In this document: positions 1 to 64,000 of the stretch, piece by piece
How positions within the stretch are numbered: position 1 is the first letter of the stretch
Layout of the letters: the number at the start of each line of letters is the position of its first letter
DNA from: Cyanophora paradoxa CCMP329
Lineage: Eukaryota; Plantae; Glaucophyta
Reading direction: 5' to 3'
DNA: 64,000 nt
Assembly (NCBI GenBank): GCA_004431415.1
Contig: QPMI01000306.1
Span: 4,203-68,202, forward strand
Notes under the pieces: generated by a model
The model's input: only the letters and a program-made list of their open reading frames with translations
Told to the model about the DNA's origin: nothing
Databases searched by the model: none
Made by a program: the position numbers and the translations under genes

Positions 1-2859
1 TCTTCTATTTTCTGGTAGATCGGAAACCTCGGGCCTTCCACTGAGTGACTGGTGGCAGGTGGGTCATCTGCCTAAGGCTAGAGCCTTGTGCATATTCCCC
101 CAGAGAGATGTGAAGTGCATCTTCCTTCTATTTTGTGGCAGATCGGAACCTGGGGCGTTGGACTGAGTGACTTGCTTTGGGAGGGTCATCTGCCTAAGGC
201 TAGCGCCTTGTGCATATTCCCCTGCGAGAGTTGGGGTGCATCTTTCTTCTATTTTCTGGCAGATTGGAAACCTGGGCCTTCGACTGAGTGACTTGCTGGT
301 GGGTGGGTCATCTGCCTAAGGCTAGCGCCTTGTGCATATTCTCCCAGAGAGATTTGAAGTGCATCCTTCTTCTATTTTCTGGTAGATCGGGAACCTGGGG
401 CCTTCCACTGAGTGACTGGTGGCAGGTGGGTCATCTGCCTAAGGCTAGAGCCTTGTGCATATTCCCCCAGAGAGAAGTGAAGTGCATCTTTCTTCTATTT
501 TGTGGCAGATCGGAGCCTGGGGCGTTGCATTGAGTGACTTGCTGGTGGGTGGGTCATCTGCCTAAGGCTAGCGCCTTGTGCATATTCCCCCTGCGAGATT
601 TGGGGTGCATCTTTCTAGCGCCTTGTGCATATTCCCCCAGAGAGAAGTGAAGTGCATCTTTCTTCTATTTTGTGGAAGATCGGAGCCTGGGGCGTTGCAT
701 TGAGTGACTTGCTTTTGGGAGGGTCATCTGCCTAAGGCTAGCGCCTTGTGCATATTCCCCCAGAGAGATTTGAAGTGCATCCTTCTTCTATTTTCTGGTA
801 GATCGGAAACCTCGGGCCTTCCACTGAGTGACTGGTGGCAGGTGGGTCATCTGCCTTAGGCTAGAGCCTTGTGCATATTCCCCCAGAGAGATGTGAAGTG
901 CATCTTTCTTCTATTTTGTGGCAGATCGGAACCTGGGGCGTTGGACTGAGTGACTTGCTTTTGGGAGGGTCATCTGCCTAAGTCTAGCGCCTTGTGCATA
1001 TTCCCCCAGAGAGATTTGAAGTGCATCCTTCTTCTATTTTCTGGTAGATCGGAAACCTCGGGCCTTCCACTGAGTGACTGGTGGCAGGTGGGTCATCTGC
1101 CTAAGGCTAGAGCCTTGTGCATATTCCCCCAGAGATGTGAAGTGCATCTTTCTTCTATTTTGTGGCAGATCGGAACCTGGGGCGTTGGACTGAGTGACTT
1201 GCTTTTGGGAGGGTCATCTGCCTAAGGCTAGCGCCTTGTGCATATTCCCCCAGAGAGATTTGGGGTGCATCTTTCTTCTATTTTGTGGCAGATCGGAAAC
1301 CTGGGGCCTTCGACTGAGTGACTTGCTGGTGGGTGGGTCATCTGCCTAAGGCTAGCGCCTTGTGCATATTCCCCCAGAGAGATTTGAAGTGCATCCTTCT
1401 TCTATTTTCTGGCAGATCGGAAACCTGGGGCCTTCCACTGAGTGACTGGTGGCAGGTGGGTCATCTGCCTAAGGCTAGAGCCTTGTGCATATTCCCCCAG
1501 AGAGATTAGAAGTGCATCTTTCTTCTATTTTGTGGCAGATCGGAGCCTGGGGTGTTGCATTGAGTGACTTGCTTTTGGGAGGGTCATCTGCCTAAGGCTA
1601 GCGCCTTGTGCATATCCCCCCAGAGAGATTTGGGGTGCATCTTTTTCTTTTTTGTCACAAATCAGAAACCTGGGGCCTTCGACTGAGTGACTTGCTGGTG
1701 GGTGGGTCATCTGCCTAAGGCTAGCGCCTTCTACATATCCCCCCAGAGAGGTTTGGGGTGAATCTTTCTTCTATTTTGTGGCAGATCGGAAACCTGGGGA
1801 GTTGGACTGAGTGACTTGCTGGTGGGTGGGTCCTCTGCCTAAGGCTAGCGCCTTGTGCATATTCCCCCAGAGAGAAGTGAAGTGCATCTTTCTTCTATTT
1901 TGCGGCGGATCAGAAACCTCGGGCCTTCCACTGAGTGACTTGGTGGTGGGTGGGTCATCTGCCTAAGGCTAGCGCCTTGTGCATATTCCCCCAGAGAGAT
2001 TAGAAGTGCATCTTCCTTCTATTTTGTGGCAGATCGGAAACCTGGGGCGTTGGACTGAGTGACTTGTTTTTGCGAGGGTCATCTGCCTAAGGCTAGCGCC
2101 TTGTGCATATTCCCCCAGAGAGATTTGGGGTGAATCTTTTTCTTTTTTGCCACAGATCGGAAACCTGGGGAGTTGGACTGAGTGACTTGCTGCTGGGTGG
2201 GTCATCTGCCTAAGGCTAGCACCTTGTACATATCCCCCTGGAGAGATTTGGGGTGCATCTTTCTTCTATTTTGCGGCAGATCGGAAACCTGGGGCGTTGG
2301 ACTGAGTGACTTGCTGGTGGGTGGGTCATCTGCCTAAGGCTAGCGCCTTGTGGATATTTTCCCAGAGAGATTTGGGGTGCATCTTTCTTCTATTTTGTGG
2401 CAGATTGGAAACCTGGGGCGTTGGACTGAGTGACTTGGTGGTGGGTGGGTCATCTGCCTAAGGCTAGCGCCTTGTGGATATTTTTTCAGAGAGATTTGGG
2501 GTGCATCTTTCTTCTATTTTGTGGCAGATCGGAAACCTGGGGCCTTGGAGGGAGTGACTTGGTGGCGGGTGGGTCATCTGCCTAAGGCTAGCGCCTTGTG
2601 CATATTCCCCCAGAGAGATTTGGGGTGCATCTTTCTTCTTTTTGTCACAGATCAGAAACCTGGGGCCTTCGACTGAGTGACTTGCTGGTGGGTGGGTCCT
2701 CTGCGCTAGCCTTAGGAAGATGAACCCACCCACCACTAGGGCCTTCGAATGAGTGACTTGCTGGTGGGTGGGTCATCTCCCTAAGGCTAGCGCCTTGTGC
2801 ATATTCCCCCAGAGAGATTTGGGGTGCATCTATCTTCTTTTTTCTGGCAGATTGGAACC
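1..2859 (+). repeat. 124-bp satellite array (Sat124)
   Basis: Tandem unit CCTAAGGCTAGCGCCTTGTGCATATTCCCCCAGAGAGATTTGGGGTGCATCTTTCTTCTATTTTGTGGCAGATCGGAAACCTGGGGCCTTCGACTGAGTGACTTGCTGGTGGGTGGGTCATCTG; CCTAAGG recurs at 1221 and 1345 (124 bp). Contains a short inverted patch at ~2704-2734. Confidence 0.98.
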
Positions 2860-2909
2860 CTGCCCCTGCCCCTCCTTCGGTGATGCTGTTTTCCCTGCCT
2901 CGGTTTCTT

Positions 2910-3558
2910 TCCAAGCCTACGACGGTACACAGCACGAATAGTGTCGCTTGACGAGGCCAGTGTTCAAGAAAGCATTTCAGATCGTTCCAAAAGAAAGAAA
3001 GAGAGATTTAGAGAGATTCCAAAAGGAAAGAAAAGAGACAACTCCGCAAACTCAAGGGATTCCACGGAAAACGGAGGTATCACAAGCAAACGACCTCGGC
3101 CAGCCGGCCAAGAGCGGACAGAGCTTCGAAAATGAGATCCATGAGTGAATCGCGATGCAACAAGCTTATGTTCTCCGCAAAATGGCGGAATCGACAATGA
3201 AAGGTCGCAGTGCGCAAATCGCTGCAGAACGCACTGTCAGCCTATACGCAATCAGAAGAACGATGCGCAGACGCTGTGAGACCGCTGTGTCGAACACTTT
3301 GCGTCGAACATTCCACCGCTGCCACGAAATACAATGGCTTCCGGCGGCAGCCCCGCTGAAAAGAAGCTGCTAGAAGCTATACGATGGGTTCTAAGCCACT
3401 TCCGCACACGGCGCAGTGCCGTGCCGGGACGCACATGCACACACGCGTAATATCCGCGTATGATTGAATGACATACACCTACACGAGGGACGGGGTATCA
3501 CTAACGTACATGCTACATTCGCTACGGCGAAAGGGAAGGGGAACTACGCTTCGCAACA
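2910..3558 (-). mobile_element. Ty3/Gypsy family B 5' LTR (~3330-3558) plus leader
   Basis: Near-identical to 31590-32218. On the minus strand it starts TGTTGCGAAGCGTAGTTC and is followed by a PBS. Confidence 0.8.
3313..3324 (-). promoter_or_regulatory. Primer binding site, tRNA-Leu-like (family B)
   Basis: Minus strand TGGCAGCGGTGG is complementary to the ...CCACCGCTGCCA 3' end known for eukaryotic tRNA-Leu; lies just inside the LTR. Confidence 0.7.
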
Positions 3559-5647
3559 ATTACTCTCAATGAGTTCTTGAAGCGGCAGTCGTTGTCGGTC
3601 GCTCGCGCTTTCCCTTTCCCTTCCTTGGATGCTTTTCCATCTTCTTCTATTTCTTCTCCTTCTTCTGGTCCCGATGTTACCCTTGTCAAAGAGAATGATC
3701 CCATTATCCATGAGGTTGCTTCAGTGGAAATTCGCCCAGACATTCATCCTGGCTATGGTCAAGCGCATTCGCGTGGAATTAATAACAAATTGAATGATTC
3801 AAAAAGTGCTAGTAGAGTAGTGGTAGTTAGTGGAAATCGTGAAAATTAAGGATGTTTTGGATGACTCGAAAAGTGCTAGTAGAGTAGTGGTAGTTAGTGG
3901 AAATCGTGGAAAATTGGAACAGAAGTCCCTTTCGAATTTCTTTTCTGATGAGCTGCGATGGAAACGAGATGCCCCTGCTAGAAAGCATTTTATGTCATCT
4001 ACAAATAATTCGAAGCCGGTTTCCCTGAAGTTGTCTTTTGATGATAATGGCCGAGCCTCAATTGAAATTTGTTCTCTGGACTCCCAGAGCCCTCCTGCTG
4101 AGCCTGCATTCGCAGGGCCGCGTCGCTTCATGACCTCAGCTCTGGGGAGGTCAACTCTGGACGTTGTCATTCAGGGAAAACATCACAAATTCCTTCTTGA
4201 CAGCGGGGCAGATGTCTCTTTCATTCTTTCTTCTACTATCTCTTCTCTTGGACTTCAAAATAAGGTGTTTAGAACTATTCACACTCCTTCTGTCAAGCTC
4301 CCGAATTCAGCATTGGTGGCTGTTCCTGGTGAGGTTCATGTGGCTGCTACTATTGGGCCCCTCACCCGGAGTTTTCCCTTTCTTGTGGTTGATTTCCCGG
4401 GATACGCATTCGATGGCATCTTAGGCCAAGATTTCTTTTCTGATAATGGAGTCACCTATTGCAATAAGGACGCTGATAACCGATTTGTGGTCTTCGCCAA
4501 GCACCCAGACAAGCCAGTTAAGTGTGGAATTCTCTCTTTCTTACCTGGCACCTCTACGCAGCCGAGTTCTCTGTCGCCGGAGACACCGAAATCTGACCCC
4601 TTGGACGACTCCAGCATTCGCAGAGTGTCCAAGGAGCATGGTCATATTCTGGAGGTTGCAAGGGAGGTTAAAATTGAACCTGGTGTGCAACGGAAAGTTG
4701 AACTGCAAATCGGAGGCAACCGCTATTTGCCGGATTGTGAAGGTTTTCTTGTCAACTTCTACAAATGGGACGACAATCAGGAGGTCCGTGTGGCAAACGG
4801 GCTTGCTGCGTGTCGTGGAGGCAAAGTGTATGCTTTAGTTCCGAATTTGAGCAATCGTTTTTCTGAGAAACCAGTTGTTTTGAAGAAGGGCCGTGCAATC
4901 GCACGATTTGTCCCTGAGAAAAATCTCGAAGCTGAAGTTTTTGACTTGGCTCTTAATTTGAGTTATGATCAAGATGGGAACGGCAAGTATGTAAAGGTCG
5001 ACCGGCCTGGCGAGGTTCCGTCGCCTTTGTGCACAACATACTCTGCTCAGTACACTTGCGCAGACTCATCGCAAGTCAACTCTGCCGATGCCAAAAATGT
5101 TGACAATTCTTTCGTGGAAATCGCGCCTCCAAAACGTTCACCGGAGTCCGAGAATGCTTCGAAAAATGTTTTTGATAGTGTAGGTCTTCCCGAGTGTTCA
5201 TACCCATATGAGGAGAAGTTAGGTAGTTTTTCGCATTTGAACGCTGTTCCGATCAAGCTTCGACTGTTATTTTCGATGAGTTGCGGCAACGGTATGGCGC
5301 CGACATCGTTGATGCTCTCCGAGCCGTCGACATTGGCAGTCGGGATGATACGCCTGCGGAGCGTGCTGTCATGGCTGACTTCCTCGCACAGAACTGGGAC
5401 TTGGCCAAGGCTGCACTACCTCCGTACGACCCGAGTGCGCCTCTGGGGACGCCCGCCCCATCGCGGAGCCCCCTCGGAGGCACTCGCAGACTGAACGAGA
5501 ATTAATTATCGATGAGACCAAAAAGTTGCTTTCTCGCAATCTTATTCGTCCCTCTCGCTCACCTTGGGCCGCTCCTGTGGTCCTTGTGCGCAAGAAGGAT
5601 GGATCTCTTCGATTTTGCATTGATTATCGCAAATTGAATTCAGTTAC
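3559..5647 (+). pseudogene. Family B pol fragment: aspartic protease, dUTPase-like domain, start of RT
   Basis: ORF 3830-5494 has FLLDSGAD. Downstream frames give [35 protein letters not shown]. Frameshifted, with a local duplication at ~3795-3910. Confidence 0.92.
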
Positions 5648-5650
5648 TGC

Positions 5651-6058
5651 CATCTGTGTAATGCTAGCACCTTGTGCATATTCCCCCAGAGAGATTTGGG
5701 GTGCATCTTTCTTCTATTTTGTGGCGGATAAGAAACCTGGGGCCTTCCACTGAGTGACTTGCTGGAGGGTGGGTTCATCTGCCTGAGGCTAGCGCCTTGT
5801 GCATATTCCCCCAGAGAGATTTGGGGTGCATCTTTCTTCTATTTTGTGGCAGATTGGAAAACTGGGGCCTTTGACTGAGTGACCTGCTGGTGGGTGGGTC
5901 ATCTGCGTGATGCTAGCACCTTTTGCATATTCCCCCAGAGAGATTTGGGGTGCATCTTTCTTCTATTTTGTGGCAGATCGGAAACCTGGGGGATTTGACT
6001 GAGTGACTTGCTGGTGGGTGGGTCATCTGCCTGAGGCTAGCACCTTGTGCATATTCCC
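5651..6058 (+). repeat. Sat124 short array (~3 units)
   Basis: Same unit as 1-2859. Confidence 0.95.
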
Positions 6059-6312
6059 TGGCTTGCCAGCGAAGGGGACCTGGCCGGTTTCCGGCGGCTT
6101 GCCAGCCAAAGAGCCAGCCAGCCGTACCAGCCGTACCTCTCAGAGGCTGCCGCAGTGCCAGGTACGTACTACGTACTACTTGCAGCAGTCTACTGTGACA
6201 GTAGTACTGTCTACGCAGACTCTACGGCGCTCTACATATACTCTATGCGTATACGTATACGTACGGCTGCGCGGGAGTTTGAATTCGAATTCAAACTTCG
6301 AAGGCAGATCTA

Positions 6313-6675
6313 GGCCGTATTTCGCTGTCGGGGATTTGTATGGGAGCCGCGCTACGTAAGGACTACGTAGTTAAAACATGATGGTGATGTCACGTTTTGC
6401 ATGATGTCAGGTTAATTTCGAAGTAATTTCGAGTCTCGACGTAGCTTACGCGGGCGCTAATTCTTTACGATTAGCGCCCGTCATCGTAAGCTACGTTCTT
6501 AGGATTTCTAGTGAAACAGCCAATGGAAAGCCAGTAGCGGACGGGTACGCAAAGTACCAAGACAGTACGAGCTTGGAGCAAGCGGCACCGAGGCGGCACT
6601 TGCATCATCATGGCATCATACTTTTTTCCCCGTTGTTAATTTTCACTACGTAGTAGGCGACAGCGAAATACGGCC
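6313..6675. mobile_element. MITE, PIF/Harbinger (Tourist)-like, 363 bp
   Basis: Perfect 18-bp TIRs GGCCGTATTTCGCTGTCG (6313-6330) / CGACAGCGAAATACGGCC (6658-6675); 3-bp TSD CTA on both sides; no coding capacity. Confidence 0.85.
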
Positions 6676-6691
6676 CTAGAGCACGGACGCC

Positions 6692-7057
6692 ATGACTCCC
6701 ATGAGCGGGTGCGGGAAGGCAGCGTCGGCAGCCGCCAGCGGCAAGGCCAAAGTGCAGTCGAAGCCGACGAAGGAGAAGATGCTCAACTTCTTAGCCGGCC
6801 GCCGTTTTGCGGTGTCGGCGTCCAGCAAAGGCGGCGCCTCGTCCAGCAGCGGCGATGCCTCGCGGCCCGCCGAGTCCGTTGCGAAGAAGGCGAAGGTGGG
6901 CAACGCGCGAGCCGCCCGCGAAGCCGCCGAGCTGGGCCCGTTCGTGCCCTACAGCGACGATGAGTGGGACGCCTGGCTGAGGATGCTGAAGGACGGCTGG
7001 TACTGGATTCACAGCCGCATGGGCAAGTGCGGCAGCGTAGAGTACATCAGCTGCCAG
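6692..7057 (+). pseudogene. Probable first exon of the hAT transposase (basic N-terminus, start of BED-finger-like segment)
   Basis: Reads ...WYWIHSRMGKCGSVEYISCQ, followed by a GTAGGT donor-like site; same strand and GC-rich codon style as the downstream hAT exons. Confidence 0.4.
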
Positions 7058-7250
7058 GTAGGTGACTGTCAGCGCGCGGAGCCGCGGGTCATCTACCGGT
7101 ATCGGACAGCAGGCGGCAACTGCTCAGCATCGTCCGTGTGAGGCCCTTGTATACCCCAAAATGGACGACTCGGAAATCCATTATCCTGCGGCGAAACCGA
7201 GCTACTCGGGGGGCGTACAGGAACTGTTAAGCAGCTGGCCCAGACTGTAG

Positions 7251-7517
7251 CAGCGCCGCGCCAGGAGAGCGCAGGGCACGTATCGGAAGCACTAGGCGGG
7301 TAGCTGGGCGCGCTGGCTAGCTCCCCGGCGCCCGCACCGCCGACCAACCCGACACCCTGCCTTCCGCGCGGTCGCACGCACCGCGCGGCGAGCCTGGCCT
7401 AGTCTGGCCGCTGGCAGCACGTCCTATATGTTCCAGCCGGCACGTAGCTAGCTACAGCCAGCACCGTGGACGCTCCGCGCCTTGCGAACGGCCGACCTGC
7501 GCGGCTTCGGTGACTGC
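7251..7517 (+). repeat. ~270-bp GC-rich interspersed repeat; second copy inverted at 40557-40824
   Basis: Direct alignment, e.g. GGCACGTAGCTAGCTACAGCCAGCACC; ORF track shows AVTEAAQVGRSQG..RPRCWL at both loci. Confidence 0.85.
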
Positions 7518-7828
7518 GGGCGATCCGTCGCTCCCGGTGCCGCTGTATCGCTTCCGAAGGTGCCACATGCATGCTTCTGGGCCTATACGATGCCCAACAT
7601 GCGTTTGCGGTCCACTGGCGGCGCCTCCTCTGACCGCGGCCGCAGTGTGCTCGGGAGAGCGCGGGGCGCTTCGCGGGGGCGAGCATGGTGCGACGCCGTC
7701 AGCCAGAACAGCGTTCTGCACAACTAAGAGCATCGTTTGCCGTCACAGAACATGTCCGCACTCGCTGGCGCGGCGTGCCGCTGTCCAGAACCGCAGGAGC
7801 CTGCGCCGGGCCGCCCCCGAGCTCATCG

Positions 7829-8140
7829 GACGCGAGGGGACGACGCCGCGACGCCGCCGACGCCTCCAGCCCACGCCGAGCCCGCCCGTGCAGCCCCGCC
7901 CGTGCTCCCCGCCCGCCCGCCGCGTCCGCCGCCGCAGGAGGCCGCGCGGCGCCGCCACGGGGCGCCCCGACGCGAGGGGACGACGCCGCGACGCCGCTGA
8001 CGCCTCCAGCCCACGCCGAGCCCGCCCGTGCAGCCCCGCCTGCGCCCCCCGCCCGCCCGCCGCGCGCCCCGCCGCAGGAGGCCGCGCGGTGCCTCCGCCA
8101 GGATGCGAGGGGACGACGCCAGGATGCGGCCGACGCCGCA
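7829..8140 (+). repeat. GC-rich tandem repeat, ~140-bp unit, ~2.3 copies
   Basis: CGCGAGGGGACGACGCC at 7831 and 7971, with a variant at ~8104. Confidence 0.85.
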
Positions 8141-8751
8141 GCTTAGCCACGTAGCTTAGTGTAGCTTTGCTTTCTCGCCTCAGAGGCCCGCGAGCGCTCT
8201 ATTTAGCCTATATTTTGTTTCAAAAGCATGTAAATGACTTATATTCTCTGCCCTGAGCGCTGCATGCAACTGGGCGCGCGAGGATCACTCAGGAGACATC
8301 TGGGGCTCCAATTTCCAGTAGTTCTTGAATACGGACCCAGGCTTTGATCGGCGGCCTTCGGTACCGCCACCATCGTCTTCAGCACCCTCGAAAACCCCCG
8401 GGGACGTGAAATCGCCACTTCTGAGTGAGTTGATGCTTCAATCAGGCATCATGAGCAGGTCGGGGTGGCATTTTGGAACTTGAAAACTGAGAAGTCCCCG
8501 AGAGGGTCCTACGAGTAAGATTCAAGAGACCGGTCCGGCTCAAAAACACTTCGGATCACCCTGTATCTTGGTGCAGTGACATAACTACATGTGATAATGA
8601 TTCTGGCTCAAAGAGTGATCTAGTGACTACTCTCAACAGGTTCGAGCACGGGCAGCATCCGCTGATGCACACATAGTGGAATTGACACACACACTGCACA
8701 CGCCTAATGATTGACTAACTCTCCCCGGGGGGGGGAAGTACAACGCGAAGG

Positions 8752-11700
8752 CATCAAGAATGGTAATTAAATACATGTTGCCACGCCGTGAGCGTTTGAA
8801 AGGGCCAACAATGTCAATCTCAACGTGTTGCATTGGACCCTCTGCGAATATCTTGGAGGTGGGAACTTCAGTCTTGACTCGAACTGCCTTGATCCTCTTG
8901 CAATCCTCACAATTCGAGACGAAGTTACCAATGTCAGCATACATTCCAGTCCAATGATAGCGTTGCCTAAGGTTCTCGCGCATTTTCCAAGCTCCAGGAT
9001 GACCCAGGGACTTGTGTGTAGACGAGAGCACAAGTTGTGTCAAATGAGAGGGAATGCAAACACGAATGTAGTCATCCCCGGCTTTCTGATAGCACAAGAC
9101 TCCATCATTAACAGTGAACTTTCCAGATTTCGCAAGTCGTTCTGCCTGGACATCAGGCCCTTGTGGCTCGACAGTCACATCAGCTTCTAGATATAGAAGT
9201 AAAGACTCCAGCAACGGATCCTTCAGCTGCTCATCACGAATTCTAGAAGGAGACAAAGTCAGAGACATTTCAACAGAGTTCAACAGCACAGAATGAGAAA
9301 CAGTCTCAATTGCAGCGACTGCCGCATGAATCATCCTAGATAGGGCATCAGCATCACGGTTCAATTTCCCTGGTTTATGCTGAACTTCAAAATCATATTC
9401 CTGCATCCCAAGTATCCATCGAGTGATACGCGCATTAGGAAGAGACTTTGCCGATCTCAAATACTGCAGTGCAGAATGATCCGATTTGATAATGAATTTT
9501 CGTCCACGCAAATACTGAGAAAACTTCTTTGTTACTGCCCACCAAATCGCATATAGTTCCTGCTCAGTGGTTGTCCATAATTGTTGTTCGGATGACAGGG
9601 GCTTTGCAGCATATTCGATGACATACTCCATTCCAGACTGCTTAAAACTGATTTGTTTTGTCCACTTCTTTTCTGCGGACGAGAATTTATGTGAAGCAAA
9701 TTGAATCGGCCTCTCTACACCATCATCATCAAGTTGAGACAACACAGCACCAACTCCAGTCTTGGATGCATCAGTCTTTAAGATAAAGGGCTTACTGAAA
9801 TCAGCAAATCGAAGAATAGGATATGTCATCAGGTACTCCTTAGCCTTTTCAAATGCAATCTGTTGATTATCACCCCAAGAAAATGGGACTTTGCTTGATG
9901 TCAAGTCCGACAAAGGAGCAGTTATAACAGCAAATAGCTCAACAAAAACACGATAATATGACACCATCCCCAAAAATGTTCTCACCTCGGAAACATTCTT
10001 AGGCACTGGGTAATTCAAGATAGCTTCAATCTTGGCCTTGGAAGGACGAAGACCTTCCCTGGTGACCTCAAATCCAAGGTATTCAGCCTTCCATTGGAAG
10101 AACAAAGATTTCTTTGGCTTGAAGAAAAGGAATGCCTTTTTCATGGCATCAAACGTCCATTGCAGATCCTTGAGATGCTGTTCAAACGACTTGCTGAAAA
10201 CACAAACATCGTCCAAATACATTAGCACAAAGATGAAAGCATAAGTGCCAAGCACACTGTTCATGAGCATTTGGAACGTGGCAGGGGCCGTTTTCAGCCC
10301 TTGTGGCATAACATTCCACTCAAACAGTCCAATAGGAGTACGGAAGGCAGTTTTGGGTTTATCCTCCTCTGCCATCTCAACATTCCAGTATCCATCAGGG
10401 CAATCCATAGGAGAAATGTAAAGGGAATTTCCCATTGCTTCGAGGGCATCATCAATTCTGGGAAGTGGGTACGCGTCATCTATTGTAACAGCATTCAGTT
10501 TCCTATAGTCAATGCAGAAGCGAAGAGTTCCATCCTTCTTCCTCACGAGCACCACTGGAGCCGCTCAAGGTGACCGAGAAGGCCGGATGAAATTGCGTTC
10601 CAACAACTTCCTGGTCTCATTAATGATCAAGTCGTTCTCATGTTGGGAGTGTCGCCGTGGGGGCTCAGCAATAGGCTTGGCATCTCCAGTATTGATATTA
10701 TGCTTAATAGGAGGGTGAGGCTCAAGAGGACTGTAATTAGGAATGCTAGGTTTAGCAGCAGAAAGGTTTCCAAGCATAAAATCATGCATAGCAGCATATT
10801 TCTCAGGCTCTTCATTCTCATCTCCAATCTTTTTAATTTCTCGCAACAATGAGGCAACTTCAGGGCCGTATCGCTGTTCAACCTCTTGATAAATAGTGTC
10901 ATGAATTTGCGAAATGGGGACGCCGTGAAACCGAGAATATTTAGAAGCATCGTAGGAGAAGGGGTTCTCAACCGAGTATGAGGGTGGTGACTCAAAACTT
11001 GGGGCCGTCTGCACCTGGACGGAGTCCGCACAACTGTAAGGCTCACCTTTGCTTTTAGAATCAGAAGCATCTGGTATAAAAGATCCATTTCCGTATTGAT
11101 CGTAGCCCAAGACAACTCCGCAGTCGTACACTTCTGGGAACAGTTGCTGCGTTTTCCCACCGACAATGCGCGGGATGAAACGAGCAATCTTCGTTCCTCT
11201 GCGCAGCACGACTGGAGGCGAATCGAAGCGATTGCTGAGATTCACCACCTGCGTATACAGCCGTCCGCCGCGGCACACGACCAAGCTGTTGACAACCCGT
11301 ATTTCGGGACTCGTAGAAGAATGACAATAATTCTCAACGTAGCCTTCGCCATCTGCGACAAATCGAAGCGCACGTAGCACGACTTTCCTCTGTTCACCAG
11401 CAGCAACTTCAACATCATCGTCCAGAACAAGCACATGTCCATGCGGTTCCAAGGAAACCTCGCAATTGCTAGATTCCTGACGAGGAACACATTCTTGTGC
11501 CTTTTCTGTCGATGCACTGTTGTCAAAGAGATTCAACTTCTTCAGATGAATCGGCTCTTCTGGAAAAGCAGAGAGGATAAGCTTCCGGTTGTCGTCATCC
11601 TTACAATCATAAGTTGCTCCATGGGTGCTGATGAAATCCTGCCCAAGAATACCATCAAAACAGTATCCAGGGAAGTCGACCACCAGCAACGGAACGCGTC

Positions 11701-12556
11701 CTTCAAAAGGACCAATTCTTGCTGTAACATGAAGTTCACCAGGCTGGTACATACGCTGATCAGGAAGTTTAATCTGTGGTGTAAATGTCCACTTCCTGAC
11801 TTTGTCTTGTAGGCCCAACTTGCTGACAGCAGAGGATACGATGATGGACAGGTCCGCTCCGCTATCAAGTAGGAACTTCAAAGGATACCCATTGATCAAC
11901 ACATCAACCACAGACCGACCAGGTGCAAGCGGAGCAAATCGCCGACCCACGACTGCAGGCTGCACACTTGGATCAGTTGAGGGAGACTTACCATTCACCA
12001 ACTGCATTTGACCATCCACGACACAAACTGCTAAACTGTCCTGTTCTAACTTCTGGAAGGGACCACTGAGAGTATAGTGCCTTTTTGGCAGAGGATGCAA
12101 GCTCAACTGAGGCTGCTTCGTAGCAAAGAGGTCTCTTTCTTCCAGGTGGCCCTGTGTTGAAGATACTTGAACCACACGAGCAGGCATGTCGTTTGGCTTG
12201 TCGGATCCCTGACATTGCTTGAGATCTGTACTCGCCTTTGACTCACCAGGAAGTTCATGTATCCGAGAGGAATGGTCATGCAGTGCACCCGGGCCCCGGG
12301 TTTGAGTAACAACAAAATCGCTTGACAAATTTGGAGAAGTAACAGAAACTGAAGGCGGGAAAACACTGCTGCCAGGATCAAGAGCATCTGCACTGCGGAC
12401 AGCTCCTGCTCCCGACAGGGTGAGAACCAGTCGCTCAAACTCATAGAATGTGATTAATCTAGGACTCTTGCTGCCAACTGCAGCAAGACTTGCTGGGGGA
12501 AGACTAGAAACCGCCCCAGCCCGGTGGCCGAAGCCGGGCTGGGTAGTTAGTTTCCC
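8752..12556 (-). pseudogene. Family A pol (PR, dUTPase-like, RT, RNase H, N-terminal integrase)
   Basis: Motifs FLLDSGAD; YLDD; TDAS..TEQELYA..SDH..ADALSR; HHCC zinc finger; EIDIVGP. ORFs 10565-12328 and 8633-10555 are in the same frame, split by one TGG>TGA stop in RSP(W)AAP. Truncated at YLITILDAF. Confidence 0.95.
12515..12556 (-). promoter_or_regulatory. -1 programmed ribosomal frameshift signal (family A)
   Basis: Heptamer G GGA AAC (12556-12550), 6-nt spacer containing the gag TAA, and a 10-bp stem CCCAGCCCGG/CCGGGCTGGG. The -1 frame is open for 76 codons straight into the protease ORF at 12328. Confidence 0.9.
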
Positions 12557-13734
12557 TGGGCAGAGCGAGTCTGCAAGCTCGCTCGAGCCTGGGAATCTAT
12601 TGAACGCTCAGCAGAGCGCCCACGCTGCTGTGAAGAAGGGCGATATGTGTCATTTCGATTTCCAGACCGGTCAAAATTGTATCTCCCACGAGATGAATCA
12701 GGCCGTTGTGACTGAAATCCGTTGCTACGCCAAGAAGCACCTTGCATATTCAAACGACGTATCTCATCTAGAATTGTTACAGTAGTATCCTTGAGTTCAC
12801 GAATTTTTGCGTCAACCTCTTGGCTGAAAACACTTAATGTTTTACCAACTTCAACTCTAACAGTTTCCTTGACAATGTCACGCACACGGTCCTCTGTGAC
12901 ATATGTATGAGCGCCAGGCATGCGCTCCATACCAATAAAAGAAGATACTGTAGTAGTAGATGAAGACGGAGGAACATACTGTATACCTTGTAGATTGTGC
13001 AAAAACGTCTCCTTAGGAACATTGTCTGGTGCAGGGTGCATAAGCTTCATTTCAGTATAAATATCACGAATCACTTGAGCATCTTGGAGTGGTGGCGTGC
13101 AAGCTGCAGCTTTGGAAAACTTTAGCAGAGCAAAATCATACATATTAGTCGCCAGGCCTTGGGCAGATGCAAATGCCCAACTGAAATTAAAATAGTCATT
13201 CAGGGCCTTGTTTTTAGCAGCATCATGGAGGAAGGAACGATTAAAATGCGTAACAAATTCTGAGAAATCATCACATCTGTTGACATTCAAAATAAAATCG
13301 CTGTAAATGGGATTCGTTGCCAAATGAGAAAATGAATTAGCCAGTTTTCCACGAATGGTCATCCAAGTCCAGGCGTGGTTCTGGCGGGATTCTAGAGCTT
13401 GATTGTCGCCTTGAATATTCCATGCATTAACAGGTTGATTGTTGATGGGAGTCACCCCAAAGAAAACACGTGGCAAGAAATTTAACGCCACAAGCACCGA
13501 CCTTACTGAGGTAAGCCAGGGCCCCGGTGAATCTGGGGTGAAAGCAGGAATCTGTAAATCACGGGCATGGCCACGAGCATACTTCTCTTGGCGAGCAAGT
13601 TGAATTTGAGCCTGCCCATTATCACCCATGATGTCCTCGTCGCTGTCAATCACAATCTCCGGGGATTCAACGTCAGGAGGTGTTTCGATAGACCTTAGTC
13701 GTCCGCTGGACGGGCTTCTAGCGTACGACTTCAC
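12547..13734 (-). CDS. Family A gag-like ORF (likely ATG start near 13626)
   Basis: 395-aa ORF between PBS and pol; coiled-coil then Arg/Ser-rich tail; same architecture as family B and D gag. Confidence 0.85.
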   Translation of the reverse strand: MKSYARSPSSGRLRSIETPPDVESPEIVIDSDEDIMGDNGQAQIQLARQEKYARGHARDLQIPAFTPDSPGPWLTSVRSVLVALNFLPRVFFGVTPINNQPVNAWNIQGDNQALESRQNHAWTWMTIRGKLANSFSHLATNPIYSDFILNVNRCDDFSEFVTHFNRSFLHDAAKNKALNDYFNFSWAFASAQGLATNMYDFALLKFSKAAACTPPLQDAQVIRDIYTEMKLMHPAPDNVPKETFLHNLQGIQYVPPSSSTTTVSSFIGMERMPGAHTYVTEDRVRDIVKETVRVEVGKTLSVFSQEVDAKIRELKDTTVTILDEIRRLNMQGASWRSNGFQSQRPDSSRGRYNFDRSGNRNDTYRPSSQQRGRSAERSIDSQARASLQTRSAQGN

Positions 13735-13905
13735 TGTAACAGATGAAAAGACTCCAAATCAAGCAGGAGCTCCAATGAGAGGAAGGCGCAATTCAATCCG
13801 TGCGCGAATAGCGCGTATAGGTGTTTCAGAGACTAAAGAGCCGAGTTTGACTCGTTCAGAGATCCTTCGCGAATGTTCGAGAAGATTCCAAGAATCAGCG
13901 GCGCT

Positions 13906-13923
13906 GCCCCACGGTGGGCGCCA
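13906..13923 (-). promoter_or_regulatory. Primer binding site, tRNA-Lys (family A)
   Basis: Minus strand TGGCGCCCACCGTGGGGC, 4 nt from the LTR end; matches the known tRNA-Lys(CTT)-type 3' end GCCCCACGGTGGGCGCCA. Confidence 0.88.
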
Positions 13924-15579
13924 AAAATGATCTAGTGACTACTCTCAACAGGTTCGAGCACGGGCAGCATCCGCTGATGCACACATAGTGGAATTGACAC
14001 ACACACTGCACACGCCTAATGATTGACTAACTCTCCCCGGGGGGGGGAAGTACAACGCGAAGGGCAGGCTGGGGTCACGACAAGAGCGCCTGCTGGGGCC
14101 AGCCGGTCGCCCAGGAAGTCACTGGCTCACTGGAACTCATGAGCAATCTCTGCTGGGGAAGCGCGCGCCAGGGCCGCGTTGCATCCACGCACGCTCTATT
14201 CATGCGCTCACCGAATCGCGCTACGGCGGCCCTGCGAGCCCTCGCGGTGCGGAGCCTTTGAAGCGAGATCAAATCGTCCAGCTGCAGCTGCTGGTGTATA
14301 CACAGCAGGAGCAGGCGATATCCACAAGGAAGCGAGCGCCAGGGCCGCGATGCATCCACGCAAGCTCTTTCAAGGCTAGCATCGATTCACGCTCGCGGCG
14401 GCCCGTCGCGCCCTCGCAGTTCGCAGTGGAATCGAATCGCCCACGTGCACTGGGCCAGGTGCCCCTGCTGGAGGAGGTGCGGCTGGCGGCGGGGGCGCGT
14501 GCCGCTGCCCGCACGCGCGCTGTGCGCGAGCTCTAGATGTGTATCGTGGCCCCAGACATCTCAACCCGCACCGCCCCGCCGTCGCAGCCATGCCATCAAG
14601 AACCGCATGACATGCTTGATTGCACACGAGAGCGCATCTGCCTGTGGCGAGGCGGGCCACGAAGCGGAGGCTTGGCCGGACCTCCGCAATGCCGGCGAGC
14701 GGTGCGCGGTCTTGGAGGGGGCGAAAGATGCCATGGCGACTCGAGGCCTGCGAGAGGCGCGCGGGGCTGGATCCAGTTAGGCCGGGGCGCGCGAGCGTGG
14801 CGGAGCAGGGCCTCGACACGCACCGTTCCGAGATGCTCATGTTAGGCATGAGCCTCCTCCGCTGCGGCGTGGTTGGGCTGCGCTCCTCCGCTGCGGCGTG
14901 GCTGCGCTCGGATCAAGTCTCGCGCGGATCAAGTCCTCGCTGCGCGCCGGCTCGTCAGCAGCGCAAACGGGCTTAAGCTAGCACTATGAGCGGTAGAGAA
15001 GCGGTCTGGGGTCGCTCGCTTCATTCCGGAGTGGAGTGGAGACGACGGCACCCATCAAATCGCCGCCCATAGAATACTAGCAGTGTCCGGAGGGCGAAAG
15101 TTGCGCAAACGCTCCGCATTGATAGGCGCTAGAGCGACAACACGACGGTTCCTTGTTGCGAGCGCTGACGAACCCTCGCTGGTGGCTGCAGCAGTCTGCT
15201 TCACTGCTGCGTCCTTCTTGCCGCCGGCTTTGGGGACCCACTTCCACTTCCCGTTGATCTTCACGTGCCCGCCGCCCGCCGGAGCGCTGGCTGCCTCGCC
15301 GGCGGTCGCCGAACGTTTAGCCTGGTTCGAATCCGCCAAGTTCGGTTCTGGTTCCTCCCCCCCCCAGATAATGCCCGGAAAAGGCTGATATTTCGATAAT
15401 TTCAAAAAAAGCGAGCGTGCACAGGGGGTGTCGGGAGGCTCTCCCGACATGTTTGGCATGGTTTTTAAAAAGTTTCAAAAGTCGGCCGTTTTTGCCCCCC
15501 TAGTGGCCTCACACGGTCGTTTACGCGCCATCTCTCCGGCAGCCACGCCATCTTTGAGAGCACAACAGCTGAGCAGGCG

Positions 15580-16430
15580 GTAGCGCGCAACAACCAGGTC
15601 GTCCTGATGCGGTCGCTGCCCGCGTTCAAGGGATACCAGCTGGAGATGAAGCACCGGGCGGTCGTCAAGGCGCTCATCCTCGGCATGAAGCCGCTCTGGT
15701 CGACCGAGAAGCCCTGGCTCTGCAGGCTGCTGCACGAGTTCAGCGATGGGTGCGCCCGCGGCTGCGCCGCGCGCGCGCGTCTACAATACAAAAATTAACC
15801 ACCGCTGCACCACCACAAAGCTGCACCACCAGGTGCTCGGCATCTTCCACTTCACGGGCTCCCACGTCGCCCAGCGCATCCACGACTTCGTGATCGACAA
15901 GCTGAAGCGCTTTGGGCTCGGAAAAACGGTCCGTTGCACTCGATTCTCGGTTCTTGACTCACTCTCTGCGCAGAACCTGTTCATTGTGCATGACGAGGGC
16001 TCGAACATGGTCGCCGCATCAAAGATCTCGGCCCAGGAGGCAATGGAGGGCGATGGCGACAAGCCGACCTGCAGCTGGACGTCCATTATCTGCAAGAACC
16101 ACCTCATGCAGACGGTCTGCGATTTATCACGATTTTCCCGCGATTTTCGGCCCTGCAGCTGATATACGCCCCAGGTTGTCAACAACTCTTTGCCTGAGAT
16201 CTACTACGAGAGCCAGGCTTTCAAGCTCCAGAAGGGCGCCTTCCTGACCTACATCGGCGACATCATTCGCTTCACTCACCGGCCCAAGATCCAGGAGATC
16301 TGGAAGCGCGTCTGTGTGCGTTGAATGCTTTATTATTTCTCGCTGGCCCCTCTCTAAATAAACGCAGGGCAAGATGCTGGTCGAGTACTGCAAGACACGC
16401 TGGAATTCGTTCCACGACGCCCCCGAGTCT
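15580..16430 (+). pseudogene. hAT transposase core fragments with three short introns
   Basis: MKPLWSTEKPWLCRLL; FTGSHVAQRI..KLKRFGL; NLFIVHDEGSNMVAA; CKNHLMQT (CxxH); YCKTRWNSFHD. Introns at 15929-15973, 16115-16174 and ~16309-16367. C-terminal part missing. Confidence 0.88.
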
Positions 16431-17117
16431 CTCCTTGAGGCTGCTTTTCGCACTCAGGCCAGCTCATTTCTGCTTGGCGCTCCACCCTTAAGCCGGAGAC
16501 GTGCGAGGCCTATCTTTTCCTGCATGAGGCAGCTGGTTTCGGAGACGTAGAGATTTTCCCCCAGCTGTATTCCGTTCAGGAGCTGCGTGAGACCGTTGAG
16601 CAGGCAGATCGCATGGCAGCTGAGTCCCAGGGCGCCGGCCATGGCGCTGGCCATGGCCAGCTGCAGGACGCAGATCTAGAGGTAGTGGAGCTTGAGGCCG
16701 AGGAGCCTCTTGTTAGCTCGTAATTGTGATCTGATGCATATATATATATGATATCTTTCGATCATGAGCGCTGCATGGGTGGGGGGCCAGGCCGGGGCCG
16801 CCGGGCGGGGCGCCATGCAGGCTAGGCCGGCGCGCGCGGCGCGCGCGAACTTCCGTGAAGGTGCTGGCCGGCGGGCCAAGCCAGCCGCCAAGCCAGCCGC
16901 CAAGCCAGCCGCCTCGCGCACCAAGTCCGGCCTAGCCGCTGGCAAGCCAGCCGAAATTTCGGAGCCGCCAAGCCGCTAGGGCCAGCCCCGGTGCAAGCTT
17001 TCGGAATTTTGGGCCAGCCCCGGTGCAAGCTTCCAGCCCCGACGGCCAGTGCCCCATGCACTACCTTTGTACGACCCAAGTGCGCCTCATCCCCCGATCA
17101 AGCACTCGATCAAGACT

Positions 17118-18823
17118 GGGTCCCCACCCACACAAAACAGTCAACAGGGAGCGCTGGGATTCTCCAGAGCCACACAAAACAGCCACCGGGGAGCGTGGGG
17201 ATTCTCCAGAGCACTCTGACAGGTTTGTATGATCAGTTTGAGTGTTTCTTTTCTAGCATTTTGTTTTGGTTCAGGGCTCCCCCCATGGCTTCCGAAATCT
17301 CAAAGGGGTCCCCACCCACACAAAACAGTCAACAGGGAGCGCTGGGATTCTCCAGAGCACTCTGACAGGTTTGTATGATCAGTTTGAGTGTTTCTTTTCT
17401 AGCTTTTAGTTTTGGTTCAGGGCTCCCCCCATGGCCCACGAAATCTTACAGGGGTCCCCACCCACACAAAACAGTCAACAGGAAGCAATCAGTCAAAAGA
17501 GAGCGCTGGGATTCTCCAGAGCACTCTGACAGGTTTGTATGACCAGTTTGTGTGTTTCTTTTGTAGCTTTAAGTTTTGGTTCAGGGCTCCCCCCCATGGC
17601 CCCCGAAATCTCAAAGGGGTCCCCACCCACACAAAACAGCCACCAGGGAGCGTGGGGATTCTCCAGAGCACTCTGACAGGTTTGTATGATCAGTTTGAAT
17701 GTTTTTTTTCTAGCTTTTAGTTTTGGTTCAGGGCTCCCCTCCATGGCCCCGAAATCTCAAAGGGGTCCCCACCCACACAAAACAGTCAACAGGGAGCGCT
17801 GGGATTCTCCAGAGCACTCTGACAGGTTTGTATGATCAGTTTGAATGTTTTTTTTCTAGCTTTAAGTTTTGGTTCAGGGCTCCCCCCATGGCCCCCGAAA
17901 TCTCAAAGGGGTCCCCACCCACACAAAACAGTCAACAGGGAGCGCTGGGATTCTCCAGAGCACTCTGACAGGTTTGTATGATCAGTTTGAGTGTTTTTTT
18001 TCTAGCTTTAAGTTTTGGTTCAGGGCTCCCCCCCATGGCCCCCGAAATCTCAAAGGGGTCCCCACCCACACAAAACAGTCAACAGGAAGCAATCAGTCAA
18101 AAGAGAGCGCTGGGATTCTCCAGAGCACTCTGACAGGTTTGTATGACCAGTTTGTGTGTTTCTTTTGTAGCTTTAAGTTTTGGTTCAGGGCTCCCCCCCA
18201 TGGCCCCCGAAATCTCAAAGGGGTCCCCACCCACACAAAACAGCCACCAGGGAGCGTGGGGATTCTCCAGAGCACTCTGACAGGTTTGTATGATCAGTTT
18301 GAATGTTTTTTTTCTAGCTTTTAGTTTTGGTTCAGGGCTCCCCTCCATGGCCCCCGAAATCTCAAAGGGGTCCCCACCCACACAAAACAGTCAACAGGGA
18401 GCGCTGGGATTCTCCAGAGCACTCTGACAGGTTTGTATGATCAGTTTGAATGTTTTTTTTCTAGCTTTAAGTTTTGGTTCAGGGCTCCCCCCCATGGCCC
18501 CCGAAATCTCAAAGGGGTCCCCACCCACACAAAACAGTCAACAGGGAGCGCTGGGATTCTCCAGAGCACTCTGACAGGTTTGTATGATCAGTTTGAGTGT
18601 TTTTTTTCTAGCTTTAAGTTTTGGTTCAGGGCTCCCCCCCATGGCCCCCGAAATCTCAAAGGGGTCCCCACCCACACAAAACAGTCAACAGGGAGCGCTG
18701 GGATTCTCCAGAGCCACACACAACAGCCACCAGGGAGCGTGGGGATTCTCCAGAGCACTCTGACAGGTTTGTATGCTCAGTTTGAGTGTTTCTTTTCTAG
18801 CTTTTAGTTTTGGTTCAGGGCTC
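17118..18823 (+). repeat. 146-147-bp satellite (Sat147) with a 604-bp higher-order duplication
   Basis: Unit CCCCACCCACACAAAACAGTCAACAGGGAGCGCTGGGATTCTCCAGAGCACTCTGACAGGTTTGTATGATCAG...; identical ORFs at 17489 and 18093 are 604 bp apart. Confidence 0.97.
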
Positions 18824-20038
18824 TCTGTGGGAATATGCCCAAGGCGCTAGCCTTCCCCCCACCCACCCACAAGTCACTAAATCAAAAGCCCCAGGTTTCC
18901 AATCTGCCAGAAAAAAGAAGAAAGATGCACCCCAAATCTCTCTGGGGGAATATGCTCAAGGTGCTAGCCTTACGAAGATGACCCACCCACCAGCAAGTCA
19001 CTCAGTCGAAGGCCCCAGGTTCAGGATCTGTGACAAAATCAAAGAGAGATGCACCCCAAATCTCTCTGGGGGAATATGCACAAGGTGCTAGCCTTATGCA
19101 GATGACCCACCTAAAAGCAAGTCACTCAGTCCAAGGCCCCTGGTTCAGGATCTGTGACAAAATCAAAGAAAGATGCACCCCAAATCTCTCTGGGGGAATA
19201 TGCACAAGGTGCTAGCCTTAGGCAGATGACCCACCCACCCACAGGTCACTCAGTCAAAGGCCCCAGGTTTCCAATCTGCCAGAAAATAGAAGAAAGATGC
19301 ACTTAAAATCTCTCTGGGGGAATATGCACAAGGCGCTAGCCTTAGGCAGATGACCCACCCACCAGCAAGTCACTAAATCAAAAGCCCCAGGTTTCCAATC
19401 TGCCAGAAAAAAGAAGAAAGATGCACCCCAAATCTCTCTGGGGGAATATGCACAAGGCGCTAGCCTTAGGCAGATGACCCACCCACCAGCAAGTCACTAA
19501 ATCAAAAGCCCCAGGTTTCCAATCTGCCAGAAAAAAGAAGAAAGATGCACCCCAAATCTCTCTGGGGGAATATGCACAAGGCGCTAGCCTTAGGCAGATG
19601 ACCCACCCACCCGCAAGTCACTAAATCAAAAGCCCCAGGTTTCCAATCTGCCAGAAAAAAGAAGAAAGATGCACCCCAAATCTCTCTGGGGGAATATGCA
19701 CAAGGCGCTAGCCTTAGGCAGATGACCCACCCACCTGCAAGTCACTAAATCAAAAGCCCCAGGTTTCCAATCTGCCAGAAAAAAGAAGAAAGATGCACCC
19801 CAAATCTCTCTGGGGGAATATGCACAAGGTGCTAGCCTTAGGAAGATGACCCACCCACCAGCAAGACACTCAGTCGAAGGCCCCAGGTTCAGGATCTGTG
19901 ACAAAATCAAAGAGAGATGCACCCCAAATCTCTCTGGGGGAATATGCACAAGGTGCTAGATGACCCACCTTAAAGCAAGTCACTCAGTCGAAGGCCCCAG
20001 GATTCCAATCTGCCAGAAAAAAGAAGAAACATGCACCC
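18821..20038 (-). repeat. Sat124 array, inverted
   Basis: Reverse complement of the Sat124 unit. Confidence 0.97.
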
Positions 20039-20215
20039 ACACCGGCTGAGTGTAGAGTTAAGGCCGGATGACGTAGTTGTAGCAATCTACGAGCGGGAAG
20101 TTCTCCTTGATAAAGACCTGGTGGTGAAGGCCGAGGTTTGAGAGCTCTTTCTCGAGATGCGCAAGGAGCTCTGGAGGCCGTGGGACGCAGTTCTGAAGGC
20201 GAGAGGCGGGGATGT

Positions 20216-21308
20216 CATCTTTCTTTGATTTGCGGGTGGGTGGGTCATCTGCCTAAGGCTAGCACCTTGTGCATATTCCCCCAGAGAGATTTGGGGTAAA
20301 TCTTTCTTCTTTTTTCTGGCAGATTGGAAACCTGGGGCCTTTGACTGAGTGACTTGTGGGTGGGTGGATCATCTGCCTAAGGCTAGCGCCTTGTGCATAT
20401 TCGCCAGAGAGATTTGAAGTGCATCTTTCTTCTATTTTGTGGCAGATCTTAAACCTGGGGCCTTCGACTGAGTAACTTGCTGGTGGGTGGGTTCATCTTC
20501 TGAAGGCTAGCGCCTTGGGCATATTCCCCCAGAGAGATTTGGGGTGCATGTTTCTTCTTTTTTCTGGCAGATTGGAAACCTGGGGCCTTTGACTGAGTGA
20601 CTTGTGGGTGGGTGGGTCATCTTCCTAAGGCTAGCGCCTTGGGCATATTCCCCCAGAGAGATTTGAAGTGCATCTTTCTTCTTTTTTGTGGCAGATTGGA
20701 AACCTGGGGCCTTCGACTGAGTGACTTGCTGGTTGGTGGGTCATCTGCCTAAGGCTAGCGCCTTGTGCATATTCCCCCAGAGAGATTTGGGGTGCATCTT
20801 TCTTCTTTTTTCTGGCAGATTGGAAACCTGGGGCCTTTGACTGAGTGACCTGCGGGTGGGTGGGTCATCTTCCTAAGGCTAGCGCCTTGTGCATATTCCC
20901 CCAGAGAGATTTGGGGTGCATCTTTCTTCTTTTTTCTGGCAGATTGGAAACCTGGGGCCTTCAACTGAGTGACTTGCTGGTTGGTGGGTTTATCTGCCTA
21001 AGGCTAGCGCCTTGTGCATATTCCCCCAGAGAGATTTGGGGTGCATCTTTCTTCTTTTTTCTGGCAGATTGGAAACCTGGGGCTTTTGATTAAGTGACTT
21101 GTGGGTGGGTGGGTCATCTTCCTAAGGCTAGCGCCTTGTGCATATTCCCCCAGAGAGATTTGGGGTGCATCTTTCTTCTATTTTCTGGCAGATCGGAAAC
21201 CTGGGGCCTTTGACTGAGTGACTTGCTGGTGGGTGGGTCATCTTCCTAAGGCTAGCGCCTTGTGCATATTCCCCCAGAGAGATTTGGGGTGCATCTTTTT
21301 TCTTTTTT
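20216..21308 (+). repeat. Sat124 array
   Basis: Same unit. Confidence 0.97.
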
Positions 21309-22532
21309 CGAACGATTGCGATCAAAATTTTAAGATCCACGAGACTGGTCACGCCAGCTATCACCGCGAGGGCGATACTGCAACTGGCGAGACAACTGAT
21401 CCATGCGATCCAAAATAATAGAAGAAGTGCGACGAGAGTCGTCGAGCAACTCATCAAATTGCTGGCGAGCTTCGTGCCGAATCTCGCTCAATTGGCGACG
21501 AGTTTCGTCACGAAGTGAATCAAGCTTATCATCCACCTTCAAAGAAAACTGTTTAAGCTTCGATTCGACTCGCTCATCAATCAGAGACTCAATACGCTCC
21601 GAAGTGAGAGCGTTCAATCCAGAAACATTTTTCGGCGATCCAAAGGGAAGAGAAGCAATTCCAAAAGGAGAAACAGAAGAAAAAGAGGAAGTGCGATCCG
21701 TCCAGAGCCTGCGCAGCCGACGCAAAAAGCGAAGTTTATTGTCGTCCAATTCAGCAGGCAGCTCACCCAACTTAAGATCATCACTCCAAATTTGTTTCAC
21801 CACAACTTTCTCGAGAATACCAGCTTCTTCCGCCCGCTTCATCTTCTCCACAGCAAAGTCCTCAAAATTGACTTGAGTACCAGCCTGGAGACAAGCACTC
21901 TGGTATGTGTAAGACCAGAAATTGCGAGCAGAGTCCGTCTGGACATCCGAATGCATAAAGTGATCCTCGAACTTCTTGAGAAAAGTAGTCCAATTGTCAC
22001 ATTCAAGGACCACTCGAGAAAAGTCATGGGCCCCAGCTGCCTCATTGAAGACAGACTGGAGTTTCAACTGCACATGCGGCCAAGCATAGTCGAAATCAGC
22101 CTTCGCCTGAGCCGTCCATGTGGAGTAGGGAGTGGTGTCCACAGTGGGAAGGACATGGATCGCCTTCAGCACATCGCGAACATTTTTAAGGAATCTAGAA
22201 GGAGCAGAATACTCGAACTTGGGAAGAAGAAGATTGCGCAGGAGCGGCTTAATCAAGTCCACCCTAGGCAGGGCAGCCATGATGTCCTCCTGGTCAATAT
22301 CCACAGAGACGTTGTCCTCGTCGGCCAGCCTTCCTGCCTGTGCGGAGAGCAGGATAGCTTTATCAATACAGTCGTTAACTATGGACCTAACGAAGGGTCC
22401 AAGCCTACCACGGTACACAGCACGAATAGTGTCGCTTGACGAGGCCAGTGTTCAAGAAAACATTTCAGATCGTTCCAAAAGAAAGAAAGAGAGATTTAGA
22501 GAGATTCCAAAAGGAAAGAAAAGAGACAACTC
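21308..22532 (-). mobile_element. Family B leader+gag fragment embedded in Sat124
   Basis: ORF 21330-22418 is nearly identical to 30458-31609; no LTR at either end; satellite on both sides. Confidence 0.92.
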
Positions 22533-22534
22533 TA

Positions 22535-24058
22535 GGTTGGGTCATCTGCCTAAGGCTAGCACCTTGTGCATATTCCCCCAGAGAGATTTGGGGTGCATCT
22601 TTCTTCTTTTTTCTGGCAGATTGGAAACCTGGGGCTTTTGATTTAGTGACTTGCTGGTGGGTGGGTCATCTGCCTAAGGCTAGCGCCTTGGGCATATTCC
22701 CCCAGAGAGATTTGGGGTGCATCTTTCTTCTTTTTTCTGGCAGATTGGAAACCTGGGGCTTTTGATTTAGTGACTTGTGGGTGGGTGGGTCATCTGCCTA
22801 AGGCTAGCGCCTTGTGCATATTCCCCCAGAGAGATTTGGGGTGCATCTTTCTTCTTTTTTCTGGCAGATTGGAAACCTGGGGCCTTTGACTGAGTGACTT
22901 GTGGGTGGGTGGGTCATCTGCCTAAGGCTAGCGCCTTGTGCATATTCCCCCAGAGAGATTTGGGGTGCATCTTTCTTTGATTTTGTCACAGATCCTGAAC
23001 CAGGGGCCTTGGACTGAGTGACTTGCTTTTAGGTGGGTCATCTGCATAAGGCTAGCACCTTGTGCATATTCCCCCAGAGAGATTTGGGGTGCATCTCTCT
23101 TTGATTTTGTCACAGATCCTGAACCTGGGGCCTTCGACTGAGTGACTTGTGGGTGGGTGGGTCATCTTCCTAAGGCTAGCACCTTGTGCATATTCCCCCA
23201 GAGAGATTTGGGGTGCATCTTTCTTTGATTTTGTCACAGATCCTGAACCTGGGGCCTTTGACTGAGTGACTTGCGGGTGGGTGGGTCATCTGCCTAAGGC
23301 TAGCACCTTGTGCATATTCCCCCAGAGAGATTTGGGGTGCATGTTTCTTCTTTTTTCTGGCAGATTGGAAACCTGGGGCCTTCGACTGAGTGACTTGCTT
23401 TTAGGTGGGTCATCTGCATAAGGCGAGCGCCTTGTGCATATTCCCCCAGAGAGATTTGGGGTGCATCTTTTTTCTTTTTTCTGGCAGATTGGAAACCTGG
23501 GGCTTTTGATTTAGTGACTTGTGGGTGGGTGGGTCATCTTCCTAAGGCTAGCGCCTTGGGCATATTCCCCCAGAGAGATTTGGGGTGCATGTTTCTTCTT
23601 TTTTCTGGCAGATTGGAAACCTGGGGCCTTTGACTGAGTGACTTGCGGGTGGGTGGGTCATCTGCCTAAGGCTAGCGCCTTGTGCATATTCCCCCAGAGA
23701 GATTTGGGGTGCATCTTTCTTCTTTTTTCTGGCAGATTGGAAACCTGGGGCCTTCGACTGAGTGACTTGCTGGTGGGTGGGTCATCTGCCTAAGGCTAGC
23801 GCCTTGTGCATATTCCCCCAGAGAGATTTGGGGTGCATCTTTCTTTGATTTTGTCACAGATCCTGAACCTGGGGCCTTCGACTGAGTGACTTGCTGGTGG
23901 GTGGGTCATCTTCCTAAGGCTAGCGCCTTGTGCATATTCCCCCAGAGAGATTTGGGGTGCATCTTTCTTCTTTTTTCTGGCAGATTGGAAACCTGGGGCT
24001 TTTGATTTAGTGACTTGTGGGTGGGTGGGTCATCTTCCTAAGGCTAGCGCCTTGGGCA
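22535..24058 (+). repeat. Sat124 array
   Basis: Same unit; ORFs recur every 124 bp (22804, 22928, 23052). Confidence 0.97.
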
Positions 24059-26071
24059 TGTCCCGTAGTACACTATGGGTTCACACGCTGATGTACCAGG
24101 ACAAGTTCCTGGACACCACACTGTATTTCCACCCAACACACCAACTGAGGGGCAAGCCCCTACACATCAGGCTAATCTCGGGTACATCAGGGGGTACTAT
24201 GACACACTGACTTAGGCGAACTACGCTTCAGCTCAACTCGCTCTGTAGTAAGAAAAGGCGACGTCCTCGCTCGCCAATAAGTAAAGAAAGAATCTGATCA
24301 GTCCAAGGCGCCATGCGGGAAGCATGAACCATAATGCGAGATTTCAATTTGGGCGCATCGCGAGCCTTAGGCCCAGCATACTCCACAAGAAAAGTAACAC
24401 CTTTTCCATGAGAAACTTCCTTCAAAATAATCCAAGGCCCAGTGTAGCGAGGGGACAACTTGTCAGAGCGACGAGTCGATGGGATCCGAACTTTCACGAA
24501 TTCTCCAGGGAGGTACAACTGCTTAAGATTCGTTTGAGTAGCCAAATAGTCATTTTTAACTCCTTGGATGTCCGAATAAATCCGTGAAAATCTGCGAGCC
24601 AACTGCTGCGGGTATGAACCAGCATCAGTAGGATCCAGAACAAGTTCAGGGGTCACCAACAAATCCGTCGGCAAAACACAAGGCCGTCCATAAACCATTT
24701 CGAAAGGAGAATTACCAGTCGAAGGGTTTTTATAGTTGCGCACAGCGAGAAGTGCGAAAGGTAAATGTTTGTCCCAAGTCTTGGGATTGTCCTCAATGTA
24801 AAAACGAAGCCGAGTGACCAAAATGTCGTTGAATTTCTCGACTGCACCCTGAGACTGCGGGTGATAGGCGGAAGACATAATAGGCTTTATTTTAAAGAGC
24901 CGCTCCAACTCGGCAAGTAAGAAATTGCTAAATTCACCGCCTTGATCAGACGAAATCTTTACCGGTACTCCGTGCAACGGGATCCAGTGATCAAATAACG
25001 CTCGAATAACAGAATGCGCAGATTTGGTCCGAGCGGGAACCGCATGACTCCAACGAGTGAAAACATCGGTAATCGTAATCAAATATTCGTTTCCAGCTGA
25101 AGTTCTAGGAAGCGGACCAACGATATCAATTTCAATATGTTGCATAGGTCCGTCGGAATGGATTTGAAATTGCGGAACATCTTTCGTTTGCTTCGATACC
25201 TTGATGCGCTGACAATCGGCGCACCGAGAAACCAAATCAACTACGTCGGCGAACATGTTCCGCCAATAATAACGCCGCTTAATGTGATCGAACATTTTTC
25301 CAATCCCAGGGTGTCCAAGAGAACGATGAACTGTACTAAGAACTGTTTCGCGCAAATGCTCCGGTACGCAAATACGCGTAAGTGCACCCACTGCACGCTG
25401 ATGAACCAATACGCCATCGCGAAGAGCAAACTTATTTGTTTTCAAGAGGCGCTCGGCCTCCTTGTTGGGTCCAAGGGGCTCGACAGTAATGTCGGCCTCC
25501 AAATATTTGATCATGTCCGATAAAATAACATCTTTTAATTGCTCAAGTCTTATCTGAGCCGGTGATAAACTCAATTGAATTTCCACTGCATCCAGAAAAG
25601 CGGAAAAGATGGGCGAAGTCACCTCCATCGCCTCTAAAGCATTTACCGCCGTCCGCACAAGTCTGGAGAGCGCATCGGCATCGGCATTCGACTTGCCGGG
25701 CTTGTACTGAATTTCAAAATTGAACGGTTGCATATCCAAAACCCAGCGAGTGATCCGAGCACTCGGCAAATTCTTTGCCGCCTTGAAGTACTGGAGAGCA
25801 GAGTGGTCCGATTTAATAATAAATTTCTGTCCACGCAAATAATGAGAAAACTTTTTAGTCACTGCCCACCAAATCGCATACAACTCCTGTTCAGTGACCG
25901 TCCACTTCTGCTGATCCTCAGTGAGAGGTTCAGCCGCATACTCAATAACAACTTCCTTATTCCATTTCTTCTCCGCTGATGTAAATTTGTGAGAAGCAAA
26001 TTGCACAAACTTTTCATTTCCAGATGAGTCCACCTGAGAGAGAACTGCCCCTACTCCAACTTTTGAGGCGT
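24059..26071 (-). mobile_element. Ty3/Gypsy family C 3' half: RNase H + intact integrase + putative 3' LTR (24059-24235)
   Basis: ORF 24228-26033 has RH motifs, HHCC, D-D-E (IEIDIVGP, ISSDQG, GAVEKFN) and YTGPW. Putative LTR TGAGCTGAAGCGTAGTTC...CTACGGGACA (177 bp); its start resembles family B LTR starts but the interior differs. Confidence 0.92.
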
Positions 26072-27232
26072 CTGCCTAAGGCTAGCGCCTTGTGCATATT
26101 CCCCCAGAGAGATTTTGGGTGCATCTTTCTTCTATTTTGTGGCAGATGAGAAACCTGGGGCCTTCGACTGGGTGACTTGCTGGTGGGTGGGTAATCTGCC
26201 TAAGGCTAGCGCCGTTTGCATATTCCCCCAGAGAGATTTGGGGTGCATCTTTCTTCTATTTTGTGGCAGATGAGAAACCTGCGGCCTCCGACTGGGTGAC
26301 TTGCTGATGGGTGGGTCATCTGCCTAAGGCTAGCGCCTTCTGCATATTCCCCCAGAGAGATTTGGGGTGCGTCTTTCTTCTTTTTTGTGGCAGATGAGAA
26401 ACCTGCGGTCTCTGACTGGGTGACTTGCTGGTGGGTGGGTCATCTTCCCAAGGCTAGCGCCTTGTGCATATTCCCCCAGAGAGATTTGGGGTGCATCTTT
26501 CTTCTATTTTGTGGCAGATTGGAAACCTGGGGCCTTTGACTGAGTGACTTGCTGGTGGGTGGGTCATCTGCCTAAGGCTAGCGCCTGATGCATATCCCCC
26601 CAGAGAGATTTGGGGTGCATCTTTCTTCTATTTTCTGGCAGATCAGAAACCTGGGGCCTCTGACTGAGTGACTTGCTGGTGGGTGGGTCATCTGCCTAAG
26701 GCTAGCGCCTTGTGCATGTTCCCGGAGATATTTGGGGTGCATCTTTCTTCTTTTTTGTGGCAGATCGGAAACCTGGGGTTTTTGATTGAGTGACTTGCTT
26801 TTGGGAGGGTCATCTGCCTAAGGCTAGCGCCTTGTGCATATTCCCCCAGAGAGATTTGAAGTGCATCTTTCTTCTATTTTGTGGCAGATCAGAAACCTGG
26901 GGCCTTTGACTGAGTGACTTGCTGGTGGGTGGGTCATCTTAAGGCTAGTGCCTTGTGCATATTCCCCCAGAGAGATTTGGGGTGCATCTTTCTTCTATTT
27001 TGTGGCAGACCGGAAACCTGGGGCCTTCGACTGAGTGACTTGCTGGTGGGTGGGTCATCTGCCAAAGGCTAGAGCCTTGTGCATATTCCCCCAGAGAGAT
27101 TTTGGGTGCATTTTTCTTCTATTTTGTGGCAGATGAGAAACCTGGGGCCTTTGACTGAGTGACTTGCTGGTGGGTGGGTCATCTTCCTAAGGCTAGCGCC
27201 TTGTGCATATTCCCCCAGAGAGATTTGAAGTG
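26071..27232 (+). repeat. Sat124 array
   Basis: Same unit. Confidence 0.97.
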
Positions 27233-28111
27233 ATGCTGCTAGAAACAACATATTCCTTGTGACACATTTTAATCGTTCCTTCCTCCATGATGCTGCTAGA
27301 AACAAGGCCCTGAATGACTATTTTAATTTCAGTTGGGCATTTGCATCGTGGGAGATACAATTTTGACAGGTCTGGAAATCGAAATGACACATATCGCCCT
27401 TCTTCACAGCAGCGTGGGCGCTCTGCTGAGCGTTCAATGGATTCCCAGGCTCGAGCGAGCTCGCAGACTCGCTCTGCGCAGGGAAACTAACTACCCAGCC
27501 CGGCTTCGGCCACCAGGCTGGGGCGGTTTCTAGTCTTCCCCCAACAAGTCTTGCTGCAGTTGGCAGCAAGAGTCCTAGATTAATCACATTCTATGAGTTT
27601 GAGCGACTGGTTCTCACCCTGTCAGGAGCAGGAGCTGTCCGCAGTGCAGATGCTCTTGATCCTGGCAGCGGTGCCTTCAGTTTCTGTTACTTCTCCAAAT
27701 TTGTCAAGCGATTTTGTTGTTACTCAAGCCCGGGGCCCGGGTGCACTGCATGACCATTCCTCTCGGATACATGAACATTCTGGTGAGTCAAAGGCGAGTA
27801 CAGATCTCAAGCAATGTCAGGGATCCGACAAGCCAAACGACATGCCTGCTCGTGTGGTTCAAGTATCTTCAACACAGGGCCACCTGGAAGAAAGAGACCT
27901 CTTTGCTACGAAGCAGCCTCAGTTGAGCTTGCATCCTCTGCCAAAAAGGCACTATACTCTCAGTGGTCCCTTCCAGAAGTTAGAACAGGACAGTTGAGCA
28001 GTTTGTGTCGTGGATGGTCAAATGCAGTTGGTGAATGGTAAGTCTCCCTCAACTGATCCAAGTGTGCAGCCTGCAGTCGTGGGTCGGCGATTTGCTCCAC
28101 TTGCACCTGGT
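27231..28111 (+). mobile_element. Internally deleted family A gag-pol junction fragment
   Basis: Reverse complement of ~13255-13165 joined to ~12690-11918; retains GGGAAAC TAA and the hairpin at 27481-27522. Confidence 0.92.
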
Positions 28112-31100
28112 AACTGAATTCAATTTGCGATAATCAATGCAAAATCGAAGAGATCCATCCTTCTTGCGCACAAGGACCACAGGGGCGGCCCAAGGTGAGC
28201 GAGAGGGACGAATAAGATTGCGAGACAGCAACTTTTTGGTCTCATCGATAATAAATTCTCGTTCAGTCTGCGAGTGCCTCCGAGGGGGCTCCGCGAGGGG
28301 TGCTTGATCGGGGGATGAGGCGCACTTGGGTCGTACGGAGGGAGCGCAGCCTTGGCCAAGTCCCAGTTCTGTGAGAGGAAGTCAGCCATGACAGCGCGCT
28401 CCGCAGGCGTATCATCCCGACTGCCAATATCGACGGCTCGGAGAGCATCAATAATGTCGGCGCCATATCGTTGCCGCAATTCATCGAAAATAATATTCGA
28501 AGCTTTATCGATCGGAACAGCGTTCAAATGCGAAAAACTACCTAACTTCTCCTCATATGGATATGAACACTCGGGAAGACCTACCCTATCAAAAACATTT
28601 TTCGAAGCATTCTCGGACTCCGGTGAACGTTTTGGAGGCGCGATTTCCACAAAAGAATTGTCAAGACTTGCAATGAGTCTGCGCAAGTGTACTGAGCAGA
28701 GTATGTTGAGCTCGAAGGCGACGGAACCTCGCCAGGCCGGTCGACCTTTACATACTTGCCGTTCCCATCTTGATCATAACTCAGATTAAGAGCCATGTCA
28801 AATACTTCAGCTTCGAGGTTTTTCTCAGGGACAAATCGTGCGATTGCACGGCCCTTTTTCAAAACAACTGGTCGTTCGGAAAAACGATTGCTCAAATTCG
28901 AAACTAAAGCATTAACTTTGCCTCCACGACACGCAGCAAGTCCATTTGCCACACGGATTTCCTGATTGTCGTCCCATTTGTAGAAGTTGACAAGAAAACC
29001 TTCACAATCCGGCAAATAGCGGTTGCCTCCGACTTGCAGTTCAACCTTCCGTTGCACGCCAGGTTCAATTTTGCCTCCACGACACGCAGCAAGTCCATTT
29101 GCCACACGGACCTCCTGATTGTCGTCCCATTTGTAGAAGTTGACAAGAAAACCTTCACAATCCGGCAAATAGCGGTTGCCTCCGACTTGCAGTTCAACCT
29201 TCCGTTGCACGCCAGGTTCAATTTTAACCTCCCTTGCAACCTCCAGAATATGACCATGCTCCTTGGACACTCTGCAAGTGCTGGAGTTGTCCGAGGGGTC
29301 AGATTCTGGTGTCTCTGGCAACAGAGAACTCGGCTGCGTAGAGGTGCCAGGTAAGAAAGAGAGAATATCACACTTAACTGGATTGTCTGGGTGTTTGGCG
29401 AAGACCACAAATCGGTTGTCAGCATCCTTATTGCAATAGGTGACTGCATTATCAGAAAAGTAATCTTGGCCTAAGATGCCATCGAATGCGTATCCCGGGA
29501 AATCAACCACAAGAAAAGGAAAACTCGGAGTGAGGGGCCCAATAGTAGCAGCCACATGAACCTCACCAGGAACAGCCACCAGTGCAGAATTCGGGAGCTT
29601 GACAGAAGGAGTGTGAATAGTTTTAAACACCTTATTTTGAAGTCCAAGAGAAGAGATTGTAGAAGAAAGAATGAAAGAGACATCTGCCCCGCTGTCGAGA
29701 AGGAATTTGTGATGTTTGCCCTGAATGACAACGTCCAGAGTTGACCTCCCCGGAGCTGAGGTCATGAAGCGACGCGGCCCTGCGAATGCAGGCTCAGCAG
29801 GAGGGCTCTGGGAGTCCAGAGAACAAATTTCAATTGAGGCTCAGCCATTATCATCAAAAGACAACTTCAGGGAAACCGGCTTCGAATTATTTGCAGATGA
29901 TATAAAATGCTTTTTAGCAGGGGCATCTCGTTTCCATCGCAGCTCATCAGAAAAGAAATTCGAAAAGGACTTCTGTTCCAATTTTCCACGATTTCCACTA
30001 ACTACCACTACTCTACTAGCACTTTTCGAGTCATCCAAAGCATTTTTAATTCCACGCGAATGCGCTTGACCAAAACCAGCACGAATGTCTGGGCGAATTT
30101 CCACTGAAGCAACCTCATGGATAATGGGATCATTCTCTTGAAGGGTAACATCGGGACCAGAAGAAGAAATAGGAGAAGAAGATTGAGAAGCATCCAAGGA
30201 AGGGAAAGGGAAAGCGCGGGCGACCGACAACGACTGCCGCTTCAAGAACTCATTGAGAGTAATCAAAGGCAGCAACGATCGCAGTCCATTCGCTGCGCCG
30301 ACAATGGCTGGTTTCTTGGCCGCCCCAGCCTGGCGGGCAGAAACAGGCTGGTTTAGGCGTTTTTCGCCGGGCGGGGCTGCGAACCGCCCCGACCCTTAGG
30401 GTCAGACGACGACCCACGGCGCTCAGCAGAGCGACCGCGATAACCACCCGAAGAATTTCAATTGCGAGAGTCATTTCCAGAATTACCAAATTTGTCATTC
30501 GAACGATTGCGATCAAAATTGTAATTTCCACGAGGCTGGTCACGCCAGCTATCACCGCGAGGGCGATACTGCAACTGGCGAGACAACCGGTCCATGCGAT
30601 CCAAAATAATAGAAGAAGTGCGACGAGAATCATCGCGCAACTCGTCAAACTGCTGGCGAGCTTCGTGCCGAATCTCGCTCAATTGGCGACGAGTTTCGTC
30701 ACGAAGTGAATCAAGCTTATCATCCACCTTCAAAGAAAACTGTTTAAGCTTCGATTCGACTCGCTCATCAATCAGAGACTCAATACGCTCCGAAGTGAGA
30801 GCGTTCAATCCAGAAACATTTTTCGAAGATCCAAAAGGAAGAGAAGCAATTCCAAAAGGAGAAACCGAAGAAAAAGAGGAAGTGCGATCGGTCCAAAGAC
30901 TGCGCAGCCGACGCAAAAAGCAAAGTTTGTTGTCGTCCAATTCAGCAGGCAGCTCACCCAACTTCAGATCATCACTCCAAATTTGTTTCACCACATCTTT
31001 CTCGAGAATGCCAGCTTCCTCCGCTCGCTTCATCTTCTCCACAGCAAAGTCCTCAAAATTGACTTGAGTACCAGCCTGGAGACAAGCACTCTGGTATGTG

Positions 31101-32218
31101 TAGGAACAGAAATTGCGAGCAGAATCCGTCTGGACATCCGAATGCATAAAATGATCCTCGAACTTCTTGAGAAAAGTAGTCCAATTGTCACATTCAAGGA
31201 CCACTCGAGAAAAGTCATGGGCCCCAGCTGCCTCGTTGAAGACAGACTGGAGTTTCAACTGCACATGCGGCCAAGCATAGTCAAAATCAACCTTTGCCTG
31301 AGCCGTCCATGTGGAGTAGGGAGTGGTGTCCGCAGTGGGGAGGACATAGATTGCCTTCAACACGTCACGAACGTTTTTGAGGAATCTAGAAGGAGCAGAA
31401 TACTCGAATTTGGGCAGATTGAGGTTGCGCAGGAGCGGCTTAATCAGGTCCACCCTAGGCTGGGCAGCCATGATGTCCTCCTGGTCAATGTCCACAGAGA
31501 CGTTGTCCTCGTCAGCCAGCCTTCCTGCCAGTGCGGAGAGCAGGATAGCTTTATTAATACAGTTGTTAACTAAGGACCTAGCGAAGGGTCCAAGCCTACG
31601 ACGGTACACAGCACGAATAGTGTCGCTTGACGAGGCCAGTGTTCAAGAAAGCATTTCAGATCGTTCCAAAAGAAAGAAAGAGAGATATTAAGAGATTCCA
31701 AAAGGAAAGAAAAGAGACAACTCCGCAAACTCAAGGGATTCCACGGAAAACGGAGGTATCACAAGCACACGACCTCGGCCAGCCGGCCAAGAGCGCACAC
31801 AGCTTCGAAAATGAGATCCATGAGTGAATCGCGATGCAACAAGCTTTTGTTCTTCGCAAAATGGCGGAATCGACAATGAAAGGTCGCAGTGCGCAAATCG
31901 CTGGAGAACGCACTGTAAGCGTATACGCAATCAGAGGAACGATGCGCAGACGCTGTGAGACCGCTGTGTCGAACACGCTGCCACGAAATACAATGGCTTC
32001 CGGCGGCAGCCCCGCTGATAAGAAGCTGTTAGAAGCTATACGATGGGTTCTTAGCCACTTCCGCACACGGCGCAGTGCCGTGCCGGGACGCACGTGCACA
32101 CACGCGTAATATCCGCGTATGATTGAATGACATACCCCTACACTAGGGATGTGGTATCACTAGCGTACATGGTACATTCGCTATGGCGAAAGGGGAAGGG
32201 GAACTACGATTCTCGACA
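28110..32218 (-). mobile_element. Ty3/Gypsy family B 5' half: LTR (31989-32218), gag, PR, dUTPase-like, RT start
   Basis: gag 30458-31609 (premature TGA; the frame continues to TAA at ~30353); FLLDSGAD in 28581-29765; [11 protein letters not shown] at the truncation; PBS partly deleted; 153-bp internal duplication. Confidence 0.93.
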
Positions 32219-32566
32219 GAACGAACCCAGGAAACATTCAAGTCCCCAAACACTCGGTGGGGGTCCCAATCGGAAGGGCGGAGCCTCCACCTCGGTGATT
32301 TTGGGTTCCTATCAGTCCCAGACTTTCCTAGTGGGACCCCTACGCCAGGAGGCCCCATTCAGCGGCTGGTGCGCCCCACACAGCCATCGGGCAGTTTTGA
32401 CCAAGGGCATGAAGAACCAAAAAAAGGTGGAATGATGAATGGGGCAAAGACGCAGACCATTCCACCCACGCTTGCGCTTAAACCTTGATTCCTCGTCTCT
32501 TTGTTAGACTGACCGAGTTCTCGCTCTGTCCGTTTTACTTCCAAGTTTACTTCCCGCGAAAGCGAA

Positions 32567-33725
32567 ATGTTACTTTCGCGCTGGACATTCCTGTTCATGT
32601 CTGCTAACTTTCTTTCATCAATGAGCATCATCTGGGTCAATAAATGGCTCTTTGTCGTTCACAAGTTCCTGTACCGTGCACTGTATTTTTTTTGCTTTGT
32701 GACTTTCATTGCTGACTGGAGCGCAGCTACGACTTTGACATTCGTCCATTTTCTTTTCACATCGGCATGTCTTTATGCATGTCTGTGTCTTGGGGTTTTT
32801 TCTTTTAAACCTGTGCCCGTTCGGCGAGTTGTTCCACTGGTTGTAAGCTTCTGCGGATTCGTCGTTTTGACGAATTTAAGCCTGCAGCTCAATTCCGTAG
32901 GAACATGTCAGGTCTGATCACATCTATCAAGGCGATGCACTTCCCTCACCGCGACTCACAGATATTGAAAGCTCTTCCTACTCCTATGATCATTGCCATT
33001 CAGAGACTTTTTTACGGAGTCCAACAAAAACTCTCGGTTCAACTTTCAATGATCCCTATAGTGGGTGGTTCACTGCTTGCAACCACTTCTGATTTCGCAT
33101 TCAACATGCCTGGGTTTTTAGTCGGATTGCTAGGAGCTATTTCGACAGCACTTTATTACACGGTGAGTAAAAGCATCTTAATATTTGAGTGCAAGTTTCA
33201 CTTACTGTAGAGAGCAGTGGGTGGGGACTCTGCAATCCGATCTGGAGGTTTCTTCTTTGCAGCTGCTCATGTATCAGGCCCCCCTCTCCGCTCTCTTTTT
33301 GATTCCTTTCGCACCCATTCTCGATGATTTTTTTTCTCCGGCTGGTCTTCTGAACTTCTCATGGACAAACGACTGTTTGGTACGCTTGTTATTCCTCCTG
33401 CACCTGTTTATTCCTCCTGTCGCAGATGCTGATTCTTGCAGATGCTTCTTTTCATTTCTGGGTGTCTTTCGTTCTTTGTTAACGTGTCAATGTATCTGGT
33501 CATTGGCTCCACGTCTCCCATTAGGTTCGTATTCGTTCATCAGGTGCCTGAAAGCTCTCAGTTCGTGTGTGCAGCTACCAGGTTTTGGGATACTTCAAGC
33601 ATATTTTTACTGTTACAGGTGGAATGGTCTTATTTCAAGAGTCAACTAATCCAAAAAATGCCTGTGGAATAGTTTTGTCAATCTTAGGTATCGTATATTA
33701 CAGCCATGCAAAGGTTAGGCAGTAA
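32567..33725 (+). CDS. Nucleotide-sugar transporter (SLC35E3/plant UXT-URGT-like, TPT/DMT family), 6 exons
   Basis: Splicing GT-AG introns 32676-32726, 32912-32961, 33163-33217, 33380-33441 and 33525-33574 gives a continuous hydrophobic ORF: SSMSIIWVNK..YPTTLTFVHF..VVLTNLSLQLNSVGTCQILK..QLLMYQAP..FFVNVSMYLVIGSTSPISYQVLGYFK. The extreme 3' end is uncertain. Confidence 0.9.
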
Positions 33726-33952
33726 CCTTGTACACAACCTGGTTCTAGAGAAGCCAGAGCAGCCAAAATCCATGCCCCATTCTTTGAGTAGAATGTACAA
33801 GGTGCTAGCGTTAGGAAGGAGCACCCCATCCCGCTGGGACTCTCTCGGATACTGATTGTTCACTGGGGCACACACAAACTGTTTTGTGGAGAAGAATGCA
33901 CAGTGCGCCCGAACCCGAACTAGAATCTTGCAATCCTGTCAATCCCAGCACA

Positions 33953-34125
33953 ATTCTTGGTCGGCTCGCGGAGGTGGCAGTAGAGTACACAGGCAGAGAA
34001 GCCTGCGCCCAGCGACTCGAGGCGGCTCTTGGTCGGCTCGCCAAGGTGGCAGTAGAGTACACAGGTGGAGAAGCCTGCGGCCAGTGACACGAGGCGTCCT
34101 TTATCATGCTCACCAAGGTGGAAGT
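33953..34125 (+). repeat. 72-bp tandem repeat, ~2.4 copies
   Basis: TCTTGGTCGGCTCGC..AGGTGGCAGTAGAGTACACAGG at 33955 and 34027. Confidence 0.8.
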
Positions 34126-34969
34126 CGGCTGGGGAGCCTTTGGCCAACAACTCAAGGTCGGTACTCTGCCACCCGGCATATCTGCAGCGGCGGGGGCGGG
34201 GGCAGTCGCGGCAGCGGCAGCGGTCGGGAGAGGGCACGCAGCCTTAGGAAGGACGTGAAGAAGGTTCGGGCATGCAGCTTGATGTCAGCCGGGTCCATGC
34301 TGGCGGGCACTCCCTCCCTCATGGGGTCCGGGCGGAGGGCACGCATAATATGGTCAGCGACTGAGAAGCGGTGCACGAGGGACGAGTGCACCGTAGACGA
34401 GCGGCGGTGCACGAGCAGGGGAGGAGATCGCACTCTCGGCGTGCTGCCACGGGGCGTTTGGGCCCGTCTGCACCGGCGCCGCGCGCGCAGGGTCGACTCG
34501 GCAAGGCGGTGCTAGCTTCGGGCTAGCAGCATTGTTCATAGCGGCTTCCATGTAGAGAGACTTCGACTTCTGCACGTTTGGCAAAGAGGGCGCGGGGGTT
34601 ATGTGGCGTGGCGTGGCGTGGCGTGGTGGGGCGTAGCTCAGTGGATGCAATGACGGGGTGAGCATGAGGGTCGTTGGGTTGAGTGAATCGTGGCTCTGTT
34701 TGCTCTAATGGAGCTCTGGAAGCGATCGACTGCGCAGTCGGGAGAATGAGAGTGTGTCAGCCAGGCCTGGCCACGCGCACGCAAGAGCTCGTGGTCCTGG
34801 GGGAGCGAGGCGGTGATCCACCTGGCCCGGAGTGTTGAAGCGGGTTTGTGCTAAGATATCGGATGGCGGGCGGGCCAGGCTGGGGTTCGGCACACTGGAG
34901 AGGAGCGGCGGGGGAAATAGTGGATAGTGAAAGGGAAGAAAAAGCAAGATGATCAGAGCAACTGCAGAC

Positions 34970-35411
34970 TATTTTGTGTCGGGTCAGAAACCTGGGGCCT
35001 TCGACTGAGTGACTTGGTGGTGGGTGGTTTAATCTCTCTTAGGTCAGCGCCTTGTGCATATTCTCCAAGAGAAATTTGGGGTGCATCTTTCTTCTTTTTT
35101 CTGGCAGATTGGAAACCTGGGGCCTTTGACTGAGTGACTTGCTTTTAGGTGGGTCATCTGCCTAAGGCTAGCACCTTGTCTATATTCCCCCAGAGAGATT
35201 TGGGGTGCATCTCTCTTTGATTTTGTCACAGATCCTGAACCTGGGGCCTTCGACTGAGTGACTTGCTGGTGGGTGGGTCATCTGCCTAAGGCTAGCACCT
35301 TGTGCATATTCCCCTAGAGAGATTTGGGATGAATCTGTCTTTTTGTGGCAGATCCCAAACCTCCAGCCTGTAACTGAGTGACTTGCTGGTGGGTGGGTCA
35401 TCTGCCTAAGG
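34970..35411 (+). repeat. Sat124 short array (~3.5 units)
   Basis: Same unit; ends at CCTAAGG, 160 bp upstream of NRS/ER. Confidence 0.95.
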
Positions 35412-35571
35412 GAGCCTTAGACAGGGCCTCAGTTTGGGTTCACCCTCTCGGGGGGACTCCCTCGCATCACAATCGGTTCCTGGCTCTGGGGAATTAGGCG
35501 AAAACAACCCCTAACCCGTGCCGTAGCACTGGGTAACGTTTTTCTCCGAAGTCAGAGAACGATTTTTTTCC

Positions 35572-36575
35572 ATGGACAAGGTTGTCGTTTTTGGAGGTTA
35601 CGGTTGGATAGGAGGATCCATTTGTAATCTACTAAGGTCCTCTTCGAAATGTTTCGTGGTTGCTGAACGCAGCTTAAGACTCGAGAATTTCCACGGTATT
35701 CTTGAGTTCCTTCAGCTTGAAAGTCCCTCTCATGTATTCTGTGCCACGGGCGTTACGGGCCGTCCGAATGTGGACTGGTGTGAAGATCACAAGCCGGATA
35801 CTTACATTGGAAATGTGATCGGCCCTCTGAATCTGGCGATGGCGTGCAAGATGACAAGCTCCAAACCTCATTTAACGTTGTTCGGAACCGGATGTATCTA
35901 TGAGTACGATACTGATCATCAGCCATACAGTGGCATCGGGTTCAAGGAAAGCGACATTCCGAACTTTACGAAATCATTCTATTCTTTTTCTAAAACAGTG
36001 TCAGAGCAAAGTTTAGCGGCTTTCCCAAACGTTCTTCTTCTCCGAATCAGAATGCCCATCTGCGACTCGCTGCACCCAAGAAACTTCATTACCAAAATTA
36101 CCAGATATAGGCAAGTCGTGAATATTCCGAATTCTATGACCGTCTTGGACGAACTTCTTCCACTCTCAATTGTTTTAGCGGAGAACAAACTTTGTGGGGT
36201 TTATAATTTCTCCAATCCGGGAGTTATCTCTCATAACGAGATCCTTGACCTCTATACGAAGGTCTGTTTTCGTGTCAATGCTTTGTGACAAGTCTTAACT
36301 GCTCTCCTCAGATCATTGATCCAGAGTTTACATACGAAAATTTCACGCTGGAAGATCAAGCCTCTGTTATTAAAGCCCCAAGATCAAATAATGAGCTCGA
36401 CTGCTCAAAGCTTCAGAAAGCTGTCTTCGCTCTGGGGCTTGATCCCGTCATGCACATTCGTTCAGCAGTTCGAAATGTGTTGGAGAGGATGAAAAATGCT
36501 CCAAGCACTGCAGAAGCTGTGCTTGAAACGAGGAAAATTCGCCAGAGCTTTCTGATTGGAAACTCGACTCCTTGA
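35572..36575 (+). CDS. NRS/ER: Bifunctional NDP-4-keto-6-deoxyglucose 3,5-epimerase/4-reductase (NDP-L-rhamnose synthesis), 2 exons
   Basis: Motifs GGYGWIG, GVTGRPNVDWCEDHK, GTGCIYEYD, SFYSFSK, LRIRMPI, RNFITKITRY..VVNIPNSMTVLDELLP. Intron 36262-36311 joins to IIDPEFTYENFTLEDQ..APRSNNELD. Confidence 0.95.
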
Positions 36576-36719
36576 AAATTTGACTGGATCTCCTTGGATT
36601 GTAAGAAAGTGATTGTAGGTTTCGCTTGTCGCACATCCTCCCCCGTGCATCCCGTGCTTGTCGTGCATCCTCCCCCGTATCTGCACTCAAACTTTTTTCA
36701 CACAAACAACGGAAACAGA

Positions 36720-37253
36720 ACTGACCAAGGTGGAGAGGGAGTGAACCCAGGAAACATTCAAATCCCTAAACACTCGGTGGGGGTCCCACTTGGAAGGGCA
36801 GAGCCTCGTACAGGCCCTCTGCTGGGCAGGGTGCACCTGCCTAAGGCTAGCGCCTTGCGCATGTTCCCCCTGTTATGTTTTTGTGTGCACCTGACCTTGC
36901 TTTTGTGGGCCCGATGGGAATTCAAACTGACCAGCGCTAAGAGCGAGTGAACCCAGGAAACGTTCAAGTCCCCAAACACTGGGGGGGCTCCCACTTGGAA
37001 GGGCAGAGCCTCATACAGGGCCTCTGCTGGGCAGGGTGCGTGAGTAGAGGCAGAGTTGCCGACAGTGATATCAGGTTGAAGCAGCAAATCGGTGCCTCAG
37101 CTGGGAGGGGTGACCCTGCCTAAGGCTAGCTTCGTGTGCACCTTCCTCCTGAAGGTTAATGTGTGCACCTGACTCCCTGTACCGCGCCCGACGGGGTTTC
37201 GAGATCACCAAGGTGGGGAGGGGAGTGAACACAGAAAACATTCAAATCCCCAA
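36720..37253 (+). repeat. ~206-bp repeat sharing a core with Sat124 (other pieces at 32223-32288 and 46530-46620 minus)
   Basis: GTGAACCCAGGAAAC at 36741 and 36947; contains CTGCCTAAGGCTAGCGCCTTGCGCATGTTCCCCC. Confidence 0.85.
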
Positions 37254-37260
37254 TCAGCCA

Positions 37261-37544
37261 GCCTGCGAGAGTGCTCGTCAGAAAGGTAAACCTCAACCGA
37301 GCTATGTGGAGTTTGCTGAAGAGGCGCAAAAGTTGGCATCGGAAGCTAATGTTGCTGTTGAGGAGGCGAATCTTCAAGTTTGGAAAGAGCTTGATTTGCC
37401 TGGTGCTCTTCCTGCTGACATCATGTCCAAGGCCCGACTCATTCATTATTTGACTGATGAGTGGACCAAGTACTTGGAGAAGAACTCGCAGTTTTCGGTT
37501 CTCCCTGGTTCAACATTTTCAACTACGGAGCGTAGTTCCTTCGT
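37261..37544 (+). mobile_element. Family D gag fragment
   Basis: Near-identical to 41137-41419 (ACESARQKGKPQPSYVEFAEEA...). Confidence 0.92.
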
Positions 37545-38300
37545 GATCTGCACATAACGAGCCTCGAGCGGGGCCCTCCCCCGGGGTTTGGGCGGGGGCC
37601 GGGCGGATCGCAGTGACCGTTGGGGTTTGGCGGGGCCCTCAGGACGCCAAAAAAATGGTTCAAGGGGTTGCGAACGAGACCGCGTTAGAGAACAAGATTC
37701 TCGAACAGCAGATCACGAAAGAGAAGGTCGAAAAGAAACCGGATGTTTCGTTCGACGTTCTTCCCGATCCAATCACAACCGCGAAGAATACGCCAACTGA
37801 ATTAATCGCTAAGACCATCGATTACGCGGAGAGTAACAAGACCGATTTACCGGTAATGAATAAGAGTTTACTTCGGGTCGCCACTTCGCAAGCCGACCCC
37901 ATTACGTCGGCTCCCCTGTATTCGGGGGTCGCAAAACTTGGGATCCGCCCCGGTTACCGGAGGTTTTAAAACCCTTAATGATTATTTTACCGTGAAAAAA
38001 TTTCTTGTTCAAATGTAGCGCTACGTGAACAATCCATTCGCGTAGGCTCACGTTACTCATTTTTTGGGTGGCGTTGTAGAAAAATGTGATATCCATGTAT
38101 ATCGCGCTTTTATCACCTGTTCTACGGGATTCATTCGTGGAAACTTGCGACCGACAAGTAGACAATCGGGGACACTTCGATTTCTTTTTCCGGCATCTTC
38201 TTTCAAAACGGTGCAAAAAATGACGGCTTTTCAAGACAAGTATATACCAACAACAAAAGGACTTAAAGATTTCTTGTTACATATCAGAAAAGGACAGAGT

Positions 38301-38558
38301 ATGATGCCGATTAGCGAAGCACAGAAGCGCGCAATTTACCGTTACCGCAAGACCGAAAAGGGTCGTGAATATCTGAAAAAGTACAGCAACAGACTGTCGA
38401 AACCTTTGAAGGAATTAAACGACACCGACGAGTGTTACCGAGCGATGAAGATAGTCAATAGTTCACAACGCCAATACGTCGCGAACGCTGTGTGTTACAT
38501 TAAATGCGTTTATGGGGTTCCACACTCAAATCGGGGGCGCCCCTCGATCTACTTCTGA
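38301..38558 (+). CDS. Small basic protein, possibly of Polinton-like/giant-virus origin
   Basis: MMPISEAQKRAIYRYRKTEKGREYLKKY; intronless, AT-rich context, ACTTAAAGA motif ~35 nt upstream. Assignment is by resemblance only. Confidence 0.35.
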   Translation: MMPISEAQKRAIYRYRKTEKGREYLKKYSNRLSKPLKELNDTDECYRAMKIVNSSQRQYVANAVCYIKCVYGVPHSNRGRPSIYF

Positions 38559-40149
38559 TCTTGTTTTTTCTCAGCGCGTCTCAGCGCGTTGTTTGTATTA
38601 TTTTAAGAACCATTGTATGATGGTCGACCCTTTGTAATTTTTCCCTTTTGCTTGACCGATCGATTAAATGCGCCGGCAACAAATGACGTCATAGAATGAA
38701 ATCACTTAAAGAATAAATTTATTTGCATACTTCGTAGATATTCGACACCACCTCAGTTCATCCGTGCGATCGGTTTTCCACCTCGGCTTCTAGCACTAGT
38801 ACTAACACCTGTACATAAACCTCTTCATAGCGCCCCCCGCGCATAGCCCCGACGGATGAATACAAAATACGCCTGGGAGAAGGGGTAGGTTTTGAAGTAG
38901 ATCTTCTTCCCATCCACTTCATCCAATGACTGACAGTGATGACAGAAGTGGCTTATTGCATCACATACGTTCAACAATCCGGTTCCTGTGATTGAACCCA
39001 GTGCATTGAGGGTAGTTGCGTCGGCACAAGTAATTGCCTCCTGTTGCATTTGGATGATAAGCTTGCCAAATGTGACCATCATCACACAGATAGACCGCAG
39101 CTGTCCATTTGGCGTGCACCCACAATCGCCGATGCTTTCAATTGGGTCATTGGAGATTGCACCCGCTTCATCAGTTGGGAATGTGTCTCTGTAGTTCTTG
39201 AAGATCGAGCAAGTCTCAGGGAGTGCAACAAACCGAAAAGCCATCGCACCTGTGTGTTGGCTTTGTTCTTTTTCTCCATGACTAGAACGCGCTTCTCGAG
39301 ATTTGCTATTCTTGTCTCCATTTCTCGTGCTCTGTGCTTCGTTTGCACTTCGACGAAAAACAGAAGGGCCAGCCGCGCCCCTCGAGACCCATACCCACCC
39401 ACCGAGGCGCAAACGGGGCACGAAAAACACATAAATTTCAAAGGATTCGCGAAAGTACACAAGGGAAACCGCCAAAATCTACTGGGAGCGGCGGGAGGAG
39501 CGCGCGGGGTTGCGCCGGACCTCGTACGGGGCGCCGCGGGTTTTCACGGGGGCCATGCGGCGGGGCTTAGGGGGGGCCCGTGACGGGGGAGGCGGGGCGG
39601 GGGGCGGGGGCGGGGGGTAGGCAGGCTCGTCCACGATGTCGTACTCCTCCCGGAACGCCCCCTCGACCTATCAGGGCTAGGGCAGTCAAGTAGGCTAGCG
39701 TGTGGTGTAGTTTGCCTTGTACAGAATGTGAGTAGTACCCCCTGCCGCCGCCGATATGCGAGAGGGGCTAGGAGGTCTTGATGGTGGGTTGGGGTGGGGT
39801 CCAAGGGGGCGTGTGCGACCCTTCTGTTTTTTGTCGAAGCACATCAATTTTGTTTTAACCGCGCAAACATAGATGGAATTCTTCTGTCGCTTTTGTCGCA
39901 AGGAACCCAGAATGGATTCCAAAAAGAGCAGGTGCCAGAGCGTGTACAAGAATTTCCATGCACAATTTGCAATCAGATCAGCTCTGGTGCTGCCAACACT
40001 TGCCACCCTTTGAGCCAGCATAGCGGTACATCTCAATTCAGCTGCCATCAACTTGTTTGATTTGGGAAAATTAGCAGTGATGTGTCCACTTCTTGTAGAG
40101 CTGCGGGAATTTCAGAGAAGGATCACAAAAAACAAAGCGGATGCAGCGG

Positions 40150-40531
40150 ACCTCGGGCTCGCGCGAGGGGATGGGGACCACGGAGGCGGCATTCTTGTCG
40201 GCCTCGAGGGTCTCGTCGTCCATCTCCTCGGTAGCATCGACGATACGAGCCGCCAGGTCCTCCGATTCCGCCTCGGAGTTCTCGGGCTCGTGGTCAAATG
40301 CCTGCGCCCAGGAAAATCAGCGGGCAAAGAGAGAGAACGCAAGGAAATAAGGCGGACCTCGAGCGCGACGGGGGCAGGCGCAGGGGACGGAGCGGCGACG
40401 GGGACCGGAGCGGCGAGGAGGGCCGGAGCGGCGGAGAGGGCAGGAGCGTCCTTGGGGGCGCGTGTGGCCTTGTACTTGAGGGCCAGAGTGGGCTTGATGG
40501 GCTTGGTGAGCTTGGCGGGCACGCTCATGTC
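40150..40531 (-). pseudogene. Intron-containing low-complexity ORF of an unidentified GC-rich element
   Basis: MDMSVPAKLTKPIK..PAPVALE, then a GTCCGC...CTGAT..GCGCAG intron (~40357-40302) and an acidic exon (..EPENSEAESEDLAARIVDATEEMDDE..); lies next to the 270-bp repeat. Confidence 0.4.
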
Positions 40532-40946
40532 CATCGGATCGTCGAGGACAAAGAGGGCAGTCACAGAAGCCGCGCAGGTCGGCCGTTCGCAAGGCACGAA
40601 GCGTCCGCGGTGCTGGCTGTAGCTAGCTACGTGCCGACTGTAACATATAGATTACTCTGCCAGCCCCAGACTAGGCCAGGCTCGCCGCGCGGGGCGTGCG
40701 ACCGCGCCGAAGGCAGGGGGTCGGGTCGGTCAGCGGCGCGGGCGCCGGGGAGCTAGCCAGCGTGCCTAGCTACCCGCATAGTGCTTCCGGTGCGTGCTCT
40801 GCGCTCTCCCGGCGCGGCGCTGCAGCGGCTGCACCAGTCTGCCACCGAATTGCAGTACCACGCCGGCCAAGTTTGCCGTACCCAAAGTGCGGCTACTCGG
40901 AAATGTTTAATCGGTGATTAAATAAGGATATCCTAGGGCCCCACAC

Positions 40947-43900
40947 GTGGGGTATGCTTGGCCCATCATAAAACAGAAGATGGTTTCGATTTTCGTTGGA
41001 CACACTGAGATTCAGAATGCTTTGTTTGCTGCAAATGATTGGAACGCTTTTGAGACCACCTTTCTTCAGCACTTCTGCCATGAGAGCCATCGTATGGCTT
41101 CACTTCGTAAATTCTATTCTTTCACCTACAAAATTGCCTGCGAGAGTGCTCGTCAGAAAGGTAAACCTCAGCCGAGCTATGTGGAGTTTGCTGAAGAAGC
41201 GCATAAATTGGCATCGGAAGCTAATGTTGCTGTTGAGGAGGCGAATCTTCAAGTTTGGAAAGAGCTTGATTTGCCTGGTGCTCTTCCTGCTGACATCAAG
41301 TCCAAGGCCCGACTCATTCATTATTTGACTGATGAGTGGACCAAGTACTTGGAGAAGAACTCGCAGTTTTCGGTTCTACCTGGCTCAACATTTTCAATTA
41401 CGGAGCGTAGTTCCTTCGTCACACGCTCTGAGTTGGAAGTTCTTCGCTCTGAGTTGCGCTCTGAACTGGATTCTCGTGTTCGGTCCCTCGAAACTGAACT
41501 CAAACATTTCCGCTTTGAAAACCAGAATGCGTTCTCTGACCTTTCGTCACAGCTGGATCGGTTTATGAATGCTACTTCATCTCGCAATAGCGCTCATTAC
41601 GGAAACTATGGTTCTTCGAATTCATACAATTACAATTTCTCTTCTCGTGGTGGTCGCGGTCGTGGTGCATTCCGCGGTGGTTTCAATAACCGCAACTCGT
41701 TTGATCGCCGCAATGACAATCCGCAACCGCGTGCTCGTTCGCAGGATCGCTCTGACTCGCAAGTTCGGAGCAATTCCGTCCCTCGCTCGGGGGGGCGCTA
41801 ACCCAGCCAGGTTTTTCAGCCCGCCTGGCTGGGGCAAATCAGCCAGCAACCCAACGGAGGGGTTTAATTTCGATTTCTCCGCTTATTTCATTCAATGAGT
41901 ATCTTCGACGTACGTCTGCTTTCTCTTCCCTTCCCAATTCTCCTCCACTTCCTTCTATTTCTTCTTTTCCTGTGTCCAATACCAGCAAATCTAAGAGTTC
42001 TGCTAATTTTGACAGTGGCAAGATTTGTTGTGCTCAAAATGTTCAAGGTCATTCGATCAGTGCTTCTACCCCAAGCTGTGATGCCTCTTCTCTGGAACAG
42101 AGGACCATGCTTGTTTCCAAGCAGAAGGGAGAATTCATTCGAGTGCCTCTCTCTCAGTGTACCAGCAAGGTTTCTTTGTCTCTTTCCGCTTTTCCCAGAA
42201 GGCATTATGGATCACTTGGTGGAATTTCGAAGAGCAAACAACCTCTTGAAATTGTTGGAAATAGCAGTAGCACTTCAAGCCCAAAAAGTCCCTCTGACAA
42301 CTCCCACTCTCCTAGAGAGAATTCTCCAGCAGGGAGACAGTTTGCTGTCTGATATTTCACTGGTCACAAGAAGACTGGTGCAGAAGTTGAAACTTCAAAA
42401 TCAGGTAATTAAGACCTCATTCACGCCTTGTGTTCGCCTGCCCAATTCACATCTTGTTAATGTACCTGGCGAGATTTTGATTAAAGGGTCAATCGGTCCT
42501 TTGACAGCATCTTTCCCATTTCTTGTTGTGGACTTTCCCAATTATCCATATGCCGGCATTCTTGGACAAGATTTCTTGTCTGAATTTGGAGTGACATATA
42601 AGAATGAACAGGTGAACAGGCGCTCCATCACATTCTCGAAGTTCCCAGATCAGCCAGTAGAGTGCAAGATTGCTTCTATTACTTTTGGATCAGATCAGCA
42701 GCATGGATCCTTGCCAGATTCTCCTCAACCACGCCCTGATGAATCATCTCACAATTCTGATGAGTGTTCTGAAGAATATGGTGTGATTATGGAGACTGCT
42801 GAGAAGGTCAAGCTTGATCCTGGAACTCAGAGGTTTGTTTGGATGCGAGCACCCAGCCGCTGCTATGTGCAGGATGGCGAAGGCTTTATTGATGACTTTA
42901 GAGAATGGAACGAGAATGAGTTTGTCCATGTGGCAGGTGGCCCAGCTCATTGTCGTGGAGGACGTATCAAGGTATTGCTTGTCAATCTTGATCCAAGGTC
43001 TGACAGGGGACCGGCAGTAATACCTGAAGGTACCCGGCTAGCCAGGTTTGTTCCGAGCAAGAGTAAAACATCAGTTGTCCACAACATGCCGGAAATCTGT
43101 GATGTCAACCTGGTGCTGAGTTATGACTCATCTGGGAAAGGAAGTTTTGTGCACACTTCTGAGTACAAGGGTCCTGATTCAGTAGATATCACTGCGTCCG
43201 AAGCTGTTCTCCAGTCTTCTTTTGATGATTCAAGTAAAAGAGTTTCAGATTCTGTTGTAAATAACTCGACTTCATTAGATAGCGATAAAAAGAGTTCTGT
43301 ATTTTCGCAAGCAAGTTCTGTACCAGTATCTTCGGTCGATGAAGTAATTCTGAAGGAGATTCGGGAGCGATTTGGTGATAATGTTGCAAGCCTCATCTCT
43401 CCATGCAGTGTTGGTTCAGCTGATGATAATCTTGATGAGAGGAAGCTTATGTGGGATTTCTTGGCGAGGAAGCATGAAGTATTTGCTGAGGGTCAATGGA
43501 AACATGATGAGTCCAGACCTGGTCCTCCTATTGAGCATAGCATTGACACTGGAGATGCAAAGCCGATTGCTGAACCTCCAAGACGTCTTTCTTTTGACCA
43601 ACGCCAAAAGATTGTTCAAGAGACCCAAAAGCTGATCAAAAGGAATTTAATTCGTCCTTCTAGAAGCCCTTGGGCCGCTCCAGTGGTCCTTGTGCGGAAG
43701 AAGGATGGTTCATATCGTTTCTGCATCGATTACAGAAGGCTCAACAGTGTTACCAAGGATGATGCATATCCCTTACCAAGAATTGATGATGCTCTTGAAG
43801 CTCTTTCTGGATCCATATATATTTCTGTTGCAGATTGTGATGATGGATATTGGAATGTCAAGATGAGTGAGAAGGATCGGCCGAAGACAGCTTTTAGGAC

Positions 43901-46471
43901 ACCAACTGTTTATATGAGTGGAATGTCATGCCGCAGGGCCTCAAAACGGCCCCTGCGACATTTCAGATGTTGATGAATGGAGTGTTAGGAGCGTACCTTT
44001 ACATCTTTATTCTTGTTTATCTTGATGATATATGTGTCTTTTCCAGGAGTCTGAAGGAGCATTTCGAACATCTTGAATGGGTTTTTGATCAGCTGATTGC
44101 TGCTCACCTGCGGTTAAAAGCACGCAAGTGTCGTTTCTTCAAGGCTGAAGCTGAGTACCTTGGATTTGTTGTTTGCCGAGAAGGAATCAAGCCGTGTGAC
44201 AGCAAAGTTCAGGCTGTGAAGAATTTCAAGACTCCAACATCTGTATCAGAAGTCAGGTCTTTCTTAGGTTTAGTGAATTACTACAGGGTCTTCATACCTT
44301 CATGTGCAATCATTGCTTCTCCATTGTATGATTTGTTGAAATCCAAGAATTTGTTTGTATGGGGAGAATCACAAGACTTTGCTTTCGGTAAGCTCAAGGA
44401 GTTATTGTGTTCCTCTCCTATTCTTGCATATCCAGATTTCAAGAAGTCTTTTATCCTCAAAACAGATGCTTCGAAAACTGGCATTGGTGCTGTGTTGTCG
44501 CAACTGGATGACAATGGTCAGGAGCGAGTCATTTCGTTTGCTTCCAAGACACTCACCCCAGCTGAGCGCAAGTGGAACAAGGAGGTTGTTATTGCATATG
44601 CTGCTGAACCGTTATCAGATGAGCAACAGAAGTGGACAGTTACTGAGCAGGAGTTATATGCTGTTTACTGGGCTGTGACTAAAAAGTTCTCACATTATCT
44701 GAAAGGTCCCAAGTTCTTCATCAAGTCGGATCACAGTGCTCTCCAGTATATGAAGTCGAATAAGGAGTTCCCAAATGCTCGGATCGCCCGCTGGATTCTT
44801 GGAATGCAGGAGTACAACTATGAAATTTCGCACAAGTCTGGTACCCTGAATGCTGATGCGATGCACTTTCGAGACTTGTGAAGCGAGTTGTTGCCAAGAT
44901 TGAAGAGTTGTCTCTCATTTCTCCTATCATTCCCATCCCTATTCTTGTGAATGCAGTTGAGCTTGATTTATCTCTTTCTGCTTGTGATATTAGAGCTGCT
45001 CAACTTGAGGATCCGTTGCTCAACACCATGATCAGGTATCTTGAAGATGATGTGCTTGTCCTTCCTGAGGGCGTGGACAAGTCAGTGGAGCGAACACTCA
45101 AGAGTGGGAAGTTCGTACTGAAATGTGATGTACTTTGTCGCCAACGAACTGGATCTGATTCTTTTCAAGTTGTTGTTCCGTACTGCATGACTCAACAGGT
45201 TCTTCGCGCTCTTCACGACAATTTCGGACATCCTGGAGTGACCAAGTTGATCGATCTTGTCTCATCTCGTTACTATTGGAAGAACTTGCGTCGCGATGTC
45301 TATGATTATGTTCGGAGCTGCCACAAGTGTCAGTTGATCAAACCGAAGCCAACCTCTTCGAATCTTCCGACTGTATCTGTGGTTGCTGATGCTCCGATGC
45401 AACACATTGAGATCGACATCGTGGGGCCGTTTCCCATATCGAGTCGTGGTAACAAGTACGTGGTGACAATTGTCGATGTTTTTACTCGATGGGGCACCGC
45501 AGTGCCTGCACGGTCCAAGTCGGCCACTGTCGCTGTTCGCGCACTTTTCGAACATTGGATCCCTGAACATGGAGTTCCTCGCAAAATCTCTTCTGATCGT
45601 GGCGGAGAATTCGATAATCTCATTCTGCAAGAGTTGGAACGGATCTTCGGAATAAAACATGTTTTCGCTGCTCCATATCATCCCCAATCGCAGGGTCTCG
45701 TGGAAAAGTTCAACGATGTTCTCGTCACTCGCCTTCGTTTCTATGCGGAACAGAACGAGAAGCAATGGGACTTGTTCATTCCTTTCGCCTTGTTTGCGAT
45801 TCGCAACTTCAAGAATCCTTCGACTGGATTCACACCTTTCGAGATGTTGTACGGTCGACAGTGTACGCTTCCTACTGATTTGTTGCTTGAACCTGATATC
45901 ACTGTCGGCAATTCTGCTTCTACTCACGCTGCTGAGCTTGGTCGTCGGTTCTCGCGTATCTACTCCGAGGCTAATTTGGTTCGGCAAGCTCGACAGGACG
46001 CACAAGGGCAAGCTGCCTCACCCTCGGGTGACCCGTTGTTCGTTCAAGGTGAACAGGTCTGTGTCAAGACCCCTTCGACTCGTTTGCGCAAGATGGACCC
46101 CAAGTTCACTGGTCCATGGGAGATCGTTGCTGATGCCTCTCGTGGACATGGTGTGTCCTATGTGGTTCGATTTGTTGGTGGTGACAACAAGCTTGGCTAT
46201 TCTACCGGTGACAAGGTTACGGTTCACGCTGATCGTCTCATCCCCTACGTTGAGCGTGATTGAGTTGGCCAGCGAGGACGTGGCCCTCTCAACTGCGGAG
46301 CGAAATGTTGTATCTCGAACCCAAACTCCCCCTCGTAGCATAGCCCTGTGCCCTATGTATGGTAGTCAGTTGGGGCTTGTACTGGCTTCTGTAATAAATA
46401 CACGAGACTCTTGCAGAATGACGGGTAAACATGTTCTCCCAAGTGTTCTTTGATCATTTCTTGCCGCAACC
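40947..46471 (+). mobile_element. Ty3/Gypsy family D, 5'-truncated, with putative 3' LTR ~46306-46471
   Basis: gag 40947-41801. pol in pieces (41972-42352, 41895-43973, 43928-44881, 44878-46263) with YLDD, RH motifs, HHCC, DDE and FTGPW. Protease DSG segment deleted near 42346. LTR TGTTG...GCAAC with AATAAA at ~46393. Confidence 0.95.
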
Positions 46472-46477
46472 CGTCAG

Positions 46478-46860
46478 CCCCAGGTTTCCAATCTCTTGCA
46501 AAATAGAAGAAAGATGCACCCCAAAAACTTTCCAGGGGGAACATGCACATGGCGCTAGCCTTTGGCAAGTGCACCCTGCCCAGCAGAGGCCCTGTAAGAG
46601 GCTCTGCCCTTCCAAGTGGGCTAGCGCCATGTGCAGACATCAAATATGTGGTTTGGGGTGCATCTTTCTTTTGTTTGTGGCGGATCCAAAACCTGGGGCC
46701 TTCGAATTAGTGACTAGCTGGTGGCTGAATTCATCTGTCTAAGGCTAGCGCTTTGTGCATATTTCCCTATCTTTGGGGTTCATCTTTTTTCCTTTGTGCA
46801 GATTTGGGGTTAGACTAGCGCGTTGTGCAGACAACAGGCTAGCGCCATATGCAGATATCA
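46478..46860. repeat. Scrambled, degenerate Sat124/206-bp repeat pieces in both orientations
   Basis: Minus-strand unit 46478-46570, plus-strand units ~46650-46805, and repeated restarts at CTAGCGC. Confidence 0.8.
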
Positions 46861-47078
46861 AGTATGTGGTCTCTGCCTTCGTTGATGGCCTAGGTCTAGA
46901 ACTAATGAACGCTGATGGCCGCGGTCTAGAATATTTCAGCTAAAATATCGGAAACTTGAAGACACCCCTCTGCTTTATTTACGTACTCTTTCTGTTGCAA
47001 ATTAGCCACGGAGATTTTATATCGGCACACAGGCATTTGAGAACAACTTTGACACAGGCATTCGGTTTTAAAATCAAA

Positions 47079-48383
47079 ATGCAGATTATAATAAGACGAT
47101 CTGCTATTTATGCTTGTATGTTCATCCTCAGTTCTTGTGTTTTTGCCTCACGCAACTTCGACGATTCGCCGCGCAATTTTCCACTCCATGCCGATGTCTC
47201 CGCCCGTGTTTTACTTACAGATTGTTTGTTTCCAACTGTAATTGCGGCATGGAGGCTGAATGAAGTGTTGGCCTTCATCGAGAACTTTGACACGGACATT
47301 CTGATTCCAAGGCGGATTTTTTCCTTCGCTGGATTGCCCATCCCTTTTCAATTCGACGAGCTCAGGTTGTCTCATAGACTGAAAGAATATGACATTCTGA
47401 TTTTTAACCCAAATCTAAATTGGATAAACCGGTCTAACTCCGAAGATTTCGATGGGACAATCTATAATGTGAATAGCGGTGCAGACTATGCCCTGCGGCT
47501 GAAAAAGTACCGTAATGAAGCATTCGATTTAAGCAAGTACGACATTGTTTTCCACATTTTTGTAAACGTGTTCTATGATTTCAACGGCATTTTCCCAAAC
47601 ATCGTTCCATTCAACAAACAGGTCATTCATCTGTATCCTGGCGGGGGTTTCGACTTCAATATCAATCTGTCCATACACCCTTCTGTCCATCTTGTTTTAA
47701 CCACACCATTTGCGGTGACATGGATGCAACGAAACAACATAAAAAATAACTGGACACTTGCCTTGACTGGACCATTCTTGCGTAAGAATGAGGTAGTAGT
47801 TCCCAAGACATTTCACAATTTCCCACCTATGAATGTCTGTTTCACTTCCATCGGTGACCGTGAAGACAAAGGAGCACATGTTTTTCTAGAAATTGCACGT
47901 GTCTATAAGCTGAAGTACAGAAACGACTCAGTGTCCTTTTGGGGAATTGGCAACGTACCCTCGAGTGCACATATAAATTTACTCGCACCCATGGCTCAAG
48001 AGAAGTTGGATAATCTGTATGCACAGTACGGTCATGTTTACATCAACCTACTTTCTGAAAAAGCACAGTCTACCAATGGGTGGCCACTGGGGATTGAAGC
48101 TGTACTTCGTGGTGTGGTTCTGATGACAACAGACTACTGGGACTTGAATGCCGTTTACAACTTTACTGGAATTGTGATAATTCGACGGGAGGATGTGAAC
48201 GACATTGTAGAAAAACTTCATTCTCTGTACATCAATCCTGTGCTTCTGAAAGAGCTGAGCATACGGGGGCAGAATGAGGCGAAAAATGTATGCGAGTATG
48301 AAGCATTTACAGCTTCTTTTCTTTTTCACATCCGTGACTGCATCCAGAAAAGTAGGATATCTGTCCAGAATTCAGGAGCTTGA
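47079..48383 (+). CDS. Putative GT-B (GT4-like) glycosyltransferase, intronless, with N-terminal signal/anchor
   Basis: The first ATG (47079) of the 475-aa ORF gives MQIIIRRSAIYACMFILSSCVFAS. Motifs IHLYPGGGF, VCFTS..DKGAHVFLEIA, NGWPLGIEAVLRGVVLMTTD resemble the GT-B ExFG..EA nucleotide-binding region. Confidence 0.72.
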   Translation: MQIIIRRSAIYACMFILSSCVFASRNFDDSPRNFPLHADVSARVLLTDCLFPTVIAAWRLNEVLAFIENFDTDILIPRRIFSFAGLPIPFQFDELRLSHRLKEYDILIFNPNLNWINRSNSEDFDGTIYNVNSGADYALRLKKYRNEAFDLSKYDIVFHIFVNVFYDFNGIFPNIVPFNKQVIHLYPGGGFDFNINLSIHPSVHLVLTTPFAVTWMQRNNIKNNWTLALTGPFLRKNEVVVPKTFHNFPPMNVCFTSIGDREDKGAHVFLEIARVYKLKYRNDSVSFWGIGNVPSSAHINLLAPMAQEKLDNLYAQYGHVYINLLSEKAQSTNGWPLGIEAVLRGVVLMTTDYWDLNAVYNFTGIVIIRREDVNDIVEKLHSLYINPVLLKELSIRGQNEAKNVCEYEAFTASFLFHIRDCIQKSRISVQNSGA

Positions 48384-48414
48384 CAGATTTTGTCATTCTA
48401 AAACTATTGCCTTG

Positions 48415-49137
48415 TGCTGTGACAAAATCGAAGAAAGATGCTTCCTAAATCTCTCTGGGGGAATATGCACAAGGAGATAGCCTTAGGCAGATGAGCTACC
48501 CACCAGCAAGTCACTCAGTCGAAGGCCCCAGGTTTCCAATCTGCCAGAAAATAGAAGAAATATGCACCCCAAATCTCTCTGGGGGAATATGCACAAGGCG
48601 CTAGCCTTAGGCAGATGAACCCACCCACCAGCAAGTCACTCAGTCAAAGGCCCCAGGTTTCCGATCTGCCACAAAATAGAAGAAAGATGCACTTCAAATC
48701 TCTCTGGGGGAATATGCACAAGGCGCTAGCCTTGGGCAGATGACCCTCCCAAAAGCAAGACACTCTGGTGACTGAAAGCAAGCAAGCAGGGCCTTTGACT
48801 GAGTGACTTGCTGGTGGGTGGGTTCATCTTCCTAAGGCTAGCGCCTTGTGCATATTCCCCCAGAGAGATTTGGAGTGCATCCTTCTTCTATTTTGTGGCA
48901 GATCGGAAACCTGGGGCCTTTGACTGAGTGAGTTGTGGGTGGGTGGGTCATCTGCCTAAGGCTAGCGCCTTGTGCATATTCCCCCAGAGAGATTTGGGGT
49001 GCATCTTTCTTCTGCGGGTGGGTGGGTCATCTGCCTAAGGCTAGCGCCTTGTGCATAATCCCCCAGAGAGATTTGGGGTGCATCTTTCTTCTTTTTTCTG
49101 GCAGATTGGAAATCTGGGGCCTTCGACTGAGTGAGCC
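48415..49137. repeat. Sat124, inverted pair (minus 48415-48764, plus 48789-49137)
   Basis: Orientation switch across a ~24-bp spacer. Confidence 0.95.
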
Positions 49138-51041
49138 AGACAAGGGTAGTGGCGGAGCAGACATGCGCCTATACAGTTCACCATGTATGCCCCGGCGGTC
49201 CGGCGCTCATACACGCAAACCTGGAAAGCAATCGGCGAAATCAAAAATGCAGGCCTCTTCCTAATGCCGGCCTGGGGTATTCCCGATCCCGTTCACATTT
49301 GTAAGCCCGAATTGTAGTGATAGAGAGACAAAGATTAAAGAACCATGTCATCAGCATCATCAACACAGTCGATGAGCACAACAGGAGAACCAGAATCGTC
49401 ACTGAGAACCGAAAGGTCAGCAGGAGAGGAAAGATGCAAACGTTTAACGGAAGGAAGAAAAGATGGGTCACTGGATCCGTCCGTGAAACCATCAGAGAAG
49501 CAAGCAAGAGCAGGGGAAGAGGGTTGACGGCGCTTCAGGGTGAAACCAGGGGGCAAATCAAGGTCAGTGTCCATAGGAACAGAGGAAGAAGGAAGAGATG
49601 ACGAATGGCTCCCAACATCGTGAGCATCGTCAGTGATGTCAGCAGCAACTACAGGAGAAGACAGAGGTAATTCAGCATCGAGTTCGGGATCAAAGAGGTC
49701 AGTAATCACTTGAGGAGAGAGTGGAGGCGAACTGGTATCATCAACCGTATCATCGACAACGTCAGACGCTTGCACAGGGGGTCCCAAATCATCGACACAG
49801 CGACGACGAAGAGGCGGCTCGTCTTCAGTGTCAAACTCCGGGGGAGGGTGAGGAGGAGTGTGAGGGGGCGAAGGAGACGGAGGAAGCATAGGGTCAGGAG
49901 CAGGAGCAGGATCTGGTGCCCCAGGAGGGTCGTCGTTGTCCGAAGAGGTGCTTGTGGAAGAGTCATCAGGAGCATCAGGGCCCAGGTCTGAAAGGTCAGG
50001 AGGGGACATATACCCTGCAAGATCTTCCTTTTCAAGGCGTTGCAGCAGGACAGGCCGCACACTGGCATAGGCAAACTGAGCAACAAGGGGGCTAGGGGCC
50101 AGATCGGGGCTAGGAGCAGGCTGAGCGATATGTTCGCAATGCTCATAAGAGGCTAGGGAATGGTCATAAGCACGAGCAGCGTCCAAGAGATTAGCGCAAA
50201 ATGAGGAGTGAGATGGATCAACCGTAGAAATGAAACGGAAATCCCCACGGACATAAGTGACTTTGAATCGAGGTAAACGACGAGGAAGCATGTCCATGAA
50301 ATCATCGAGCTCGCGAAACAAGGCAGACATCAGAGTGGCCGTCTTCAAACCGGTTTTGGAGGAAGGCGTAAGGGGCAGCTGTATGTCAGGGTCCATCGCA
50401 AACGTAGCAGCAGCTTCAGAGCGACCTGTATGATAGGCTAGAGAATACGAGCCGAAAATGACGTGCAGACCAAGAATCCGAACAACCTGCCACTCCCAGT
50501 TCTGGAGAAACATCCAAGTATCAGAGAAACGGACCGAGCCAGTGAGCAGCCAGGCAACAAAGCGTGCAGAAGGGATGGGCATCGGCTGGAGCTGCAGGGC
50601 ATGGAAGAGAAGCGACCACAACTGCTGCACTACGGGGCAAAGAGCAAAGACGTGCAGCGCGTTGCAGTGCCGGTGGCAGACCGGACATAGCGAAGAGAGA
50701 AGCTCACTGTCAAGCAAATTCGCCGAAGCGGGACGCTGAAGATCACGCGCAGCCATAGCAGCGATGCGGGACGATGTGTGGAGGGCGTTGTAGCGCAGAG
50801 CAAAGTAGCCGTCAAGGACGCGCTGCGTGAGAGCGTAGCGCAGGTCGGGAATAACCGTATTGAACCAGGGGAAGCGATCGACGCGAGCATCGTAGACTGG
50901 CGGCCAGAAGAACTTAGAAGAGAGATCAGCACACCACTTAGCCTCAGCGGTCGTCGGTGCCATGAAAGCGTGGGAGGCGAGGTACTTGCACACGCCGTGA
51001 ACCGTGAAACGTGACGGGGCAGCAGGCAGCTTGTGCACAAC
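49135..51041 (-). mobile_element. Non-LTR retrotransposon (L1/Tx1-like) ORF2 3' fragment and 3' UTR
   Basis: ORF 49335-51050 has NALHT...CPVCHRHCNALHVFALCPVVQQLW (zf-RVT-type CCHC), followed by a long Pro/Asp/Ser tail; RT domain absent. Confidence 0.7.
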
Positions 51042-54000
51042 AATATGCACAAGGCGCTAGCCTTAGGCAGATGAGCTACCCACCAGCAAGTCACTCAGTC
51101 GAAGGCCCCAGGTTTCCAATCTGCCAGAAAATAAAATACAGATGCACCCCAAATCTCTCTGGGGGAATAATGCACACGGCGCTAGCCTTAGGCAGATGAA
51201 CCCACCCACCAGCAAGTCACAAAGGCCCCAGGTGTCTGATCTGTGACAAAACAGAAGAAAAATGCACCCCAAATCTCTCTGTAAAAATATGCACAAGGCG
51301 ATAGCCTTAGGCAGATGACCTTCCCAAAAGCAAGTCACTCAATTAAAGACCCCAGGTTTCCAATCCGCTACAAAATAGAAGAAATATGCACCCCAAATCT
51401 CTCTGGGGGAATACACACAAGGCGCAAGCCTTAAGCAGATGGCCCACCCACCAGCAAGTCACTCAGTCAAAGGCCCCAGGTGTCTGATCTGCCAGCAAAT
51501 AGAAGACAGATGCACCCCAAATCTCTCTGGGGGAATATGCACAAGGCGATAGCCTTAGGCAGATGAACCCATCCACCAGCAAGTCACTCAGTCAAAGGCC
51601 CCAGGTGTCTGATCTGTGACAAAACAGAAGAAAAATGCACCCCAAATCTCTCTGTAAAAATATTCACAACACGCTAGCCTTAGGCAGATGACCTACCCAA
51701 AAGCAAGTAACTCAGTCAAAGGCCTGATGTTTAGGATCTGTGACAAAATCGAAGAAAGATGCACCCCAAATCTCTCTATGCACAAGGCGATAGCCTTAGG
51801 CAGATGACTTACCCAAAAGCAAGTAACTCAGTCAAAGGCCTGATGTTTAGGATCTGTGACAAAATCGAAGAAAGATGCACCCCAAATCTCTCTGTGGGAA
51901 TATGCACAAGGTGCTAGCCTTAGGCAGATGGCCCACCCACCAGCAAGTCACTCAGTTAAAGGCCCCAGGTGTCTGATCTGCCAGAAAATTGAAGATAGAT
52001 GCACCCCAAATCTCTCTGGAGGAATATGCACAAGGCGATAGCCTTAGGCAGATGAACCCACCCACCAGCAAGTCACTCAGTCAAAGGCCCCAGGTGTCTG
52101 ATCCGTGACAAAACAGCAGAAAAATGCACCCCAAATCTCTCTGTAAAAATATTCACAACACGCTAGCCTTAGGCAGATGACCTACCCAAAAGCAAGTAAC
52201 TCAGTCAAAGGCCTGATGTTTAGGATCTGTGACAAAATCAAAGAAAGATGCACCCCAAATCTCTCTGGGGGAATATGCACAAGGCGATAGCCTTAGGAAG
52301 ATGAACCCACCCACCAGCAAGTCACTCAGTCATAGGCCCCTGGTTTCTCATCTGCCAGAAAATAGAAGATGGATGCACCCCAAATCTCTCTGGGGGAATA
52401 TGCACAAGGCGCTAGCCTTGGGCAGATGACCCTCCCAAAAGCACGACACTCAGTCAAAGGCCCCAGGTTTCCGATCTGCAACAAAAAAGAAGAAAGATGC
52501 ACCCCAAATCTCTCTGGGGGAATATGCACAAGGCGCTAGCAAGTCGCCAGAAAATACAAGAAAGATGCACCCCAAATCTCTCTGGGGGAATATGCACAAG
52601 GCGCTAGCCTTAGGCAGATGACCCACCCACCAGCAAGTCAATCAGTCAAAGGCCCCAGGTTTCCCATCTGTGCGCTTCAAATCTCTCTGGGGGATATGCA
52701 CAAGGCAATAGCCTTAGGCAGATGACCCACCCACCAGCAAGTCACTCAGTCAAAGGCCCCAGGTTTCTGATCCGCCACAAAATAAAAGAAGGATGCACCC
52801 CAAATCTCTCTGGGGGAATATGCACAAGGCGCTAGCCTTAGGCAGATGACCCACCCACCAGCAAGTCACTCAGTCATAGGCCCCTGGTTTCTCATCTGCC
52901 AGAAAATAGAAGATGGATGCGCTCCAAATCTCTCTGGGGGAATATGCACAAGGCGCTAGCCTTAGGAAGATTACCCTCCCAAAAGCAAGTCACTCAGTCG
53001 AAGGCCCCAGGTTTCCGATCTGCAACAAAAAAGAAGAAAGATGCACCCCAAATCTCTCTGGGGGAATATGCACAAGGCGCTAGCAAGTCGCCAGAAAATA
53101 CAAGAAAGATGCACCCCAAATCTCTCTGGGGGAATATGCACAAGGCGCTAGCCTTAGGCAGATGACCCACCCACCAGCAAGTCAATCAGTCAAAGGCCCC
53201 AGGTTTCCCATCTGTGCGCTTCAAATCTCTCTGGGGGATATGCACAAGGCAATAGCCTTAGGCACATGACCCACCCACCAGCAAGTCACTCAGTCAAAGG
53301 CCCCAGGTTTCTGATCCGCCACAAAATAAAAGAAGGATGCACCCCAAATCTCTCTGGGGGAATATGCACAAGGCGCTAGCCTTAGGCAGATGACCCACCC
53401 ACCAGCAAGTCACTCAGTCAAAGGCCCCAGGTGTCTGATCCGTGACAAAACAGCAGAAAAATGCACCCCAAATCTCTCTGTAAAAATATTCACAACACGC
53501 TAGCCTTAGGCAGATGACCTACCCAAAAGCAAGTAACTCAGTCAAAGGCCTGATGTTTAGGATCTGTGACAAAATCAAAGAAAGATGCACCCCAAATCTC
53601 TCTGGGGGAATATGCACAAGGCAATAGCCTTAGGCAGACGACCCTCCTCAAAGCAAGTCACTCAGTCCAACGCCCCAGGTTTCCGATCCGCTACAAAATC
53701 GAAGAAAGATGCACCCCAAATCTCTCTGGGGGGATACGCACAAGGCGCTAGCCTAAGGCAGATGAGTTACCCAAAAGCAAGTAACTCAGTCAAAGGCCTG
53801 ATGTTAAGGATCTGTGACAAAATCGAAGAAAGATGCACCCCAAATCTCTCTGTGGGAATATGCACAAGGTGCTAGCCTTAGGCAGATGGCCCACCCACCA
53901 GCAAGTCACTCAGTTAAAGGCCCCAGGTGTCTGATCTGCCAGAAAATTGAAGATAGATGCACCCCAAATCTCTCTGGAGGAATATGCACAAGCGATAGCC

Positions 54001-56115
54001 TTAGGCAGATGAACCCACCCACCAGCAAGTCACTCAGTCAAAGGCCCCAGGTGTCTGATCCGTGACAAAACAGCAGACAAATGCACCCCAAATCTCTCTG
54101 TAAAAATATTCACAACACGCTAGCCTTAGGCAGATGACCTACCCAAAAGCAAGTAACTCAGTCAAAGGCCTGATGTTTAGGATCTGTGACAAAATCGAAG
54201 AAAGATGCACCCCAAATCTCTCTGGGGGAATATGCACAAGGCGCTAGCCTTAGGCAGATGAGCTACCCACCAGCAAGTCAATCAGTTGAATGCAGCAGGT
54301 TTCCGATCCGCCACAAAATAGAAGAAAGATGCACTTCAAATCTTTCTGGGAATATGCACAAGGAGCTAGCCTGAGGCAGATGACCCACCCACCAGCAAGC
54401 CACTCAGTCAAAGGCCCCAGGTTTCCAATCTGCCAGAAAATAGAAGACTGATGCACCCCAAATCTCTTTGGGGGAATAATGCACACGGCGCTAGCCTTAG
54501 GCAGATGACCCACCCACCAGCAAGTCACTCAGTCAAAGGCCCCAGGTGTCTGATCTGCCAGCAAATAGAAGACAGATGCACCCCAAATCTCTCTGGGGGA
54601 ATATGCACAAGGCGATAGCCTTAGGCAGATGACCTACCCAAAAGCAAGTAACTCAGTCAAAGGCCTGATGTTTAGGATCTGTGACAAAATCGGAGAAAGA
54701 TGCACCCCAAATCTCTCTGGGGGAATATGCACAAGGCGATAGGCTTAGGCAGACGACCCTCCTCAAAGCAAGTCACTCAGTCCAACGCCCCAGGTTTCCG
54801 ATCCGCTACAAAATCAAAGACAGATGCACCCCAAATCTCTCTGGGGGGATACGCACAAGGCGCTAGCCTTAGGCAGATGAATTACCCAAAAGCAAGTAAC
54901 TCAGTCAAAGGCCTGATGTTTAGGATCTGTGACAAAATCGAAGAAAGATGCACCCCAAATCTCTCTGTGGGAATATGCACAAGGGGATAGCCTTAGGCAG
55001 ATGAGCTACCCACCAGCAAGTCACTCAGTCGAAGGCCCCAGGTTTCGAATCTGCCAGAAAATAGAAGACAGATGCACCCCAAATCTCTCTGGGGGAATTA
55101 TGAACAAGGTGCTAGCCTTAGGCAGATGAACCCACCCACCAGCAAGTCACTCAGTCAAAGGCCCCAGGTGTCTGATCTGTGACAAAACAGAAGAAAAATG
55201 CACCCCAAATCTCTCTGTAAAAATATGCACAAGGCGATAGCCTTAGGCAGATGACCCACCCACCAGCAAGCCACTCAATCAAAGACCCCAGGTTTCCAAT
55301 CCGCTACAAAATAGAAGAAATATGCACCCCAAATCTCTCTGGGGGAATATGCACAAGGTGCTTGCCTTAGGCAGATGGCCCACCCACCAGCAAGTCACTC
55401 AGTCAAAGGCCCCAGGTGTCTGATCTGCCAGCAAATAGAAGACAGATGCACCCCAAATCTCTCTGTGGGAATATGCACAAGGCGATAGCCTTAGGCAGAT
55501 GAGCTACCCACCAGCAAGCCACTCAGTCAAAGGCCCCAGGTTTCTGATCCGCCACAAAAAAGAAGATGGATGCACCCTAAATCTTTCTGGGGGAATATGC
55601 ACAAGGCGCTAGCCTTAGGCAGATGAACCCACCCACCAGCAAGCCACTCAGTCAAAGTCCCCAGGTTTCCGATCCGCCACAAAAAAGAAGATGGATGCAC
55701 TCCAAATCTTTCTGGGGGAAAATGCACAAGGCGCTAGCCTTAGGCGGATGACCCACCCACCAGCAAGCCACTCAATCAAAGGCCACAGGTTTCCGATCCG
55801 CCACAAAAAACAAGAAAGAAGCACCCCAAATCTCTCTGGTGGAATATGCACAATGCGATAGCCTTAGGCAGATGAACCCACCCACCAGCAGAGCACTCAG
55901 TCAAAGGCCCCAGGTGTCTGATCTGTGACAAAACAGAAGACAAAAGCACCCCAAATCTCTCTGTAAAAATATTCACAACACGCTAGCCTTAGGCAGATGC
56001 CCTACCCAAAAGCAAGTAACTCAGTCAAAGGCCTGATGTTTAGGATCTGTGACAAAATCGAAGAAAGATGCACCCCAAATCTCTCTGGGGGAATATGCAC
56101 AAGGCTCTAGCCTTA
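51042..56115 (-). repeat. Sat124 array, inverted, heterogeneous
   Basis: Several monomer variants; 544-bp duplication (ORFs 52450 and 52994). Confidence 0.97.
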
Positions 56116-56143
56116 CATACATCTTTCATCATCCATCTAGCCT

Positions 56144-59100
56144 AGAAAGATTTGGAGTGCATCCATCTTCTATTTTGTGGTGGATCGGAAACCTGGGGCC
56201 TTTGACTGAGTGGCTTGCTGGTGGGTAGGTTCATCTTCCTAAGGCTAGCGCCTTGTGCATATTCCCCCAGAGAGATTTGGGGTGCATCCATCTTCTATTT
56301 TGCGGCGGATCAGAAACCTGGGGCCTTTGACTGAGTGATTTGCTGGTGGGTAGGTCATCTGCCTAAGGCTAGCGCCTTGTGCATATTCCCCCAGAGAGAT
56401 TTGAGATGCATCCATCTTCTATTTAGTGGCGGATCGGAAACCTGGGGCCTTTGACTGAGTGATTTGCTGGTGGGTGGGTTCATCTTCCTAAGGCTAGCGC
56501 CTTGTGCATATTCCCCCAGAAAGATTTGGAGTGCATCCATCTTCTATTTTGTGGCGGATCGGAAACCTGGGGCCTTTGACTGAGTGGCTTGCTGGTGGGT
56601 GGGTTCATCTGCCTAAGGCTAGCGCCTTGTGCATATTCTTCCAGAAAGATTTGGAGTGCATCCATCTTCTTTTTTGCGGCGGATCAGAAACCTGGGGCCT
56701 TTGACTGAGTGATTTGCTGGTGGGTAGGTCATCTGCCTAAGGCTAGCACCTTGTGCATGTTCCCCCAGAGAGATTTGGGGTGCATCTTTCTTGTTGTTTC
56801 TGGCGACTTGCTGGTGCCTTGTTCATATTCCCCGAGAAAGATTTGGAGTGCATTTCTCTTCAATTCTGTGATGGATGGGAAACCTGGGGCTTCCGATTGA
56901 GTGACTTGCTGGTCGGTGGGTTCATCTGCCTAAGGCTAGCGCCTTGTGCATACTCCCCCAGAAAGATTTGGAGTGCATCCATCTTCTATTTTGTGGCGGA
57001 CCAGAAACCTGGGGCCTTTGACTGAGTGGCTTGCTGGTGGGTGGGTTCATCTGCCTAAGGCTAGCGCCTTGTGCATATTCCCCCAGAGAGATTTGGGGTG
57101 CATCTTCCTTCTATGTTGTGGCGGATCGGAAACCTGGGGCCTTTGACTGAGTGGCTTGCTGGTGGGTGGGTTCATCTGCCTAAGGCTAGCGCCTTGTGCA
57201 TATTCCCCCAGAGAGATTTGGGGTGCATCCATCTTCTTTTTTGTGGCGGATCAGAAACCTGGGGCCTTTGACTGAGTGGCTTGCTGGTGGGTGGGTTCAT
57301 CTTCCTAAGGCTAGCGCCTTGTGCATATTCCCCCAGAGAGATTTGGAGTGCATCCATCTTCTATTTTGCGGCAAATCAGAAACCTGGGGCCTTTGACTGA
57401 GTGGCTTGCTGGTGGGTGGGTTCATCTGCCTAAGGCTAGCGCCTTGTGCATATTCCCCCAGAGAGATTTGGGGTGCATCCATTTTCTTTTTTGTGGCGGA
57501 TCAGAAACCTGGGGCCTTTGACTGAGTGGCTTGCTGGTGGGTGGGTTCATCTTCCTAAGGCTAGCGCCTTGTGCATATTCCCCCAGAGAGATTTGGAGTG
57601 CATCCATCTTCTATTTTGCGGCGAATCAGAAACCTGGGGCCTTTAACTGAGTGATTTGCTGGTGGGTGGGTTCATCTGCCTAAGGCTAGCGCCTTGTGCA
57701 TATTCCCCCAGAAAGATTTGGGGTGCATCCATCTTCTATTTTGTGGCGGATCAGAAACCTGGGGCCTTTGACTGAGTGGCTTGCTGGTGGGTGGGTTCAT
57801 CTTCCTAAGGCTAGCGCCTTGTGCATATTCCCCCAGAGAGATTTGGAGTGCATCCATCTTCTATTTTGCGGCGGATCGGAAACCTGTGGCCTTTAACTGA
57901 GTGATTTGCTGGTGGGTGGGTTTATCTGCCTAAGGCTAGCGCCTTGTGCATATTCCCCCAGAAAGATTTGGAGTGCATCCATCTTCTATTTTGTGGCGGA
58001 TCAGAAACCTGGGGCCTTTGACTGAGTGGCTTGCTGGTGGGTGGGTTCATCTTTCTGAGGCTAGCGCCTTGTGCATATTCCCCCAGAAAGATTTGGAGTG
58101 CATCCATCTTCTATTTTGTGGCGGATCGGAAACCTGGGGACTTTGACTGAGTGGCTTGCTGGTGGGTGGGTTCATCTGCCTAAGGCTAGCGCCTTGTGCA
58201 TATTCCTCCAGAAAGATTTGGGGTGCATCCATCTTCTATTTTGTGGCGGATCAGAAACCTGGGGCCTTTGACTGAGTGGCTTGCTGGCGGGTGGGTTCAT
58301 CTTCCTAAGGCTAGCGCCTTGTGCATATTCCCCCAGAGAGATTTGGGGTGCATCCATCTTCTATTTTGCGGCAGATCAGAAACCTGGGGCCTTTGACTGA
58401 GTGGCTTGCTGGTGGGTGGGTTCATCTGCCTAAGGCTAGCGCCTTGTGCATATTCCCCCAGAGAGATTTGGGGTGCATCCATTTCTTTTTTGTGGCGGAT
58501 CAGAAACCTGGGGCCTTTGACTGAGTGGCTTGCTGGTGGGTGGGTTCATCTTCCTAAGGCTAGCGCCTTGTGCATATTCCCCCAGAGAGATTTGGAGTGC
58601 ATCCATCTTCTATTTTGCGGCAAATCAGAAACCTGGGGCCTTTAACTGAGTGATTTGCTGGTGGGTGGGTTCATCTGCGTAAGGCTAGCGCCTTGTGCAT
58701 ATTCCCCCAGAAAGATTTGGGTGCATCCATCTTCTATTTTGTGGCGGATCAGAAACCTGGGGCCTTTGACTGAGTGGCTTGCTGGTGGGTGGGTTCATCT
58801 TCCTAAGGCTAGCGCCTTGTGCATATTCCCCCAGAGAGATTTGGAGTGCATCCATCTTCTATTTTGCGGCGGATCGGAAACCTGTGGCCTTTAACTGAGT
58901 GATTTGCTGGTGGGTGGGTTATCTGCCTAAGGCTAGCGCCTTGTGCATATTCCCCAGAAAGATTTGGAGTGCATCCATCTTCTATTTTGTGGCGGATCAG
59001 AAACCTGGGGCCTTTGACTGAGTGGCTTGCTGGTGGGTGGGTTCATCTTTCTAAGGCTAGCGCCTTGTGCATATTCCCCCAGAAAGATTTGGAGTGCATC

Positions 59101-62100
59101 CATCTTCTATTTTGTGGCGGATCGGAAACCTGGGGACTTTGACTGAGTGGCTTGCTGGTGGGTGGGTTCATCTGCCTAAGGCTAGCGCCTTGTGCATATT
59201 CCTCCAGAAAGATTTGGGGTGCATCCATCTTCTTTTTTGTGGCGGATCAGAAACCTGGGGCCTTTGACTGAGTGGCTTGCTGGTGGGTGGGTTCATCTTC
59301 CTAAGGCTAGCGCCTTGTGCATATTCCCCCAGAGAGATTTGGAGTGCATCCATCTTCTATTTTGTGGCGGACCAGAAACCTGGGGCCTTTGACTGAGTGG
59401 CTTGCTGGTGGGTGGGTTCATCTGCCTAAGGCTAGCGCCTTGTGCATATTCCCCCAGAGAGATTTGGGGTGCATCTTCCTTCTATGTTGTGGCGGATCGG
59501 AAACCTGGGGACTTTGACTGAGTGGCTTGCTGGTGGGTGGGTTCATCTGCCTAAGGCTAGCGCCTTGTGCATATTCCCCCAGAGAGATTTGGGGTGCATC
59601 CATCTTCTTTTTTGTGGCGGATCAGAAACCTGGGGCCTTTGACTGAGTGGCTTGCTGGTGGGTGGGTTCATCTTCCTAAGGCTAGCGCCTTGTGCATATT
59701 CCCCCAGAGAGATTTGGAGTGCATCCATCTTCTATTTTGCGGCAAATCAGAAACCTGGGGCCTTTAACTGAGTGATTTGCTGGTGGGTGGGTTCATCTGC
59801 CTAAGGCTAGCGCCTTGTGCATATTCCCCCAGAAAGATTTGGGGTGCATCCATCTTCTATTTTGTGGCGGATCAGAAACCTGGGGCCTTTGACTGAGTGG
59901 CTTGCTGGTGGGTGGGTTCATCTTCCTAAGGCTAGCGCCTTGTGCATATTCCCCCAGAGAGATTTGGGGTGCATCTTCCTTCTATGTTGTGGCGGATCGG
60001 AAACCTGGGGCCTTTGACTGAGTGGCTTGCTGGTGGGTGGGTTCATCTTCCTAAGGCTAGCGCCTTGTGCATATTCCCCCAGAGAGATTTGGAGTGCATC
60101 CATCTTCTATTTTGCCGCAAATCAGAAACCTGGGGCCTTTAACTGAGTGATTTGCTGGTGGGTGGGTTCATCTGCCTAAGGCTAGCGCCTTGTGCATATT
60201 CCCCCAGAAAGATTTGGGGTGCATCCATCTTCTATTTTGTGGCGGATCAGAAACCTGGGGCCTTTGACTGAGTGGCTTGCTGGTGGGTGGGTTCATCTTC
60301 CTAAGGCTAGCGCCTTGTGCATATTCCCCCAGAGAGATTTGGAGTGCATCCATCTTCTATTTTGCGGCGGATCGGAAACCTGGGGCCTTTGACTGAGTGG
60401 CTTGCTGGTGGGTGGGTTCATCTTTCTGAGGCTAGCGCCTTGTGCATATTCCCCCAGAGAGATTTGGAGTGCATCCATCTTCTATTTTGCGGCAAATCAG
60501 AAACCTGGGGCCTTTAACTGAGTGATTTGCTGGTGGGTGGGTTCATCTGCCTAAGGCTAGCGCCTTGTGCATATTCCCCCAGAAAGATTTGGGTGCATCC
60601 ATCTTCTATTTTGTGGCGGATCAGAAACCTGGGGCCTTTGACTGAGTGGCTTGCTGGTGGGTGGGTTCATCTTCCTAAGGCTAGCGCCTTGTGCATATTC
60701 CCCCAGAGAGATTTGGGTGCATCCATCTTCTATTTTGTGGCGGATCAGAAACCTGGGGCCTTTGACTGAGTGGCTTGCTGGTGGGTGGGTTCATCTTCCT
60801 AAGGCTAGCGCCTTGTGCATATTCCCCCAGAGAGATTTGGGGTGCATCCATCTTCTATTTTGCGGCGGATCAGAAACCTGGGGCCTTTAACTGAGTGATT
60901 TGCTGGTGGGTGGGTTCATCTGCCTAAGGCTAGCGCCTTGTGCATATTCCCCCAGAAAGATTTGGGGTGCATCCATCTTCTATTTTGTGGCGGATCAGAA
61001 ACCTGGGGCCTTTGACTGAGTGGCTTGCTGGTGGGTGGGTTCATCTTCCTAAGGCTAGCGCCTTGTGCATATTCCCCCAGAGAGATTTGGAGTGCATCCA
61101 TCTTCTATTTTGCGGCGGATCGGAAACCTGTGGCCTTTGACTGAGTGGCTTGCTGGTGGGTGGGTTCATCTTCCTAAGGCTAGCGCCTTGTGCATATTCC
61201 CCCAGAGAGATTTGGAGTGCATCCATCTTCTATTTTGCGGCGGATCGGAAACCTGTGGCCTTTAACTGAGTGATTTGCTGGTGGGTGGGTTCATCTGCCT
61301 AAGGCTAGCGCCTTGTGCATATTCCCCCAGAAAGATTTGGGGTGCATCCATCTTCTATTTTGTGGCGGATCAGAAACCTGGGGCCTTTGACTGAGTGGCT
61401 TGCTGGTGGGTGGGTTCATCTTCCTAAGGCTAGCGCCTTGTGCATATTCCCCCAGAGAGATTTGGAGTGCATCCATCTTCTATTTTGTGGCGGATCGGAA
61501 ACCTGTGGCCTTTAACTGAGTGATTTGCTGGTGGGTGGGTTCATCTGCCTAAGGCTAGCGCCTTGTGCATATTCCCCCAGAAAGATTTGGAGTGCATCCA
61601 TCTTCTATTTTGTGGCGGATCAGAAACCTGGGGCCTTTGACTGAGTGGCTTGCTGGTGGGTGGGTTCATCTTTCTGAGGCTAGCGCCTTGTGCATATTCC
61701 CCCAGAAAGATTTGGGGTGCATCTGTCTTCTATTTTGTGGCGGATCGGAAACCTGGGGACTTTGACTGAGTGGCTTGCTGGTGGGTGGGTTCATCTGCCT
61801 AAGGCTAGCGCCTTGTGCATATTCCTCCAGAGAGATTTGGGGTGCATCCATCTTCTTTTTTGTGGCGGATCAGAAACCTGGGGCCTTTGACTGAGTGGCT
61901 TGCTGGTGGGTGGGTTCATCTTCCTAAGGCTAGCGCCTTGTGCATATTCCCCCAGAGAGATTTGGGGTGCATCCATCTTCTATTTTGTGGCGGATCAGAA
62001 ACCTGGGGCCTTTGACTGAGTGATTTGCTGGTGGGTGGGTTCATCTGCCTAAGGCTAGCGCCTTGTGCATATTCCCCCAGAGAGATTTGGGGTGCATCTT

Positions 62101-64000
62101 CCTTCTATGTTGTGGCGGATCGGAAACCTGGGGACTTTGACTGAGTGGCTTGCTGGTGGGTGGGTTCATCTGCCTAAGGCTAGCGCCTTGTGCAGATTCC
62201 CCCAGAGAGATTTGGGGTGCATCCATCTTCTTTTTTGTGGCGGATCAGAAACCTGGGGCCTTTGACTGAGTGGCTTGCTGGTGGGTGGGTTCATCTTCCT
62301 AAGGCTAGCGCCTTGTGCATATTCCCCCAGAGAGATTTGGAGTGCATCCATCTTCTATTTTGCGGCAAATCAGAAACCTGGGGCCTTTAACTGAGTGATT
62401 TGCTGGTGGGTGGGTTCATCTGCCTAAGGCTAGCGCCTTGTGCATATTCCCCCAGAAAGATTTGGGGTGCATCCATCTTCTATTTTGTGGCGGATCAGAA
62501 ACCTGGGGCCTTTGACTGAGTGGCTTGCTGGTGGGTGGGTTCATCTTCCTAAGGCTAGCGCCTTGTGCATATTCCCCCAGAGAGATTTGGAGTGCATCCA
62601 TCTTCTATTTTGCGGCGGATCGGAAACCTGTGGCCTTTAACTGAGTGGCTTGCTGGTGGGTGGGTTCATCTGCCTAAGGCTAGCGCCTTGTGCAGATTCC
62701 CCCAGAGAGATTTGGGGTGCATCCATCTTCTTTTTTGTGGCGGATCAGAAACCTGGGGCCTTTGACTGAGTGGCTTGCTGGTGGATGGGTTCATCTTCCT
62801 AAGGCTAGCGCCTTGTGCATATTCCCCCAGAGAGATTTGGAGTGCATCCATCTTCTATTTTGCGGCGGATCGGAAACCTGTGGCCTTTAACTGAGTGATT
62901 TGCTGGTGGGTGGGTTCATCTGCCTAAGGCTAGCGCCTTGTGCATATTCCCCCAGAAAGATTTGGAGTGCATCCATCTTCTATTTTGTGGCGGATCAGAA
63001 ACCTGGGGCCTTTGACTGAGTGGCTTGCTGGTGGGTGGGTTCATCTTTCTGAGGCTAGCGCCTTGTGCATATTCCCCCAGAAAGATTTGGAGTGCATCCA
63101 TCTTCTATTTTGTGGCGGATCGGAAACCTGGGGACTTTGACTGAGTGGCTTGCTGGTGGGTGGGTTCATCTGCCTAAGGCTAGCGCCTTGTGCATATTCC
63201 TCCAGAGAGATTTGGGGTGCATCCATCTTCTTTTTTGTGGCGGATCAGAAACCTGGGGCCTTTGACTGAGTGGCTTGCTGGTGGGTGGGTTCATCTTCCT
63301 AAGGCTAGCGCCTTGTGCATATTCCCCCAGAGAGATTTGGAGTGCATCCATCTTCTATTTTGTGGCGGACCAGAAACCTGGGGCCTTTGACTGAGTGATT
63401 TGCTGGTGGGTGGGTTCATCTGCCTAAGGCTAGCGCCTTGTGCATATTCCCCCAGAGAGATTTGGGGTGCATCTTCTTCTATGTTGTGGCGGATCGGAAA
63501 CCTGGGGACTTTGACTGAGTGGCTTGCTGGTGGGTGGGTTCATCTGCCTAAGGCTAGCGCCTTGTGCAGATTCCCCCAGAGAGATTTGGGGTGCATCCAT
63601 CTTCTATTTTGTGGCGGATCAGAAACCTGGGGCCTTTGACTGAGTGGCTTGCTGGTGGGTGGGTTCATCTTCCTAAGGCTAGCGCCTTGTGCATATTCCC
63701 CCAGAGAGATTTGGAGTGCATCCATCTTCTATTTTGCGGCGGATCAGAAACCTGGGGCCTTTAACTGAGTGATTTGCTGGTGGGTGGGTTCATCTGCCTA
63801 AGGCTAGCGCCTTGTGCATATTCCCCCAGAAAGATTTGGGTGCATCCATCTTCTATTTTGTGGCGGATCAGAAACCTGGGGCCTTTGACTGAGTGGCTTG
63901 CTGGTGGGTGGGTTCATCTTCCTAAGGCTAGCGCCTTGTGCATATTCCCCCAGAGAGATTTGGAGTGCATCCATCTTCTATTTTGCGGCGGATCGGAAAC
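56144..64000 (+). repeat. Homogeneous 125-bp variant of the satellite, continuing past the window end
   Basis: ORFs recur every 125 bp (57071, 57196, 57321, 57446); diagnostic GGGTTCATC and GCATCCATC. Confidence 0.98.

What the first reader, a model, noticed from the sequence alone, without database searches (positions are those of the whole stretch)
9550..9710. Gypsy lineage with an internally duplicated (double-step) RNase H segment conserved in three divergent families
Established: Ty3/Gypsy RNase H has one [VI]x[FY]AS..L...ExxY segment directly before the catalytic TExELLA. Seen: all three copies here have that segment twice, in frame. A: PIQFASHKFSSAEKKW-TKQISFKQSGMEY-VIEYAAKPLSSEQQLW-TTTEQELYA. 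C (~25880-26005): VQFASHKFTSAEKKW-NKEV-VIEYAAEPLTEDQQKW-TVTEQELYA. D (~44527-44660): VISFASKTLTPAERKW-NKEV-VIAYAAEPLSDEQQKW-TVTEQELYA. All four catalytic acidic residues remain (TDAS, E, SDH, ADA). The two halves have diverged from each other but each is conserved across families. Inference: the duplication is old and under selection, either a new loop next to the active site or a hybrid left by fusion of two tandem RNase H domains.
Basis: partly seen in the sequence, partly recalled or inferred. Interest (0 to 1): 0.8.

Follow-up and report, generated by a model that had tools for sequence, protein, structure and literature searches.

The report
Duplicated strand unit in Gypsy RNase H
Three diverged Gypsy-type jumping genes in this algal satellite-rich region carry an old, selectively kept, in-frame repeat of one small piece (a strand plus a short helix) of their RNase H enzyme, and an unrelated Gypsy lineage from metagenomes has made the same kind of repeat independently; it is a real but modest structural variant of a well-known enzyme.

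Summary
Copies A (- strand), C (- strand) and D (+ strand) each carry the RNase H segment "turn + strand beta3 + short helix ending in W" twice, in frame. The extra piece is 20 aa in C and D and 29 aa in A.

- **It is a repeat.** A profile built from 45 relatives without the repeat hits each copy in two pieces, and both pieces cover profile positions 45-65.
- **It is rare.** About 340 other Ty3/Gypsy RNase H domains have a DAS-to-DH spacing of 66-68. The spacing here is 88 in D and 97 in A.
- **It is old and constrained.** The two units share only about 50% of their bases. Silent sites between A, C and D are saturated, while amino-acid change in both units is as low as in the rest of the domain.
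- **It is kept in other samples.** D-family contigs from other sequencing runs keep the repeat, and their four differences inside it are all silent.
- **It has arisen twice.** Seven metagenome proteins (P0201, P0232-P0237) have an equivalent repeat at the same site. The RT-RNase H tree and an AU test (p 0.005) place them apart from the window lineage.

AlphaFold2 puts the first unit in the sheet and leaves the second as a low-confidence loop before the catalytic helix. I found no sign of a second whole RNase H domain, so the "fused tandem domains" reading is not supported.

The scan had noted this same stretch twice, not on other DNA.

The parts
8633..10555 (-). Copy A, ORF with RT, RNase H and the integrase zinc finger; the integrase core is lost
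   Evidence: Pfam RVT_1, RT_RNaseH_2, RT_RNaseH (two stretches) and Integrase_H2C2; translation
9662..9709 (-). Copy A, unit 1 (PIQFASHKFSSAEKKW): strand beta3 plus short helix
   Evidence: the AF2 model of A has strand 57-66 and helix 69-72 here, pLDDT 86-91
9623..9661 (-). Copy A, 13-aa linker. Its KQSGMEY part matches the beta2-beta3 turn of the family profile, so A keeps a longer (29-aa) repeat unit
   Evidence: HMM piece 2 of A starts at profile position 42; codon alignment
9575..9622 (-). Copy A, unit 2 (VIEYAAKPLSSEQQLW), directly before the catalytic helix TTTEQELYA
   Evidence: low pLDDT of 43-50 in AF2
10565..12328 (-). Copy A, ORF with the aspartic protease
   Evidence: Pfam Asp_protease_2, RVP
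24228..26033 (-). Copy C, ORF with the C-part of RNase H plus a complete integrase. Upstream it is broken by stops, and the RT is replaced by the satellite at 26071-27227
   Evidence: translation; Pfam; tandem repeats
25962..26009 (-). Copy C, unit 1 (FVQFASHKFTSAEKKW)
25902..25949 (-). Copy C, unit 2 (VIEYAAEPLTEDQQKW), after linker NKEV at 25950-25961
41895..43973 (+). Copy D, ORF whose C-terminus carries the N-part of RT (Pfam RVT_1 is the only family hit; a protease was not confirmed by Pfam here)
   Evidence: translation; Pfam RVT_1
43928..44881 (+). Copy D, ORF with the RT C-part and RNase H
   Evidence: translation; phmmer to Ty3 4OL8 and 7Q5B
44528..44575 (+). Copy D, unit 1 (VISFASKTLTPAERKW). 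It keeps the nearly invariant Ser of beta3 and fits the family profile about 10 bits better than unit 2
   Evidence: AF2 strand 50-59 and helix 62-65
44576..44587 (+). Copy D, linker NKEV, a remnant of the beta2-beta3 turn
   Evidence: aligned to profile positions 45-48 'Gker'
44588..44635 (+). Copy D, unit 2 (VIAYAAEPLSDEQQKW), directly before the catalytic helix TVTEQELYA
   Evidence: AF2 coil with pLDDT 53-69, below 50 at residues 69-75
44878..46263 (+). Copy D, integrase ORF without a chromodomain. The frameshift at about 44858 is private to the window copy
   Evidence: Pfam Integrase_H2C2 and rve only; contigs in all four runs have one more C behind 44858

Best explanation
An ancestor of these three Ty3/Gypsy families underwent one short in-frame tandem duplication of 60-87 bases inside the RNase H domain. 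The duplicated piece is the beta2-beta3 turn, strand beta3 and the short helix that ends in a conserved aromatic residue (profile positions 45-65).

The enzyme kept its full catalytic set and went on transposing, and both units have since been held by purifying selection.

In this lineage the first unit most likely still serves as the edge strand beta3 of the sheet. The second unit then forms an extra surface segment of about 20 aa immediately before helix A, which carries the catalytic Glu. [quoted passage not shown] The extra piece is therefore placed where it could change how the hybrid is held or how two RT molecules pair, rather than the chemistry itself.

Shown: the duplication, its age, its constraint, and its independent recurrence elsewhere. 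Inferred: which unit is the strand, and any effect on substrate or dimer.
For: - Both units align to the same Ty3 residues and to the same 21 profile positions.
- Unit 1 and unit 2 are similar beyond shuffles, p <= 1e-4, yet only about 50% identical in bases, so the event is old.
- Between A, C and D, silent sites are saturated (pS 0.6-1.0). pN is 0.12-0.33 in unit 1 and 0.13-0.21 in unit 2, against 0.13-0.19 in the rest of the domain.
- D-family contigs from two DNA runs of other samples keep the repeat without indels. All 4 of their differences inside it are silent, as are 11 of the 13 listed differences across the RT-C/RNase H ORF.
- Unit 1 keeps the nearly invariant Ser and scores about 10 bits better on the family profile.
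- AF2 gives a good RNase H fold with unit 1 as beta3 plus short helix. The model matches CaMV RT (Z 17) and Ty3 RT (Z 14.3).
- The short helix between beta3 and helix 1 is a described element of CaMV RNase H and of retroviral connection domains (PMC11363490).
- About 340 relatives have single-unit spacing.
- A second lineage of 7 proteins has an equivalent repeat and is phylogenetically separate (AU p 0.005).
Against: - Only three copies, in one 64-kb window, could be compared. All three are damaged somewhere (A lacks the integrase core, C lacks the RT, D has frameshifts), so selection is inferred from past divergence, not from a proven active copy.
- AF2 confidence in the second unit is low (pLDDT 43-69). 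The input alignment, dominated by single-unit relatives, biases which unit is modelled as the strand.
- No experiment or solved structure bears on function.
- Of 48,953 hits in the exhaustive search only the best 150 were visible, so more carriers may exist.
- Sense transcription was not shown.
Confidence: 0.72

Rival explanations
1. The roles are reversed. The second unit, joined directly to helix A, is the working strand beta3 plus short helix. The first unit is an enlarged beta2-beta3 hairpin on the far edge of the sheet, as in the metagenome lineage.
For: - In the independent lineage the downstream unit is the canonical one by about 11 bits.
- Insertions in the beta2-beta3 hairpin recur in other Gypsy RNase H domains: P0186, P0217 and the L002-L011 family.
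- CaMV has strands there that are more than 10 residues longer (PMC11363490).
- Unit 2 keeps the majority Tyr of the strand.
Against: - Unit 1 keeps the nearly invariant Ser, which unit 2 has replaced by Ala in all three copies.
- Unit 1 fits the profile about 10 bits better in D.
- AF2 places unit 1 in the sheet at pLDDT about 90.
Confidence: 0.13
2. The repeat is a leftover of two complete tandem RNase H domains that were fused by a staggered internal deletion.
For: - A staggered deletion between two tandem domains would give the same final layout.
- Doubled RNase H domains are known in retroviruses and Tat-type elements (PMC4408406, listed; own knowledge).
Against: - It needs two events where one suffices.
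- Only profile positions 45-65 occur twice, and there is no second DAS, E, DH or D motif.
- No relative with two full domains of this type was seen. The multi-stretch hits looked at (P0083, P0156) are repeats or concatenations of whole elements, and the other multi-stretch hits were not examined individually.
- The same small unit was duplicated independently in another lineage, which points to a local tandem duplication.
Confidence: 0.05
3. The second unit is a functionless, merely tolerated insertion. It is fixed by chance in one ancestor, and its conservation is apparent only because few copies were compared.
For: - AF2 models it as a disordered loop.
- This edge of the fold tolerates insertions in other lineages.
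- The sample is three copies.
Against: - Silent sites are saturated while unit 2 changes no faster than the catalytic core.
- All four within-family differences in the repeat are silent.
- A further family variant seen as a loose contig end keeps the motif, with mostly silent changes (loose end at 44618).
- A neutral 20-aa loop would be expected to decay or be lost over this divergence.
Confidence: 0.08
4. The extra 60 bases are an intron removed from the sense mRNA, so the protein is ordinary.
For: In D and A, a GT..AG pair exactly 60 bases apart starts at unit 2.
Against: - Copy C has no such pair.
- The putative donor sites (GTTATT, GTCATC) do not look like the real donors seen here (GTAAGG, GTGAGT and similar).
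- The stretch is conserved as protein, in frame.
- No sense-strand joint was seen in the RNA-like runs.
- Removal would also take out part of the catalytic helix cap.
Confidence: 0.02

Closest known systems
Canonical Ty3/Gypsy RNase H (Pfam RT_RNaseH PF17917 / RT_RNaseH_2 PF17919; structures Ty3 RT 4OL8 and CaMV RT 8R0S)
   Same: Same fold, same catalytic residues, same position in pol between RT and integrase. Best structural matches are Z 17 (8R0S) and Z 14.3 (4OL8).
   Different: Strand beta3 with its following short helix occurs twice in tandem. DAS-to-DH spacing is 88-97 instead of 66-68.
Metagenome Gypsy lineage P0201, P0232-P0237 (JGI/ENA contigs; unnamed)
   Same: An extra unit of about 20 aa at the same site that resembles the beta3-plus-helix unit (in-register similarity p 5e-5 to 0.025), conserved across seven proteins; spacing 85-87.
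   Different: - Independent origin. It is nested among single-unit relatives and far from the window lineage (AU test p 0.005).
- There the downstream unit is the canonical one and the upstream unit has drifted further.
Dual RNase H of retroviruses (connection/tether plus new RNase H) and of Tat-type plant and oomycete Gypsy elements (PMC4408406, PMC10508981)
   Same: Redundancy inside the RNase H region of a Gypsy-like pol, followed by divergence of the two copies.
   Different: Those cases involve a whole additional domain of other origin, with decay of the native one. Here only 20-29 aa of the native domain are doubled and the domain stays catalytically complete.
Lengthened beta2-beta3 hairpins in related RNase H domains (CaMV strands beta12/beta13 more than 10 residues longer, PMC11363490; P0186, P0217 and the L002-L011 family seen here)
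   Same: Extra residues at the same edge of the sheet, showing that this edge tolerates additions.
   Different: Those are extensions or unrelated inserts within the hairpin. L002_meta gave no overlapping profile hit, and P0186 and P0217 gave a single full-length hit. Here the extra residues are a recognisable second copy of strand plus helix.

Membership tests
Ty3/Gypsy (Metaviridae) LTR retrotransposon | pol domain order protease - RT - RNase H - integrase | tested here: met
   Pfam hits in that order in A. C and D add RNase H - integrase and RT - RNase H - integrase respectively; the protease of C lies in a separate ORF at 28581-29765.
Ty3/Gypsy (Metaviridae) LTR retrotransposon | RT and RNase H closest to Ty3-type enzymes | tested here: met
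   phmmer E 6e-52 to Ty3 RT 4OL8; fold match Z 14.3-17
Ty3/Gypsy (Metaviridae) LTR retrotransposon | Flanking long terminal repeats | tested here: inconclusive
   A has 147-nt direct repeats at 8605-8751 and 13917-14063 (97%). No flanking pair was found for D or C, which are cut by satellite arrays.
Catalytically competent RNase H (DEDD) | Four acidic residues in place | tested here: met
   D31, E93 and D119 of the D numbering fall in invariant or nearly invariant columns. The last-helix D (ADA) is present in A, C and D. Activity itself was not tested.
Canonical single-unit Ty3-type RNase H architecture | One beta3-plus-helix segment; DAS-to-DH spacing 66-68 | tested here: not met
   Spacing 88 (D) and 97 (A); two overlapping profile hits
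Dual-RNase H elements (retroviral / Tat type) | A second complete RNase H domain next to the native one | tested here: not met
   Only one RNase H region in Pfam scans, and only profile positions 45-65 are repeated
Chromoviruses | Chromodomain at the integrase C-terminus | tested here: not met
   The integrase ORFs of C and D hit only Integrase_H2C2 and rve

The most novel reading that the evidence does not exclude
The doubled strand-plus-helix unit is an adaptive module that Gypsy elements have evolved at least twice independently. It adds a new structural element beside the substrate groove or at the RT dimer interface. This would change where RNase H cuts (for example polypurine-tract selection) or how the second RT subunit is recruited for cleavage.
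Probability: 0.2. Interest if true: 0.55.

Novelty: new variant of a known kind. Interest (0 to 1): 0.4.

Why it matters
RNase H of LTR retroelements is usually treated as a rigid, minimal fold. Its known large changes are whole-domain gains, as in retroviruses and Tat elements.

Here a sub-domain piece next to the catalytic helix was doubled, kept for a long time under selection, and doubled again independently in another lineage. That marks a specific, evolvable spot in the fold. It also offers a natural pair of constructs, with and without the unit, for asking how Ty3-type RTs position RNase H on the hybrid.

For annotation it matters too: such copies give split Pfam hits and could be mistaken for damaged domains.

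Tried and rejected
- **Word-index search with copy A's RNase H.** 82 hits at 43% identity or less, none with the repeat.
- **First metagenome scan, patterns taken from the repeat itself.** No relative found.
- **Second metagenome scan.** Only a distant family (L002-L011, 29-35% identity). It has an unrelated-looking 20-aa hairpin insert and no overlapping profile hit.
- **AU test on the 83-row tree.** It did not finish in two runs of 288 s, so I repeated it on 32 rows.
- **Two AlphaFold2 jobs.** Both gave only low confidence for the second unit, so the structure question stays open.
- **Host identity.** The NRS/ER-like ORF at 35572-36288 finds at best 58% identity, to protist and algal transcripts. 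I could not confirm the other notes' assignment to Cyanophora paradoxa.
- **Cluster look-ups.** No organism names for the nearest relatives.
- **Literature searches.** No description of such a repeat, but this library is incomplete, and Repbase, GyDB and REXdb could not be consulted.
- **Sense-intron reading.** Rejected.
- **Spliced antisense model.** It was joined only inside a script to measure open frames.

Full report
**What is there**

The window is largely a 124-bp satellite, with several Gypsy-type elements embedded in it. Three of them reach the RNase H domain.

- Copy A lies on the - strand. Its ORFs are 10565-12328 (protease) and 8633-10555 (RT, RNase H, integrase zinc finger).
- Copy C lies on the - strand. 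ORF 24228-26033 holds the C-part of RNase H plus the integrase.
- Copy D lies on the + strand, in ORFs 41895-43973, 43928-44881 and 44878-46263.

A fourth fragment at 3830-5494 stops after the protease.

**Check of the observation**

A motif scan of all six frames finds the segment [VI]x[FY]A[SA]..L...[EQ]..W twice, in frame, in each of A, C and D, and nowhere else. The extra length is 20 aa in C and D and 29 aa in A.

Three independent comparisons show that this is a real repeat of one part of the domain.

- phmmer against the solved Ty3 RT aligns Ty3 residues 382-397 to both units of D.
- Pfam RT_RNaseH hits copy A in two stretches.
- I built an HMM from 45 relatives that lack the repeat. 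It hits D, A and C in two pieces each, and both pieces cover profile positions 45-65. These positions are the beta2-beta3 turn, strand beta3 and the short helix ending in the conserved aromatic residue.

In copy A, the longer linker matches the turn of the profile. A therefore preserves a longer unit, of which C and D lack 9 aa.

In-register similarity of the two units is far above shuffles, p <= 1e-4. Their DNA is only about 50% identical, so the event is old.

**How unusual it is**

- Among the 82 best word-index hits, every protein where both motifs were found (62 of them) has a DAS-to-DH spacing of 66-70, nearly all 66-67.
- The exhaustive search found 48,953 hits. Its best 150 show the same spacing, with a few exceptions.
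- In the window the spacing is 88 (D) and 97 (A).

The nearest relatives anywhere are only about 50-54% identical. The lineage itself is therefore not represented in the protein collections.

**Selection**

Between A, C and D the silent sites are saturated (pS 0.6-1.0). Amino-acid-changing differences are as rare in unit 1 (pN 0.12-0.33) and unit 2 (0.13-0.21) as in the rest of the RNase H (0.13-0.19).

Contigs of the D family from two DNA runs of other samples span the repeat without any insertion or deletion. Of the 13 listed differences from the window copy in the RT-C/RNase H ORF, 11 are silent, including all four inside the repeat. In the integrase the count is 16 silent to 6 changing.

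The frameshift near 44858 is private to the window copy.

The repeat has thus been carried by elements that were transposing under protein-level selection.

**A second, independent case**

One of the 150 best hits, P0201, shows an equivalent doubled unit. A search around it found six more proteins from metagenome contigs, P0232-P0237, with spacing 85-87. In all seven, the extra segment resembles the canonical unit in register, p from 5e-5 to 0.025.

On an RT-RNase H tree of 83 sequences (repeat columns dropped), these seven form a clade with support 99. That clade is nested with single-unit relatives (99) inside a larger starred clade. A and D form their own clade (100) elsewhere.

Holding the two repeat-bearing groups together costs 56 log-likelihood units and is rejected, p-AU 0.005, on a 32-row set.

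In the metagenome lineage the downstream unit is the canonical one. In the window lineage it is the upstream one, by about 10 bits each way.

Other lineages carry unrelated insertions in the same hairpin. CaMV has longer strands there (PMC11363490). This edge of the fold is therefore permissive.

**Structure and likely working**

AlphaFold2 with a 51-row alignment gives a good RNase H fold. The best matches are CaMV RT (Z 17) and Ty3 RT (Z 14.3).

In the model, unit 1 forms strand beta3 plus a four-residue helix. Unit 2 is an irregular stretch of low confidence (pLDDT 43-69) leading into the catalytic helix. Because the alignment is dominated by single-unit relatives, this assignment is suggestive only.

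Strand beta3 is the edge strand of the sheet. [quoted passage not shown]

In Ty3 RT, the RNase H of a second subunit does the cutting and must move to do so (PMC11363490).

My best reading is therefore that the extra unit sits where it can influence substrate grip or subunit pairing, not catalysis. This step is inference.

**Rivals**

- *Fusion of two whole RNase H domains.* It is not needed and leaves no trace.
- *Sense intron.* It is excluded by protein-level conservation, by the lack of a shared GT..AG pair, and by the absence of sense joints.
- *Purely neutral loop.* It is hard to reconcile with saturated silent sites.
- *Reversed roles of the two units.* This remains possible.

**Context and limits**

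Other notes of this scan call the genome Cyanophora paradoxa or a similar alga. I could not confirm or refute that.

Only one window of the genome was available, and all three copies are damaged somewhere. Only the top 150 of the exhaustive hits were visible, and GyDB, REXdb and Repbase could not be consulted. Literature searches found no description of such a repeat.

**Verdict**

This is a real, old, selectively maintained sub-domain duplication in a Gypsy RNase H, with convergent recurrence in a second lineage. It is a new variant of a known enzyme architecture. It is of moderate interest to retroelement and RNase H specialists.

Noticed in passing
window 43720-45118 (copy D pol, - strand): Only the two runs guessed to be RNA show eight or more joints with ends CT..AC, which is GT..AG on the minus strand. 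They skip 44-59 bases and have good donor sites (GTAAGG, GTGAGT and similar). Transcripts antisense to the D-family pol thus appear to be spliced at many tiny introns. The joined antisense model has no open frame longer than 92 aa, so it looks non-coding.
   Followed up: partly
window 1-2704, 5523-6071, 18858-24059, 26071-27227, 48422-64000: A 124/125-bp satellite fills much of the window. The Gypsy copies are embedded in it or cut by it; the RT of copy C is replaced by an array. Other notes of the scan describe the same satellite-Gypsy association elsewhere in the genome.
   Followed up: no
window 44858: Contigs in all four sequencing runs carry one more C behind this base. The frameshift between the RNase H and integrase ORFs of D is therefore private to the window copy, and other D-family copies read through.
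   Followed up: partly
window 8605-8751 and 13917-14063: 147-nt direct repeats (97% identical) flank copy A. The downstream one abuts the integrase zinc-finger region, so A has lost its integrase core, probably by deletion up to the LTR.
   Followed up: no
L002-L011 (JGI metagenome contigs): A distant Gypsy family has the same helix motif TTTEQELYA and a total DAS-to-DH length like the window copies. Its extra 20 or so residues lie inside the beta2-beta3 hairpin and are not recognisably a repeat.
   Followed up: partly
window 35572-36288 (+): An ORF with epimerase/RmlD-type domains (NRS/ER-like). Its best relatives are protist and algal transcripts at about 58% identity, with no near-identical protein in the collection.
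   Followed up: partly
window 28914-29219: An exact-length tandem duplication of 153 bases (98% identical) inside the protease ORF of copy C, in frame as 51 codons.
   Followed up: no
window 37261-37544 and 41136-41419: A 284-nt direct repeat (97%). The second copy lies in the ORF upstream of D's pol (40947-41801, no Pfam hit; possibly gag), so a fragment of another D-like element sits 3.9 kb upstream.
   Followed up: no
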